Origin: Squalus acanthias
Taxonomy: Eukaryota
Reading direction: 5' to 3'
Assembly (NCBI GenBank): GCA_030390025.1
Contig: CM059431.1
Location: 153,948,001-154,012,000, forward strand
DNA length: 64,000 nt
Every line of letters starts with the position of its first letter. Positions within the stretch are counted from its first letter, which is position 1. Positions 1 through 64,000 of the stretch are shown in pieces. The translations under genes were made by a program, and so were the position numbers. The notes beneath the pieces are model-generated. The model did no database searches. It worked only from the letters and a program-made list of their open reading frames with translations, and was not told the origin of the DNA.

Positions 1-255
1 GAGGAGGAATTTATTCACCCAGAGAGTGGTGAACCTGTGGAATTCTCTACACAGAAGGCAGTAGAGGCCAATTCATTAAATATATTTAAGAAGGAGTTGG
101 ATATATTTCTTAAAGCTAAAGTGATCAAGCGATATGGGAAGAAGGCAGTGACAGGGTACTGAATTTGGATGATCAGCCATGATCTCATTGAATGGCGGAG
201 CAGGCTCGAGGGACTGAATGGCCTGCTCCTTCTCCTATCTTCTATATTTCTATGA
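1..255 (+). mobile_element. CR1 LINE 3' end
   Basis: Encodes the CR1 ORF2 C-terminus (FTQRVVNLWNSL...), then a 3'UTR and ttctat tail matching the other CR1 copies in the window. Confidence 0.9.
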
Positions 256-852
256 CATGCGCAGAATTCCACGTATCGCGTGGGCCGGCAGAACCAACGA
301 AAGAAGTGAATCCCAATATATGCGTCTGGGGATTCTGCACGACCGGAATCCCCATAAGCATGAATGGGGATGACATAAAAAACATACTGACATACCAAAT
401 AATTAAAAAATGTTACGTATTTAAAATTAATTTAAATACAATTTAATTAAACATTTTAAACAAATGTTTACTATTTTGAAAAATAATTTTAAACGTTTTA
501 AATGTGCTAAAAATAACCTAAATTTATTTTACTGGTTTTTTAAAGTTTAAATAATTGAATTTAAAAAAATATTTATTTAAACACTTATGCTGTCAACAGA
601 ACGCCTTACGCCAGCTTTTACCAGCCAGACGATTTTCACGGGCATTCGCTGGGCAGTAGTTGAGCGAATAACCCAACTCTCTACCCGCGAATGCCCTTTT
701 CCCGGGAATTATTCGTGGCAGATCGTAAGTTCCGAGTTTTCACGCATGCGCTTCCAGTGCCTACGGGTGTGTACGCGGTCGCTCCCTTAGGCACTGGAAA
801 ATACGGGCCAATGTTTTTCCCACCAGTAAATCCCCAAGCAGATCTTTCACCT
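256..852. mobile_element. MITE-like non-autonomous DNA element, probably partial
   Basis: CpG-rich flanks around a very AT-rich core (~400-585); same architecture as the TIR element at 6151-6915. Confidence 0.45.
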
Positions 853-1004
853 GCAGCTCCGAGAATTAAAGTGAAGTGTCCCTTTGCTCTGAGACACTTG
901 TCGTGTCCGGCACCGGCAGTTTCTGTCGCGTAAGTCCCCGCCCAGCGATCGAACAGAATCAACAACATTTCCTCATTGTTTCAAATCAAGCGGCTAAAGC
1001 GAGG

Positions 1005-1067
1005 TATCGCCCTTGCGGAAAGGTTAAGGCGATGACCTAGAATTCAGTATTCGATTCCTGCCGGCTA
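1005..1067 (+). pseudogene. Degenerate tRNA-Ser(AGA)-like relic
   Basis: GGTTAAGGCGATGACCTAGAATTC...TTCGATTCCTGCCGGCTA resembles the vertebrate tRNA-Ser D arm, anticodon arm and T arm; the variable arm is missing. Confidence 0.5.
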
Positions 1068-1305
1068 TGGGCCTCCTCCTTCCCTTTAAAAATAAACAGA
1101 AGGGTCACTATTGTTTTCCAACATAAAGTAATAAATATGGAGCATTTGGTGATACATATGGATAATCTGGTGATAAATATGAGCATTCCCCCCCCCCCTC
1201 ATACTTTAAACAAATCTGTTTGAACATAATTGATCTCTTATCAGTAGTGTGGTTCTTATCGACTCGAACAGATGTCCATTTTATATCTACCACTGCTCCT
1301 TTTTA

Positions 1306-1586
1306 GCAGGCTCGAGGTGCTGAATTGCATCCTGCTATTCGAGTAACGGACACGAGGGCCACATTGGCCTTCGCTTTTTCCTATATATCTTGCTCTAGCG
1401 GCTGAAAGGTCTACTCATGTTTCAATGTAACAGGTTCAAGCGGCTGGATGACCTACTCCTGTTCCTATGTAACAGGCCCGTGGGACCGAATCGATGACTG
1501 CTCTTCCTATGTAACATGTTCGAAGGGTTGAGCGGCCTATTCCCATTCCTGTGTAACATGTCGGTGGAGCGGAATGGCCTACTCTG
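1306..1586 (+). repeat. Tandem array of ~42-bp units derived from a CR1 3' terminus
   Basis: Four clear units begin TGTAACA at ~1427, 1468, 1510 and 1552, each resembling the CR1 3' motif CAGGCTCGAGGGGCTGAATGGCCTACTCCTGTTCCTA; more degenerate units lie upstream. Confidence 0.75.
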
Positions 1587-3150
1587 TATGAATGAATACT
1601 TTGCATCTGTCTTCAATAGAGAAGAGGGTGCTACCAATGTAGCAGTAAAGGAGGAGGTAGTAGCGATATTAGATAGGATAAAAATAGATAAAGAGGAGGC
1701 ACTTAAAATGTTTGCAGTCCTCAAAGTAATAAAGTCACCCGGTCTGGATGGGAGGCATCCTAGTTTACTGAGGGAAATAACGGTGGAAACTGCAGAAGCT
1801 CTGACTACATTTTGCAAATGCTCCTTAGATATGGAGGTTGTGGCAGAGGACTGGAGGATTGCAATACTAAACCACTGTTTAAAAAGGGGAGAGGGATAAT
1901 TCGAACAACTACATTCAAGCTAAAGTCGGTAGTGGGAAACATTTGGAATCAATAATTCAGGACTACATTTTTTGGCTTTTGGAAAAGTATGGGCTAATAA
2001 CTGAAAGTCAGCACCGACTTGTTAAAGGTAAACCGTGTTTGGCTAACATGTTTGAGTTCTTTGATGAAGTAACGGAGAGGGTTGATGAGGGTAATGCGGT
2101 TGACTTTGAGTATGTAGACTTTCAAAAGACTTTTTTCAAAATCCCACATGATAGACTTGTTAGCTAAATTAAAGGTCTTGGAATTAAAAGTACAGCGGCA
2201 TTGTGGATAAGAAATTGCAATGGAACAGATAGGCGAGAGTAGTGGTGAATGGTTGCTTGTTTAGACTGTAGGAAATTATAACGTGGTATTCCCCAGGGCT
2301 CGGACATAGGACCACTGCTCTTTTCGATATATATTAGTGACCGGGACTTGGGGATGTTACGAAACTCCAATATATAGTAAACAATGAGAAGTATAGGAAC
2401 AATATTTAGGATGGCATAGACAGATGGATGAAATGGGCAGACACATGGCTGCCGAAATTTAACGGAGAAAACTATGAATTGATTCATTATGGATGGAAGC
2501 ATGAGGAGACGCAATAACAAGTAAAAAGTACTGTTTTAAAGGAGGTACAGGGACAGAGAAATCTAGGGGTGTCTGTACACAAATCTTTGAAAGTGGCAGG
2601 AAAACTTGAGAAGTGGGAGTCTTGTGCTCAATTCTGGGCGAACCATTTTAGGAAGGCTTTCAAGTACTTAGAGAGGGGGTACAAGAGATTCACTGGAACG
2701 TTATCATGATGAGGCACTTCAGTTATGTGGAGAGAGTGGAGAAGCTGGGGCTGTTCTCCTTAGAGCATAGAAGGTGAAGAGGATTTGTGGTATAAGTGTT
2801 CAAGATCATGAACTGGTTTGATAGAATGAATAAGGAGAAACAGATTTCAGTGGTGGAAGGGTCGTTAACCAGAAGACACAGATTTAAGGTGACAGGGAAA
2901 AGAACCAGAGGCGACAGGAGGAAACATTCTTTACACAGCGAACTGCTGTGATTTGGACTGCACTGCCTGAAAGGGTGGTGGAAAAAGATTCAATGGTAAT
3001 ATTCAATAAAGAAATGGATAAATACTTGGGGGGCGAAATAAATTACATGGCTATGGGCAAGAGCAGTAGAGTGGAATTAATTGGATAAATCTACCAAAGC
3101 GCTGGCACATGGGCCGAACGGTCTCCTTCTGTACTCTATCATTCTCTATA
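1587..3150 (+). mobile_element. Decayed 5'-truncated CR1 (RT region)
   Basis: ORF fragments LNEYFASVF..KSPGLDGRHP, SQHRLVKGKPCL and YVDFQK; CR1-type 3' end. Confidence 0.9.
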
Positions 3151-3639
3151 TAAATAAATCTCCGGAAAATAGGGAGAAAAGACCAGGCTCAGCATCAGGC
3201 TACTAAAGTTGCCATTGAAACGGGCAAAATGTTAGTTGAAATAATGTTTTCGATAACTGCAGCAGCAATAACAAAGTCCTTACTTCGTTTTTTCATGACA
3301 CAGGGCAAAAACAGAACCATAGTGTCGTTAAAGACACAACAGGGCAAACTCTAGCATATGGCTAAGACATTTCAGAGTTTTTGAACGGCTAGGTAGCATC
3401 AGCCTTCACTCCAGTAGATGATGCTCTGTTACCATTAATGCATTGAATAGTTAGTACTGGTGTTGATAATGCCAAAGTAGCTACACGTATAATCCAGAAT
3501 AAAATAATGGGAGTAGGGGATAGGAATTCATCTTGGGCGGCAGTCCAGAATGGGCCGGTACGAATTCGCCGCCTGTTATATTCGACGCCCCATATTCCGT
3601 TCTATTGAAGTCAGTGGAACTTTGTGGTGCCATAAAAGA

Positions 3640-4240
3640 CAAATTGTCTGACAGGGTCCACGTGCGTCTGGCATTCATCCCAAGGGATGTGTTAAGTTTG
3701 CACCTGGTCTATATCCTTAATAGTTCAATACAAATGGTATATTACCACATGAATTGTAGGGAAGTTAATACTGTTCCAAATTTTAAAAGGTAACAATCAG
3801 ATCCAGGAAATTATAAACCAATTAGCTTAACTTCAGCTTAGTGGAAAGTTGTGAGAAGGGATCATTGCCGATACCCTGTATGACCACGTGGAAATAATAG
3901 GAGTTATCAGAGATACACAACATGGCTTCTAAAATAGAATGTCATGTCTCACCAACTTGAGTCATTGTTCTGAGGAAGTAAACCGGTTTGTTGTTGAAAT
4001 TAAATATTTGGAACTTGAGGAAACGTTTAACAAGGTGCCTCACAAGGCCTCACTTCATAACATGGCTTCCTGCGGGAGAAGAGCGTAGATTCTGGATTTG
4101 ATAGGTACTTGATTATATTTTCTCAGAAAAAGGCTTGTTATAAACGGGAGCGGCTCTACGTGGATAACGGTTACTGGTGGAGTCACGTAAGGATCCGTGT
4201 AGTGACCACTGTTCATCCTAAACTACATCCATGCTATAGA
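3640..4240 (+). mobile_element. Old CR1 RT fragment
   Basis: Degenerate NYKPISLTS, QHGF and FNKVPH motifs. Confidence 0.7.
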
Positions 4241-6150
4241 TCAGAGGTTCCCTAACTTTTATTGAGCCCTCATTCGGATTCATGACCGGTCGGGCCACAC
4301 ATCTTTTTCTAAGCAACAGTATTTTTTGGTCCCTAGAAAGATGTCAGAGTTCAATTCTACTGGTATAAAAAGCTGGGGAAAAGTGAGAGAATTTCAAAAT
4401 GCTCAACCTGCTTTCAGGGTTTGTCTGCCTTCAACAGCCAACTACCTCAATGACATCTGTTTTTATGAGGCAATCAGGAAATATTGCAAGAATTGTCTTT
4501 CACTTTAAGTGATGCAGCCTCGCATAGTCACAGTAGATGCATTAGGTGGCGATCGCAGCACAACACTGGAGGTTTGAGACACTGCAAATTTGTAGAAGTG
4601 GACATTGGACCTCTCAGATCTGCTTCTGAGGCAGTAGTACTCGGTTTGTCTGCAGAAGAAGCAGCTCTGGTGGGTTCAAAATTGGCCCAAGTGGCCTTGA
4701 ACCAGCCCGTGTGGAAACTGTGCCTCTTGTACAACATAAGGTTAGACAAGTTAATTCACTGCAATGAATGTGTTGAAGAACTGTTGGAGAGACTGAGCTT
4801 GTGGGGCACCGGCACACATATAAAACATTAATCTTTGCCTGCAGATGAGTTTTCTGAGGTGCAGCATCATGGTGATGAGGAGGAATGAGCAAGGATAAGG
4901 AGCAGAGTCAGAGAAGGTCGAAAGTGCATCTATTGAAATAAATCTTCGATCTGCGTTCGAGTAGGGAGGACAGACACCACACGATGAGCAGCATTATGGA
5001 GTGGAAATTGGAGGCCAGGTGATGGAACAGGATTCTATGTGATAGAATAGCGAATTCTCTCTTCGACCCTGATGAAAGCACACAGCTTTGTCAAATTTAT
5101 AGAGAGGCTTGATGCATCTATGAGGAAGAAAGGAATGGAGGGGTGCGGGGCAGAGTGGAATTAGGTAATTAGATTGAGAGGAGTCTCGAGTGGAGTAAAA
5201 ATACGAACATAGACCACTTGGACCGAATGGTCAGTTTAGTGCTGTAGATCCCATGTATTTCAAGTTGCCCAGATCAGAGTCGGGAATAACATCCTCCGTC
5301 ACTGTGTCCATGGTGCTGTACCCTTGCCGTCTCTCACCTCTCCACAGCATTCACTATTCTATCACATAGGATCCAGGAGGATTGGATCTGCGGCGTTATG
5401 AACACTATTTAATATTGGTGTAAGTGATCTAACGCCCTCAAAAGTGTTATTAAATAAGCTCTTGTGCCTCTCTCCCTAGAATCCCTGTTCGAATCCTTTA
5501 ATTCTCTCTTGGTCCATAGCTTTCTAGGTTACGGCACTTCAAGTGCATATCCAATTACATTTTAAATGTGATGAGGGTTTATGCATCTACCACCCTTTCA
5601 GGCAGTGAGTTCCAGACACCCACCACCCTCTGGGTGAAATCAATCTCCTCAAATCGCCACTAAACAGCCTACCAATTACTTTAAATCTATGCCCCCTGGT
5701 TATTGAACCTTCTTCTAAGGGAAATAAGTCCTTCCTATCCACTTCATCTAGTCTCCTCCTAATTTTATACACCTCAATTCATTCGCCCCTAGGCCTCCTC
5801 TGTTCCAAAGTAAACAACCCAGTCTATCCAATCTTTCCTCATAGCTAAAACTCCCCAGCCCAGGCAACATCCTCGCAAATCTCCTCTGCACCCTCTCCAG
5901 TGCAATCCCATTCTTCCTGTAATGTGGTGACCCAGAACTGCACGCAGTATTCTAGCTGTGGCCTAACTAGTGTTTTATACAGTTCAAGCATATCATCCCT
6001 GCTCTTATATCCTATGCCTCGCTAATAAGGCAAGTGTCCCGCATGCCTTTCTAACCTTCTTATCTACCTGCCCTGCTACCTTCAGGGATTAGTTGACATG
6101 CACTCCAAGGTCCCTCTGTTCCTCTACACTTCTCGGTATCCTACAATTTA

Positions 6151-6915
6151 TTGGGCCAGAAATTCGGGTCAGAGGCTTCCGGAGGATGCAAGACCCCGAC
6201 CTTCACTAACCTAGCACGCCTGCCGTTGTGCTGTGGGCTCGCGTGGGATTCCGGTCCTGGGCCTCCTGCAGCAGCCGGCGTGCAGTGCTTGCGCATCCCA
6301 GGGGCGCAGTTATTTCGAAGCGTTCCCTGGGATCACGTGGGCCATGGAGAGCCAATCGGAGCAGGGAAATTCCATTCATAGATTTGACAGGAAGACCTGT
6401 CAAATCTATGAATAGAGATCACCCCGCAAAACCTAACTAAAAAAAAAAATACATTAAAAAAAAAATCACATTTTTAAAATAACTATAAATTACATAAATT
6501 AACTATTGTAAACAAAATTTATATTTTTGAAAACATTAATTACAGTTTTTAACGGGGCTAAAAATAAACTGACCTTCCTTTAAAGTATTTAAAAAGATAA
6601 ACCTGTAGAAAAAATGTTTAAATTTCACTGAATTCGCAACTTACTTTGTTAAAAGCAGGCCTTGCACCTGGTTTTTTCCTGTGCAGATTCTCCGTACTTA
6701 CCCACACTTGAAAACCTGTAAAAAAAAAGGAAGTTCGCTGCGTGCGCGCTGCCTCTTCGGTGCACGCGTTTGACCTCCGAAGCCCTTCCTGCAAGGAACG
6801 GAAGTTCCGGTTTCCAGCGCAAGCGCAGTGCATGAGCGAAAACCGCACTTACATTGGGTCTACGGGTGAGTACCCAGCGGTTACTCACCCGTGGAGACGC
6901 GAATTTCTGGCCCAA
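6151..6915. mobile_element. MITE with perfect 16-bp terminal inverted repeats
   Basis: TTGGGCCAGAAATTCG (6151-6166) and CGAATTTCTGGCCCAA (6900-6915); AT-rich core; the CR1 sequence resumes on both sides. Confidence 0.85.
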
Positions 6916-8837
6916 TGTGTATTCCTTTGCCTTGTTCGCCCTTTCCAAATGCATTACTTCACACTTCTCCGGATTTAATTTAATTTGCCACTGTTCTGCC
7001 CACCTGACCTGTCCTTTGATATCTTCCTGCAGTGCACAGTTTTCTTCTTCATTATCAACCACACGGCCAATTTTTGTATCATCTGCAAACTTCTTAATCA
7101 TACTTCCTACATTCAAGTCCAAATCATTGAAAAATACAACAAAAAGCAAAGGACCCAATACTGAGCTCTGCGAACCCCAAAGGAGACAACCTTCCAGTCA
7201 CAAAAACACCCTTCGAAAATGTCCCTTCGTTTCCTGGCTCTGACACAATTTTGGATCCAACTTGTCAATTTGCCTTGGATCCCATGGGCATTTATTTTCG
7301 TGACCAGTCAGCCATGCGGGACCTTATCAAAAGCCTTGCTAAAATCCAAATTGCATCAAACGCACTGCCCTCATCGACCCTCCTTGTTACCTCCTCAAAA
7401 AATTCAATAAAGTTAGTCAGACACGACCTTCCCTTAACAAATCCATGCTGACTGTCCCTGATTAATTCGTGTCTTTCTAAATGAAGATTTATCCTGTCTC
7501 TCAGAATTGTTTCCATAATTTTCCCGCCATCGAGATTAGGCTGACTGGCCTGTAATTACTTTGTCTAACCCTTTCTCCCTTTTTTAACAAAATACCACTT
7601 CAGCAGTCCTCCAGTCCGTCGGCACCACAACCTGTAGCCAGAGAGGATTGGAGAATGTTGGTCAGAATCTCTGCTATTTCCTCTCTTACTTCTCTTAACA
7701 TTTCATCCGGTCCTGCAGATTTATCCACATTCAAAAATGCTAAACCCCTTAATACTTCCTCTTCCACTATGTTTATTTAATCTAATATTTCACACTCATC
7801 CTCCCTGATTGCAATGTCTGCCCCGTCCCTCTCTTTTGTGAAATCAGACGCAAATTATTCATTAGGAACCATACCCATATCTTCCACATCCACACACACG
7901 TTACCTTTATGGCCCCTAATAGGCCCTACTCTTACTTTAGTTATCCTCTTGCCCTTAAACATCTTAGGGTTTTCCTTGATTTTACTTGCCAATATTTTTT
8001 CATGCCCTCTCTTTGCTTTCCTGATTTCCTTTTTAATTTCACCCCTGCACTTTCTCTACTCCTCTAGGGTTTCTGCAGTGTTGAGCCCTCGGTATCTGTC
8101 ATAAGCTTCCCTTTTTTCTTTATCCTACCCTGTATGCACCTTGACATCCAGGGAGCTCTAAATCGGTTAGTCCCACACTTTTTCTTTAATGGAAGATACT
8201 TGCTCTGAACCCTCACTAGCTCCTCCTTGAATGCTTCCCACTGCTCTGACACTGACTTACCTTCAGTTTGTAACTCCAGTCCACTTTGGCTAAATCACAT
8301 TTCAGCTTAGTAAAATTAGCTTTTCACCAATTGAGAACTTTTATTCCTGATCTAACCTTGTCCTTTTCCATAACTACCCTAAATCTAACCGAATTATGAT
8401 CAATACCACCAATATGCTCTCCCACTGATACAATGATTTTTCTGAACTATTCTTTATTCTGATAATGTTTTCACTCCCAGTTCTCTCTGAACCTTGTATC
8501 TCCTCACTGGCCCTTCCTTTTGTTGCCCCCTCAATCTGCTAAATTAGTTTATACCATATCCCACAACACTAGTTAACATTCCTGAGAGGATATTGGCTCC
8601 TGCCTGTTACTGTGTAACCCGTCCATCTTGAACAGGGGCATCCTGCACCAGACTTGTCCAACGCACCAGAAAACTGAAGCTCTCCCTCTTGCACCATTTC
8701 TCCAGCCAGGCGTTAACCTGTCTCATTTTACTGCTCCTATACTTACTGGTAGGTGGCATTGGGAGCAATGCAGTGTTTACTAACTTTGAAGTTCTGCTCT
8801 TTAAGATCGTTCCTAGATCCTGCAAAATCTGTCTGTA

Positions 8838-9148
8838 TCACAGAATCACAGAATCCCCACAGTGCAGATAGAGGCCATTTCGGTACATCGAGCCTGCACC
8901 GACACATATCCCACCCTATCCCCGTAACCCCACGTATTTAATCCGCCTGACACTAAGGGTCAATTTATCATAGCCAAATCAACCTAACCCGCACGTCTTT
9001 GGACTGTGGGAGGAAACCGGAGCAAACCCACGCAGACACGGGGAGAATGTGCAAACTCCACACAGACAGTCACCCGAGGCCGGATTCGAACCCGGGTCCC
9101 TGGCGCTGTGAGGCAACAGTGCTAACCTCTATGTCACCGTGTTGCCCA
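8838..9148 (-). mobile_element. V-SINE (HE1-like) tRNA-derived SINE
   Basis: tRNA-like head with B box GGGTTCGAATCC, conserved V-domain TGTGGAGTTTGCACATTCTCCCCGTGTCTGCGTGGGTTT and a LINE-derived tail. Confidence 0.9.
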
Positions 9149-9449
9149 CAACTGTAGGTTCAGAACCCTATTCTACCTACGTTATTGGTTACAACATGGA
9201 CCACGACTGCTGGCTGTTCCCCTTCCCGTCGCAACATGATCTACACCAGTTCAATTATATCCTTTACCATGGCACCAGGGAAGCAACACAACATGCGAGA
9301 CTCACGCCGCCGGTTGCAGAAAATCCTATCTATCAGCATGACCATCGAATCACCTATGCCACTGCATTTCTACACTTATATTCGCCCCCCACCCCCGTGA
9401 AGTGATTTGCCACACTGTGCCGTGGGTGTGCCGTAGAGCACCGTACAAC

Positions 9450-9545
9450 AGTGACTACACTTCAACAAGTGATTAATTGAATATAAAGCATTTGGGACAT
9501 CCTGAGGTTGTGAAAGGCGCTATATAAATGCAAGTTCTTTCTTTA
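9450..9545 (+). mobile_element. L2-type / SINE 3' tail
   Basis: GACTACACTTC...GGGACATCCTGAGGTTGTGAAAGGCGCTATATAAATGCAAG; related copies at ~60975-61040 and ~62675-62740. Confidence 0.55.
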
Positions 9546-11857
9546 GATTGCACTCCTCCGATGTGTCTTTAGTAATGAAAACCAGTTTGAGACTGCCACA
9601 ATCCCGGAGTTTTCCAGCACTGGCGTTCTCTTCCTACCCTGCAAATGACCACCCAATTACTACCCACAATAAAAAGAGTATCGCTGAAAATGAGGCAACG
9701 TATCGAATTATATAAGAACATAAGAAATAGGAGCAGGAGTAAGGCATTTAGCTCCTCGAGTCTGCTCTGCCATTCAATAAGATCATGGGTGATCTTCTAC
9801 CTCATCTCCACTTTCCTGCACTATCACCATATCGCTTGATTCCCTTAATATTCAAAAATCTATCGATCTTTGTCTGGAATATATGTATTCACTGAGCATC
9901 CACAGCCCTCTGAGTAGGAGAATTCGAAAGAATCACCACCCTCTGAGTGAAGAAATGTCTCCTCCTCTCAGTCCTAAATGGCCGACCCCTTATTCTGAGA
10001 CTGTGACAACTGGTTCTAGACTCCCCAGCCAGGGGAATCATCCTCCCTGCATCTACCGTGTCAAGCCCTGTACGAATTTTGTATGTTTCAATGAGATCAC
10101 CTCTCATTCTTATAAACTGAAGAGAATATAGGCCTAGTCTACTTAATCTCTCCTCATCGGACAATTCCCCATCCCAGGAACCAGTCTGGTGAGCCTTCGT
10201 TGCACTCCCTCTACGGCACGTGTATCCTTCCTAAGATAATGAGACCAAAACAGACACAATACTCCAGGTGTGGTCTCACCAGGGCCCTATATAATTGCAG
10301 TAAGACGACTTTACTCTTATACTTCAATCCTCTTGTGATAAAGGCCAACATATCATTTGCTTTCCTAATTGCTTGCTGTACCTGCATGTTAACTTTCAGT
10401 GATTCGTGTACAAGGACACCCAGGTCCCTCTGAACACCATTTCCCAATCTCTCATCATTTAAAAAATACTCTGCTTTGTATTTTTCCTACCAAAGTGGAT
10501 AACTTCACATTTCTCCACGTTATATTCCATTTGCTATGTTCTTACACACTCACTTAGCCTGTCTATATCCTGTTGAAGCCTCCTTGCATCCTCCTCACAA
10601 CTTACATTCCCAGCCAGCTTTTTATCATCAGCAAACGTGGATATATTACATTTGGTCCCCTCATCTAAATCATAGATATAGATGTTGAATAGCTGAGGCT
10701 CAAGCACTGATCGTTGCCGGTTTCCCACTAGTTACAGCCTGCCAACCCGAAAAAGACCCGTTTATTCCTACTCTCTGTTTTCTATCCATTAACCAATCCT
10801 CAATCCATGCTCGTATATTACCCCCAATCCCGTGAGCCCTAATTTTGTTTAATAACCACTTGTCTGGCACCGTATCGAATGCCTTCTGAAAATTCAAATA
10901 CACCACATCAACTGATACCCCCTTTTATATTCTGCTCGTTACAATCTCAAAAACTCAACATATATGACAAACACGATTTCCCTTTCATAAGTCCGTGTTG
11001 AGTCTGCCCAATCCTATTATTATTTTCTAAGTGCTCTGTTACTACATCCTTAATAATAGATTCTAGCATTTTCTCCACCACTGATGTTAGGCTAACTGGT
11101 CTGTAGTTCCCCGTTTTCTTTCTCCCTCCTTTCTTAAATAGTGGGGTTACATTTACAACCTTTCAATCCGCGGGAACCGTTCTAGAATCTATGGAATTTT
11201 GGAAAATGACAACCAATGCATCCACTATCTCTATAGCCAATTCTTTCAAAACTCTAGGATGTAGGCCATCAGGTCCCGGGGATTTATTGGCTTTCAGTAC
11301 CATTAATATCTCCAATTCTAATTTTTTACTCATACTAATGTCTTTCAGTTTCTCATTCTCGTTGGAGCCTTGGTTCTCCATTATTTCCGGCAAGTTTTTT
11401 GCATCTTGTTCTGTGTGGGCAGACACAAAGTATTTGTTTAATTTCTCTGCCATTTCCTTATTCCCCATTATAATTTCTCCTGTCTCAGCCTGTAATTAAC
11501 CGACATTTACTTTCGCTAACTTTGCCTTTTTATATAGCTATGGAAGCTTTTAGAGTCTATTTTTATGTCTCACGCTAGTTTGCTCTCATATTCTATTTTC
11601 CCTTTCTTCATCAATTTGTTGGTCCTCCTTTGCTTAATTTTAAAATCCTTCCAATCCTCAGACTTGCCACTCTTTTTGATAAGATTATAAGCCTCTTCCT
11701 TTGATCTAATACTAACTTTAACTTCTCTTGTTAGCCGCGTTGTGATCACATTTCCTGTGGGGTTTTTATGCCATAAAGCAAGGTTTATTTGTAGTAAATT
11801 ATGTATTAATTCTTTAAATGGTAGCCATTGCTTGTCTACCATCATGCCTTTTAATGT

Positions 11858-11994
11858 CCATGATGTGGAGATGCCGGCGTTGGACTGGGGTGGACAAAAA
11901 TGAGAAGTCGCACAACACCAGGTTATAGTCCAACAGATTTATTTAAAATTACAAGCTTTCGGAGCTGTCGCCCCTTCCTCAGGTAGAGTTATTG
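11858..11994 (-). mobile_element. Short Penelope pLTR / retrozyme-like insertion with 13-bp target-site duplication
   Basis: Flanked by TGCCTTTTAATGT at 11845-11857 and 11995-12007; contains a hammerhead core and a minus-strand AATAAA. Confidence 0.75.
11950..11985 (-). ncRNA. Minimal type I hammerhead ribozyme
   Basis: Minus strand reads TAC-CTGAGGA-A-GGGGC-GACA-GCTCC-GAAA-GCTT-GTA: CUGAnGA and GAAA cores, stem II, palindromic AAGCTT in place of stem III, and a short stem I. Confidence 0.7.
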
Positions 11995-12662
11995 TGCCTT
12001 TTAATGTAGCTTCCCTGTCTACCTTGCCAACTCGCCCCTCATATCTACGTAGTTTGATTTGTTTAGATTTAAGAGGCTAGTTTCGGATTTAACTAATTCA
12101 CTTTCCAAATCAGTATGCAATTCTATCTTATTATGGTTACTCTTCCCTAAATGCCCCTTTACTACACGGTTATTAATTAACACTTACTCGTTACCCAATA
12201 TTAGATGTAAAAGAGCCTGTTCCCTATTTGGTTCCTCAACATACTGATCTAGAGAACTATCTTGCATACATTCCATGAATTCATCCTGCACACTATTACT
12301 GCAAATTGGGTTTGTCCAGTCTATATGTAGATTATAGTCCCCCCATGATCACTGTATTGCCCTTTTTACATGCTCCTCTAATTTCCTGATTTATACTCTG
12401 CCCTACATTACACCTACTGTTTGGGGGCCATAATACAACTCTCACGAATGTTTTCTGCCCCTTGCTGTTTCTTGGCTCCACACAAACTGAGTACCCTGAA
12501 AATAACCACCCAATTACTATCATCAACAAAAAGTGTTGCCGCTGATAATGAGGCAATGTATCGAATTATATAGTCAAGTATGACTCCCGTGACCCCTAAA
12601 ACTCCTTTATGGATACACTTTCCAATGAAGAGCACCAAATTTTGTCTGTAGCAGATTTAAAG

Positions 12663-13079
12663 ATATATATCCCAAAGTGATTAATTGGTGTATTTTTACA
12701 CATTGTATACACTCTGGTAGAACGATTGCCTTATTTGAAAATGTCATTGAGGTTATTTGAAACGTGCACGTTTTGTACTGAAATGAAGTGTTTGGAAGTG
12801 TGTGGTAGTGCCTCGCAGGATTCAGTTCTGGGGCCACTTCTGTCTCTGTTACGAACTTGAATATAGACCTAAGTCTATAACTGCAGATTATGCAAAAATG
12901 AAGTGGCCCCAGAACTGAATACTGCGAGGCAACAACACACACTTTTTCAGCCGCTTCATTTCAGTAAAAAACGTGTCCGTTTCAGGTAAACTCAATGGAA
13001 CCTTTAAATAAGTTCAAGAGTTCTGCCAAAGTGTATACAATGTGTAAAATGCACCAATTTATCACTTTAGGATATATAT
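12663..13079. repeat. Long imperfect inverted repeat (foldback), ~180-bp arms
   Basis: 12663-12840 is the reverse complement of ~12900-13079, e.g. CCTCGCAGGATTCAGTTCTGGGGCCACTTC vs GAAGTGGCCCCAGAACTGAATACTGCGAGG. Confidence 0.9.
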
Positions 13080-13701
13080 TGATAAATATCATAAAGTGTT
13101 ATATCGTTAATATTTAGAAGCAGGAGGAAATTTAAAATTTGGGGAATTTGCTGAAAAGGTCAAATGGAATCAATGTCAGAGTCAATTGATACATACTTGT
13201 AAAATATCAGCTGTGATTGTGCACGGAGTTGAGGTAGATTCGCTGCTGTGCGGAGCAGAGCGACTTCGAGGGTACACGATATCAGACCGTTGCAGGCAAC
13301 ACCTCAGGTTGTTCAGACTGTCGAAAAGCTAATGTGCGTCTTGGTGTAATCACAAGAGTTATAGAATAAAGTAGCTGAAATAATAATGTATCTATATAAA
13401 ACCTGAAAATAGACCCACAGTAAATTTCTGTGTGCACTATCGAACTACAGGCTTTAGGAAGGATATTGAGCCTGTAGCGAGCATGCGCATCAGATTCACT
13501 TGGCTATTAGTTGCTGTCAGGTTACACAGATACAAAGAAAGACTTAGAAAGCTTATTTTTTCACTAGAATAAAGCCATATTAAGGAGTGATATGATAGAC
13601 GTGTTTAAAATTATGGACGGATGTGACAGGATAGATAGAAGCAGGCTGTTTTCAGTAGTTGAGCTATCAGTAACCGAGGAGCCCATGAATTTAATTTTCA
13701 G

Positions 13702-14657
13702 AGTTTCCCAGGCTCACAATGAATTATACCGCTACTAAATATTTCGAATAAAGATTAAATCAAAAGGTGAAATTCGAGCACCTCAAGCAGAAGTTAACAG
13801 GCCGCTGACGCAAAAACTTCACTTGCTTACCGAAACACATTTGCTGATGAAGTTCCAGTAATTGAAACCCGGAGCCTGATACTCATGGATAACAACATCC
13901 TGATCAAGGCCGAGCTGTAACACATTAACTGGCGGCTTTCTGCCAGAAAATATAATCATTGCTCTTTTGTTCATGGGAAAGTAACCCGTGACGGTAATTG
14001 TACAAATTCATGGCAAACGGATTAGATTAGAATAATAAAGAGCCTGAGACCGAGATTCATAGAACCGGGATTCGAATGTAGTTCATTTACCCAGAGTTAG
14101 AATCTGGACAAAGAAACAGCTAGTGATCGAAATGGAAGATCATTCCAAATACTTATCATTTCAGTGTTGAGAGATTACTGTGCCCTACCCTCTGGTGTTT
14201 GAATCTATGAAGCTAACAGCGACCTTTGTCCATTGCTATCTGTGGCATTTTATATTGCGATAATAAAGCGAATTTATGGAGAGCAATGAAATCGAATTGA
14301 GGACATGCAACTGATTCTTGCAACAGAACACAATTTCTCTGCGGGGTCTTCTGAACCGCAGATGGAAGAGCCGGGCGGACATTTGATCATTGTTACCACA
14401 GCAAGAATTAATGACTTTGTTTAAAGGATCAGTAACTCACCAGAACAGTTCAACCTGATTGAGATCGTGTGTGATTCAGATCGAGCCCTGCACCAGAGAA
14501 CAGGGCGGGGAGAGATTTTAATGTTCAGGCTGAAGGTCGTGTTTATTACGGTGGTGTGCAACTGATATTCACCCAGGGTGTAATCATTAACCTGCTGAAC
14601 TCACAACGCTAACTTACACGGACAGCCTGGAAGCAGAATTTGAAGCCACAGCACAAG
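13702..14657 (+). pseudogene. Decayed exon block A, SEA-domain-like (paralogue of 43786-44727)
   Basis: TTTTCAG acceptor at 13700-13701 and AAG|GTAAG donor at 14657/14658, both shared with copy B. Frame-broken peptides (FEHLKQKLT, NNILIKAEL, NFSAG/LLNR, QELMTLFKGS, FRS..GRVYYGGVQLIFTQG) resemble SEA domains by eye. May be one or two exons. Confidence 0.45.
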
Positions 14658-15069
14658 GTAAGGACACGGAATACACTGAGCGCAATTATAGGGCATTAAT
14701 GTTTTTGAAAATTTGTAGTATCTAATATTAAGTCGGAAAATGAAAGATTGCCTTTTCAGAAATTAATTTACTGGAAGCTGCGCCATTTAACAGAACAAAA
14801 GTTCCAAATATAAACTCACAAGCTAAAATTCTACAGCTGTAAGTAGGATTTATATATTGTTCTCGATTATGTCATGGCTTTGAACAAAAAGTTAAAGTTC
14901 GAGACTTTTCAACATAAACCACAACCATAATCGAATCGAAATACAGAGTTTCCAGCCAGGGGCGGGAAAACCTTTATTTAAACCGCATCAGGATACCAGA
15001 GCTCCTTGCCTTATTGTCGCGGGGAGTTACGGTCACCTGGTTTCAAGTTGTGATCCATGGATTTCAGGT

Positions 15070-15235
15070 ATCACCCGAACTGAGCGTTGGTGAGCAGGTT
15101 ATTGATGAGTGAATCTTGCTTGATGGCGCCATCGATGAGTCCATCCATCACTTTGCTGATCATTGTCAGGTGGCTACTAGGCCGGTAATTGGTTGGATTC
15201 AGTCTGTCTTTGCTTTTGTAGATCGGACATCGCTG
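15070..15235 (-). mobile_element. Fragment of a CR1-group (L2-like) RT
   Basis: NPTNYRPSSHL..ISKVMDG..LLTNAQFG; probably the same family as 63010-64000. Confidence 0.6.
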
Positions 15236-15329
15236 GTCATCCAAGTCATATACCGCAGGAGGAAGAAATCCACTTGTACAGTCAAACAACCATGTGAGGT
15301 AACACACAATATAAAACATAAGGAAGGGA

Positions 15330-16480
15330 ATTACACAAATGCCAGAAAAAAAGCTGATCCAATAAAGTAAACAACAAAGGGCACAAAGAAATGATTAAGA
15401 GCTGCCAAAAGGGAACACGAATGAAACTTGTAATTAATATAAACGGTAATAATAAAAAATCGTGTCAGTATATTAAGAGTAAGAAAGTGGCTAAGTTAGG
15501 TGTGGGTTCATTAGAAAAAAAAACATGTGGTGCTGCAAAAGCTAACAACGTAATAGCAGAATTATTTAACCAATACTTTGTATTGGTTTACACAGTAGAG
15601 AAAGAGGGCAAAATGCCAGTGGTAGAAGGGATACTAAAAATAAATCAAGGGGTGGAACTAACTGGATTAATAAAAGTAATACTGTTAATGGAGAAGAAAA
15701 TGGGATTTAGGATAGATAAATCTGCAGGACCTAACGGCATACAGCCAAGGGTCCTAGACGAAGTAGTCGTGGGAATAACAGACGCATTAGTTATAATCTT
15801 TCAAAGCTCTCTTGATTCAGTTATGATGCCATAAAATTGGAAAATTGCTGTTGCCATTCCATTATTTAAGATTGGTGAATTAGAGACAAAAAGTAACTTC
15901 ATGCTTGCCAGTTGTCGCATGGACTGGTTGGGTTGAATGGCCTGTGTCTGTGTTGTAGTATAACGCTCGTTGAGGGGAAGCTACTAGAATCTATCATTAA
16001 GGATGGAAGGACTAAATACTTGAGAAAATATGAGCTGAACAGAGAGAGCCAGAATGGATTTGCTAAAAGTAACACTTGTCTGCCAATCTCGGCGACTTTT
16101 TGAGAGATCACGAATAAGGTAGACAAAGGCTTAGTTTATGTATGTTATCTAGATTTCCAGAAAGCATTCGATAAGGTTCCACATAAAATTTAACTTGCAA
16201 AAATGAGAGGGCATGGGATCTTTTTGACTTGGGTTAGAATGTGTTCAGGAGTTAGGAAGCGGGAGTGAGGATAAAGGGTGTGCACACAGAATGACAGGTT
16301 GCATAGATGTGATTGTATTCCCTTGAGTAGTAGGTTGACAGATGATCTGATGGAGATGTTAAAAATGTTAAAATGATTCAATATGACAGATAGATAGAAA
16401 CTGTTACCTCTGATTGGGGACTCAAGAACGAGGGGACATAATAGAATGAGGCTCAGACCAAGTGAAACTATAACATAGGC
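15330..16480 (+). mobile_element. Old CR1 ORF2 fragments
   Basis: KSAGPNGIQPRVL, ESQNGFAK and DFQKAFDKVPH motifs. Confidence 0.8.
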
Positions 16481-16674
16481 AAGATACCATATGTGGATTT
16501 TTAACATGGAGCTGCGTGACCAAACAGAAAAGCATATTGAATAGAAACATTAGCCAGCCAGTGGTTCATGATTGTCGGTACCATTTCTCGAGTCTGTCAC
16601 TGCATTCGGTGAAGATAACATGGGATGAGCTGTGCAGGTAATTTGCTTACTTAATGCGCATACTGAGTGTGATG

Positions 16675-16875
16675 GGGATGGCAGTGCAAGTAGAGTGCCG
16701 CAACTGCAGCATGTTCGAATTTCTGGAGAGCATTGTGATCCCGGACATCCACGTTTGTAGTAAGTGCCTGCATCTTGAAGAACTTCAGTTAAGAGTTATT
16801 GAGCTGGAGTCTGAGGTGCAGAAATTCCGGGGTATCAGGGATGGGGAGAGTTACCTGGACACTTTGACACAGGAG
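16675..16875 (+). mobile_element. CR1 ORF1 5' part (zinc finger / leucine zipper), split from 36930-40816 by the ERV
   Basis: CRNC...HVCSKC..LQLRVIELESEV...YLDTLTQE continues as (E)AVTP at 36930. Confidence 0.85.
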
Positions 16876-17701
16876 TGTAGGGGGTTTTGGTTTGTGTCAA
16901 CTTCACCTCTGACCTCTGAGCGGTTCGAATCGCTCCCACACCCTTGGTTTTACACTTTGGATTTATTTGGGGGTTGTGATAAAAAGTGCAGCAGACAACT
17001 GCTTTAGATGCAAGAACTTTGATCTTTATTCAAGAGAGTAAAACACAACACAAACACTCTTAACACTCTAAAAGTGGGGAACACTTCGGTACAAGCGAGG
17101 GAAATAACATTAAAAGAGTACGACAGCACTCCCAATCACACTTTACTAGCTAGGCTGGACTCCAGAGGACCAGTGATGATACTCACCAGAATCCTTGACA
17201 GTTAGGTTAGTTCGCGGTTTTGAGGTTCACTCTATATATCGGTTGCTGTCTGCCGTACCCCATACGCGGTAGAGGACTTCAACTGCGTATCTGGACAGTC
17301 TTCGCGAGTCCGCTGATGCGGTAGGGTGTGTATTGGATTTATCAGGTGAGTACCAACTTTTCTTTGGTTTAGAAGTAGGTTTTAGAGTTTTTTAAGGGAA
17401 AATCTACCCAGGGATAGTCAGGAGTAGATTGTAGAGTTGAAATTTTGCGGTTCTTCGATTTTCTTCGAGTTGGTTTTCTTTGGCCGCGCTGGCCCAAATA
17501 TTGATACTTGGTGTTTGTTTGGTTGTTTCGTGAGGGCCTTGTTGCCGCGAGGTGTCCGATGGTCACTGAGGCGATCATACTGGTTTCTTCACGTGTCGGC
17601 CTACTTTGTTGCATGGTCTGGCCTTCGAGCTGTCGAACTTCTGGCTGGACACAGAACACTGAACGGTGATGTTTTTAGAACTGTGTTGCGGAGAATGCCT
17701 C

Positions 17702-20700
17702 ATAGAAACATAGAAACATAGAAGATAGGAGCAGGAACAGGCCATTCAGCCCCTCGAGCCAGCTCCACCATTCAATGAGATCATGGCTGATCATCCAAAT
17801 TCAGTACCCTGTCCCTGCCTTCTCTCCATATCCCTTGATCCCTTTAGCTTTAAGAAATATATCTAACTCCTTCCTGAATATATTTAATGAATTGGCCGCT
17901 ACTACATTCTGTGGTAGAGAATTCCAGAGGTTCACTCTCTGGGTGAAGAAATTCCTCCTCATCTCAGTCCTAAATGGCTTACCCTTTATCCTTAGACTGT
18001 GACCCCTGGTTCTGGACTCCCCGGCCATCGCGAACATCCTTCCTGCATCTAGTCTGTCTAGTGGTGTTAGAATTTTATATGTTTGAATGAGATCCCCTCT
18101 CATTCTTCTAAACTCCAGCGAGTATAAGCCCAATCGTCCCAAGCTCTCCTCATTCGTCATTCCTGCCATCACAGGTATCAGCCTGGTTAATCTTCGCTGC
18201 ACTCCTTCCATGGCAAGAACATCCTTCCTCAGATAAGGCGACCAAAACTGCACACAATACTCAAGGTGTGGTCTCACCAAGGCCCTGTACAACTGCAGCA
18301 AGGCATCCTTGTTCCTGTACTCGAACCCTTTCGCTACGAAGGCCAACATACCATTTGCGTTCTTAAACGCCTGCTGCACCTGCATGCTTACCTTTAGCGA
18401 CTGGTGCACAAGGACACCCAGGTCTCGTTGCACTTCTCCTTATCCCAATCTATTGCCATTCAGATAATAATCTGCCTTCCTGTTTTTGACACCAACATGG
18501 ATAACCTCGCATTTATCCACATTATATTGCATCTGCCATGCTTCTGCCCAATCACCCAACCTGTCCAAATAGTACTGGAGTTTATCGGCATCCTCCTCAT
18601 GGTACGCACTCCCACTTAGCTTTGTGTCGTCTGCAAACTTGGAGATATTAAATCTAATTCCCTCGTCAAGATCATTAATATATATTATGAATAGCTGGGG
18701 TACTAGAACCGATCCCTGCGGTACCCCACTAGTCACTGCCTGCCACTCGGAAAAAGAGCCCATTTATTCCAACTCTTTGCTTTCTGTCTGCCAACTAGTT
18801 CTCTATCCAAGTCAATACCTTGCCCCCAATCCCATGTGCCTTAACTTTGCACGCTAATCTCTTGTGCGGGACCTTATCTAAAGCCTTCTGAAAGTCCAAA
18901 TACACCTCTTCTACTGGTTCTCCCTTATCTATTTTACCAGTTACATCCTCAAAAAATTCCAGTAGATTAGTCAAGCACGATTTACCTTTTGTAAATCCAT
19001 GTTGAGTTTGGCCGATCCTGTCACTGTTTTCCAGATGCTCTGATATTACATCTTTTTTATAATGGACTCTACAATTTCCCCACTACCTATGTCCGGCTTA
19101 CCGTTCTATAATTCCCCGTTTTCTCTCTACCACCTTTTTTGCATAGTGGGGTAAAATTAGCTACCCTCCAATCCATGGGTACTGTTCCAGAGTCTAGAGA
19201 TTTTGGAAGATGAACCGCAATGCATCTACTATTTCTAGGGCCACTTCTTAAGTACCCTCGGATGTAGATTATCAGGCCCTGGGGATTTATCGGCCTTCAA
19301 TCCCGTCAATTTCCCTAACATAATTTCCCTACAAATACTGATTTCTTTGATTTCCTCCCTTTCATTTGACCCTATGCTCCCCGACATCTCTGGGAGGTTA
19401 TTTGTGTTCTCCTTTGTGAAGACAGAACCAAAGTATGTATTTAATTGATGTGCCATTTCTTTGTTCCCCATTATTAATTCCCCTGATTCTGACTGCAAGG
19501 GACCTACGCTTGAATTCACCAATCTTTTTCTCTTCACTTATCTATAAAAGCTTTTACACTCAGTTTTTATGTTCCTCACAAGCTTACTCTCATACTCTAT
19601 TTTCCCCCTCTTAATTAATCCCTTTGTCCTTCTTTGCTGAATCCGATACTGCTCCCAATCCTCAGGTTTGCTGCTTTTTCTGGCCAATTCATATGTCCTC
19701 TCCTTGGATCTTATGCTATCCCTAATTTCCTTTGTTAACCACGGTTGAGTCACCTTTTTTGTTTTATTTTTATGCCAAACTGGGATGAAGAAATTCTGTA
19801 GTTCATTCATGCGATCTTTGAATATTTCCCATTGCCTATCCACCGTCAACCCTTTGAGTGACATTCCCCAATCAATCCTACCCAACTCGCGCCTCATACC
19901 ATCGTAGTTTCCTTTACTTAAATTCTGGACCCTAGTCTCTGAGTCAACTACTTCACCCCCCACCTTAATGAAGAATTCTATCATATTATGATCGCTCCGA
20001 CTCAAGGGCCTCGCATAACAAGATTGCTAATGAATCCTTTCTCATTACATAATACCCAGTTTAAGATGGCCTGATCTCTAGTTGGTTCCTAGACATATTG
20101 GTCCAGGAAACCATCCCGTATACACTTCAGGAATTCCTCCTCCACAGTATTGTTACTAATTTGTATAGCCCAATCTATATGTAGATTAAAGTAGCCCATG
20201 ATAACTGCTGTGCTCTTATTGCACGCTTCTCTAATTTCCCTTTTAATGCCATCCCTAATCTCCGTATTAGTGTTTGGGTGTCTCTACAGCACTCCCACTA
20301 TCGTTTTCTGCCCCTTGGTATTTCTCAGTTCTACCCATACAGATTCTGCATCATCAGAGCTGATATACTTACTTACAATTGTGTTAATTCCCTCTTTAAC
20401 CAGTAATGCTACCCCACCTCCTTTTCTTTTTTGCCTATATTTTCTGAATATTGAATACCCCTGTATGTTGAGTTCCCAGCCTTGGTCACCCTGGAGCCAT
20501 GTTTTCGTAATCCCAATCATATCATATTCATTTACCTCTATTTGCGCAGCTAATTCATCGAACTTATTATGAATGCTCCTCGCATTAAGACACAAAGCCT
20601 TCAGGCATGTTTGTTTTACGCTCTTAGACCTTTCAGAATTATTATTTACTGTGGCTACATTTGACTTAAACTCTTGATTTCTATGGCTGACACCTTTGTT

Positions 20701-22116
20701 TTTTTCCTTCCTGACTTCTGCTTCCATCCTTGTTTCACTTTCCTCTGTCTCCCTGCTCAGGTTCCCAACCCCCTGCCATTTTAGTTAAACCCTCCCCCAG
20801 AGCACGAGCAAACACTCCCCCAAGGACATCGGTCCCAGTCCTGGCCAGGTGCAAACTGTCCGATTTGTAGCGGTCCCACCTCCCCCAGAACCGGTTCCAA
20901 TGTCCCAGGAATTTGAATCCCTCCCACTTGCACCATTCCTCTAGCCACGTATTCATCTGAAATATCCTTCTATTTCTACTCTGACTAGCACGTGGCACTG
21001 GTAGCAATCCTGAGATTACTACCTTTGAGGTCCTATTTTTTAATTTACCTCCTAACTCCATATATTCAGCTTTTAGGACATCATCCCATTTTTTACCTAT
21101 ATCGTTGGTACATATATGCACCACGACAACTGGCTGTTAACCCTCCCCTTCCAAAATGTTCTGCAGCCGCTCTGAGACATCCTTGACCATTGCAGCAGGG
21201 AGGCAACACACCATCCTGGAGTCTCGTTTGCGGCCGCAGAAACGCCTATCTATTCACCTTACAATAGAATCTACTATCACTATAGCTCTCCCACTCTTTT
21301 TCCTGCCGTCCTGTGCAGCAGAACCACCCCTGGTGCCAGGAAGTTGGCTGCTGCTGCCTTCCCCTGATATGCCATCCCCCTCAACAGTATCCAAAGCGGT
21401 ATATCTGTTTGAGAGGGGTTTGTCCACAGGGGCCTCCTGCACTACCTGCCTGCGCCTACTACTCTGCCTGGTGGTCACCCGTTCCCTTTCTGCCTGTGCA
21501 AGCTTTAGCTGCGGTGTGACCAAATGGATAAACGTGCGATCCACTTGTTCCACAGCATCGCGAATGCTCCAGTATGTATCCATTCGCAGCTCCAGCGCCA
21601 CAATGCGTTCTGCCAGTAGCTGCAGCTGGATAAACTTCCTGCACACATGGTCGTCAGGGACACAGGAAGTGTCAACGATTTCACACATAGCGCAGGAGGA
21701 GCATACCACGGCGCCGATCATATCACGGTGCCATGATTAAATCAAATCAATCCCACCAATTATACTATAATTAAATGATATAGGGCCCATGTTTACCAAC
21801 TGTCCCCCAAACACCACAGAGACCCTAGAAACTATAAACCACAAAATTTAAGATTGGAAAAAGGAGAAAAAGAGAAATACTCACCAACTAATCACTTACC
21901 TGCTTTCTGGTGACGTCACACTTTGATTATTTTTTACTACTCTCTCTCCCGCTCTCGGGGCTCAGATTGGTAAGCCTACCTGGTCGCCGTCGCCTTTTAT
22001 TGCCGCCGCCTCGCCGCTGTCGCTCCACCCAGGTCCGCCGCCTCTGTGGGCCTACCTGCTCGCTGCCGCCTTTTATTGCCGCCTCCTCGCCGCTGTCGCT
22101 CCACCCAGATCCGCCA
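17702..22116 (-). mobile_element. Full-length CR1 LINE (5' tandem repeats, ORF1, ORF2, tail), inactivated
   Basis: ORF1 ~21721-20781 (zinc finger, zipper, esterase); ORF2 pieces 20727-17801; (TTTCTATG)n tail; CCTC duplicated at 17698-17701 and 22117-22120. Confidence 0.93.
21974..22116 (-). repeat. Two ~76-bp GC-rich tandem units at the CR1 5' end
   Basis: GCCTACCTG...CCTTTTATTGCCGCC..CTCGCCGCTGTCGCTCCACCCAG occurs twice; a CRE-like TGACGTCA lies at 21912-21919 in the 5'UTR. Confidence 0.8.
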
Positions 22117-23070
22117 CCTCCGTCGATGTCTTCTTGTACTTCCTTCCTCTTCTTCTTTTAGGTTGAGAACGGGCCTTCAATAATACACATTGAAGGTTCC
22201 TTTTCTGCGCGCCAAATCAGGTCTCGGTCTTTGTAAGTTTTGGCGGGTCGTCAACAGTCACTGGTTTGTTAAGGTGTGAGGTGGTTCCAGGATGGACCCA
22301 TCCCGTTGATTTGCCACTTAATCTGAGTTTGATTGTTGCTATATTTTGGGTTTTCTTGGCTGGGCCTATGATTTGTATAGAGTATGCCGAAGTAATCTGT
22401 TTTATGCATGTCTTAATGAGCTCTGTAACTTTGGGGTGGAGACTGGTTTTCCTCGGGCTTATTGTTAGGATGCTATTGTCTGATAGGGGCCGATTTAAAC
22501 TCCCAGCGAGATCATGCGGTTCCCCAGACAGTTCCCATTAGCTCCAATACCCAAACTGTTTTTACAGAGGTTGAACTCACCTTCCTCCACAGCTTTTTCT
22601 CCCTTACAAGCCCAGACATGTTTGAAAAGTACCAAATCTTGGTTTTTGCTCAACAGGTCCTCCGGTTCGGCCCAATGCACTTCACCACCCTGTAATAGCT
22701 AGAAAGGAGTCCAAAGTCTTTTTCCTTAGGGTTTGTCTTCGAGTTTTGGGGAATCTCTGAATTTTGAGAATATTACAGTTCCCGCTGTGATACTTTACCA
22801 GCTAGAGTATCATACCGGGTGAGCAAAATTCCTGATCCTCGAGAACCAACCTTCCCCTGCAGTTTACCTATCTAAGACCCAAAACACACATTTCTCTGTT
22901 GATATAGTGTTCAGATGCAGGCACAGGTAAGAATCCAGTTACATTCACATCCAAGCATGGAGGGGGTCCCACACCCCTGCACCAGTTGGAAAGTATTACA
23001 TACATAGCAAAAATAATAATACACATTCACAAAAACTTTATTCATTTTAATAAAACAATTCAGACTCGCC

Positions 23071-25416
23071 CTAAACCTGGCCATAGGCTTTATTGTAATG
23101 CTGGTCCCATTCTTTCTCATGTCGGGATCGGAACACTCTGTCCTTTCCCTTGCATTTTGTGCACAGTAAGTAGAGAAGTATGCCAAGCTGGCAGACCAAT
23201 AAAATATGGGAAGCCATTCTAATCCAGAAAGGGACCTCTATATTTTCGAAAATATCCCACCAGGGTGGAATTATGATGCCTGAAATCTCGGCCCCTATCT
23301 CGACTGTCTTTTGTTCCAGAGTGTAGAAATGTTGTTGCGATACTTGTACTGCTTTGAGTAGGGCGGTAAAATGTTCGGGTAGAGGAGCAATCTTATAGCC
23401 GAAGAATGTGACATACTTTTGCAGATTGGTAATGTTTTCCCTGACAGTGAGGTGAACAGTTGAGGTTTCAGGAATCGGTACAATCCGTTCCTGGGCCACT
23501 TGAACTTCTGCCTCGGGTTTAAAGCAGAAACTACTGTCACTTACCGGACACCAGATGTGCTGTCCATGGTGGTAGTGGGGCGCACTTGTGGTGACACGAT
23601 ATGTCCCACCCCCTATGAATGCTACCTATGGGGGAACATGGCCTTGTGCCATTACCTCCATGCTACAGTTGATATTTCGTGCGCCAGCAGCTTTAAACCC
23701 ACACTGTGGTCTAGAATAGGCATTCAAGTGCTGGGGACACAGTATTATGTGTGCACCCCGGCTCCGGCACCTGGAGAGTTCAGTACCCGTCATAGCGTGC
23801 TCCCACTTTATGACATAAGGTGGGACCGCTGCGAAACGGACGTGTGCACCCCCTTGAATGACCCTAATGTTCTCCACCCTTTATACCGGTGCGGGACGGG
23901 CTGTCCCACCCATGACCGGCATCCTCACCACTATCCACATGATAGAGTGATTGAAACGCCCACAATCTACAGGGATTGGGCAGGCTTCAGAGGCTAGGCG
24001 GAGTTGACATGGGCTCAGCGAATTGCTAAACGGGAGGAGGGCTGTGAGGTGTTAGTTGCTAATCCAGGAGGGGACTAAACTTTGTTTTATATCCTCCAGG
24101 TTGCTGCGGCCCTCGCCCAGCAACCATGCCCCGTATAGCACACACACCTCATTCTGTGCAGCCTGATCCGAAGCATTCCTATCCTCCCGTATGAGTGCAT
24201 TTACTGTTTTTGCGTGTCTCTCCAGCTCAGAAATAATCTCCTTTAAATGGACCGTCATAGTTTGGTCCTCGTGTAGCTCTGAGTTTAAAACTGTGTTTTC
24301 TTCCGTTAGGATCTTTCTCAGTTGTGTTTTTAGACCATGTATCTGTGTTTACTTTTCTATATCGTCCAGGCTATTTATGACAGAGGATCCTGTATTGCAG
24401 GTTGTGAAAATATCGTTGCAGGTCCCCCTTCTCTGTCTCCCTGCGCCCATAGTATGCTCTGCGTGTAGTTTGTACAGCTCTGCTTTGTCTGTGTTGGCAA
24501 AGTCGAATTCGTAGAATTTCCTAAACATCTCTTTCAGCAGGGCCTGGTATAGCTCTTCTGTCTCCTTAGGACACCACTCAGGTAAGTCTACCTCGGTAAG
24601 GTTTAGGATCACTGAAGCTATTGCATATTGTACCCCCTGGCAGAGTACATTTTCGGTCGGCACTAGCACTAGCACATTCTCTGGTCCCTTGGTGATGGTA
24701 GGACACCTCTCTATCACTGTCCGTGATGTCGTGGGCGTGGGCAGGGGCTTTCGTGGGCATGCTAGTAGTTCGGTGGCGTTGACTGGGATCGGGGAGTGTG
24801 GGAGCGTACACCCATGTAGGCTAGAGTCCCACCCCATCCCCTTCCCGGCATCTTGCCATTGCCTGGAGAAGATGATGGATATGCCTGTGGGGCAGTCTCT
24901 CTCTGATCCTTTCATACAGACATAGATTCCCTGTTCTGACTCCCACCACTTGTCCCAACAAACACTCACACCCCCTTAGGTCCCTGTGATCGGCCGGTAG
25001 CTGTCGTTCCCCATTCGTTCCCAGCCAAATGTACGGTCCCCTATGTCCCTCCTCAGCTTCCTGAGCCACCACCACCTATCCAGGGGAATCCGTCCCTTGC
25101 AGGTGAGACACACATGTTTCCCCTCAGTGACACTGTCCCTTTTGACAACGACCTGTACCCTGGGGCACGGGATGGAGGCCTCCCCGTATGTGAACCCGGT
25201 CTGGCTGGAGTATTCTGTAGAATAAAACCCCAGCCACCCTGGCCAGCTTCCCTCATGGAAGTAAATAGCGAGCCCCTCCACACCCGGTTTGCCACCCCCA
25301 GCTGTAACGATCGGCGCTCTCTCTCCCGAGCAGCCATAAATGTGGGAGTCCTCCACGTCACCTTCGTCGCCGATGCTCACCCCTACCAGGGCGAGCAGGA
25401 GCAGAACCCTTGTCAT
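23071..25416 (-). pseudogene. env: ERV envelope glycoprotein, ~780 codons in one frame with several premature stops
   Basis: ORFs starting at 25416, 24969, 24258, 23877 and 23499 share a frame. Signal peptide MTRVLLLLALVGVSIG, furin site RQRR, heptad region, Cys-rich region and TM ILLVCQLGILLYLL. Confidence 0.88.
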
Positions 25417-25429
25417 GCCGATTTCCTCT

Positions 25430-25455
25430 CTGTAGGGACAGACAGAACAAATAGC
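25430..25455 (-). promoter_or_regulatory. env splice acceptor
   Basis: Minus strand CTATTTGTTCTGTCTGTCCCTACAG lies 13 nt upstream of the env ATG. Confidence 0.7.
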
Positions 25456-25579
25456 CCTGTCCCGAGAAGGTTCTCTGGCTTGACAGGTGATCGATTCTCG
25501 AAAATTTAAACTTACTTTGGTAAAATTAACTCACTAAAACTAAAACTACCAAAACTGTAAAACACACCTAAAATACACT

Positions 25580-28309
25580 TTAAACTCTGTACATACGCCG
25601 CCCGTCTCTGGACGGACAGGCTAAATCCTGTATGGCCTCTGTCTTGCAGCTTCTGTGCAGCCTGTACACCTGGGCGTAAGTTGGCCTGTACCGCAGGACC
25701 TTGAGAGTCCTTCTTAAAACAACTGAGGGTTTCCCTGAATCCCTGATAATCCGGGGAGTGTCCCCTCCTGTGCTACAGCACTCCGCCCCATTTGGTGTGG
25801 CTGCTGAGGCACTGTCCTGTCCTGTGGGTTCCTCGCAGCCTGTGGCCGCTGCCTGGGGATCCCTTTTCTTGGAATTACCCCTGACTTTGGCTATTCTCTT
25901 TCGGGTCGCAGCCCTTGCTGGGCTGAACCATTGAAGCTCTGGAGTCCACGATAGTTTTGGCTGTGGTGTGCGAGGAGACCGTCTTAGGACTCCCGCTACC
26001 GAGGGTGCGTCCGAGTCCCACATAATTGGTGGCGTGGCCCCTCCGGTGCGGTCTGTGAGTCTGCCACAGCTGCTTGCTGAGGATCTCTACCTTTAGGGCG
26101 TATCGCCTTTGCTGGCTGTTCCCCTTTCGGTTTAAACAGCTTACACTGGTTCATGTGGAATCACTTTGTCCGGCGGGGCATCGTTATGGCGTAGACCATG
26201 GGGCCTGACTTGTCGACAACGCTGTACAGCCCCATGTATAGTGGTTCCAAACTCTCTACCCGGGCAAAATTCCTAACCATGACCTGATCCCCTATCTCTC
26301 ACTCGTGGTGCTTGCGGGGTTCTAGCAGCAGTCGGTTACTCCGATGCTGTTTTCCCATGTTGCTAGCAGCCTGCCAGTGAACCTGTTTAAGGTTTTCAAA
26401 CAGATTCCTGACGAAGCTGTACCGGTTCACCTCACTGAGCTGAACCTCCCTGAGCACCGGGGCTAGCACATGGGTGGGGGTCCGCATAATCCTGCCAGTC
26501 ATTAGCTGGTGTGGGGAATACCCCGTACTTTTTGACTGGCTAGCTCGGATCCCCATTAGGACCAACGGTAAAACTTCTACCCTCTTCTTGGGCGAGTCTC
26601 CCATTTCCTTCAGTCGCCTTTCCTTAATGGTATGGTTTAACAACTCCACAGGACCCGATCACTGCGGGTTGTGGGCGATGTGCCATTTCCCTTCGATGCC
26701 GAGTACCGTGAGGGTCTTCTGCATGACCTGCCCGGTAAAATGACACCCATGGTCGATCTCCACAAACAGCGGTAGTCCCCATCGTGAGACAACTTCCCTG
26801 ATCAGAATCCTAGCCGTACGCAATGCGGTAGCAGTACGGCAAGGGAACGCTTCCACCCACTTAGAGAACACATAGACAAGGACTAGTTAGTAATTAAAGC
26901 CTCCCTGGGCGGTGGGTAGGGGCCTGATGTAATCTACCTAGATCGACAGCCATGGTCCTTCGACCCTCCTGATGAGTCCCATAGATACCTTCCTTTTCTG
27001 GGGGTCTGGGATGTTAGCAGCACATACCAAACAGCCGGCACAGAACAAGCAGACTTCTTCCCTCAGTCCTGGCTACCATCCTGTCTGTTCCACCCGTTGC
27101 CAGGTGGTCTCAGTTCCGGGATGCCCCGCTCCTGGACCCTCATGGGCCAATTGAAGGAATTCCCTTCTAAGCGGCACCACCCACTGCTCCCCCCTGAACA
27201 GCATGCCTTTCTTAACGGTGATGGCTGCTCTGCCGTACGGGCCCTTTATCTTTTTCCCCTTTTTCAAGGGCGTTCAGGACGGCCTTGAGGAGGGTATCCT
27301 GGGCTTGGGCCTGTTTTAAGTCCGGGGCCAAGGCTACCCCTTAGGTGCCTCCCTTTCTCCGGATTGCGGCTACTGGACCAATTTGCTACGGATCGCAGAA
27401 CACTCCATCCCTGGCCCCCTGTTTGGCCAGCTCGTCTGCCTTACAGTTACTCTCCCAACTGGGCTCTGTCTTTGAATGGGCCTTGACCTTATGGTTATAG
27501 ACCTTCCCTTCCTCCCCCACAGCCGCATGATTTTCTCCAACAGGGGCTTTATGGTGAGGGGTCTCCCATCAGCGGAGTTATTTCCGCGACGGGACCAGAT
27601 GGCCAGGTACTCCGTACACGAATTGCATGTGAACATGCTGTCCGAGCAAATAGTGTATGGTGTAGGGAACTTCTCGGGGTGTGTAACCACGTACACTACC
27701 GCGGACAGTTCAGCCTGCTGGGCGCTCATGGTGCTGGGGAGTTTAATTGCCAGGGCAATGCCTGCCTCCTGGTCATAAACTCCACACCCGGTGAGTTGCT
27801 TGCCAGAAGATACTGTGCTCGAACGGTCCACATAGATTTCGCGGCCTGTGGGGTGTATCCCGGCCCGAAAACCAATATGACTTCCCATACCCCTTCAATG
27901 GAACACCGGTGGGCTGTCCCTGGGTAGATCATTTTGTCCGCGAGCTAAGACTCGCAGAGACCTTTCACCCTTAGGTCCATCTTGGAGAGAAGCAGGGTCC
28001 AGCGAGCAATACGGGCACTGCTCACTGTCCCGTCTTCGATTCTCCCATCTAGGAGCATCTGGGTGGTCGTGTGATTGGTGAGCAGGGTGATCGGAGATGT
28101 GCCTGTGAGGATCAGTGATCTTTTCACAGCCCAGTGAGAGGCGAAGAGGTGCCACTCACAGTTGGAATAGCCCTTCTCCACATCGGTGAGTATCCTGGAG
28201 GAGTAAACCACCGGTCTCAGCCGGTCGTGCCTCTATTGGAGCAGCACGGCACTCAGACTGTCCCCGCTGGCTGCCACTTCCAGGAAAAGCTTACTCTCCC
28301 CATCAATAG
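25580..28309 (-). pseudogene. pol: ERV pol 3' part: tether, RNase H, integrase and C-terminal extension
   Basis: VYSSRILTDVEKGYS (tether); IYVD..SAQQAEL..ICSDS (RNase H); H..GH..CLVC, FSKWVEAFP, IDHGCHFTG and GPVE (integrase). Confidence 0.9.
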
Positions 28310-28696
28310 GTGCAGAACATTCTGGAGGGGGAGGGGGAACAGCCAGTTGTCGTGATACATGTTGGTACCAACGACGTAGCTAAAAAAAGGGAAGAGGTCC
28401 TACAAGTAGAATTTAGGGAGTTAGGAGCCAAGCTAAAAAGTAGGACCTCGAAGGTAGTAATCTCTGGATTACTACCAGTGCCACGTGCTAGTAAGAGTAC
28501 AGAGAACAGGATAGTTAGGCTAAATACGTGGCTTGAGCATTGGTGTAAGAGGGAGGGTTTTAAATTTTTGAGGCATTGGAACCAGTTTTGTGGTAGGTGT
28601 GACCTATACAAAAGGGACGGTCAACACCTGTGCAAAGATGGAACTGATGTTCTCGGGGTAATTTTTGATAAAGCAGTTCGGGAGCATTTAAACTAG
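28310..28696 (+). CDS. CR1 ORF1 C-terminal SGNH/esterase-like domain (5'-truncated)
   Basis: VVIHVGTND, VVISGLLPVP and DGQHL motifs; open to TAG. Confidence 0.85.
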   Translation: MQNILEGEGEQPVVVIHVGTNDVAKKREEVLQVEFRELGAKLKSRTSKVVISGLLPVPRASKSTENRIVRLNTWLEHWCKREGFKFLRHWNQFCGRCDLYKRDGQHLCKDGTDVLGVIFDKAVREHLN

Positions 28697-31638
28697 TATG
28701 GCAGGGGGCTAGAAACCTATGTAGTGAAATAGAGGAAAGTGAAAGGCAGACAGAAATAAATGGTAAAAGGGTGAGGAACAAAAAACAAAGGGCCAAACTA
28801 ATTCATAAAAAATGTGAGCATAAAAAAAGCCTGAGGGTTTTATACCTTAATGCGAGAAGCATCAGGAACAAGGTAGATGAATTAGCTGTGGAAATAGAGG
28901 TTAATAATTATGATCTAATTGGGATTACGGAAACATGGTTGCAGGGTGAGCAGGGCTGGGAGCTTAACATACAGGGGTATTCAGTATTTAGGAAGGATCG
29001 ACAAAAAAGAAAGGGAGGAGGGGTAGCATTGCTGGTAAAAGAAGGGATAAATGCAATTGAAAGGAAGGATATTAACTCAGTTAATACAGAATCTATATGG
29101 GTGGAGCTAAGAAATAGCGAGGGGCGAAAAACATTAATAGGAGTGGTATATAGGCCTCCAAATAGTAAAATAGAGGTTGGGGAGGGCATCACGAGGGAAA
29201 TTAGAGAAGCGTGCAATAAGAGCACAGCTGTCATCATAGGTGACTTTAACTTACATATAGATTGGAATAGCCTAATCAGTAAAAATAATGAGGAGGAGGA
29301 ATTCCTTGAGTGTTTAAGGGATGGTTATCTGGATCAATATGTCGAGGAACCAACTCGGGAACAGGCTATATTGGACTGGGTACTGTGCAATGAGAAGGGA
29401 CTAATTAGTAATCTTGTTGTACGGGGACCCTTGGGTCAGAGCGATCATAACATGATCGATTTCTCACTCGAAATGGAGAGCGAAGAAATTGACTCAGATA
29501 CTAAGGTCCTGAATTTAAACAAGGGGAATTATGATGCCATTAGACGGGAACTGAGTAGGTCTGATTGGACAACGTTCCTGGGAGGACTGGAGGTAGATAA
29601 ACAATGGCAAGCATTGAAAGATAGAATGACAAAATTGCAAAAATTGTTTATACCAATCTGGCATAAAAGGAAATCTAAAAAGGTGACTCAACCGTGGATA
29701 ACAGGGGAAATTAGAGACAGCATAAAATCCAAAGATAGGGCGTATAAAATAGCCAAAAAAAGCGCCAGAGCGGAAGATTGGGAACAGTTTAAGATAGAGC
29801 AAAGGAGGACAAAGGGCTTAATCAAGAGGGGCAAAATAGCTTACGAAAGCAAGCTGGCGGAAAATATAAAAACTAACTCCAAAAGCTTTTATAAGTATAT
29901 CAAGAGGAAAAGACTGGTGAAAACCAAAGTTGGCCCATTGCAGTCAGATACGGGGGAATATATAACGGGAAATAAGGAAATGGCAGACCAACTAAATGCA
30001 TACTTTGGGTCAGTCTTTACGAAGGAAGACACAAAAAACCTCCCTGGGATATCGGGAAAAATAGGGACATTTGCAAAGGAGGAACTGACGCAAATCAATA
30101 TCTCTAAGGATATGGTGTTAAGGAAGCTAAAGGGATTGAAGGCGGACAAATCCCCAGGGCCTGATAACATGCATCCTAGGGTGCTGAAGGAGGTGGCCCT
30201 AGAGATAGCGGATGCACTAAGTATGATTTTTCAGAATTCATTAGACTCGGGAACAGTGCCCATGGATTGGAGGGTAGCTAACGTTACCCCACTATTCAAA
30301 AAGGGGGGTAGGGAAAAAGCAGGTAATTACAGACCTGTAAGCCTTACATCAGTTGTGGGCAAAATGCTGGAGTCCATCATTAAGGATGAAATAGCGGAGC
30401 ACTTAGCAAATGGGGACAGGATAGGACAGAGTCAACATGGATTTACAAAGGGTAAATCGTGCTTGACTAATCTATTGGAATTTTTTGAGGGAGTAACTGG
30501 TAAAATAGATGAGGGAGAGCCAGTAGATGTGGTGTACCTGGACTTCCAAAAGGCCTTCGATAAGGTCCCACATAAAAGATTAGCAGGGAAAATTGAAGCT
30601 CATGGGATAAAGGGGAAAGTATTGACGTGGATAGAGAACTGGCTGTCAGATAGAAAACAGAGAGTTGGAATAAACGGCTCATTTTCTGAATGGGAGGCAG
30701 TAACAAGTGGGGTAGCGCAGGGATCTGTCCTGGGTCCCCAGCTGTTCACAATTTACATTAATGACCTGGATCAGGGAGTCGGATGCAGCATTTCCAAATT
30801 TGCAGACGACACTAAACTCGGAGGGGGGGTGGGCTCAGAGGAGGAGACCAGGAAGCTCCAGAGCGATTTGGACAGACTGGGTGATTGGGCGGATAAATGG
30901 CAGATGCACTATAATGTGGACAAGTGCGAAGTTATCCACCTTGGGTGCAGGAACGGGAGGGCAAATTATTATTTAAATGGCAATAAATTGGGAGAGGGGG
31001 AAGTACAGAGAGACCTGGGTGTTCTTGTACACCAGTCACTGAAGGCGAGCATGCAGGTGCAACAGGCGGTCAAGAAGGCAAACGGTATGCTGGCCTTCAT
31101 AGCAAAAGGGTTGGAATACAGGAACAGGGATACCTTGCTGCAGCTGTACAGGGCACTGGTGAGACCACACCTCGAGTACTGTGTACAGTTTTGGTCGCCT
31201 CATCTGAGGAAAGATGTTCTTGCCATGGAGGGGGTGCAGCGGCGATTCACCAGGCTGATACCAGGAATGGCGGGATTGACCTATGAGGAGAGACTATGTA
31301 GTTTAGGGATGTACACACTGGAGTTTAGAAGATTGAGAGGGGACCTCATAGAAGTGTATAAAATTCTGACAGGTCTAGACAGACTAGATGCAGAAGGAAT
31401 GTTTCCCTTGGCGGGTGAGAACAGAACTAGAGGACATAATTTAAGGATAAGGGCTAAACCATTTAGGACAGAAATGAGGGGGAATTTCTTCACTCAGAGG
31501 GTGGTGAACCTGTGGAACTCATTGCCACAGAGGGCAGTGTACGCCAGCTCATTAAATATATTTAAGAGGGAATTAGATATATTTCTACAGGCAAAAGGGG
31601 TTAAGGGTTACGGAGAGAAGGCGGGGACGGGATACTGA
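28672..31638 (+). CDS. Intact CR1 ORF2: APE endonuclease plus reverse transcriptase
   Basis: Frame is open from 28672 (track: 955 aa from GTG 28771). Motifs YLNARS, GITETW, YRPP, GDFN, SDH, QHGF, FADD and RGH. First in-frame ATG is at 29452. Confidence 0.95.
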   Translation, partial: SSSGAFKLVWQGARNLCSEIEESERQTEINGKRVRNKKQRAKLIHKKCEHKKSLRVLYLNARSIRNKVDELAVEIEVNNYDLIGITETWLQGEQGWELNIQGYSVFRKDRQKRKGGGVALLVKEGINAIERKDINSVNTESIWVELRNSEGRKTLIGVVYRPPNSKIEVGEGITREIREACNKSTAVIIGDFNLHIDWNSLISKNNEEEEFLECLRDGYLDQYVEEPTREQAILDWVLCNEKGLISNLVVRGPLGQSDHNMIDFSLEMESEEIDSDTKVLNLNKGNYDAIRRELSRSDWTTFLGGLEVDKQWQALKDRMTKLQKLFIPIWHKRKSKKVTQPWITGEIRDSIKSKDRAYKIAKKSARAEDWEQFKIEQRRTKGLIKRGKIAYESKLAENIKTNSKSFYKYIKRKRLVKTKVGPLQSDTGEYITGNKEMADQLNAYFGSVFTKEDTKNLPGISGKIGTFAKEELTQINISKDMVLRKLKGLKADKSPGPDNMHPRVLKEVALEIADALSMIFQNSLDSGTVPMDWRVANVTPLFKKGGREKAGNYRPVSLTSVVGKMLESIIKDEIAEHLANGDRIGQSQHGFTKGKSCLTNLLEFFEGVTGKIDEGEPVDVVYLDFQKAFDKVPHKRLAGKIEAHGIKGKVLTWIENWLSDRKQRVGINGSFSEWEAVTSGVAQGSVLGPQLFTIYINDLDQGVGCSISKFADDTKLGGGVGSEEETRKLQSDLDRLGDWADKWQMHYNVDKCEVIHLGCRNGRANYYLNGNKLGEGEVQRDLGVLVHQSLKASMQVQQAVKKANGMLAFIAKGLEYRNRDTLLQLYRALVRPHLEYCVQFWSPHLRKDVLAMEGVQRRFTRLIPGMAGLTYEERLCSLGMYTLEFRRLRGDLIEVYKILTGLDRLDAEGMFPLAGENRTRGHNLRIRAKPFRTEMRGNFFTQRVVNLWNSLPQRAVYASSLNIFKRELDIFLQAKGVKGYGEKAGTGY

Positions 31639-31735
31639 ATTGGAGGATCAGCCATGATCTCATTAAATGGCGGAGCAGTCTCGAAGGGCCAGATGGCCTA
31701 CTCCTGCTCCTATCTTCTATGTATCTATGTAATAG

Positions 31736-33209
31736 CCCCTGGAGCCGGTGCGGTCTGCAGATCTTTCTTTAACTTGAGAAAGGCTGCCTCGCAACCCTCG
31801 TCCAAGGCCCACTCTACACCCTGTGCAGGAGTCAGAGCAGAGGGGCTGCGGTGTCTGCATAATCCTCAATAAAATCTCTGCAGTACCTGGTTAGCCCTAA
31901 AAAGGATCTCACTCCTGTGACTGTGTTGGGGGCTGGTAACTCTGCACTGCTTCCCTCCTAGCTTTGTCGATGGCCCTTTCCCCAGCGTGCATAGTTAGCC
32001 CTAGGAATTTTACTTCCAGTTGACCGATCTGTAACTTTTTGGGGTTTACCTTGAAGCCTTCTTGCCGGAGCAGCTCCAGCAGTTCAGCCAGTAGTGGACC
32101 GTATTCCGCTCCCTCATCGGTAAACAGGAGTAGGTCATCCACATACTGTATCAACTGCCGGGGCCGGCTGAAGCCATTCAAACAATTCGCCATGCATTGG
32201 TGAAAAATGCTAGGGCACTTGTGGAAGCCCTGAGGTTGGCAGTTCCAGGTGTACTGTTGTCCTTTAAAAGTGAAGGCGAACTTGTACTGGTCCTCTCTTC
32301 GTAAAGGGATTGAAAAAGCCCGTTGGAAATGTCCAGCACTGTGAAAGTGGTCGCAGATGCTGGGATACTTCCGATGAGGTCGGCGACGGCTGCTACCGTG
32401 GGTGCACAGGCGGGGATGTTACGTTTGAGTACCCGATAGTCCACTGTGGCCTTCCAGGAGTTGTCCGGTTTTCTAACCGGCCACAGTGGAGAGTTTACGT
32501 GGGTGGCTATCGATCTCAATATCCCCTGTGTTACTAAAGAAGCCATGGCCTTTTCCATGTCGGCTTCTGCCTCCCTGGGGAAATTGTATTGCTTCTGTGG
32601 TTGGGTCATGGGGTCCCCGCTGACAATAACCTCGACCCCGTTTACCCTCCCATAATCGTGCTTGTGATTGGCAAATGCTGCGAGGATTACTCGCACAAAT
32701 GCCTGGTATGCCATCGTAGTGTTACTGACCATTCGTTCGAGTTCGTAACCTTCCTTTGGTTTCAGGGTGCAAAAGTTCCCCTTGCCCTGTTTCCCTGGGA
32801 TGACTGCCACTTCACTTTCTCTGCCGGTACATGCTCCCCACAGACAGTGGTTCCTAAGATCCACTAGAATCCTATGGCCTGTGATAAAGTTGTCCACCAG
32901 GATCCCCGTCCCTTCCCGTTCCCAGTTCATCAAGACACAGGTCCACTTGGTGTGGAGTGCTCCTAAATGAATAGACAGCGGGATGGCGAACGAGCCAGCC
33001 TGCTCGTTACCTGTAAACCCCACTAAACTGTACGGGGCCCCATTAGACAGAGGTGAGGCGGCGGAGTTCGCTGAATAGACTATGGTGCTGAAAGTTCCAG
33101 TATCTAACAGATAAGTGACTTTCATCTTCTCCACTTCCATCTTAACGAGTGGTCTCTTCCATGCGTCGTACTACAAGAGACACAGGTGGACAGGCTGCGC
33201 TGGTTCCAG
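31736..33209 (-). pseudogene. pol: ERV pol 5' part: aspartic protease and reverse transcriptase
   Basis: LLDTG; QKQY..NSPLWPVRKPDNSWKATVDYR; FTVLDISNG; QYVDDLLL. Confidence 0.92.
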
Positions 33210-35389
33210 TCATGAGTCTGAGTTGGGGGGTGGGGGCAATGGGGCTAAAGCACCAGTGGCGGTGGCAACTTTCCCCGGGCCGTTGACTAGAGCTCGGATT
33301 ACGGCCATGACCGAGTCTAGCGTGGGGGAAGTGGTCGGTGCTTCGCTGCTTGGGGCAGGAGCTGGGGAGTTCTTCCCTACGTTATACTTCCACGGATTCC
33401 TACAGTCTTTTCTCCAATGCTAAATCTTCTCGCAACCGAAGCAGTTACGATTCGTGTCGGAAGCTTCCTGGTGCCACTCTTTCCTGTTACTAGGCCTTAT
33501 TAGGGCAACACTGTGGCATAGTGGTTAGTACTGGTGCCTCATAGCGCCAGGGACCCGGGTTCGAATCTTGACCTCGGGTGACTGTCTGTGTGGAGTTTGC
33601 ACATTCTCCCCGTGTCTGCGTGGGTTTCCTCCGGGTGCTCCGGTTTCCTCCCACAGTCCAAAAATGTGCGGGTTAGGTTGATTTGGCTATGATAAATTGA
33701 CCCTTAGTTTTACGGGGGGATTAAATATGTGGGGTTGTGGGGATAGGATGGGATATGTTAGGGGGAATTAAATACGTGGGGTTACGGGGGTAGGGTGGGA
33801 TATGTGTACTGTGGGGATTAAAGCAGGGACATGGTACTGGATTTGGATGATCAGCCAATATCGTATTGAATGGTGGAGCAGGCTCGATGGGCCGAATGGC
33901 CTACTCCTGCTCCTAGATTCTATGTTTCTATGTTTATTTCGTGGATCTTTCCCTCAGGTGGGTGCTCTTCTGTTCCTCTACCATTCCGGTAAGCCAGGGC
34001 CAGTGGTCTGACCACTGTCTCCTCGGTGACCCGGGGGTCGTTCGGGTCAAACCACAGCTCAGATTGGCCCTGAACTGTGGCAAGCTGTTTGCCACTCGGC
34101 TTCGGAGCCAGTGGGCCAGCTCATTCTGATTCAGGTGAGCCCGGTCGAGAACCCCATTACAGGCTCTCCTGTACACAGGCCACAGTCGGTCTGTGAATGC
34201 CTGTGGGGTCTCCCCTACTAGCGGGGTTGTCTTCTCCACCCAGGAGAAGGGACAACCATCATTAATTCCCATGGCCTCCAGAACTTCCTCCCGGATAGCA
34301 GCGTATCCACCCTGCCCTCTTTTACACTCTGCAGAGAGGGACTGGTAGATTTTCCTATCTAGGGAGAACAGGAGCATTTTTGCCAGCACGGCATCATCGC
34401 AGACTTTGATACCCGCTGCCTGTTCCACTTCCATGAAGTGGACTGAGGGGTCTCCTTTTTGGGTGAGCTTGCCCAGGTTTTTTTATCATAGACTTAAGCT
34501 GTTGGGTGCCATGCGGAGCCACGAATTGGATTTCAAGGGGTCCTTGACTCCCACCACGACCGGGCGTGCCAAACATTTGCTGCCGGACCGGGCACATCGG
34601 CCCCGGCTCCGACGTTTACTGCATTGGTTCGCCCTCCCCTCCCTGCTGCCAAATCGAGTCAAAACCCGGCGCCACAGGTGGTGGTGTACACTCCCTGCCA
34701 GCCTCACAAATCGTCCGTCCCTCCTGCTGCCAAACCGGGTCGTTCCCCGGCGCCACAGGTGGCGTCCGAACAGTTTGCCTTTGCATTTCCAGTTCCACCC
34801 GGTCCGCACCCGGGCTTAGTCGGCATACCACGCCTTTCGCCCTGGACAGACCAAGGATCAAGCTCTCGATTTGTTTCTGGCAGGGACCGTCATCTCCCGC
34901 CTCATATCCCCTCGTGTTTGCTATCTTGTAAGCGGCCTGGACGCCTCTCAACCTCTCCTCCTTCTCTCTTACTTGTTTGGCCAGGCGAGTGTTCTCTTCC
35001 CGCAACAACAGTTCACTGGTTTTAGCTTCGGTGACCTGACACTGAAAATATTCCTGCCTGTCTCCGTGTGTTTCCACTAGCTGCATTTTTTCCTGATTTC
35101 GGATGGTTAACTCATTCAGTAATGTTTCCCCTGCTAGGGCCCTTGCTTGAGACAGCTGAGCAGACACCTGCAGTTCTGCCTTAAGTGCCTCAACACGTTT
35201 GTCTAACAGATGGATCTGTCGCTGGGAGCAGGTCAACCAGATGGCCTTTTCCACAGATTTCTTGTCGTCCTTGCTCTAAGTCCATTTAGCTGCAGCGTCT
35301 ATTGGACGCTCAGCACGCAACAGACTGAGTAACCATTTCTTGGTTATGTTCACTTTCTCGAACACATAAGAGGAAATTCTCACTTCCAT
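33210..35389 (-). pseudogene. gag: ERV gag: coiled coil, Pro-rich repeats, capsid-like region, CCHC knuckle
   Basis: AAGATGG start at 35389 is in frame with ORF 35254-34616; capsid-like GETPQAFTDRL; CFGCEKI*HWRKDC at ~33400-33445; TGA at 33212-33210. Confidence 0.82.
33502..33933 (+). mobile_element. Full-length V-SINE (HE1-like) with CR1 tail, inserted in gag
   Basis: A/B boxes, V-domain, duplicated G-rich unit and CR1 3'UTR; TTATT duplicated at 33497-33501 and 33934-33938. Confidence 0.92.
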
Positions 35390-35449
35390 CTTGGTTCTCT
35401 CCTCAAAAACAGTGTCCACTGCATCACATCCCTTTTGCCAAGGTCCTGC

Positions 35450-36929
35450 CACGGTCGGTTTGTGTCAGATTCACCTCTCCACTGAGCGGTTCGAATCGCA
35501 CCCACTCCCTTGGTTCTAGACTTTGGACTTATTTGGGGGTTGTGATAAAAAGTGCAGCAGACAACTGGTTTTAATGCAAGGATTTTGATCTTTATTCAAG
35601 AGAGTAAAACACAACACAAACACTCTAAACACTCTAAAAGTGGGGATAAACTTCGGTAAAAGCGAGGGAAATCACATTAAAAGAGTACGTCACCCCTCGC
35701 AATTCCACTTTACTAGCTAGTTGGACTCCAGAGGACCAGGGATGATACTCACCAGAATCTTTGACAGTTAGGTTAGTTCGCTCTTTTGGGGTTCACTCTA
35801 TATGTCGGTTGGTGTCTGCTGTACCCCGTACGCGGTAGAGGACTTCAACTGCATATCTGGTTAGTCTTCGCGAGTCCACTGATGCAATAGGATGCGTATT
35901 GGATTTATCAGGTGAGTACCCACTTTTCTTTGGTTTGGAAGTAGGGTTTAGAGTTACTTAATAGAACATCTTACATAGGGGTAAGTCAAGAATAGATTGC
36001 AGATTGGAAATTTTGCGGTTCTTTGGTTTTCTTCGAGTTGGTTTTCTTTGGGCGTGTTGGCCCAAATATTAATACTTGATGTTTGGTTGGTTGTTTCGTG
36101 AGGGCCTTGTTGCCGCGAGGTGTCCGATGGTCACTGAGGCGATCATACTGGTTTCTTCACGTGTCGGCGTACTTTGTTGGATGGACCGGCCTTCGAGCTG
36201 TCGACCTCCTTGCTGGACACGGAATGCTAAATGGTGTTGGTTTTTGAACTGTGTTGCGGAGAATGCCTCCGTCAAATGTCTTCTTGTTCTTCCTTCCTCT
36301 TCTTCTTTTACAAGTTGAGAACGGGCCTTCAATTATACCCATTGAAGCTTCCTTATCTGCGTGCCAAATCAGGTCTCGGATCTTGACGGTTTTGGCGGGC
36401 TCGTTAACGGTAACTGGTTTGTTAAGGTGTGAAGTGGTTCTGGGATGACCCCCATCCTGTCAATTTGCCAATTAGTCGGAGTTTTATTGTTCTTATGTTT
36501 TGGGTTTTCTTGGCTGTACCTTTGATTTATATGGAGTAGGCCGAAGTAATCTGTTTTATGCATGTCTTAATGGACTCTGTAACTTGGGGTGGAGACTGGT
36601 TTTCCTCGGGTTTATTGTTAGGATGCTAATGTCTGATAGGGGCCGATTTAAACTCGCAGCGAGATCATGCAGTTCCCCAGACAGTTCCCATTAGCTCCAA
36701 AACCCACACTTTTTTTTACAGAGTTTGAACCCACCTTCCTTCACAGCCTTTTCTCCCTTACAAGCCCAGACATGTTTGAAAAGTACCAAATCTTGCTTTT
36801 TTCTCAAAGGGTCCTCCAGTTAGACCCAATGCCTTTCAGCACCCTGTAATAGCTAGAAAGGAGTCCAAAGTATTTTCCTTACGGTTGTCTTCGAGTTTTG
36901 GCGGATCTGTGAATGTTGAGAATCTGACA
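35450..36929 (-). repeat. 5' LTR
   Basis: Uninterrupted homologue of the 3' LTR; donor at 35747-35753, AATAAA at 35591-35596. Inner boundary uncertain by ~10 bp. Confidence 0.88.
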
Positions 36930-39900
36930 GAGGCAGTCACGCCCCTTCCGTTAGGTAGTGGCACAGGTCTGGTTAGTGTTCGGGGTCAGGAGGGTGTGGA
37001 CTGCAACTCAGGCAGGTAAGGGGACCCCGGGTGCCGTGCTGGAGGAGCCTCAGCCTTTGTCCTTGTCCAACAGGTATGAGGTTCTTGCTTCAAGTGTGGA
37101 TGAGGGAAAAACCCGCAGGATGGATCAGCAAGCTGACCATGGCACCATGGTGCAGCAGGACATTCAAGTGGGGTGTGTGAAAGTAAATGTAGTTGAGGTA
37201 GGGGCAGTATAATCATGGCGATAGATACTGTTCTCTGCAGCCACGACCGATTGTTCCAAAGGTTGTGTTGCCTGTCCGCTGCCATGGTCGAAGACACATC
37301 CTCGCGGCTGGAGGAGAACTTGTAGTGGCGGGGGCGGGGGGGGGGGGGGTTGCGGGGTGGGAGGTGGTTTCCAGTTGTCGTGGTCCACGTAGGAAACAAC
37401 GATATAGGTAGAACTGGGAATGCGGTTCTGCTGAGGGAGTTCCCGGAGCTCGGATTCAAATTAAAAAGCAGGACCCCAGAGCTAATAACCTCTGGATTGC
37501 TACCTGAACCACGAGCAAATTGGCATAGTGTCAGTGAGATCAGAGCATTGAATGGTTGGCTAAAAATTTGGAGTGGGAGAAATTTATTTCGATTCATGGT
37601 GCACTGCCTTCAGTACTGGGGAAAGAGGGAATAGTTCTGTTGGGACGGGCTTCACTTCAACCATGTTGGGAGCAGTGTCCTGGCGAATCGAATAATTAGG
37701 ACTACAGATAGGGCTTTAAACTAAAAAGTGGACGGGGGCGGGGGGTTGGGGTGTGGTGTCCGGTGTGGGGTAATTTAGAAAGTTAGCGAGAATGGACATG
37801 GCAATAGTGCAAGGTAGCGCTAGTGGTAATGATAACCAGAGTGCGACAGGAAGGGACATAGCGTACAAACGTAAGTGTGCACGAGCAAATAGGGTCAGAA
37901 TAGGGAAAATTGTAATAAGACAAGTTTTAAGGCACTTTATCTAAATGCACGCAGCATTCCTAACAAGATCGATGAATTGACGGCACGAATAGAAATAAAT
38001 GGGTATGATCTGATAGCCATTACAGAGATGTGGTTGCAAGGTGACCAAGGCTGGGAACTGAATTTCATGGGATATTTGACATTTCTGAAGTATAGGCAGA
38101 AAGGTAAAGGAGGTGGTATACCTCTGTTCATAAAGGATGAGATCAGCACAGTCGTGCGAAATGATCTTGGCTCGGAAGATCAAGATGTAGAATCAGTTTG
38201 GGTGGAGATAAGACATAGTAAGGGAAAGAACTCACTGGTGGGAGTAGTCTAAAGGTCACCTAACAGTAGCTACACGGTAGGACAGAGTATAAATCAAGAA
38301 ATAATGGGGGCTTGTAAGAAAGGTACTGCAATAATCATTGGCGATTTTAATCTCCATATAGATTAGACCAATCAAATTGGCAATGGTAGCCTTGAGGATG
38401 AGTTCATAGATTGCATTCGGGAAGGTTTCTTATAACAATACGTTGTGGAACCAACCAGGGAACAGGCTATTTTAGATCTGGTAATGTGTCATGAGATAGG
38501 ACTAATTAATGATAAAGGATCCTCCAGGAAGTGTTATCATAGAATGTAGATTTTCACATTCAATTTGAGGGTGGGAAACTTTAGTCTGGAAATAGTGTCT
38601 CAAACTTTACTAAAGGCAATTGCAAAGGTATGAAGGCAGAGTTGGCTAAAGTGGACTGGGGAAGTAGATTTAAAGGTAAAATTGCAGATAAGCAGTGGCA
38701 GACATTTAAGTAGATATTTCATAACTCTCAACAAAATATATTCCAGTGAGAAAGAAAGATTCTACGAGGAGGATGAACCATCGTGGCTAACTAAGGAAGT
38801 TAAGAATGGTATCAAATTGAAAGAAAATGCATATAATGCTACGAAGATAAGTGGTATGCCAGAACATTTGGATTTTTTTAGAAACCAGCAAAAGATGACT
38901 AAAAAATAATAAAAAGGTGGAAAATAGATTATGAGCGTAAACTAACAAGAAATATAAAAACAAACAGTAAAGCTTCTCCAAGTATATATAAGGAAGAGAG
39001 TAGCTAAAAAAAAAGTGTTGGTCCCTTAGAGGCTGAGACTGGGGAATTAATAATGGAAAACAAGGACATGGCGGAGACTTTGAACACATATTTTGCATCT
39101 GTCTTCACGGCAGAATACACTAAATGAATACCATTAATAATAGATAATCAAGGGGCAAAGGTGAGGGAGGAACTTAAAACAATCACTATCAATAGAAAAA
39201 AAGTACTAGGCAAACTAATTTGACAAAAGGCTAACAAATCCCTTGGGCCTGATGGCCTGCATTCTAGCGTCTTAAAGAAGTGGCTGCAGAAATAGTGAAT
39301 GCATTGGTTGTAATCTTCCAAGGTTCACTAGATTCTGGAAAGTTTCCAGCGCAATGGAAAACCGCTAATGTTACTTTCCTTTTCAAGAAAGGAGCGAGAC
39401 AGAAATCAGGAAACTATAGGCCAGTTAGTGTAACATCTGTCATTGGGAAAATGCTGGATTCCATTATTAATGGAGTAGCAGCACGACTGTTAGAAAATCA
39501 TAGTACAATCAAGCAGAGTGAACATGGTTTTATGAAAGGGAAATCGTGTTTGAAAAATGTATTTGAGTTGTTTGAGGATGTAACGATCAGGGTGGATCAA
39601 GGGGAATCAGTAGATGCAGCGTAATTGGATTTCCAAAAGGCCTTCGCTAAGGTACCAAATAAAAGGTTACTGCACAAGATAAGAGCTCACGGTGTTGGGG
39701 GTAATATATTAGCATGGATAGAGGATTGGCTAACTAACAGAAAACAGAGAGTGAGATAAATGGGTAATTTTCAGGTTGGCAAACTGTAACTAGTGGGGTG
39801 CCACAGGGATCAGTGTTGGGGCCTCAACTATTTACAATGTATTTCAATGACTTGGATGAAGGGACCGAATGTACTGTAGACAGGTTTGCTGAGGATACAA

Positions 39901-40816
39901 AGATAGGTGAGAAAACAAGTTGTGTGGAGGGCATCAAGTGTCTGCAAATGATATAGATAGGTTAAATGAGTGGGCACAAAAATTGGCAGATGGAGTAAAA
40001 TTTGGGAAAATGTGAGGTTATCCTCTTTGGTAGTAAGAATAGAAAAGCAAAATATTATTTAAATGGAGCGGGACTGCAGAATGCTGCGGTACAAAGGGAT
40101 CTGGTTGTCCTCGTACATGAAACACAAACAACTTAGCATGCAGGTATAGCAAGTAATTAGGAAGGCAAATGGAATGTTGGCCTTTATTGCAAGGGAGATG
40201 GAGAATAAAAGTAGGGAAATCTTGCTACAATTTTACAGGGCGTTGGTGAGACCACACCTGTAGTACTGCGTACAGTTTTGGTCTCCTTATTTAAGGAGGG
40301 ATCTTCTTGCATTGGAGGCAGTTCAGAGAAGGTTCACGAGGTTGATTCCTGTGAAAGAAGGGTTGTCTTATGAGGAAAGGTTGAGCAGGTTGGGCCTATT
40401 CTCATTTGAGTTTCGAAGAATGAGAGGTGATCTTATTGAAACATGAAATTCTGAGGGGGATTGACAGGGTAAATGCTGAAAGGATGTTTCCCCTAGTGGT
40501 GGACTCTAGAACTAGGGGGCATAGTTTAAGGATAAGGGGTCGCCCATTCAAGACGGAGATGAGGAGGAATTTCTTCTCTCAGAGGGTCGTGAATTTTTGA
40601 AATTCTCTACCTCAGAGAGCTGTGGAGGCGGAGTCATTGAATATATTTAAGGTGGAGATAATTGAGCTACAGGAGAGTCAAGGGTTATGGGAAACAGGCA
40701 GGAACGTGGAGCTGAGCCCAAGATCAGATCGGCCATGATCGTATTGAATGGTGGAGCAGGCTCTAGGGGCCAAATGACCTACGTCTGCTCCTATTTCTTA
40801 TTTTCTTATGTTCTTA
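36930..40816 (+). mobile_element. Remainder of the older CR1 (ORF1 3' part and decayed ORF2)
   Basis: LSNRYEVL, VVVHVGNND, TTTAAACTAA junction at 37715-37724, EN and RT motifs, TTCTTATG tail. Confidence 0.92.
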
Positions 40817-41014
40817 CCTGCTGCTGGAATACTTAGAATTGCTTTGATGTATCTTATTTGGTGAATGGCGATTTTGGTATGTAGCAGGATGGAAAAGGAA
40901 GCAGAAAAGATCATCCGGCATGGGACAGATGGAAAGGAAAGCAGAACGAGAATCAGATATAGACCAGGAGGGCGGATGGAAATGAGATAGATCGGGCACG
41001 GAGCGTAGAATATA

Positions 41015-43290
41015 ATCATAGAATCATACAGCACAGAAAGAGTTCATTCGGACCATTACACCTATTTCGGCTCTTTGAAAGAGCTGTCTAATAAAGTGCC
41101 ATGCCCCAGATATTTCCGGATAACCCTGCAAATGAGTTCTCTCCAAGTACATGTTCAATTGTCTGTTAAAAGTTCCTATGGAATCTGCTTCCAACACCCT
41201 TTCAAGTATTGCATTCCAGCTCTTAACAATTTCCTTTATGAATTATATTAAATGTATGGCCTCTAGTTACCTACAGACATGCCAGAGCAAATATTTTCTC
41301 TTTACCTGCTCTATCAACACCACTCATGATTTCGAATACCTCTATTAGGTTGCTCCTTACCATTCTCTGCTCTAAGGAGAACCATCCAACCTTCTCCAAT
41401 CTCCACATAACTGAAGTCGCTCATCAGTTGTATCATCCTGGTATGCCCCTGTTTGTACACTCTCCAGACCTTTGACATCCTTCCTAAAGTTTGCTCCCCA
41501 GAATTGTACAAAATACAAAATATTCCAGCTGAGGCCAAACCATAGACTTAGAAATGTTTTGCATGGCTTCCTTGTTTGTTTATTCAATGCTTTTATTTAC
41601 AAAGCCAGGTATCGCATACGCTTTTTAAAAACCTGCTCAATTTGCCCTGCCACCTTCAAATATCTGTGAATATGCAACACAGGTCCCTCTGCTCTTGCAC
41701 CTCCTCAAATAAATACCAGTTCGATTATACTGCCTCGCCATTTTGTTTCTCCCAAAGTGCATCACTTCACAGTTAAATGTATGACATTAAATAGCATCTG
41801 TCATGTGTCTGCCCATTTCACCAGTCTGTTTACATGCTCCTGAAGTCCACTGCTATCATGTTAACTATTTACTACGTTTCCCAGTTTTGTATCGGCCGCA
41901 ATTTATATATTAACAGAAAAGCAATGGTCCTAATTTCGACACTTTTCGGACCCCACTGCATACTTATCTCCAGTCAGAAAATAAACATTCTTTCAATAAT
42001 AATCTCCGCCTCCTATCCCTCAGCTAATTTGGTACCCAAGTTACCACCCTCCGTGTAATACTGAGTGCTCCTATTTTCCGAATAAGTCTGATATGGGGTA
42101 CTTCAACAAATGCCTTTTGAAGGTCCATATATACAACATCTACTGCACTACCTTCATCAGCCCTCTGTGTTAATTCATCAAAGAACTTAATCAGGTTAGT
42201 CAGACACGATTTGCCTTTAACAAATCCGTGCTGGCTGTCCCTTATTAACCCATGCTTCCCGACGTGAGAATGAGTGTCCTTTCCCTCTGTCTCTATTTGT
42301 ATTCCCACCACTGAAGTTGACTGACTGACCTGATTTACCCTTCTCACCTTTTTGAACAAGGATGCAACGTTTTTGCAATCCGATAACCATCTGGCACCTC
42401 TCCAATTTAAAGATGACGGTTAGTGCTTTTGCTAACTCACTCCTAGGTCCCGTCAACAAGCTGGGATGTATCCCATTTCGACCCGCTGAATTTCTGATTT
42501 TAAGTGATGCCACCGCATTTCTACCTACCTTTATCCTATCCAATATCCTATCTAATAGCAAGACAGCTCGCTCCTCTGCTCCACCATTATCTTATTCCTC
42601 CTCTTTTGTGAAGACAGATGCAAAGTACTCATTCAGAGCACCTTCTGATTCCTGAGGAAATTTCCCATTCTGCCCCAAATGGGCCCCACCATTCTTTAAA
42701 CTAAACTTTTACTTTTTATATGTTTAGAAAAGTGTTTGGGTTTCCTTTTATGTTACCTGCGAATCATTTCTAATACTCTCTCATTGCACTTTTGAAATCC
42801 ATTTTCTTACACACTGCACTATCTGTAATGTACCTAGTTTTCGATTGCAATCTGTACCAGATATTTGTCATAAACATCCTTTTCCTGTTTTATATTAAGC
42901 TCTATTGCTTTTGTCATCCATGGAGCTCTAGCTTTGAAAGCTCATGATTTCCTCTTTGTGGGAAGATGCTTGGTTTGTACCCGAACACTCTCTGCCCTAA
43001 AGGATTGCCATTGCTTATTTAATGATTCTTCAGTCAGTTTTGTATCCAGTGCACCTGTGCCAGTTGCCTCCTCAAATCAATGATATTGGCTCTCTTCCAA
43101 ATGTTTTTTTTCACTGTTGATTTTTCTTTGACTCATCCCATAACTTCTGAAAAACTTAATTATTTGCCAGATAATCTTCCACTTAAACACAATCCGATCT
43201 TGTCCTACTTCATTCCCAAGAACTGTTTCCTTCCTCGTTGGGCTAGAAACATCTCGATTAAGAAAGTGCTCCTGTACTCATTTTTGTAAT
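41015..43290 (-). mobile_element. Old decayed CR1
   Basis: DSQHGFVKGKSCLTNL and VYMDLQKAF (ORF 42024-42359); 3' tail near 41015. Confidence 0.85.
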
Positions 43291-43785
43291 TTTTCAGAGT
43301 TCAGCTGGCAGAAGAGGAGGAATGGAAGGGCAAAGTGCCAATTAGGATTGTTGCAGGTGGGGGACTGAATAAATGGTTGGAGAGAGTGTTAGGGACGGAG
43401 GAAGATTGTAGAGCTGCAGGCGTTTACAGGTGCAATGTGACATTCAGGCATTGAGCAGGTGGAATCAAAATACATCTGCGGAAGGGAAGTTACGGCAGAA
43501 TAAGACATAGAGCTAATGGGAATGGAAACCGGCGAAGAAAGAAAAATGGATCCGGCTGCGAAGGGAAGCAAACATTAAAACTAAGGAGCTGAATAAGCGA
43601 GAGCAACAGACAGGTAAAAGGCAGTGATTTCAGGCACGAAGCAGGGGGAGCCGGAAACAGACTGGGAGCAGCAGCACAGAGAAGCAGGAAAGGAAAGAGA
43701 CACAGAGGAGTCACAAGATGTAACATGAACTTTTAACATTCATATTAAATAAAAATTCTGGTTCGCAATTTAATTTAATGTTCAG

Positions 43786-44727
43786 TGTTTCTCACTCTCA
43801 CAATAAATTGAATCCGTTGGCAAACAGTTAAAAGAAAGTTTAAATTAAAATGGGATATTACATCACCAGCACTACAAGTTAACAGGCCGATGAAGCGGAG
43901 TTTAACCAACACATTTGCTCAGTAGTTCCAGTACGTGAAACCTGGAGCCTGAAAACCATGGGTTCGACCAACCTGATAAAGGCCCAAACTGTTACTCATT
44001 AACTAGAGACTATTTGCCGGAGATTATAATCATCGATCTTTGTCCCTCCCTATCTCTTCCCTTTCATAGTCCTTTAACACGTATTTTTATGGAGAGTAAT
44101 TACATTAGATCCTGGCTACAGATCCCGGTTTCACTGTGGGGTCTTCTGAACCGCAGATGGAAGAGCTAGGATAATATAGAAACATAGAAACATAGAAACT
44201 AGGAGCAGGAGTAGGCCATTCGGCCCGTCGAGCCTGCTCCACCATTCAATACGATCATGGCTGATCATCCAAATCCAGTACCCTGTCCCTGCTTTAATCC
44301 CCACAGTACACATATCCCACCCTACCCCCGTAACCCCATGTATTTAATTCCCCCTAACATATCCCATCCTATCCCCATAACCACACATATTTAATCCCCC
44401 CCCTAAAACTAAGGGTCAATTTATCATAGCCAAATCAACCTAACCCGCACATATGTATTCATTGTTACCACACAGAGGATTAATAACTTTGCGTAAAAGT
44501 TGAATTATTTCAATTTGCATCAGACCATTTGTGATTCAGATCGAGACCTGCACCAGGGATCAGGCCGAGGAGGGATTTTAATGATCAGGCTGATCTTGAC
44601 TGAAGGTTGTGTTCATGACTGTGTTGCATAACTGACCTTTAATCAGGGTGTGTTCATTAACCGCCAGAACCCACAACGCTAATTAACCCAGAATCTCTGT
44701 AACTACACAAAGGAACCACAGCACAAG
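43786..44727 (+). pseudogene. Decayed exon block B, SEA-domain-like (paralogue of 13702-14657)
   Basis: Shares GGGGTCTTCTGAACCGCAGATGGAAGAGC, GTGATTCAGATCGAG and CCACAGCACAAG|GTAAGGAC with copy A; contains stops and a SINE insertion. Confidence 0.45.
44178..44450 (-). mobile_element. 5'-truncated HE1-like SINE
   Basis: Close match to ~33666-33933 on the opposite strand; ATAT duplicated at 44174-44177 and 44451-44454. Confidence 0.88.
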
Positions 44728-44812
44728 GTAAGGACGTGGAATATTCTGAGCACCATTATGGTGTTTCAATTCAGCGAAATTGCCGTTTATTTGTGAAGTA
44801 GTGCAAAGAAAA

Positions 44813-45530
44813 TTGGCCCGGATTTTGCGCTCAGCGGCGAATGATCGGCGCTCACTGTTCATTTTGCTTACAGCGGCCCACAAAATTTTAGCCGGCTTTT
44901 CCTCTGCGGCTTGCGGTAATTAGAAATCCATTTGAGCGCGGCGTCCTCTCCAGGGGACCTGGGACCTCTGTGGACAGGGCGAGGAACAGCGTGTCTCCTC
45001 AACCAATCATATTGATAAATCCTTACTGAGACACCCAGAGTTTAAACCAGGAAGTGAAAATTAGAACATTGAATTGAATTTAAAATCATGTGCAGAAACC
45101 GAAATAAAGAGAAAGAGAGAGAACATAAGTTCCAATTATGAGAGAGATAAAAGAAACAGAAAGAGAAATTGAGAGATTTTTTTAAAATCTCCAACAATAA
45201 TTAAAATGTGAAGGAATGCGACTCCACACTTGTGAAAGTAAATTTTCGAAGCCAGTGATGTTGTTTACTACTCCATGAAAGATTCACTTACACTTAAGTG
45301 AACATGCCTTAACTTTTCTGGCGTGTTTATTGTTTATCTAGTGTGCAAGTACCATTCGTATTGAATCTATCAGCGGTTTACCGTTGTAGCGAATCTTGTG
45401 GTGGAGTTGGCGAAACCGTACAGCTACTTCCCTATTTCCACGTGTGCGGACTCTGTAGGTTGCTGGCCGATTTACTACATAATAATGATGAGTGCTGATA
45501 GTCTCACTGGTATTCTTACCGGAAAATCAT
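44813..45530. mobile_element. MITE-like insertion
   Basis: Starts GGCCCGGATTTTGCG and ends with degenerate CCGGAAAATC; absent from the paralogous region downstream of 14657. Confidence 0.55.
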
Positions 45531-45729
45531 TTGTACTGTTAACCTAACAATAGTGGATCAGGTATCAATTATTTTTGACCAAAAATTCATTTATTGACAG
45601 TTGAGTCAATTAACAGAATAAAACTTGCAAATGCAATCTCACACGCTAAATGTCTGCTGCTGTAAAATAGTATTCAAGTATATTTGTCGTTTATAACAGG
45701 TTTAGAATCAAAGCGTTAGAAATCGATAT

Positions 45730-46320
45730 CATAGAATCATGCAGAATGAGGCCATTCATTCGGCTCATCGAGCCTGTGTCGGCTCTTTGAAAGAACAATC
45801 CATTTAGTCCCACTCATCTGCACTCTCGATATAGTCCTGCGATGTTTTTCCCTTTGAGTATTTATCCAATTCGCTTTTGAAATGTTCTACTGAACCTGCT
45901 TCCATCACATTTTCAGGCAGTGCATTCCAGATCATAATGAAATAAACTCCTCATTTCACTTCTGGCTCTTTTGCCAATTACATTAAATCTATGTCCTTTG
46001 ATTGCCGACCTTGCTGCCAGTGTAAATAGATTCTCCTGAATTATTCTTTCAAAAAAGTGATTAGTTTGAACGCCTCTCTTAAATCTACCCGTAATATTCT
46101 CTGCTCAAAGGAGAACAATCGCAGCTTCTCTAGTCTCCCCATGTAACCTAAGCCCCGAATCTCTGGTAACATTACAGCAACTGATCTCTGCACACTCCTC
46201 AAGGCCTAAACAGCAGTCCCAAAGTATGGTGCCCAGAATTGGAAATAATACTCCCCCTGAGGCCTAACTGGCGAAGGCTAAAGGTTTATGATAACTTCCC
46301 TGGTTCTGTGCTCTATGGGT
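45730..46320 (-). mobile_element. Old CR1 3' fragment
   Basis: CATAGAATCAT tail; 3' ORF2 similarity to 41015-41600 and 51010-51460. Confidence 0.75.
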
Positions 46321-46518
46321 AAAACAGTGGCAGATGTGGGAACGTGATGCCATACACTTTGGACCCTAGAAATATCGATCAGATTATTTCCTACATTGCG
46401 TGAATCTAGGAACTGTGGACGAACAGAGAGATTTAGGGCCCAAATACAGACATCACTAAAAGCTAGTGGCCAGATATAAAAAGATAATTAACAGGCAAAT
46501 GGAATGTTCCCCTTTATC

Positions 46519-48568
46519 AGGGTGACTCAACCGTGGCTAACAAGGGAACCTAGGGATAGCATAAGATTCAAATAGAGGGCATATAAATTGGTCAGAAAAA
46601 GCGGTAACCCTGAGGATTGGGATCAGTTTAGGATTCAGCAAAGGAGGACAAAGGGATTAATTAAGAAGAGGAAAATAGAATATGAAAGTATGCTGGCTGG
46701 GAACATAAACACTGACTGTAAGAGCTTTTATACATATGTGAAGAGAAAAAGATTAGTGAAATCAAGTGTGGGTCCCTTGAAGTCAGAAGCGGGGTAAGTT
46801 ATAATGGGGAACAAAGACATGGCACCAATTACATGCATATTTTGGTTCTGCCTTCAAAAAGGAGGACACAAATAACCTCCCAGAGATGTTGGAGAACATA
46901 TGATCTGATGAAAGGGAGGAACTGAAAGAAATAATTATTTGCAGGGAAATGGTGTGATAGAAATTGACGGGAATGAAGGCTGATAAATCCCCAGGGCCTG
47001 ATAATCTACATCCTAGGTTACTTAAGGAAGTGGCCCTATAAATAATAGATGCATTGCTGATCATCTTCCAACATTCGATGGAATCTGGAACTGTACCCAT
47101 GGATTGGAGGGTAGCTAATGTTACCCCACTATTCAAAAAGAGTGGTAAAGAGAAAGCGGGGAATTACAGACCGGTAAGCCTGACATCGGTCGTGGGGAAA
47201 ATGCTAGAGTCCATTATAAAGGATGTAATATCTGAGCACTTGAAAAACAGTGACAGGATTGGACAAAGTCAACATGGATTTACAAAAGGTAAATCTTTCT
47301 TGACTAATCTACTGGAATTTTATGAGGATGTAACTGGGAAAATAGATAAGGGAGAAGCAGTAGATGTGGTGTATTTGGACTTTCAAAAGGCTTTTGATAA
47401 GGTCCCGCATAAGAGATTAGCGTGTAAAGTTAAGGCGCATGGGATTGGGGGCAAGGTATTGACTTGGATAGAGAACTGGTTGGAGCACAGAAATCAGAGA
47501 GTAGGAATTAATCGGTATTTTTCCGAGTGGAAAGCAGTGACTTGTGGGGTACCGCAGGGATCTGTCCTTGGACCCCAGCTATTCACAATATACATTAATG
47601 ATCTAGATAAGGGAACTAAATGTAATATCTCCAAGTTTGCAGATGACACAAAGCTGGGTGTTAGTGTGTGCTGCGAGGAGGATACCGAGAAACTCCAGGA
47701 TGATTTGGACAGGTTGGGTGAGTGGGCAGAAGCGTGGCCGATGCAATATAACGAGCATAAATGCGAGGTTATCCACTTTGGTGTCAAAAACAGAAAGGCA
47801 TACAATTATCTGAATGGCAATAGATTGGGAGAAGGGGAAGTATAGCGAGACCTGGGTGTCCTTGTGCTCCGGTCGCTAAAATTAAGCATGCAGGTGCAGC
47901 AGGCGGCGAAGAAGGCACCTGGTATGTTGGCCTTCATTGCGAAAGGGTTTGAGTATAGGGACAGGGATGTTCTGCTGCAGTTCTACAGGGCCTTGGTGAG
48001 ACAACACCTTGAGTATTGTGTGCAGTTTTGATCGCCTTATCTGAGGAAGAATGTTCTTGCCATGGAAGGAGTTCAGCGAAGATTTACAAGGCTGATACCT
48101 GGGATGGCAGGGGTGACATATGAGGAGAGATTGGGTCGATTGAGCTTATACTCGCTGGAGTATAAAAGAATGAGATGGGATCTCATCGAAACATATAAAA
48201 TTCTGACATGTCTGGACAAACTTGATGCGGGAAGAATGTTCCCGATGGTCGGAGAGTCCAGAACCAGGGCTCATAATCTAAGGATCACGGGTAAGCCATG
48301 TCGGACAGAAATGAGGAATGATTTCTTCACCCAGAGAGTGGTGAACCTCTGGAATTCTCTACCACAGAAGGTAGTTGAGGCCAAATCATTAAATATATTC
48401 AAGAATGCGTTAGATATATTTCTTAAAGCTAAAGTTATCAAGGAATATGGGGAGAAGGCAGGTACAGGGTACTGAGTTTGGATGATCAGCCATGATCTCA
48501 TCTATTCGCGGAGCAAGCTCGAGGGGCCGAGTGGCCTACTCCTGCTCCTATCTTCTATGTTTCTATAT
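46519..48568 (+). mobile_element. 5'-truncated CR1 nested in an older CR1 (46320-46518 and 48569-49185)
   Basis: ORFs 46588-46797, 47054-47845 and 48062-48475; same family as 17702-22116. The flanking element reads through (GMxxFI | SRRLEY). Confidence 0.9.
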
Positions 48569-49299
48569 CTCAAGAAGACTGGAATACATAGGGTTGGAAG
48601 TTATGATATAGTTCTACAGAGCTCTGGTTAGACCCTATGTTATTGTGCTCAGTGCTGGGAACCGCACCTCAATAGGATATAATGGCCTTGCAGGGGATGC
48701 AGTGCAGATTCACCAGATTGATACCGGGGCTAAAAAATTGCAACTTGAGGACAGATTGCATGTACTAGCTTTGTATTCTCTTGTGTTTAGAAGATTAAGT
48801 GGTGACACAATTGATGTGTTTAAGATGATTAAATGATTTGAAAGATAAGCTCGACATAAACTATTTCCTCTGGTGGAGGAGTCCAGAACTGGGGAGCAGA
48901 AACTTAAAATTAGAGCTAGGTCGTTCAGCATGATGCCAGGAAATGCTTCTTCACACAAAGTTTTGTGGAAAGACTGGAACTCTCTCCCCAAAAAGAAGCT
49001 AATGTTAGGTCAATTGAAATTTTCAAAACATAAATTGTAAGATGTTTGTTAGGTAAGGTTATTAAAGGATATGGAACTGTAAACATGGAGGGCGAAATAT
49101 ACCTGATATACAGATCAGCAATGCTCTAACTGAATGGCGGGGAAGGCCCGAGTAGAGGAATGGCTTACTCGTACTCCTATGTTATACACATCTCCCGATT
49201 TTCTTTTCTCGGTGCACTTATTTTGCGTCCCACAGAAGTCGAATTTCACCCCATATCTTTATTGTACTCTAAAATAGCAATCTGTAAATTGGGAATTCT

Positions 49300-50852
49300 C
49301 CTAATTCATCTACAGTTATAACATATCTTCCAGCCATTGCTGATGTCAGCAGTTCCCTTTTCTATTGGCTTTCTATCCCATCGGAGACCTATCCCTGTTA
49401 TTCTCCGATCCGGTTCAAATTTTATTACATTTACAAATTTCGTGTCAGTTGCAAACTGTAAATTGATGGTCTGCATACCCAAGTCCAGCTCAGTAACATG
49501 TATCAAAAAGTGCAGCGGTCCTACTACCGGCCGTTGGAGGATACTTATACATTCCTCCTGTCTGAAAACAATCATTTACCTTATCTCGCTGCTCTCTGTC
49601 CCTTAGCTGATCGCCTGCCCGTTTTCTACTGTTACTTTAATCGCATGGTCTTCAATTTTGATACGAAGTCTATTACGTGCTACTTTGTCTAACGACTTTC
49701 GAAAGCCCATATGCACAACATAAGAACATTAGAACATAAGACGTAGGAACAGGAGTAGGTCATTTGGCTCCTCGAGCCTGCTCAGCCATTCAATAATATC
49801 ATGGCTGATCTAATCTTGGCCTCAACTCCAATTCCCTGCCCGCTCCCCATAACCCTTGATACCTTACCATTCAAAAATCTCTCTATCTCCACCTTAAATA
49901 TATTCAATGACACAGCCTCCAAAGCTCTCTGGGGGAGAGAATTCCAAAGATTCACGTCCCTCTGAGAGAAGAAATTCCTCCTCATTTCCGTTTTAAATGG
50001 GTGCCCCCATTTTCTGAATTTATGCCCCCTAGTTCTAGATTCTCCCACGAGGGGAAACATCCTCTCTGCATCTACACTGTCAAGCCCATTCAGAATCGTA
50101 TATGTTTCAGTAAGATCCGCTCTCATTCTTCTAAACTCCAATGAGTATAGTCCCAACCCACTCAACCTTTCTTCATAAGACAACCCCTTCATCTCCGGAA
50201 TCAACCTCGTGAACGTTCTCTGAACTGCTTCCAGTGCAAGTATATCCTTCCCTATATAAGGAGACGAAAACTATGCACGCCTCCAGGTGTGGTTTCACCA
50301 ACGCCCTGTAAAGTTGTAACAGGTCTACCCTACTTTTGTACTCCATTCCCTTTGCAATAAAGGCCAACATTCCATTTGCCTTCCTAATTACTTGCTGTAC
50401 ATGCACGCTAACTTTTTATGATTCATGTACAAGGACCCCCAGATTCCTCTGTACCTCAGCATTTTGTAATCTCTCCCCATTTAAATAATATTTTTTTTAA
50501 ACTTTTCCTACCAACGGAGATAACCTCGCATGTTCCCACTTATGCTCCATCTGCCAGTTTTGTGTCCACTCACTTAGCCTATCTATATACCTTTGGTGAT
50601 TCTTTGCGTCCTCCACACAATTTACTTTCCCACCTATCTTTGTATCATCAGCAAATTTGGCTACTATACACTCAGTCTCTTCATCCAAGACATTAATATA
50701 GATTGTAAATAGACCACAGAACTGATCCCTGCGGCACCCCACTAGTTACAGTTTGCAAACCTGAAAATGACCCATTTATCCCGTCCCTGTTTTCTGTTAG
50801 TTAGCCAATCCTCTATCCATGCTAATACATTACCACCAACCCCGTGAGCTCT
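49300..50852 (-). mobile_element. Two decayed CR1 RT fragments (49300-49718 and 49718-50852)
   Basis: Minus ORFs 49306-49575, 49782-50204, 50173-50406 and 50497-50742. Confidence 0.85.
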
Positions 50853-50901
50853 TCCACATCAACCACAGTGCCCTCATAAATCATAAAATAAATAAAAATA
50901 A

Positions 50902-50973
50902 TTTCGTGACTGTGTTTCGAACTCGAATTTAGGCTGTGAAAGAGCCGAATCCTAACCATGAGACCACGAGGAA
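50902..50973 (-). pseudogene. tRNA-Glu(TTC) pseudogene
   Basis: 72 nt TTCCTCGTGGTCTCATGGTTAGGATTCGGCTCTTTCACAGCC...GAGTTCGAAAC... colinear with vertebrate tRNA-Glu, with stem mismatches. Confidence 0.75.
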
Positions 50974-51009
50974 ACGTTTGCCTTCTGTCATATTTTAAGA
51001 GTTGTTTTC

Positions 51010-54000
51010 TATCATAGAATGGTTACTGCATGGAAGAAGGCCATTCGGCTCGTCAAGCCCATGCCGGCTCTCTGCAAGAGCACTTCAGCTTGACCCACAC
51101 CCCCACCCGTTCTCCATAGCCCTGCAAATTTATTTCCTTCAGATACTTATCCAACTCCCTTTTGAAAGCCGTGATTGAATGTACCCCCACCCCCTGTTCA
51201 GGCAGTGCATTCCAGATCCTAACCATTCGCTGCTTAAAAAAGTTTTTTTCTTACGTCGCCTTTGTTTATTTTGCCAATCACCTTAATTCTGTGTCCTCTG
51301 GTTCTCGACCCTTCCGCCAATGAGAACAGTTTCTCTCTATCTTCTCTGTCCAGATTCCTCATGATTTTGAACACCTCAATACAATCTCCTCTAAGCCTTC
51401 TCTGCTCTCAGGAGAACAAACCCAGCTTCTCCAGTCTATCCACGTAATTGAAGTCACTCATAGAGTCATAGAGTTATACAGCACGGATAGAGGCCCTTCG
51501 GCCTATCGTGTCCGCGCCGGCCATCAAGCCCTGTCTAATCTAATCCCATATTCCAGCATTTGGTCCGTAGCCTTGTATGCTATGGCATTTCAAGTGCTCA
51601 TCCAAATGCTTCTTGAATATTGTGAGGGTTCCTGCCTCCACAACCCTTTCAGGCAGTGAGTTCCAGACTCTAACCACCCTCTGGGTGAAAAAGTTCTTTC
51701 TCAAATCCCTTCTAAACCTCCCGCCCTTTACCTTGAATCTATGCCCCCTTTTTATAGACCCCTCTACTAAGGGAAAAAGCTCCTTAGTATCCATCCTATC
51801 TATGCCGCACATAATTTTGTACACTTCAATTATTTCCCCCCCCCCCCACCCCCAGCCTCCTCTGCTCCAAGGAAAACATACCCAATCTGAGCAGTCTCTC
51901 TTCACAGCTGAAGCACTCCAGCCCGGGTAACATTCTGGTGAATCTCCTCTGCACCCTCTCCAAAGCTACCACATCCTTCCTGTAGTGTGGCGTCCAGAAC
52001 TGCACACAGTATTCCAGATGTGGCCTAACCAGTGTTTTATACAGCTCCATCATAACCTCCTTGCTCTTATATTCTATGCCTCGGCTAATGAATGGAAGTA
52101 TCCCATATGCCTTTTTTATCACCTTATCCACCTGTTCCGCCGCCTTCTGGGATTTGTGTACTTGCACACCAAGATCCCTCTGACCCTCCGTCTTGCATTG
52201 GGTCTTACCATTCATTGTGTATTCCCTTGCCTTGTTAATCCTTCCAAAGTGCATCACCTCGCTCTTTTCCGGATTAAATTCCATTTGCCACTGTTCCGCA
52301 TGTCTGACCAACCCATCTATATCGTCCTGCAGACTGAGGCTACCCTCCTCGCTATTTACCACCCTACCAATTTTTGCATCATCCGCGATCTTACTGATCA
52401 TACCTTTTACATTCATATCCAAGTCGTTAATGTAGACCACAAACAGCAAAGGACCCAGCACCGATTCCTGTGGTACCCCACTGGCCACAGGCTTCCAGTC
52501 AAAAAAACATCCTTCGACCATCACCCTCTGCCTTCTGCCACTGAGCCAGTTTTGTATCCAATGTGCCAAGGCACCCTGGATTCCATGGGCTCTTACCTTC
52601 TTGACCAGTCTCCTGTGCGGGACTTTATCGAAGGCCTTACTGAAATCCATGTATACCACATCCACTGCGTTACCCTCATCCATACACCTGGTTACCCGCT
52701 CAAAAAATGAAATCAAATTAGTCAGACAGGATCTTCCCTTGACAAAACCATGTTGGCTAGCCCTGATTAATCCTTGCCTCTCCAAGTGGAGACTGATTTT
52801 GTCACTCAGAATTTTTTCCAATAATTTTCCTACCACTGATGTTAGGCTCACTGCCCTGAAGTTCCCCGGTTTTTCCCTACTCCCTTTCTTGAATAATGGT
52901 ACTACATTAGCGGTTCTCCAGTCCTCTGGCACATCCCCTGTGGCCACAGAGGTTCTGAATATATGTGTTAGAGCCCCCGCAATCTCCTCCTCTGCCTCAC
53001 ACAGCAGCCTGGGATACATTTCGTGCGGGCCTGGGGATTTATCCATTTTTAGACCTGCTAAAACCGCCAATACCTCCTCACTCTGGATGTTAAAATGTTC
53101 GAGTATATCACAGTCCCCCTGCCCTAAATTTATGTCTGCATCGTCCTTCTCCATAGTGAAAACAGATGCAAAAAATTCACTTAGAACCCCACCTACATCT
53201 TCTGGCTCCACATACAGATTGCCACTTTTGTCCCTAATGGGCCCTATTTTTTCTCTAGTTATCCTCTTACCCTTAATATACTTATAAATCATCTTAGAAT
53301 TTTCCTTTATTTTGCTCGCCAGTGTTATTTCATGGCCCCTCTTTGATCTCCTTATTTCTTTTTTAAGAATCCCCCTGCACTTTTTGTACTCCTCTAGTGC
53401 TTCCTCCGTCTTTAGCATTTTGTATCTGCCAAAAGCCCTAATTTTTTTCCTGATCCACTCTCGTATATCCCCTGACATCCAAGGTTCCCTGCGGTTTTTG
53501 GAACCACCCTTGACCTTTACGGGAACATGCTGCCATTGTATGATCTCAAATTCCCTTCTGAAAGAATCCCATTGCCCGGATGCGGATTTTCCTAAAAGCA
53601 GCTGATCCCAGTCCCTTTTGGCCAGATCCTGCCTTATCCTATTAAAATCGGCCTTCCCCCAATTTAGAACCTTTATTCCCGGCCCATCCCTGTCCTTTTC
53701 CATGACCACCTTAAATCTCATCGTATAAAGATCACTGTCACCAAAGTACTCACCTACTAGCACTTCTTCCACTTGGCCGGCCACATTCCCTAGAATTAGG
53801 TCCAGTACCGCCCCCTCTCTTGTAGGACTTTCTACATGCTGGCTCAAAAAGCTCTCCGTGATGCACTTTAAGAATTTTGAACCCTCTAAGCCTTTCACAC
53901 TCTGACTATCCCAGTTAATATTGGGGAAGTTGTAATCCCCCATTGTTATTACTCTATAATTTGCACATTTTTCTGAGATTTGCCTGCATATCTGTTCCTC

Positions 54001-54480
54001 TATCTCCCCCTGACTGTTTGGGGGCCTATAGTACGCTCCAAGCAAAGTGATTGCCCCCTTTTTGTTTTTAAGCTCCATCCATATAGCCTCATTGGAGGAA
54101 CCTGCTAATATATCGTATCTCCTTATGGCAGTCATTGAGTCCTTAATTAATATTGCGACACTCCTTCCTCTTATACCTCCCCCTCTGTCTCGCCTGAAGA
54201 TTCTGTACCCCAGAATATTGAGCTGCCAGTCTTGCCCCTCCCTCAACCATGTCTCCGTGATAGCATATATACTTTTCTGCACCCTCTCTAAGGCCATCAC
54301 ATCCTTCCTAAAGTCCGGTGCCCAGAACTGGACACAATACCCCAGTTGAGGCCGAACCAGTGTTTTAAACAGGTTCATCATAAATTCCATGCTTTTGTAC
54401 TCGATACCTCAATTCATGAAGCCCAGGATCCGGTAAGCATTTTACCTGCTTTTTCAACCTGTTGTGCCACCTTCAATGAT
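51010..54480 (-). mobile_element. Young CR1 (~51459-54268) nested in an older same-strand CR1 3' fragment
   Basis: 854-codon ORF 54390-51826 with EN and RT motifs; CATAGAGT tail at ~51459; host CR1 at 51010-51458 and 54269-54480. Confidence 0.92.
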
Positions 54481-55500
54481 TGGTGCCAGGATACCCATCC
54501 ATGACCCTACTACCAAACATCAAGCCACCGTTTCCAAGACTGTCACTGACCACATCTCCTCTGGAGATCTTCCCTCGATGGCCGCCAACATCATAGTTCC
54601 CCAACCACGCACAGCACGTTTCTACCTCCTTCCTAAGATCCACAACCCATCGTTTCAGCCTGTTTTTGCCCCACGGAACTTATCTCTTCCTATCTCGACT
54701 CTATTTTTTCTCCCCTTGTCCAGTCTCTTCCCACCTATATCCGCAACTCTTCCGACGCCCTCCACCACTTTTGCAGTTTCCAGTTTCATGGCCCCAACCG
54801 TCTCCAGTTCATTATGGACGTCCAATCCCTCTACACATCCATCCCCCACCAGGATGGCCTGAGGGCGCTCTGCTTCTTCCTTGAACAAAAGCCGAACCAG
54901 TCCCCTTCCAGCAACACCCTCCTGCGCCTGGCTGAACGTGTTCTCAAATTGAAAACCTTCTCTTTTGACTTCACTCACTTCCTCCAAATTAAAATTGATG
55001 CGATGGGAACCCACATGGGTCCTAGCTATGCCTGCCTTTTCGTGGGGTATGTGGAACATTCTTTGTTCCAGTCGTACACAGGTCTCTTCCCTCACCTCTT
55101 TTTCCGGTACATTGATGACTGTATTGGTGCTGTTTCCTGCTCTCGCCCTGAACTAGAACATTTCACTCACTTTGCTTCCACTTTCCACCCTTACCTCACC
55201 TTCACATGCTCCATCTCCGACTCCTCCCTTCCCTTCCTCGACTTCGCTGTATTCATCTATGGGGATAAGCTATCGACAAACATTCACTATAAGCCGACTG
55301 GCTCCCACCCCGTTTCCTGTAAGTACTCTATTCTATTCTCCCAGTTTCTCCGTCTCCACCGCATCTGCTCTAACGATGCCACCTTCTAAAGAAATGTTTC
55401 CGACATGTCTTCCTTTTTCCTCAACCGAGGATTCCCCTCTACTGTAGTTGACACAGCTCTTGACTGTGTCCGTTCTATTTCTCGCACTTCTGCTCTCACC
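54480..55500 (+). mobile_element. Penelope-like element RT fragment
   Basis: RTARFYLLPKIH, MDVQSLYTSIPH, MGTHMGPSYACLF, FRYIDD, LPFLD and SQFLRLHRICS. Confidence 0.88.
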
Positions 55501-57478
55501 GTTCGCCTCCAGATACAAAGGACTAAAAACAGTGGAAGCCCTAGAGGAGTACAGAAAGTGCAGGGGGGTACATTAAAAAGAAATTAGGAGAGCGAAGAGG
55601 GGGCATGAAAATCACTGGCAGGCAAAAAAAGTGAAAAGCCGAAGTTGTTTTGTAAGTACATTAAGGGCAAGAGGATAACCAGGGAAAGAATAGGTCCAAT
55701 TAGGGACGAAAGTGGAAATCTGTGTGTAGAGCCGGGAGATGTAGGTGAATTTTTAAATGAATATTTTGCAGCTGTGTTCACTATGGAGAAGGACGATGTA
55801 GGCATAGAAATCAGGCAGGCGGATTGTGATATACTTGAACAAATTAGCATTGAGAGGGTGGAGGTACGAGCGGTTTTAGCTGACATAAAAGTGGATAAAT
55901 CCCCAGGCCCAAGACGAGATGTATCCCAGGCTGCTGTGTGAGGAAAGGGAGGAGATTGCAGGGGCTATGACACAAATTTTCTGAACCTCTCTGGCCACAG
56001 AGGACGTGCCAGAGGACTGGATGACAGCTAACGTAGTACCATTATTCAAGAAGGGTAGTAGGGATAAACCATGGAATTACAGGCTATTGTGCCTAACATC
56101 AGTCCTAGGGAAATTATTGGAAAAAATTCTGAGGGACAGAATTAGTATCCACTTGGAGAGGCAAGGATTAGTCAAGGATAGTCTGCATGGCTTTGTCAGG
56201 GTGAGATCATGTCTGACCAATTTGATTGAACTTTTCGAGTATGTGATTAGGTGTGTGGATGAGGGTAGTGCAGTTGATGTAGTCTACATGTACTTCGGTA
56301 AGGCTTTTGACAAGGTCCCTCATGGGAGATGGGTCAAGAAGGTGATAACCCATGAGATCCAGGGCAATTTGGCACATTGGATCCAAAATTGGCTTAGTGG
56401 CAGAAGGCAGAGGGTGATGGTCGAAGGTTGTTTTTGTGACTGGATACTCGTGTCCAGTGGTGTACCGCGGGGATCTGTGCTGGGTCTCTTGCTGTTTGTA
56501 GTGTACATTGATGATTTAGATATGAATGTAGGAGGTATGATCAGTAAGTTCGCAGATGACACGAAAATTGGTGGAGTGGTAAATAGCGCGGAGGGAAGCC
56601 TCAGGCTACCGGACGATATAGACAGGTTGCTCAGATGGGCAGAACAGTGGCAAATGGAATCTAACACTGAAAAGTGTGAGGTGATGCATTTTGGGAGGTC
56701 TGACAAGGCAAGGGAATTCACAATGAATGGTAGGACCCTAGGAAGGACAGAGCATCAGAGGGAACTTGCTGTGCATGTACATAGATCCCTGAAGGCAGCA
56801 GGACAGGTAGATAAGGAGGTTAAGAAGGCATATGGGATACTTGCCTTCATTAGCCGAGGCACAGAATATAAGAGCAGTGAAGTTATGATGAAGCTGTACA
56901 AAATGCTAGTTCGTCCACAGATGGAATACTGAATGCAGTTCTGGTCGCCACACTATAGAAAGGATGTGATTGCATTGTAGAGGGTGCAGAGGAGATTCAC
57001 CAGGATGTCACCTGGGCTTGAGCGCTTCAGCTATGAAGAGAGACTGGACAGGCTGGGGTTGTTTTCCTTGAAACAGAGAAGGCTGAGTGGGGTCCTGATT
57101 GAGCTGTACAACATTATGAGGGGCACAGATATGGTCGATAGAACTGAACTTTTCCCCTTAGTAGCGGGGTCAATCACCGGGGACATAGTTTCAAGCTAAG
57201 GGGCAGGAGGTTTAGAGAGGATTGGAGGAAAAACCTTTTCACCCAGAGCGTGGTTGGAATCTGGAACTCACTGCCTGAAAGGGTGGCAGATGCAGGAAGC
57301 CTCACAACATTCAAGTAGCATTTAGATGAGCATTTGAAACTCCATAGCACACAATGCTACGGAACAAGTCCTGGAAAATGGGATTAGAGCAGACAGGGCT
57401 TGATGGCCGGCGCGAACACGGTGGGCCGTAGGGCCTCTTTCTGTGCTGTATAACTCTATGACTCTTTGACTCTATGAC
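55500..57478 (+). mobile_element. 5'-truncated CR1, related to 51459-54268
   Basis: ORFs 55645-55941, 56006-56932 and 56984-57199; (ACTCTATG)n tail. Confidence 0.92.
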
Positions 57479-57881
57479 ACGCCCACAAAATTTGTCACAT
57501 CTAAGCCACACCCACAGAGACTTCCTGCAGTCCCTTCCATTGAAATTATATTTTAAAAACTTTTAATTAAACTGGTACTTGGACTTATTTCATATAATCA
57601 GCATTTTTGTACGATTATGTAACAAAATACCAATAATATTTTGGCATCTGATTTCCACTTGAATGAAACAAATGATAATTTGAGGTCAATCGAAACATTC
57701 TCGTCCTTTTACCGTCAGGGGGTAATAATAATTTAAATATTTACTAAATTGAAATAGATAGTTTATCTGTTCAAACTTCTATTGAGTTTATAACAGTGTC
57801 TATCACTTGGGATTTTTATTAAACTTTACGTTATTTATATTTCATACTAAGAATCTTGTTCCTTTTCTTATTTGCTCTGAG

Positions 57882-57992
57882 GAACATTGAAGAGCGTTGC
57901 AGAGTGTTTTGCCAGCCCAAAGAATTGCTGGTGCTGTACTTCACCGTCCCGGCTTTCAAATTCCGGATGTGTAAATAGTTTATGTAAATCAG
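57882..57992 (+). CDS. Candidate Cys-rich exon (phase 1-1, 111 nt)
   Basis: Pyrimidine tract plus AG (atypical GAG), open frame GTLKSVAECFASPKNCWCCTSPSRLSNSGCVNSLCKS, then CAG|GTAAT donor, in unique AT-rich DNA. Confidence 0.4.
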
Positions 57993-58909
57993 GTAATTTT
58001 TTTTTATTCTTCTAAGGCTAACATTTAATATCCTGTCAAATGTCCATTAGTGAAAAAAATATTAAAATGTCGCAGTAACTTTCCGATGGATTGGGATTCA
58101 GCAGCACAGAAAGGCGTTGGCAATGCTCCTTTTGATTTACTATAAACCATGCACCTAGCACACCAGCTGTGGGGCAGCTTTAACTGTATTATATAAAATA
58201 ATTAAATAGGAAAATGGTTTTATTTCATACATTTGGAGGAAGTATAAATGATCTTTGTCAGATGCCCAGTTCTTGATCATACATTTGGAGTGCAGAAAAC
58301 ATTGATCATTTTAAATATTAACTGTCATATTTTATATTATTATTAATGTTTCTAAATGTTGCCACTAGGGACATGTATTTTATTGTAAAGTGATACCAGA
58401 ACGATTAGCAATCATTTCAGAGGCACTGTGAAATCGGTGGACCGACCACATTCAGCCTACTTCTCTGCTGTAAAAAAAATCACTTTAATTCTTAGGTTAT
58501 TTCAAGTGGTATGTGTTCGGTACATGTAGTTTGTTTCTGTGGGTGGTATTCTGGTAACAGTATCACTTCAATTTTATTTAAACTCACGTGACAATTTGAA
58601 TATTGTGCACGTTTTGGGTTAAAGTTTTATTGCTTGCAACTATATCCGCTGATTGTTCTCAATATTCAACACAACTGGATCCCTTTCACAGTGAAACAGG
58701 CTCCTGCAACTGCTTACACTAACTGTAAAATCTTCATACGTAATTGCCGGGCAGTTAGTGGGCAATTAGCACAACAATATTCCAGTATGAGTATTTCCCC
58801 GTCGGTGCAAATCATCTGTCAAGGCATCGCAAGTTCGGTATTTAGCGCCTATTGAAGCGCATGCGGAAAACGCGAACTTGTGGTCATTTTCAAAGGCGGT
58901 ATGACCGTG

Positions 58910-60480
58910 TACTCTCAGTGTACCTTCTCTGAACTGCTTCCAATGCAAGTATATCCTTCCTTAAATAAGGAGAAAAAAACTGTACACAGTACTCCAGGTG
59001 TGGTCTCACCAACGCCCTCTACAGTTGTAAAAGGACTTCCCTACTTTTATACTCCATTCCCTTTGCAATAATGTCCAACATTCCATTTCCCTTCCTAATT
59101 ACTTGCTGTACCTGCGTGATAACATATTGTGATTCAGGTACAAGGACCCCCAGATACCTTTGTACCTCAGCATTTTGTAATCTCTCCCCATTTATATATA
59201 TTTTTTTTTACTGCCATAGTGGATAACCTCGCATTTTCCCACATTATACTCCATCTGCCAGATTCCTGCCAACTCACTTAGCGTATCTATATCCCTTTAG
59301 AAATTCTTTGCCTCCTCCACACAATTTGCTTTCCCACCTATCTTTGTATCATCAGCAAATTTGGTTGCATTACACTCAGACCCTTCATCCAAGTCATTAA
59401 TATAGATTGTAAATAGTTCAGGCCCATGCACTGATCCCTGCGGCACCCCACTAGTTACAGCTTGCGAACCTGAAAATGACCCATTTATCCCAACTCTCTT
59501 TTTTCTGCTTTTTAGCCAATCATTTATCCATGCTAATTTATGACCTCGAACCCCGTGAGCTCTTATCTTGTGTAGGAGCCTTTTATGTGGCACATTATCG
59601 AATGCCTTATGAAAATCCAAATACACATCTGCTGGTTCGCCTTTATCCACACTGCTCGTTATATCTTCAAAGAACTCCAGCAAATTTGTCAAAAATGATT
59701 TCCCTTTCATAAAACCATGCTGATTCTGCTTGACTATATTACGATTTTCTAAATTTCCTGCTACCACTTCCTTAATGATGGACTCCAGCATTTTCAGAAT
59801 AACAGATATTAGGTAACTGGTCGATAGTTGCCTGCTTTCTGTCTCCTTCCTTTCTTAAATAGGGGCGTTACATTTGCGGTTTTCCAGTCCGCTGTGACCT
59901 CTCCAGAACACAGGGAATTTTGGTAGATTACAACCAATGCAACAACTGTCTCTGCAGCCACCTCTTTTAAGACTCTAGCATGCGGGCTATCGGGACCAGG
60001 GGGCCTGTCCAAATTTAGTTCCATTAATTTGCCTAGTACTTTCTAGTGATATTGATTGTTTGAAGTCCCCCCTAACCCAATTGCCCCTTGATTATCCATT
60101 ATTGGAAAGCTTTTAGTGTTTTCTACCGTGAAGACCGATACAAAATATTTGTTCAATGTTTTTGCCATTCATCTGTTTCCCATTATTAATTCCCCAGACT
60201 CTTCCTCTGGTGGACTAACGTTACTTTAGGTACTATCTTCCTTTTTATATACCTGTAGAAGTTCTTACTGTCTGTTTTTATATGTCTTGCTATCTTAATC
60301 TCATAAGCTATCTTCTCTCTCTATCATTTTTTAGTCATCCATTGCTGGTTTTTAAACATTTCCAATCCTTGGCCTTCCACTATTCTTCGCAACATTACAT
60401 GCTTTTATTCTCAAGTGGACACCATCCTTTACGTTCTTACACATTCACGGATGGTTCATCTTTCTCTTAGAGTCTTTTTT
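58910..60480 (-). mobile_element. Decayed CR1 ORF2 fragment
   Basis: Minus ORFs 59297-59791 and 59809-60024 with RT motifs. Confidence 0.9.
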
Positions 60481-60587
60481 TCTCTGAGTGTTATGAAATA
60501 ACAGCAGCTTTTCGAATTGTTTGAGACTATTTGGACTGTCAATGAATACTTGAAAGACAAAGCTCAAACATATTCTATAATTTACAG

Positions 60588-60716
60588 AGATTGACGATAC
60601 TGCAATAATGAACAAACAAGGCAAGATAATCGTCACGGTTGCAGTCTCATTTGCAATACTGGTGGGAGCAGTAGGAGTTCGGGTGACGTGTTGTTGGCAA
60701 AACCGGAAAAATCGCG
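60588..60716 (+). CDS. Candidate transmembrane exon of a type I membrane protein (phase 1-1, 129 nt)
   Basis: TTTACAG acceptor and G|GTAAG donor. Open frame IDDTAIMNKQGK-IIVTVAVSFAILVGAVGVRVTCCW-QNRKNR gives a hydrophobic span, CC and a basic stop-transfer motif. Confidence 0.65.
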
Positions 60717-62674
60717 GTAAGATTGCACCGCCGACGGTAAAGATGCAGGAAATACAAATAGTGAAATAACCAGTTGCATTTTTGGTGGAGAAAAAGAAAT
60801 ACACCACACACTTTGTTATTCTCTCCCTAAATTATCCAGCTCTACGTCCCCTGGTAATCATTAAACTTATGCTCTAAAACCTACTTTCTTGACTGCACTT
60901 CATCTACATCTTCTTGAACCCTTATTATCATTTTCGTTGTCCCGGATGTGTGTTTTCTTGAATCAGTAATACTTCCTTTAGGCGCCTTGGAATATTTATT
61001 TTCCACGTTAAAGACGCCGTACAAATGCAAGTTGTTGATGATGAGGTTTTGCCTTTATTAATGGAGATAACTCTCACCCTTTTCTCCGAACCGACTCCCG
61101 CAAATCCCTCTGAGTTTTATAGTGATGTACGTTCAGTTCTTTAATTATACCAGCTACTGTCATGTATTGCCTAAATTATTGATGACTGCGTGATTATTTT
61201 CTATTCATATCGCAAACTGTTTTCCCAAAATTATTTCCTTATTACTCGGTGTAATGATATCTACAAAAATTAGTGTGATTGCAATTGACTTCACAATATT
61301 TCCATTTCACTTGTTAACCCGATCACCGTTTCCTTTCGCTGTTCAATGGTATATCTTGTACATTTGAGCACCCGCTTGATCTTGGAGTTAAGAGAAATAA
61401 ATTAATGTAACATTCATCAATCGATAGGTTTCGAGTCGGACGCCCCCGTAAACTGCTAACGCCGCATTCCTGCCAATAAAAGGAAGAGAACTCTTGTATT
61501 ATCTGATAAATTAATTTCAGGTAAATCACAGCAGGATGCCGGTTAAGTAAGCAACGTCAAGAGGAAGTATCTTTGTCGGCGGGGGGAATAGAAGGAATAA
61601 CGAAATACATGTGAACCATAAGGAGTTAGTGAAGCATGGGGAGGCAGAATTAACAAAAAATGAAGTAGGCAGATGCCCGGATGAAGTAGAGTACGATGCG
61701 AGAAAAGTATCGAGTGCGAAATGTGAATTACATACGATTACATAGGAGATACCTCAAAGAACAGGCGATTCCGCCCATCAGACCATGCCGGCGTTTGTGC
61801 TCCACTCAAGCTGTGGAAATGCAAGTTGTTGTTGTGAATTATGTGACTTATTTCTTTGTTATACTAGGTATCAAACAGCAGATAACTGAGTTTTACAAGG
61901 TCTCAAACTTAGTTCTAAATTAATTCCGAAAAATAAACCAGCTATATTTTGGAGAAATTACTGATCCGAGACTGAAACTACATTTCCCCAGTGGGGAAAG
62001 GAAATTACACTGACTGAGAGTTTGATTGGACGCACGTGTGTGAACACACACAGCGAGACGCGCGCACAAGTGGAGAATTGTGATTGTAAAACAGCAGTTA
62101 AATCTACCACTTGTATATTAATGGCCAATTCTGAGATTGTAAGATCCCTAAATATATTCCAGAAATCAATGCTGTGCATCATCTCACTGTTTAAAGTTAC
62201 ATGATTCATAATATTATTCATAAGTTTTAATATTAGTGGAACAGTGGTAAGTGACCTCACCTTTTACAGTGCTGATTCCTCAGGTGCTGACACCATGAGA
62301 GATATGGTCAATATATTCAAATAGAAGCACCAAACAGGACACATCTCCAGTAATACACGGACAATGCCACAGCCCATAGAGACCAGAGGGTTCAGATCTC
62401 GACATATATTGTGTGTGGATAGATATCATAGTCATAAACTACCAGAATTTAATATCAAAATTCAGCAAATCCAAAATATTAAACAAAAATCGGTGAATAA
62501 ATATATTATACCGCCAGAGTGTGAAACCCAGTGCTCCATATTTCCCTGCAGAATATTCTCTACCTCAAGAATAAGGCTGGTTTTGGCGTGCACTGTGAGT
62601 AAAGCTTACAAACGGGCACTCTCAGTGCGGAGTCCCGGCCGACGGGAGCACATCTGGAACTCGGTTGTGGAGAT

Positions 62675-62990
62675 CAGCAACAAATTGTATTTATATAGCG
62701 CGTCGATAGGAGTAAAACGTCCCAAATCCGCTTCACAGGTGTATTATAAGTCAAAAACTTGATACCGAGCCAGGTGAGGAGAAATTAGGATAGATAACTA
62801 AAAGCTTGTTCAAAGACGTAGGTTTTAAGGAGCGACTTAAAGAAGGAAAGTGAAGTGGAGAGTCAGAGAGTTTTAGGGAGGGATTTCCAGAAATTAGGGC
62901 CTAGGCAACAGATGGCACGGCCACCAATGCTTGAGCGATTATTATCAGGGATGCTCAAGAGGGCAGAATTATAGGAGCGCATTTATCTCG
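62675..62990 (-). mobile_element. L2-like LINE 3' end
   Basis: CAACAAATTGTATTTATATAGCG tail and L2-type 3' sequence. Confidence 0.55.
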
Positions 62991-63009
62991 CGGCGGGGGG
63001 GGGGACTTT

Positions 63010-64000
63010 TTACCGTTTACGGGATGTGGGCGTCGCTAGAAAGGCCAGCATTTATTGCAAAACCCTAATTGCCCTTGAGAAGGTGCTGGTGACCTGCCTT
63101 ATTGAAAAGCTGCGGTCCGTGTGGTGAAGATACTCCCATAGTGCTGTTATTTACAGAGTTCCAGGATTTTGGTCCAGCGACGATGAAGGATCAGCGATAT
63201 ACTTCTAAGTCAGGATGGTGTGTGACTTGAGGGGGAACCTGGAGGTGGTGGTGTTCCCATGCGCCTGCTGTCCTTGTCCTTCTAGCTGGTAGAGGTCGCG
63301 GGTTTGGGAGGTGCTGCCAAAGTATCCTTGGCGAGTTGCTGTAGTGCATCTTCTCGATGGTACACACTGCAGCCACGGTACGCCGGTGGCGGAGGTAGTG
63401 AATGTATAACGTGTTGGATGGGGTGCCAATCAAGCGGGCTGCTTTGTCCTGGATTGTGTCGAGGTTCTTGAGTGTTGCTGGAGCTGCACTTATCCAGGCA
63501 AATGGAGAATATTCCATCACACTCCTTACTTGTGACTTGTAGATGATGAAAAGATGTTGGGGAGTCAGAGGTGATACACTCGCCTAAGAATACCTAGCCT
63601 CTGAACTGCGCTTGTTGCCACAGCTTTTATGCGGCTGATCTAGTTAAGTTTCAGGTCAACGGTTACCCCCAGGGTATTGATGGTTGGAGATTCGACGTTG
63701 AATGTCAAGGGGAGGTGGTTAGACTCTCACTTGTTGGAGATAGTCATTGCCAGGCACTTCTGTGGCGCGAATGTTACCTGTCAATTATCAGCACAAGCCT
63801 GAACGTCGTCCAAGTCTTGTTGCATGCGGGCATGGACAGCTAAATTATGTTAGGAATTGTGAATGGCGCTGAACACTGTGCAGTCTTCAGCGAACATCCC
63901 CATTTCTCACCTTTTGTTGGAGGGAAGGTCATTGATGAAGCAGCTGAAGATGGTTGGGTCTAGGACACTGCCCTGAGGAACTCCTGCAGCGATATCCTGG
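63010..64000 (-). mobile_element. CR1-group (L2-like) LINE 3' region, runs off the window
   Basis: ORF 63191-63520 MEYSPFAW..LDTIQDKAARLI..HRRTVAA is an RT C-terminal region. Confidence 0.75.

Follow-up and report, generated by a model that had tools for sequence, protein, structure and literature searches.

To which branch of the retroviruses does the provirus in this window (64,000 nucleotides of Squalus acanthias contig CM059431.1, assembly GCA_030390025.1) belong, and how does its unusual envelope bear on the ancestry of retroviral Env? An earlier note, made from the letters alone, proposed a near-complete lokiretrovirus or a new related lineage. We hold with good confidence that what lies there is instead an old provirus, integrated in the germline and now dead, from an abundant, likely elasmobranch retrovirus family inside the clade of sampled retroviruses, likely SnRV-like (clade Huo, class III), with a predicted paramyxovirus-F-type Env that likely bears an Ig-like head.

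The near-complete provirus is real: it occupies positions 16876-36929 on the minus strand, its limits are exact, and solo LTRs of the family end at the same boundary. Its order is LTR-gag-pro-RT-tether-RNase H-IN-env-LTR (Table 1), interrupted by three nested LINE/SINE insertions, and all of its genes are broken; as a locus it is a dead copy of the ordinary kind. The cartilaginous-fish host, formerly assigned from repeat content, now has independent support: all three close Env homologues come from skate and sawshark, and fbxo15 exons of the genome match a horn-shark protein at 59-89% in a comparison confined to sharks. A cadherin query gave no information on the host.

Table 1. Coordinates of the provirus, its nested insertions and its target site in the window
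Feature	Position	Strand	Remarks
Target site: ORF1 of host CR1-type LINE	16642..16875	+	resumes at 36930; 3-nt duplication
3' LTR, second part	16876..17701	-	
Older broken CR1-type LINE inside 3' LTR	17702..22116	-	
3' LTR, first part	22117..22777	-	
Polypurine tract	22778..22790	-	short, decayed
env	23071..25416	-	one frame, 781 codons, 5 internal stops; signal peptide, N-terminal extension, predicted F-like core
env membrane anchor	about 23150-23235	-	
env furin site RQRR	24427-24438	-	
Probable Ig-like domain in Env N-terminal extension	24847..25164	-	model from natural sibling copy
pol 3' part	26083..28310	-	tether, RNase H, integrase; stops and frameshifts
Young 5'-truncated CR1-type LINE inside tether	28311..31730	+	SGNH ORF1 remnant, open 988-codon ORF2
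pol 5' part	31731..33209	-	protease, RT, tether start; RT frameshifted near 32290 and 31910
gag-pol junction UGA-CUG, in frame	33207..33212	-	predicted readthrough site
gag	33210..35456	-	helical N-terminus, capsid region, CCHC knuckle 33402-33443; stops, frameshifts, insertion; ends in UGA
Nested CR1 3' tail and SINE-like piece in gag	33503..33935	+	SINE-like piece presumably a V-SINE
tRNA-Arg(UCG) primer-binding-site remnant	35443..35456	-	
5' LTR	35457..36929	-	last bases and primer-binding-site start deleted (about 20 nt)

The two LTRs are 88-89% identical (K2P 0.109, or 10.9% apart), duplicates of the locus have both flanks in common at 94.5-96%, and the LINE inside the tether is 98.7-99.0% identical to two other insertions. 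Comparison of the copies shows a history in five steps: the provirus inserted into a CR1 LINE, lost the LTR end together with the start of the primer site, received a CR1 in its 3' LTR, was spread by segmental duplication over three or more sites of a single chromosome, and lastly, in this copy alone, took up two further insertions. Exact 4-bp target-site duplications flank 13 of the 20 solo LTRs of the family with both ends read, and working copies would integrate with a duplication of this length. Among six complete primer sites of the family, two match the end of the host tRNA, CCA included, as exact 18-nt complements, and four differ by one base; the match is observed, and host tRNA-Arg(UCG) would probably prime reverse transcription in working copies.

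The coding region is that of a retrovirus. The N-terminus of Gag looks heptad-rich by eye, and the CCHC knuckle first noticed in the raw letters is present, though a stop codon interrupts the motif; a natural sibling Gag gives a zf-CCHC match (E 0.006). UGA followed by CUA, CUG, or CUC stands at the gag-pol junction in 22 of 22 matches. In working copies, Gag would be translated from LTR-driven RNA, and Gag-Pol would presumably arise by readthrough at this UGA-CUN junction. Pfam matched the protease weakly (E 0.017), the RT, and the zinc finger, core, and SH3-like domain of the integrase, and it confirmed in two separate matches that pol holds both a tether (as RT_RNaseH, E 7e-17) and an RNase H (E 4e-10). 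A tether plus a second RNase H, unlike the single RNase H of Ty3/Gypsy elements, is common to all retroviruses and is not diagnostic of lokiretroviruses. The RT motifs QKQY, NSPLWPVRKPD, LDISNG, and YVDD are all there as reported; their label of spuma- or loki-like fell, as they are motifs of SnRV-type RT (SnRV row in the available supplement of PMC7947760).

The RT phylogeny carries the placement. A tree of 51 rows separates gypsy elements, lokiretroviruses (support 100/98), and retroviruses (100/99), and both RT pieces of the provirus lie inside the retroviruses, outside class I, Ty3/Gypsy, and the mammalian foamy clade. This position inside established retroviruses is an outcome that the earlier note had itself named in advance as telling against its reading, and SnRV-like ERVs are already catalogued in cartilaginous fish (PMC4422223, in the part available). 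The family is linked to frog and coelacanth ERVs at 85/83 support; it is not joined to SnRV itself, which forms a long separate branch, and the retrovirus clade divides at its root in an open fork. The closest RTs, at 41-53% identity, are those of frog, coelacanth, turtle, and unnamed ERVs, the frog, coelacanth, and turtle proteins being entered in databases as 'NYNRIN-like' or 'uncharacterized'; SnRV follows at 44%, full-length lokiretroviruses, 50-60% alike among themselves, at 31-37%, and 15 foamy viruses at 30-35%. The approximately unbiased (AU) test rejects a joint clade with the lokiretroviruses (p=0.0059); it rejects neither a clade with SnRV and the frog and coelacanth ERVs (p=0.49) nor one with foamy viruses (p=0.20). 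Lokiretroviruses again form a separate clade, with the family outside it, in the IN and RNase H trees, whose deep nodes are weak and which omit 5 of 53 and 16 of 54 rows, respectively (short or no match). The sampling stops short of Odin elements, of the foamy-like ERVs of fish, and of class II in the strict sense, since the two rows labelled class II fell beside ERV-L and probably belong to class III. Odin retrotransposons are defined by an RT sister to that of lokiretroviruses and by the lack of env; the shark element has an env.

SnRV resembles the family in more than its RT. The non-gamma Env cores are homologous, and both have an Arg-type primer site. RT motifs, RT identity, an in-frame gag-stop-pol arrangement, and a CCHC Gag complete the likeness (PMC6001957; PMC12193657; PMC4977317). 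Similarity of the Gag sequences is marginal (E 7e-4). The two differ in the Arg isoacceptor, in the junction stop (UAG in SnRV, UGA in the shark family), and in the shark family's shorter Env with a short tail; the 291 nt from env to the 3' LTR hold no large 3' accessory ORF. Lokiretroviruses optionally carry an smc-like gene; no extra long ORF was seen in the provirus. A parallel from the same host class is the elephant-shark ERV group CmiERV lineage I, published as clustering with SnRV (Han 2015, PMC4422223): it has the same RT motifs and a CCHC Gag (by eye from DNA), but its env is gamma-type with an ISD and CX6CC (by eye), and thus it and the shark family carry unrelated Env types.

The open fork, the long branch of SnRV, and an AU test that rejects neither an SnRV nor a foamy grouping would also suit a separate, unnamed basal branch of the Retroviridae, which would comprise the family and its frog and coelacanth relatives, stand no nearer to SnRV than to foamy viruses or others, and have kept an ancestral tether, IN, and Env. 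In BLAST, lokiretroviruses do give the tether and IN higher scores (IN 34-42%, at most 257 bits) than SnRV does (IN 32%, 150 bits). We nevertheless consider this arrangement improbable, as coelacanth, amphibian, and elephant-shark elements have already been classed as SnRV-like (PMC4977317, PMC4422223, PMC6001957, in the parts available), and the family matches SnRV in the kind of primer tRNA, the layout of Gag, and the kind of Env. What separates it from the SnRV-like placement is largely whether SnRV-like elements form a clade or a grade.

The envelope is as atypical as first noted, with neither a gamma-type ISD nor CX6CC by eye and no Pfam match, and the suggestion that it is F-like is upheld by its model. 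Env is predicted to adopt a paramyxovirus-F-like fold: the core has pLDDT mostly of 70-90, its best PDB match is hPIV3 F (E 5e-11), and every PDB row among the matches listed is a paramyxovirus or pneumovirus F, despite the lack of a PF00523 sequence match. A profile of 43 Env sequences detects the Env of walleye dermal sarcoma virus (HH probability 97.4%), SnRV Env (92.8%), and the TM of foamy Env (E 0.003, though the foamy match reaches only 38% probability by hhalign); a profile of 8 sequences did not detect the walleye Env. Walleye epsilonretrovirus Env, foamy Env, and paramyxovirus and pneumovirus F have an F-type fusion core in common with the family by profile and predicted fold (PMC11468914, in part), whereas their N-terminal modules are other and Pol is unrelated at the genus level.

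What precedes the core probably includes an Ig-like domain, modelled at pLDDT 61 with a best Z of 7.2 and no Pfam match above the cut-off. An alignment over a broad range of Env heads was of unusable quality, and an ESM Atlas search with the whole Env returned a single unnamed match (0.84). Frogs and the coelacanth also hold homologous Env (16-31% identity), some with weak Ig matches. Env would be cleaved at RQRR and then mediate class I fusion as F does, and the Ig-like head would most likely bind a cell receptor.

An F-like Env with an RXRR site, a tether plus RNase H, and a tether and IN fairly close to those of lokiretroviruses by BLAST are what a first chondrichthyan lokiretrovirus would offer, and such a find would fill a gap, lokiretroviruses having been reported in none of six chondrichthyan genomes (Wang and Han, PMC7947760, in part). 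We judge this very unlikely. The candidate was rejected, under the model used, on the position of the RT outside a fully supported loki clade and on the AU test; the signature PFGY-NSPAE-NIFL is absent here, and the PFGY-NSPAE pattern has 0 matches genome-wide. Of 14,838 candidates, 150 were scored; the best match to loki RT among these reached 43%, and the top 5 were nearer to the shark family. Published loki Envs, compared by eye, begin straight at the F-like core, while the shark Env has about 225 further residues with the Ig-like domain, and loki Gags show no CCHC, which the shark family has, in the parts displayed (PMC7947760). An F-like Env with an RXKR-type site is common also to walleye, SnRV-type, and foamy Env. 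Of the original proposal, loki membership is gone, and a lineage without a name of its own stands.

Least likely of all is an origin among the foamy-like ERVs of fish (clade Tu), with the CCHC knuckle and readthrough acquired since. The weak match of Env TM to foamy gp130, a foamy grouping that the AU test leaves standing, and the 4-bp duplication speak for it. Against it, RT identity to foamy viruses lies below that to SnRV and frog ERVs, the RNase H lies outside the loki-plus-foamy branch, a CCHC Gag with in-frame gag-stop-pol is an orthoretrovirus trait (PMC8278194, in part), and the foamy hallmarks of a Gag without CCHC and a Pol made apart from Gag are both wanting.

The family is abundant: its candidate matches in the genome number in the thousands, a very young subfamily included. 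No RNA run was listed as a holder among the sequencing runs searched (shares ≤0.14). Two RNA runs from another organism gave 2,888 and 3,329 reads that match either strand across pol and env and are mostly less than 90% alike; these reads are a family-level signal and say nothing about this locus.

SnRV-like ERVs in cartilaginous fish are already known, but this family has no name of its own, and a mainly open-access literature search found no description of it or of an Ig-headed F-type Env. Recent surveys of fish and amphibian Env sought gamma- and beta-type proteins and would miss an F-type class. An F-like Env can no longer serve as a criterion for calling a lokiretrovirus. Having seen no likeness of loki Env to the Env of retroviruses, Wang and Han did not decide among four scenarios for how retroviral Env arose (PMC7947760). 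Those scenarios that place an F-type Env in the common ancestor are favored by the presence of such an Env within the clade of sampled retroviruses, with profile links to the walleye, SnRV, and foamy proteins. It is quite possible, at a little short of an even chance, that the family represents an undescribed shark-frog-coelacanth lineage near the root of the Retroviridae with an F-type Env and a captured Ig head, that, taken with loki, foamy, SnRV, and walleye Env, this makes the F-type fusogen the ancestral retroviral Env, of which gamma- and beta-type Env would be later replacements or reductions, and that a sister subfamily may still be spreading in this genome.

The family to which the window provirus belongs, an abundant endogenous retrovirus (ERV) family of the Squalus acanthias genome, lies inside the retroviruses and not among the lokiretroviruses (lokis). 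In an RT tree of 51 rows, rooted on Ty3/Gypsy and built without true class II, fish foamy-like or Odin rows, the lokis form a clade (branch supports 100/98) sister to the retroviruses (100/99), and the window pieces fall within the established retroviruses, loosely beside frog and coelacanth ERVs (85/83). This position runs against the earlier note, which had read the element as a loki-like provirus; that label named the wrong family, and a tree forcing the window RT together with lokis was rejected (AU p = 0.0059). Constraints uniting the window RT with snakehead retrovirus (SnRV) and the frog/coelacanth group (p = 0.49) or with foamy viruses (p = 0.20) were not rejected. Lokis are also separate in the integrase (IN) and RNase H trees, in which deep nodes are weak, and similarity scores for IN and the tether are higher to lokis than to SnRV.

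The Pol queries were natural open frames from sibling copies, and frogs, coelacanth and turtles supply their closest RTs in the protein collection. The RT shares 41-53% identity with the group of amphibian, coelacanth, turtle and unnamed sequences and 44% with SnRV, and less with full-length lokis (31-37%) and foamy viruses (30-35%). The references included walleye viruses, loki-type Pols picked by the published loki signature, and 15 foamy viruses, labelled as such from a motif. The SnRV reference is 10,688 nt long, as in PMC12193657, and its RT agrees with the SnRV row in the PMC7947760 supplement. No loki was found in the shark's own genome, where the best match among 150 scored was 43% and signature matches numbered 0. 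The "SnRV-like" label is based on motifs, on traits in common with SnRV and on how published work uses the term, and not on a supported node. Another ERV family in the same genome has an RT ~57% identical to that of the window family and 53-56% identical to frog ERVs.

The earlier note was right that this is a real provirus: paired LTRs and ordered Pfam domains (a weak protease, RT, tether, second RNase H, integrase) confirm it, and every motif listed there is present. The pairing of the LTR blocks indicates that a 4.4-kb CR1 LINE splits the 3' LTR. All genes of this copy are disrupted: env, a single 781-codon frame, contains five stops, and another stop lies inside the CCHC knuckle. The copy lacks the end of the 5' LTR and the start of the primer site; its target duplication is 3 nt, in ORF1 of a host CR1. 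The CR1-type LINE inside the tether retains an open 988-codon ORF2 and is 98.7-99.0% identical to two other insertions, and it represents a recently active LINE family.

Features of the provirus in the window
Feature	Window coordinates	Strand	Remarks
Provirus	36929 -> 16876	minus	LTR blocks by self-comparison, and Pfam
LTR block 1	35457-36269 vs 16889-17701		89.5% identity, window self-comparison
LTR block 2	36266-36930 vs 22117-22778		88.3% identity, window self-comparison
Second CR1	28311-31730		within tether
LINE-tail/SINE piece			433 nt, within gag
Conserved U5 GATTCGAACC	~35487-35497 and ~16921-16931		~45 nt ahead of primer site (11 matches)
Two GC-rich tandem units	21974-22120		76 nt each; at 5' end of LINE within 3' LTR

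Searches of the 3.7-Gb genome returned 8,684 first-look candidates for the env piece and 5,893 for the RT piece, which are candidate matches and not copy numbers; the 150 scored for each were all 79-100% and 84-100% identical, respectively. Family solo LTRs start TGTA and finish TACA, with an exact 4-bp target duplication in 13 of the 20 whose ends were both read. Two of six complete primer sites match the 3' end of host tRNA-Arg(UCG) across 18 nt, and the other four differ by one base. The genome has 422 occurrences of this tRNA 3' end. Genes for tRNA-Arg(UCG) and tRNA-Ser(GCU) stand in long tandem arrays on one contig with a 1.62-kb period, and the primer tRNA is highly amplified. The conserved U5 motif is complementary to a tRNA T-loop and might pair with the primer tRNA. 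At all 22 junction matches, gag and pol are in frame over UGA followed by CUA, CUG or CUC, a context that favours readthrough, and we infer readthrough at this codon.

The K2P distance between the two LTRs is 0.109, which, at the rates of 2.2e-9 and 2.2e-10 per site per year quoted in PMC4422223, would place the age of the provirus between ~25 My and ~250 My, respectively. Solo LTRs are likewise 89-91% identical to the 5' LTR, a figure consistent with a single old burst. Elsewhere on this chromosome, two more copies have the flanks on both sides, the deletion in the primer site and the LINE of the 3' LTR in common with the window copy, at 94.5-96%, but not its two internal insertions; they arose by segmental duplication and not by new infection. 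A different subfamily, with env ~71% identical to the window env, is very young: env frames of at least 780 codons occur in ~100 of the 150 best matches (counted by eye), and in a ten-copy sample biased to top matches, seven of the eight LTR pairs resolved were at least 99.6% identical and one was 97.2%, with pol full-length in four, partial in one and absent in five. A copy in permuted order (3' part of env, LTR, gag, pol, 5' part of env, with CR1 on either side) repeats near contig and chromosome ends at 35-70 kb spacing, which suggests amplification within a large subtelomeric repeat.

All three close homologues of the Env are from skate and sawshark. Its profile matched 54 of 1.84 billion proteins, and the 20 looked up included 11 from sharks and skates, four from frogs and one from coelacanth. 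A 43-sequence profile matches the Envs of walleye dermal sarcoma virus (probability 97.4%) and SnRV (92.8%), and foamy Env TM at E 0.003 (hmmsearch) and 38% probability (hhalign). A sibling Env modeled with AlphaFold (mean pLDDT 59, core confident) retrieved paramyxovirus and pneumovirus F in Foldseek at a best E of 5e-11; its matches in the set of viral models are lispi/arli glycoproteins, walleye Env and baculovirus F. Env residues ~85-190 are modeled as a seven-strand sandwich (pLDDT 61) whose top structural matches among 50 listed are Ig domains, led by TREM-1/2 (Z 7.2), and a language-model search with this head returned Ig families (0.88-0.91). An Ig-like domain is thus probable in the N-terminal part, and it may bind the receptor. 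By eye, four published loki Envs lack the ~225 residues preceding the core in the family Env. The SnRV Env N-terminus (6131-6450) looks Ig-like by eye; Pfam gave no Ig match for it. Pieces of the family Env also occur in shark database proteins (Niban-like, cadherin-related 5-like and an fbxo15 isoform), probably as gene-model fusions and possibly as exonised ERV sequence. Together with the skate and sawshark Env homologues, fbxo15 exons of the S. acanthias genome that are 59-89% identical to a horn-shark protein, the sole comparator, make an elasmobranch host likely.

The published absence of lokis from all six chondrichthyan genomes surveyed (PMC7947760) is unchanged by this element. SnRV-clustering ERVs have already been published from elephant shark (PMC4422223), clade Huo from all vertebrate groups (PMC6001957), 2,843 clade III RT loci from six chondrichthyan genomes (PMC11089739), and an F-like Env from foamy viruses (PMC11468914). 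The elephant-shark element has by eye a gamma-type env, whereas the Env of the window family is predicted to be F-type. In the largely open-access literature searched, neither this family nor an F-type Env with an Ig head is described. We consider the provirus family to be of moderate interest for the evolution of Env.

Follow-up and report, generated by a model that had tools for sequence, protein, structure and literature searches.

The window, the whole stretch of 64,000 nucleotides of Squalus acanthias DNA that was analysed, contains an endogenous retrovirus that is oriented on the minus strand and interrupted by LINE sequences. All features of the provirus given below are on the minus strand. 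The 5′ LTR, the extent of which was set by its likeness to the 3′ LTR, occupies positions 35457..36930. Fragments between the LTR and the protease (33934..35275) have no Pfam match and are probably pieces of gag, as judged from their position. The protease and reverse transcriptase (RT), also in pieces, are located at 31909..33170 (Pfam RVP E 0.017, RVT_1 E 3.4e-21). The pol gene is split between the RT and the tether by a plus-strand LINE (28303..31638), which we take to be of the CR1-like type, with an uninterrupted open reading frame of 988 aa at 28672-31638. The subsequent region (27370..28232) encodes the tether, recognized by eye from comparison with an open-frame Pol, and RNase H (Pfam RNase_H E 3.6e-10). 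The integrase region (26299..27273) is in pieces, and peptides from its reading frames match the integrase of the open-frame Pol by eye; the single piece that was scanned has no Pfam match. It is followed by a low-complexity frame (25580-26086, minus strand), which has no Pfam match and the counterpart of which in the open-frame Pol is a C-terminal extension of approximately 190 aa. The env gene (23071..25416) is a single frame with five in-frame stops, at 24976, 24349, 24052, 23881, and 23626. The first piece of the 3′ LTR (22117..22778) is 88.3% identical to the 5′ LTR over 668 columns, and the second piece (16889..17701; 89.5% over 816 columns) lies beyond another LINE insertion, a piece of approximately 17702-22116 that divides the LTR. 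The LTR identity of 88-89%, together with the five in-frame stops in env, indicates that the window copy is old and dead. The named relatives of the proteins from the window come from skates and sharks.

The env frame encodes a signal-like segment, a 67-aa leader, a domain with an immunoglobulin (Ig) pattern, a linker, an F2-like part, an RQRR motif, an F1-like part, and an anchor. The start codon and a hydrophobic segment resembling a signal peptide are at 25369..25416; residues 2-11 form a helix in the model, and the segment may function as a signal. The 67-aa leader that precedes the Ig domain (25168..25368) is conserved, with dN/dS values of 0.16-0.35, has no family match, and was modeled with low confidence. 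Its conservation from skate to the Squalus acanthias genome is 55-69%. The Ig-like domain of approximately 100 aa (24868..25167) is interrupted in the window copy by a TAA codon at 24978-24976. It is separated from the fusion core by a loosely constrained linker of 53 aa (24706..24867), the second half of which is rich in Pro, Thr, and Ser. The F2-like part (24427..24705) ends in the furin-type RQRR site at 24438-24427. The F1-like part (23071..24426) contains the remaining four in-frame stops and is composed of long helices, a Cys-rich beta region, the membrane anchor at approximately 23217-23161 (minus strand), and a tail. In the Env protein P0003, the RQRR site is at residues 327-330, followed by helices at 331-444 and a hydrophobic anchor at 734-752. 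The peptide following the RQRR site is weakly hydrophobic (mean hydropathy -0.25), and the values across six related Envs span -0.25 to 0.35.

The preliminary description of this DNA proposed that a peptide read through the stop at 24976 has the hallmarks of an Ig domain, and both the peptide and its Cys, Trp, and GxYxC strand are present in the minus-strand frame. The codon of the B-strand Cys is at 25101-25099, and three Trp residues are encoded 9-11 residues downstream, at 25074-25066 (minus strand). The F-strand motif is E-Q-G-I-Y-V-C, with its Cys at 24918-24916, 61 residues past the B-strand Cys. Members of the Ig superfamily are characterized by a B-strand Cys, a C-strand Trp, and an F-strand (D/E)xGxYxC, with 55-75 residues between the two Cys; the Env domain has this pattern and spacing. 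The skate protein has the D form of the motif. The range proposed previously for the domain, 24905..25165, is too short, as the model places the G strand within the domain, which therefore extends to approximately 24868. The Thr/Pro-rich stretch PLPTPTTSRT, described as the linker, is found about 58 residues past the F-strand Cys. In an open-frame copy, the Ig domain contains six Cys and eight Trp residues.

Profile searches link the domain to the Ig superfamily with modest scores. The Pfam family Ig_3 matches the domain of the window copy, with the stop read as X, with an E-value of 0.024, and the corresponding region of three open-frame copies with E-values of 0.0009-0.0028; an open env frame was found in three of 20 further loci picked for long frames. 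The best Ig_3 score of 20.1 bits (E 0.0009) is below the Pfam curated cut-off of 30 bits, as are all the other Ig scores. The profile of the domain retrieved eight sequences from the PDB at E ≤ 10, of which six belong to the Ig superfamily, and the best of them, CRTAM, improved from E 0.025 to E 0.0065 when a wider alignment was used. ESM Atlas features give a value of 0.91 to Ig clusters. Searching the PDB with the single Env sequence from the window gave chance matches only (lysozyme, E 0.05).

The AlphaFold2 model of the domain, calculated from 14 sequences, has seven strands (pLDDT 66.7, pTM 0.53), which, within the limits of a modest model, agrees with the seven-to-nine-strand beta-sandwich of Ig domains. 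A Foldseek search with the model returned 57 matches at E ≤ 0.001, and those listed are of the V type, with E-values of 2e-4 and TM-scores of approximately 0.55. The structure neighbors identified by VIA include TREM-1 (Z 7.5, rmsd 2.8, 94 aligned residues), NKp44, and pIgR, with Z-scores of 7.5-6.9, as well as CD300; chagasin is tied with them at 7.4, and all these values are below the VIA caution line of Z 8, under which a match may reflect merely a common arrangement of strands. The C′/C″ region, which differs between V-set and I-set domains, contains a two-residue strand only (pLDDT 56-69); the best structure matches are of the V type, and the best Pfam match is to Ig_3. Each of these lines of evidence is modest, and in combination with the residue motif they make it very likely that the Env domain has an Ig fold. 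The positions of the strands in the model suggest that the four extra Cys residues could form two more disulfides, one between strands B and E and the other between strands A and G.

The Cys/Trp/Tyr pattern of the predicted Ig fold is conserved in the family, which has at least 150 copies in the 3.7-Gb genome. Across 61 copies, Cys106, Trp117, and Gly163 are present in all 61, Tyr165 in 58, and Cys167 in 60; the four extra Cys are conserved in 61, 60, 61, and 60. These loci were recovered with queries that include the Ig domain. The core-only query P0014, which was run besides, matched at least 150 loci, and in all 30 of those examined the domain is present, is approximately 65% identical, and retains every one of the nine key residues. 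The 30 loci constitute one subfamily and therefore are not 30 independent cases. This further subfamily (L078-L107) has many dispersed copies in which env is open for more than 800 codons; 40 sampled pairs of its members are 90-99% alike (median 94%).

The dN/dS ratios were calculated by the Nei-Gojobori method for four subfamilies comprising 18 of the 61 loci, in six non-independent contrasts. The values are 0.11-0.22 for the Ig domain (upper bootstrap bound ≤ 0.49) and 0.11-0.17 for the core; the linker, with 0.30-0.61, is the least constrained part of the protein. Purifying selection on the Ig domain is as strong as that on the core. It is also present in skate, sawshark, and two further records, with identities of 58-76%; between the skate protein and the family from the window, the Ig domains are 58% and the cores 70% identical. 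The conservation across copies and species indicates that the Ig domain had a function in a virus that was replicating and is not an accident that followed insertion.

A copy at G000:C3696 (L072, L073), positioned within a tandem repeat array, has LTRs of 1120 bases that are 98.4% identical and have TG...CA ends. A pair of LTRs was obtained for one of the five other copies tried; the windows of the remaining four missed the LTRs. Contigs of four putative RNA runs from two other organisms cover the Ig domain, and represent related DNA or RNA, not expression. In shark annotations, pieces of env are joined to gene models of zinc-finger, Niban, cadherin, and fbxo15 proteins (P0006, P0007, P0008, and P0037). 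The joins are likely annotation chimeras, with exonisation as the alternative.

The remainder of Env is predicted to be a paramyxovirus-F-like fusogen. It has the features of class Ib fusion proteins of paramyxoviruses and pneumoviruses: a basic cleavage site, a long helix behind it, and a C-terminal anchor. The model of the full Env (pLDDT 55) is good in the core and poor in the first 235 residues, and the Ig head is unplaced relative to the core (pTM 0.39). Foldseek matches the Env model to the F proteins of hPIV3 (E 2.2e-10) and RSV (E 8.6e-10), with a TM-score of 0.27 by query, which is low because parts of the Env model are unsure. Matches among viral models include those of a lispivirus, baculovirus F, and walleye and foamy virus Envs. 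The predicted Envs of the walleye epsilonretroviruses WEHV-1 and WDSV match the F-type model with E-values of 1.6e-9 and 1.1e-8, respectively. F proteins are absent from the matches of the sequence profile search with the whole Env, and the likeness to F therefore rests on structure. By eye, P0003 does not contain a CC dipeptide, and the CX6CC pattern of gamma-type TM is absent. The results from Pfam, the domain model, Foldseek, and VIA back the previous proposal of an Ig fold fused to an F-like fusogen.

The F-like Env led to the element being filed first as a lokiretrovirus, an assignment that was dropped after comparison of the RTs. The traits shared with lokiretroviruses are the tether and RNase H in Pol and the F-like Env. 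However, the RT motif is PQG in the window element, in contrast to PFG in all 24 of the published lokiretrovirus rows (by eye; PMC7947760 data set S2), and the headless N-termini of published lokiretrovirus Envs, described below, also argue against the assignment. The 67 Pol matches include no lokiretrovirus Pol with which the element could be placed relative to that clade. By eye, the RT motifs fit the row of snakehead retrovirus (SnRV) better than the lokiretrovirus rows, and the RNase H motifs are also shared with SnRV (PMC7947760). The closest Pols are frog proteins with identities of 37-42%, or 50-54% in RT alone; the closest of all, P0072, carries PF17917 and PF00075. A search of viral contigs with a single RT gave no match. 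The RT of the fish retrovirus record L076, which matches the SnRV row by eye (PMC7947760 data set S2), is 42.5% identical to that of the element. In a quick tree of 26 chosen RT rows, selected without lokiretroviruses, foamy viruses, and ERV-L, the element and L076 belong to the same 20-row retroviral clade as opposed to Ty3/gypsy (SH-aLRT 100), unpaired and with an open fork inside the clade. The Pol tree was a quick one of 65 of 68 Pols, and the tree of Env cores comprised 12 chosen Envs. The Env core of L076 aligns weakly but collinearly to that of the family (hhalign E 2.6e-4, probability 42%, 263 columns), and L076 Env matches the relative P0038 with a BLASTP E-value of 1e-5. SnRV is included in clade Huo, among class III-related ERVs, in the text available of PMC6001957, and SnRV-like lineage I ERVs occur in elephant shark according to the accessible part of PMC4422223. 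The element thus resembles SnRV in its RT and RNase H motifs, alignable Env core, and Ig-like Env start. It differs in that the Ig-like segment of L076 is short, perlecan-like, and unalignable, frog Pols are nearer to the window element, and the tree does not pair the two. On these sequence comparisons, we tentatively designate the element as SnRV-like (clade Huo).

A search of cluster representatives identified 46 Env relatives. Full-length distant relatives share the core at 20-31% identity, and the 120-190 residues upstream of it are not aligned by BLAST to the Ig head. The heads of P0015, P0038, P0025/P0045, and L076 appear to be Ig-like, and all the scores are weak. The head of bamboo-shark P0015 is Ig-like by its UniRef name and matches Pfam Ig with E 0.11; the Ig-like label had already been given to the protein by automated annotation. 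That of P0038 matches V-set (E 0.0015) without the canonical Cys. The head of frog P0025, which has no match in a Pfam scan, is clearly homologous to that of P0045 (E 4e-25) and weakly to that of P0038 (E 8e-5). Residues ~83-188 of P0025 match an antibody heavy-chain V domain with a best E-value of 0.0033 and include a WGxG-like J-segment motif. Antibody chains, a class over-represented in the PDB, account for 28 of the 29 PDB matches of this head at E ≤ 10. The Env frame of L076 is 1134 aa long, with about 500 residues ahead of the core, and it opens with an Ig-like segment (L076:6191-6460) that matches V-set with E 0.07 and perlecan Ig with E 0.04. One strand motif of this head is nearly identical to that of perlecan, and the head aligns to the Ig head of the window family over 21 columns only. 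The profile of the Ig head exceeds 500 of 500 shuffles on P0015 (5.8 bits) and P0025 (9.0 bits), and it fails to exceed all 500 on P0045, P0038, P0016, and P0026.

Searches with Pfam and the profile did not detect an Ig signal in the heads of shark P0016 and P0026, and the ESM Atlas gave no usable match for P0026. The N-terminal 120 aa of the two proteins form a Cys-rich head without a family match. Their core belongs to the group nearest to the window family in the tree of 12 chosen Envs. A single sawshark species has both types of head; P0026 was not found in genome G000 in a search at E 1e-60.

The segment is probably a conserved V-like Ig domain, as predicted from its sequence and model, that serves as the attachment head of a predicted F-type fusogen in an SnRV-like ERV family. 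After cleavage at the RQRR site, the Ig head would stay on the surface subunit, from which it would reach out on the linker and bind a host surface molecule. F1 would then refold and fuse the membranes. By analogy, the head may do the job that is carried out by a separate attachment protein in paramyxoviruses or by an inserted receptor-binding domain in foamy viruses. The position of the domain in Env, its conservation, and its loose linker support a role in attachment. However, the Ig domain is no more variable than the core within the genome, and slightly more variable between species, although variability is common in receptor-binding heads that face antibody pressure. The headless Envs of lokiretroviruses, which indicate that an F-type Env can function with no such domain, likewise speak against this role. 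The slot for the head may be exchangeable, as other Ig-like domains or unrelated ones occupy it in related Envs.

The origin of the heads can be considered separately, as both possibilities below are compatible with the domain being an attachment head. It is quite possible, though not probable, that the Ig-like heads are descendants of one old viral beta-sandwich and not of one-by-one host captures, with the function as above or vestigial. The preliminary description called the domain a captured module; this was not borne out, since a host donor gene was not found in the genome search, where the matches listed are family copies, and the best lead is the CRTAM match at E 0.0065. A host gene is beyond the reach of this search because it fills with copies of the family. 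The failure to find a donor, the scores of the Ig-head profile on P0015 and P0025, and the homology among the P0025, P0045, and P0038 heads all favor a single ancestor. Nevertheless, any Ig domain would exceed shuffles, the best PDB matches differ from head to head, and the L076 head has its near-exact perlecan strand motif despite aligning to the window family over so few columns. A more tentative possibility is that, in a broad and little-studied lineage of SnRV-related retroviruses with cartilaginous fishes, frogs, and bony fish as hosts, the N-terminal socket of an F-type fusogen has been filled repeatedly by different host Ig-superfamily domains, changing receptor use through the capture of adhesion or immune modules. 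The fillings suggested by the matches would be CRTAM/CADM-like in the window family, antibody-VH-like in frogs, CEACAM/SLAM-like in P0038, and perlecan-like in SnRV.

A role of the Ig domain as an immune decoy or modulator is unlikely; in this case, virions and infected cells would display it as a mimic of a host V-type immune receptor or ligand that damps the response, while the core does entry. Its nearest neighbors in structure and sequence are the immune receptors TREM-1, NKp44, pIgR, CD300, and CRTAM, and headless lokiretrovirus Envs demonstrate that F-type Envs can work without a head. Nonetheless, the matches to immune receptors have 10-12% identity, no better than titin, chagasin, and other sandwiches, which tie with them, and so reflect the fold only; with its extra Cys and eight Trp residues, the domain is now far removed from all host proteins, unlike a mimic. 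It is also improbable that the domain is a structural cap that packs on the prefusion trimer to stabilize or shield it without binding a host molecule: a constraint equal to that of the core, four extra conserved Cys and many Trp residues suggestive of a rigid packed unit, and the peripheral location of foamy virus receptor-binding domains on the prefusion scaffold (in the available part of PMC11468914) would fit such a role, but the loosely constrained 53-aa linker separates the domain from the core, and the unalignable domains in the slot of sister Envs are easier to reconcile with a loosely attached appendage than with a tight interface.

As an attachment head on an F-type core, the domain can be compared with several known systems. 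Lokiretroviruses share with the element the gag-pol-env organization and the tether and RNase H (accessible text of PMC7947760 and PMC9040795), and their Envs have a signal, an RxKR-type site, a coiled coil, an anchor, a likeness to the F proteins of paramyxoviruses and pneumoviruses, and a similar GP-x-x-G start. In contrast to the window family, the lokiretrovirus core begins right after the signal in all 22 Envs with a visible N-terminus of the 23 published (PMC7947760), a comparison based on the first 200-330 characters of each protein. The fusion peptide of those Envs is strongly hydrophobic, whereas the segment after RQRR in the window family is weakly so, and cartilaginous fishes are not among the hosts listed in the part of PMC7947760 available. 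Foamy virus Env also combines an F-type core with its own receptor-binding domain, since there is no second attachment protein (accessible part of PMC11468914), and the model of feline foamy virus Env matches with E 3.7e-4. However, the foamy virus domain has approximately 330 aa and is inserted inside the core, whereas the window family has a 100-aa Ig domain ahead of it.

The preliminary description regarded the architecture as foreign to retroviruses, but Ig-like N-terminal heads are standard in type-C gamma Envs, according to the available text of bioRxiv 10.1101/2024.03.17.585361. Gamma-type Envs are described there as having an N-terminal IgV-like receptor-binding domain and a proline-rich region, and Env-Dbi as having a SIRP-derived IgV head that comes from a host gene. 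The RBD-C domains that MLV, FeLV, and Env-Pb1 carry, as well as Env-Dbi, share with the window family the N-terminal Ig fold and the proline-rich joint to the surface subunit, and heads are exchanged between lineages. The differences are in the core, which is of the orthoretroviral gamma type instead of the F type, in the B-F disulfide, the Cys pair of which is missing from RBD-C but kept in the window family, and in the donor, as Env-Dbi aligns clearly to SIRP whereas the window family has no clear donor. The capture of nectin3 by CrocERV31 (accessible part of PMC4299795) also concerns a non-mammalian ERV, a host Ig-superfamily adhesion gene, and purifying selection. There, however, a whole three-domain nectin that is 76% identical to the host protein replaces env, whereas the window family has one diverged domain fused in frame.

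Retroviral Envs with an Ig head are known already, and an ERV is known to have captured an Ig-superfamily gene; the new element is the F-type core. No description of such a head, whether for an F-type Env or for the Env of SnRV, was found in the literature searched, which consisted largely of papers available without subscription and included the accessible parts of PMC9040795, PMC13709493, PMC10699275, PMC9967133, and bioRxiv 10.1101/2023.10.26.564294. The F-type retroviral Envs described so far are either bare, as in lokiretroviruses, or have a large inserted receptor-binding domain, as in foamy viruses. The family from the window would represent a third layout, with a small Ig domain in front, that mirrors the layout of gamma-type Envs although the fusion core is unrelated. 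Should the related heads derive from different host genes, the single reported capture of an Env head from a host would become a recurring route, and the small soluble domains could be used as probes for the receptors of these viruses, including that of SnRV.

Follow-up and report, generated by a model that had tools for sequence, protein, structure and literature searches.

Comparative analysis points to probable −1 ribosomal frameshifting at the ORF1/ORF2 junction of esterase-bearing CR1 LINEs

Introduction

How does a ribosome reach the second open reading frame of a CR1 retrotransposon? The question is raised by a window of 64,000 nucleotides, the whole stretch of Squalus acanthias DNA that was analysed (GCA_030390025.1, contig CM059431.1, forward-strand positions 153,948,001 to 154,012,000). 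In a young CR1 copy in this window, ORF1 ends on U_UUA_AAC, the slippery heptamer of coronaviruses, and the open frame of ORF2 is in −1. An earlier note on this DNA had proposed that such elements make an ORF1-ORF2 fusion by −1 frameshifting, with a G-rich hairpin or G-quadruplex as the stimulator. CR1 has been called the family of transposed elements found in greatest abundance among birds, crocodilians, turtles and snakes (PMC4316615). The reviews consulted on LINE ORF2 translation name re-initiation, internal ribosome entry (IRES) and 2A skipping, and −1 frameshifting for CR1 is absent from them.

Results

A young CR1 copy carries ORF2 in the −1 frame

The window element had been called intact, but comparison with a full-length sister copy (L106), to which it is 99.4% identical across 3,424 bp, revealed that its 5′ end is cut at 28,309 (Table 1). 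The element lies in an LTR-type element on the opposite strand, and the AATA at 28,305-28,308 and 31,731-31,734 is probably its 4-bp target-site duplication. The complete ORF1, represented by another sister (L002), has 315 a.a. We presume the element to be a CR1 on the basis of its architecture and features of that clade: an ORF1 with a Cys-rich N-terminus and an SGNH esterase, a 3′ stem-loop, a short tandem-repeat tail replacing poly(A), and 5′ truncation. In ORF2, Pfam identified an APE endonuclease (Exo_endo_phos) and a reverse transcriptase (RVT_1). The tree built here was a quick tree of the ORF1 esterase.

The junction itself is as previously described. ORF1 ends with the heptamer followed by TAG, a TAA at 28,669 precedes the −1 frame, and ORF2 is stop-free from 28,672 to 31,638. 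Its endonuclease begins at 28,846 (first motif LNARS), and the earliest in-frame ATG, at 29,452, is located downstream of the SDH motif at 29,440.

Table 1 Features of the window element and other heptamer sites in the window
Feature	Position	Strand	Basis
5′-truncated young CR1 LINE copy	28309..31730	+	99.4% identity to L106, flanks
3′ portion of ORF1 with the SGNH esterase domain and the terminus ...EHLN*	28309..28696	+	Pfam Lipase_GDSL_2, E = 3.8e-8
Predicted site of the −1 shift: slippery heptamer U_UUA_AAC, of the form X_XXY_YYZ	28687..28693	+	Sequence, anchored ORF1 ends
ORF1 stop abutting the heptamer; TAG in this copy, TAA in numerous families	28694..28696	+	
G-run at +11 to +15 past the heptamer, candidate stimulator	28704..28708	+	Conservation
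Out-of-frame ATG mini-ORF, 4 codons	28698..28712	+	By-product of a Trp codon in the −1 frame
ORF2 in the −1 frame: linker of ~50 a.a., endonuclease, reverse transcriptase	28672..31638	+	Reading frame, Pfam
3′ UTR, containing a stem-loop and terminal repeats	31639..31730	+	Stem also folds in sister tails
Exact heptamer and stop, older CR1 family	37715..37724	+	At ORF1 esterase end
Decayed heptamer and stop, second CR1 family, one A missing	20781..20790	−	At ORF1 esterase end
Decayed heptamer (TATAAAC) and stop at an ORF1 remnant	8544..8553	−	ORF1 esterase end

The heptamer is conserved at ORF1 ends

Within the window alone, the motif barely exceeds chance: 21 matches with at most one mismatch were counted against 13.5 expected, and 21 was reached in 5 of 100 shuffles. 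The significance of the heptamer rests on anchoring at ORF1 ends, where the search was fixed on ORF1 and the heptamer itself was left free. Genome-wide, 21,373 of the 23,666 anchored ORF1 ends carry the exact TTTAAAC, whereas the controls gave 41 and 0 matches. The first T of the heptamer is the wobble base of a Gly, Asp, His, Ala or Thr codon, depending on the family, and nevertheless remains T. Both decayed heptamers pointed out previously in the window are indeed located at ORF1 esterase ends. The divergent CR1 at 37,715 retains the exact heptamer and stop, as claimed, but this copy has lost the −1 phase, with the endonuclease match beginning 199 nt past the heptamer. An exact match at 42,695 has no ORF1 homology and was set aside as a chance occurrence.

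In a distant clade, an alternative slippery heptamer, G_GGA_AAC, was found in all three DNA loci with an ORF1 end; both heptamers follow the X_XXY_YYZ rule for −1 frameshifting (PMC3542737) in the frame of the upstream ORF. In one member of this clade (L072), ORF2 is again in the −1 frame and is 41% identical to the window ORF2; L075 has one extra codon.

The C-termini of ORF1 proteins extend the comparison. In the vertebrate-containing clade, 28 of 31 proteins end in LN, an ending seen in homologues from rays to alligator, the evidence for rays, sturgeon, frog and reptiles being protein ends, not DNA. In the second clade, dipeptides compatible with a slippery heptamer (GN, FF, GF, KN, FL or NL) occur within the last 3 residues of 20 of the 44 non-LN proteins, against a background of 8.2%, while 20 of 51 proteins have no compatible dipeptide within the last 4 residues. 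The p-values on these ends are too optimistic, because the 82 proteins (of 253) were selected by the distance from the end to the catalytic His and are related. In 8 proteins, KN lies 24 residues past the catalytic His and is followed by 2 to 12 codons to the end. Searches of viral contigs, prokaryote genomes, plasmids and phages yielded no DNA spanning the junction from amniotes, amphibians or sturgeon, paper supplements gave matches only at the ORF2 3′ end, and a search of the same genome with an L2-type ORF1 returned just CR1 junctions among the readable loci.

The −1 phase is kept without a common start codon

We examined the reading phase in 70 copies, of which 12 were unscorable and 8 out of phase. 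The remaining copies, 50 of the 58 scorable, are in the −1 phase over 11 different linker lengths, and 7 stops fall in the −1 frame, compared with 221 and 343 in the other two. The heptamer, the adjoining stop and the −1 phase are all kept across families. Two apparent counter-examples did not stand. In one family, codon 6 of the −1 frame is a stop, but this reflects decay, since 95 of 100 copies have CAG there; in a family apparently out of phase, the modal G-run length is found in 72 of 100 copies, and 10 of 19 such copies reach the endonuclease motif in phase, as read from the translations.

No ATG or near-cognate start ahead of ORF2 is common to the families (13 clusters compared). The ATG just past the stop (28,698) is out of frame and is replaced by GTG or TTG in other families. 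GTG 28,771, named beforehand as an alternative start, is not common to the families, nor is a CTG start at the endonuclease, where the Leu is encoded by CTG, CTA, TTG or TTA depending on the family. An in-frame AUG overlapping or adjoining the ORF1 stop, as in SART1, is absent at the junction. In the window family, none of the 20 in-phase copies has an ATG ahead of the endonuclease, and the downstream ORF is open in −1 without a start of its own. Some families do have a Met at such a position: 8 of the 12 in-phase clusters, L072 included, contain copies with a Met ahead of the endonuclease, so that re-initiation is possible in these clusters. The in-frame ATG at 20,727, raised as a caveat in the earlier note, is replaced by an Ile codon in all 12 sister copies that were compared.

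RNA reads show no joint or indel where ORF1 meets ORF2

We covered 24% and 31% of two raw RNA runs, and the depth was ~80 at 28,652-28,697. Neither run listed splice joints, insertions or deletions at a 5% share at the junction, or showed a pile-up of read starts there. These reads derive from both strands and many copies, and do not by themselves prove the product of an active element.

A G-run, but no stable local fold, was found downstream of the heptamer

Of the G-rich stimulator proposed earlier, the short G-run is conserved, and the hairpin or G-quadruplex is not supported. In 12 of 13 clusters, G is found at +11 and +14, which are synonymous positions. Among 23 junctions, 21 have a run of at least four Gs in the first 40 nt, and in 20 this run begins somewhere from +8 to +13. 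This G-run at +11 resembles the unstructured, conserved motif ~11 nt downstream in arteriviruses. Folding without pseudoknots detected no stable local structure past the heptamer in 22 junctions (z-scores for the 60 nt downstream, −2.5 to +1.4, centred on zero), and a local hairpin was therefore discarded. No canonical stimulator of the stem-loop or pseudoknot kind was detected at 5-9 nt past the heptamer by this folding, and Rfam matched no frameshift family. A G-quadruplex was predicted in 8 of 23 junctions and in none of the window family, whose score, 0.84, is the weakest among the families with an intact G-run. Four G-tracts are not kept in all families, and we rejected the G-quadruplex as a general stimulator.

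A search for a long-range pairing partner across the whole element gave no consistent site. Pairing with the 3′ tail is possible, ranking within the top 5% of ORF2 windows in 7 of 17 representatives, but own pairs (−19.7 kcal/mol) were no better than swapped pairs (−20.9 kcal/mol). No co-variation between junction and tail was found over the 17 representatives, one family fails, and the net gain in the window family is −0.3 kcal/mol.

What might stimulate the shift is graded with caution. We would place first the binding of a protein to the unstructured G-run at ~+11, a plausible candidate that we would not call probable, and weak unassisted slippage, aided by a pause at the adjoining stop, is a somewhat more tentative one. 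A two-tier G-quadruplex acting in some families seems unlikely, and pairing of the junction with the 3′ tail more unlikely still.

Discussion

We consider it highly probable, on comparative sequence grounds, that programmed −1 frameshifting yields an ORF1-ORF2 fusion in CR1 LINEs with an esterase ORF1. The proposal of a shift at U_UUA_AAC is strongly supported because the heptamer is conserved, it switches to G_GGA_AAC in a distant clade, the phase is conserved, the families share no start, and no joint is seen at the RNA level. In the proposed mechanism, the slip site would be the X_XXY_YYZ heptamer formed by the last two ORF1 codons. Most ribosomes would terminate at the ORF1 stop and release the 315-a.a. 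ORF1p, while a minority would slip one base back when UUA occupies the P site and AAC the A site, and would read on from ...E-H-L-N- into L-V-W-Q-G... of ORF2, producing a fusion of ~1,300 a.a. Frameshifting would thereby fix ORF1p at a high ratio to ORF2p and anchor the enzyme in the ORF1 particle, in the manner of Gag-Pol.

The alternative with most precedent is termination followed by re-initiation, with or without a downstream AUG, the heptamer being kept for the ORF1p C-terminus or as a termination signal. Re-initiation is the accepted route in the LINEs studied, according to PMC2881922, PMC3894237 and PMC5009743, is described as AUG-independent in L1, and could use the Met ahead of the endonuclease in several families. 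It predicts neither a fixed −1 phase over 11 linker lengths, nor a fixed wobble T, nor the UUU-to-GGG switch; the ATG next to the stop is out of frame and is GTG or TTG elsewhere, with no start in common, and a protein-level requirement for LN is at odds with the GN, KN, FF and GF ends. We regard this explanation as improbable. A join made at the RNA level, by splicing, by polymerase slippage at the heptamer or through an ORF2 transcript from an internal promoter, is very improbable: the heptamer does contain short T and A runs and short reads are compatible with an internal start, but the two RNA runs revealed neither joints or indels at a 5% share nor a start pile-up, and a shorter ORF2 RNA in the window family would still have no ATG ahead of the endonuclease.

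The shift might instead occur by a single P-site slip or a short hop with the stop codon in the A site. The stop does adjoin the heptamer in 13 of 13 clusters, a feature built into their selection, and in the 28 of 31 proteins ending in LN, and there is no local structure downstream. Both codons, however, obey XXY_YYZ, which is needed by two slipping tRNAs, KN lies 2 to 12 codons before the end in 8 proteins, and L075 has one extra codon; we give this route very little credence in place of tandem slippage. Even less probable is that ORF1 and ORF2 are permanently fused in frame in active elements, the −1 layout being incidental. Naturally fused copies do occur in one family that has a G-run 5′ of the heptamer, and their open frames reach 1,290 a.a., but these examples were chosen for long frames, and among 100 copies of the family 64 are in −1, 20 fused and 16 in the third phase, which fits homopolymer slippage. 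Permanent fusion is thus already largely refuted.

The preferred reading, tandem −1 slippage, has counterparts in several known systems. As in CR1, retroviral and coronaviral signals place the X_XXY_YYZ heptamer at the end of a structural ORF, upstream of a polymerase ORF that lies in −1 (PMC3542737); CR1 differs in being a LINE and in the absence of a detected stem-loop or pseudoknot 5-9 nt downstream. Yu et al. (PMC3919603) used UUUAAAC as an efficient slippery sequence and reported that a G-quadruplex behind it stimulates −1 shifting on reporters, with the best spacer being 6-8 nt and the quadruplex three-tiered; several CR1 families could form one, whereas none is predicted in the window family. 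The PRRSV nsp2 site, as reported in PMC7939443, likewise lacks RNA structure and carries a short, homopolymer-rich motif located 11 nt downstream of the slippery site, bound there by the stimulators nsp1beta and PCBP. That motif is C-rich and supports −2 and −1 shifts, whereas the CR1 motif is G-rich and a binding protein is a candidate only. In L1 and SART1, the LINE RNA is also bicistronic and ORF2 depends on ORF1 translation (PMC2881922, PMC3894237 and PMC3708506), but ORF2p is separate, through UAAUG in SART1, whereas CR1 has no in-frame stop-start and its ORF2 overlaps in −1. Drosophila HeT-A gag is reported to require a frameshift (PMC5009743); HeT-A, unlike CR1, has no reverse transcriptase. 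The vertebrate CR1 elements of Schneider et al. 2013 (PMC3905857) belong to the same class, with an esterase ORF1, an APE endonuclease and a reverse transcriptase, and "frameshift" occurs 0 times in the main text of that paper. Our literature search found no paper on CR1 frameshifting, although passing mention is possible in, for example, Kajikawa 1997, Haas 1997, Kapitonov and Jurka 2003, Kojima 2005 or Alisch 2006. The probable −1 slip at the ORF1/ORF2 junction would be a virus-style trick new for CR1.

If the frameshift reading is correct, CR1 ORF2p would be a fusion of ~1,300 a.a. that carries the esterase, ORF2 annotations starting at the first Met would lose the endonuclease, and building an active CR1 would require an intact junction. 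The 40-nt junction would also be one more natural frameshift signal that has neither hairpin nor pseudoknot. More speculatively, reverse transcriptase may be made solely as an ORF1-ORF2 fusion, like Gag-Pol, throughout the CR1 clade with an esterase ORF1, which spans sharks to reptiles together with a distant animal lineage. The −1 signal would then be of a new class, composed of a heptamer, a stop and a protein-bound (or 3′-tail-paired) G-run, without local RNA structure. We hold this extension to be possible and doubtful. Were it true, this would be the first frameshift-dependent LINE clade of vertebrates, and the switch could couple ORF2 synthesis to particle assembly.

CR1 copy and its junction in the window

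The element at 28309-31730 is an ordinary CR1, and the best named relatives of its ORF1 come from sharks and rays. Its sequence agrees with most of what the earlier note had read from it: ORF1 ends CAT TTA AAC TAG, thus carrying the slippery heptamer TTTAAAC (U_UUA_AAC) directly before the stop; the -1 frame is open after TAA 28669 up to 31638, spanning the endonuclease and reverse transcriptase; and the first ATG of ORF2, 29452, lies downstream of both endonuclease motifs (28846 and 29440). The copy had also been called intact, but it is 5'-truncated relative to L106, a full-length sister, with the 5' end missing and just the esterase half of ORF1 present (Pfam; match to L106).

Features of the CR1 copy and its surroundings
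Feature	Position	Strand	Remarks
Young CR1 LINE copy	28309-31730	+	99.4% over 3,424 bp to full-length sister L106
LTR-type element, opposite strand to CR1 and interrupted by the CR1 copy	23000-35300	-
Env-like frames of LTR-type element	24349-25530	-	by eye; Pfam gave no match
RNase H of LTR-type element	27370-27891	-	Pfam E=3.5e-10
Broken protease/RT-like frames of LTR-type element	31909-33170	-
Long CR1 ORF2, adjoining Penelope-like ORF	51826-54408	-
ORF resembling Penelope-type reverse transcriptase	54637-55389	+	by eye

Heptamer and -1 phase across the genome

Judged in the window alone, the heptamer motif count is unremarkable; the three further heptamers reported there do lie at ORF1 ends, and all three are decayed. 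Across the 3.7-Gb genome, a pattern that used the esterase's catalytic motif and the stop of ORF1 as anchors and left the heptamer positions free gave 23,666 matches (control, 41), and the same pattern with the heptamer fixed gave 21,373 (control, 0). This retention of 90.3% equals about 1.5% change per base, and we attribute the ORF1 ends without the heptamer to post-insertion decay. Depending on the family, the first T of the heptamer falls in the wobble position of a codon for one amino acid or another, yet T is kept.

Phase was scored in a sample of 70 junctions from 16 clusters, in 58 of which the endonuclease motif could be found: 50 are in the -1 phase and 4 in each of the other two. 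Four clusters fall outside this score, three of them consisting of one copy each; one of the four, examined separately, has a modal form in phase. Between heptamer and endonuclease, the in-phase linkers range from 135 to 213 nt, in 11 different lengths; 7 stops fall in their -1 frame, versus 221 and 343 in the two remaining frames. A -1-frame stop at codon 6, found in two copies, was considered as a counter-example and rejected as decay.

Separately, a duplicated 3' stem-loop occurs in the CR1 copies L115, L119, L122, L270, L271, L273, L274 and L291, and L119 joins the junction of one CR1 family to the tail of another, which suggests recombination between CR1 families.

Start codons before the endonuclease, and RNA across the junction

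A Met precedes the endonuclease in eight clusters, in some or all copies and at differing positions, whereas none of the 20 in-phase copies of the window's family has an ATG there and three more clusters likewise lack one. The upstream ATG at 20727, raised earlier as a caveat, corresponds to Ile in 12 of 12 sister copies. An ATG just 3' of the ORF1 stop was rejected as the ORF2 start, being out of frame, and GTG or TTG in other families. No near-cognate start codon is common to the clusters in a comparison restricted to copies open in -1, which therefore says nothing on phase, and the endonuclease-initial Leu is written with four synonymous codons among clusters. In the RNA covering the junction (two raw RNA runs, scanned to 24% and 31%, and two contig sets), no splice joint or indel reached a 5% share. 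This argues against splicing or slippage at the RNA level, though, with both strands and many copies contributing reads, it does not demonstrate an active transcript.

The region downstream of the heptamer

The hairpin proposed as stimulator finds no counterpart in a stable local fold among 22 junctions (60-nt z-scores, -2.5 to +1.4), and the junction has no Rfam match. A G-quadruplex, the other proposal, is predicted in 8 of 23 junctions, the window's family not among them. What recurs is a run of at least four G, present in 21 of 23 junctions; its start lies between +8 and +13 in 20 of them, mostly at +11. In 12 of 13 clusters it retains G at two synonymous positions though the encoded peptide varies. 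Pairing with the 3' tail is possible, with no co-variation seen. By analogy, the G-run may be likened to the C-rich motif of PRRSV, which lies at the same position, 11 nt behind the shift site, and is bound by proteins (PMC7939443, in the part covered). As no canonical downstream structure was found, the junction is set apart from the hairpin/pseudoknot class, as a probable variant of the -1 signal.

Conservation across animals

At the protein level, ORF1 homologues from rays, sharks, sturgeon, frog, lizards, turtles and alligator end in LN. Three database proteins that read from ORF1 into the ORF2 frame (P0036, P0061, P0138) have FKL at the junction, which is what TTT AAA CT predicts. Of 253 proteins, 82 were retained according to how far the end lies from the catalytic His, and a quick tree divided them into two clades. 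LN ends 28 of 31 proteins in the first; in the second the ends vary among LN, GN, KN, FF, GF and FL, codon pairs permitted by an X_XXY_YYZ heptamer. A compatible pair lies within the last three residues of 20 of 44 non-LN second-clade proteins, versus 8.2% in the remainder of the domain, the p-values exaggerating significance because the 82 proteins are mutually related. In one subclade (P0215, P0216, P0225, P0228, P0229, P0232, P0239, P0245), KN stands exactly 24 residues past the catalytic His and is followed by 2 to 12 residues, suggesting a putative A_AAA_AAC site upstream of the stop.

One metagenome scan yielded four loci, and all three with an ORF1 end read G_GGA_AAC, with the stop directly next or one codon later. 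At the distant locus L072, whose ORF2 is 41% identical to that of the window, endonuclease and reverse transcriptase lie in the -1 frame, and Met codons are present before the endonuclease. This swap of XXX (UUU to GGG) with the heptamer grammar intact is the strongest single argument that frameshifting would operate here.

Teleost esterase ORF1s (P0063-P0106, P0111), which we take to be L2, are of another type, with a catalytic motif ending HP and no LN end. One reads on via Trp at its relatives' stop position; these protein sequences hint at an in-frame ORF2 behind UGA, and hence at possible stop readthrough. P0010, recorded as an SGNH hydrolase of Pseudomonas aeruginosa from a 4-kb contig, is a CR1 ORF1 57% identical to a shark-like one and probably host contamination. 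P0148 (980 aa), whose C-terminal part is a CR1 ORF1 esterase with a RALN end, looks like a host gene model with a CR1 ORF1 fused to it.

Probable frameshifting, and natural ORF1-ORF2 fusions

We consider it likely, on support that is comparative throughout, that the CR1 ORF1/ORF2 junction behaves as viral -1 frameshift signals do. In the literature searched, which did not extend to the first papers on CR1 or to two key studies of LINE translation, no such proposal for CR1 was found; CR1 frameshifting is absent from the parts covered of PMC3894237, PMC3708506, PMC2881922, PMC3905857, PMC3919603, PMC7939443, PMC2734521, PMC3159450, PMC5633606 and PMC3542737, and of the supplements of PMC4316615, PMC2817409 and PMC2734521, and the part covered of PMC5009743 has no match for 'CR1'. 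A passing earlier mention is a real, if lesser, possibility.

In one family, which has a G-run just 5' of the heptamer, one extra G in that run has produced naturally fused ORF1-ORF2 copies with open frames of 1,290 and 1,192 aa. Single-ORF fusions were noted at L186, L196-L200, G000:C10:958039 and C1:264480596. Among 100 copies of this family, 20 are fused, 16 are in the third phase and 64 keep the -1 layout, so that permanent fusion does not seem to spread, as would be expected if free ORF1p and the fusion were both required.
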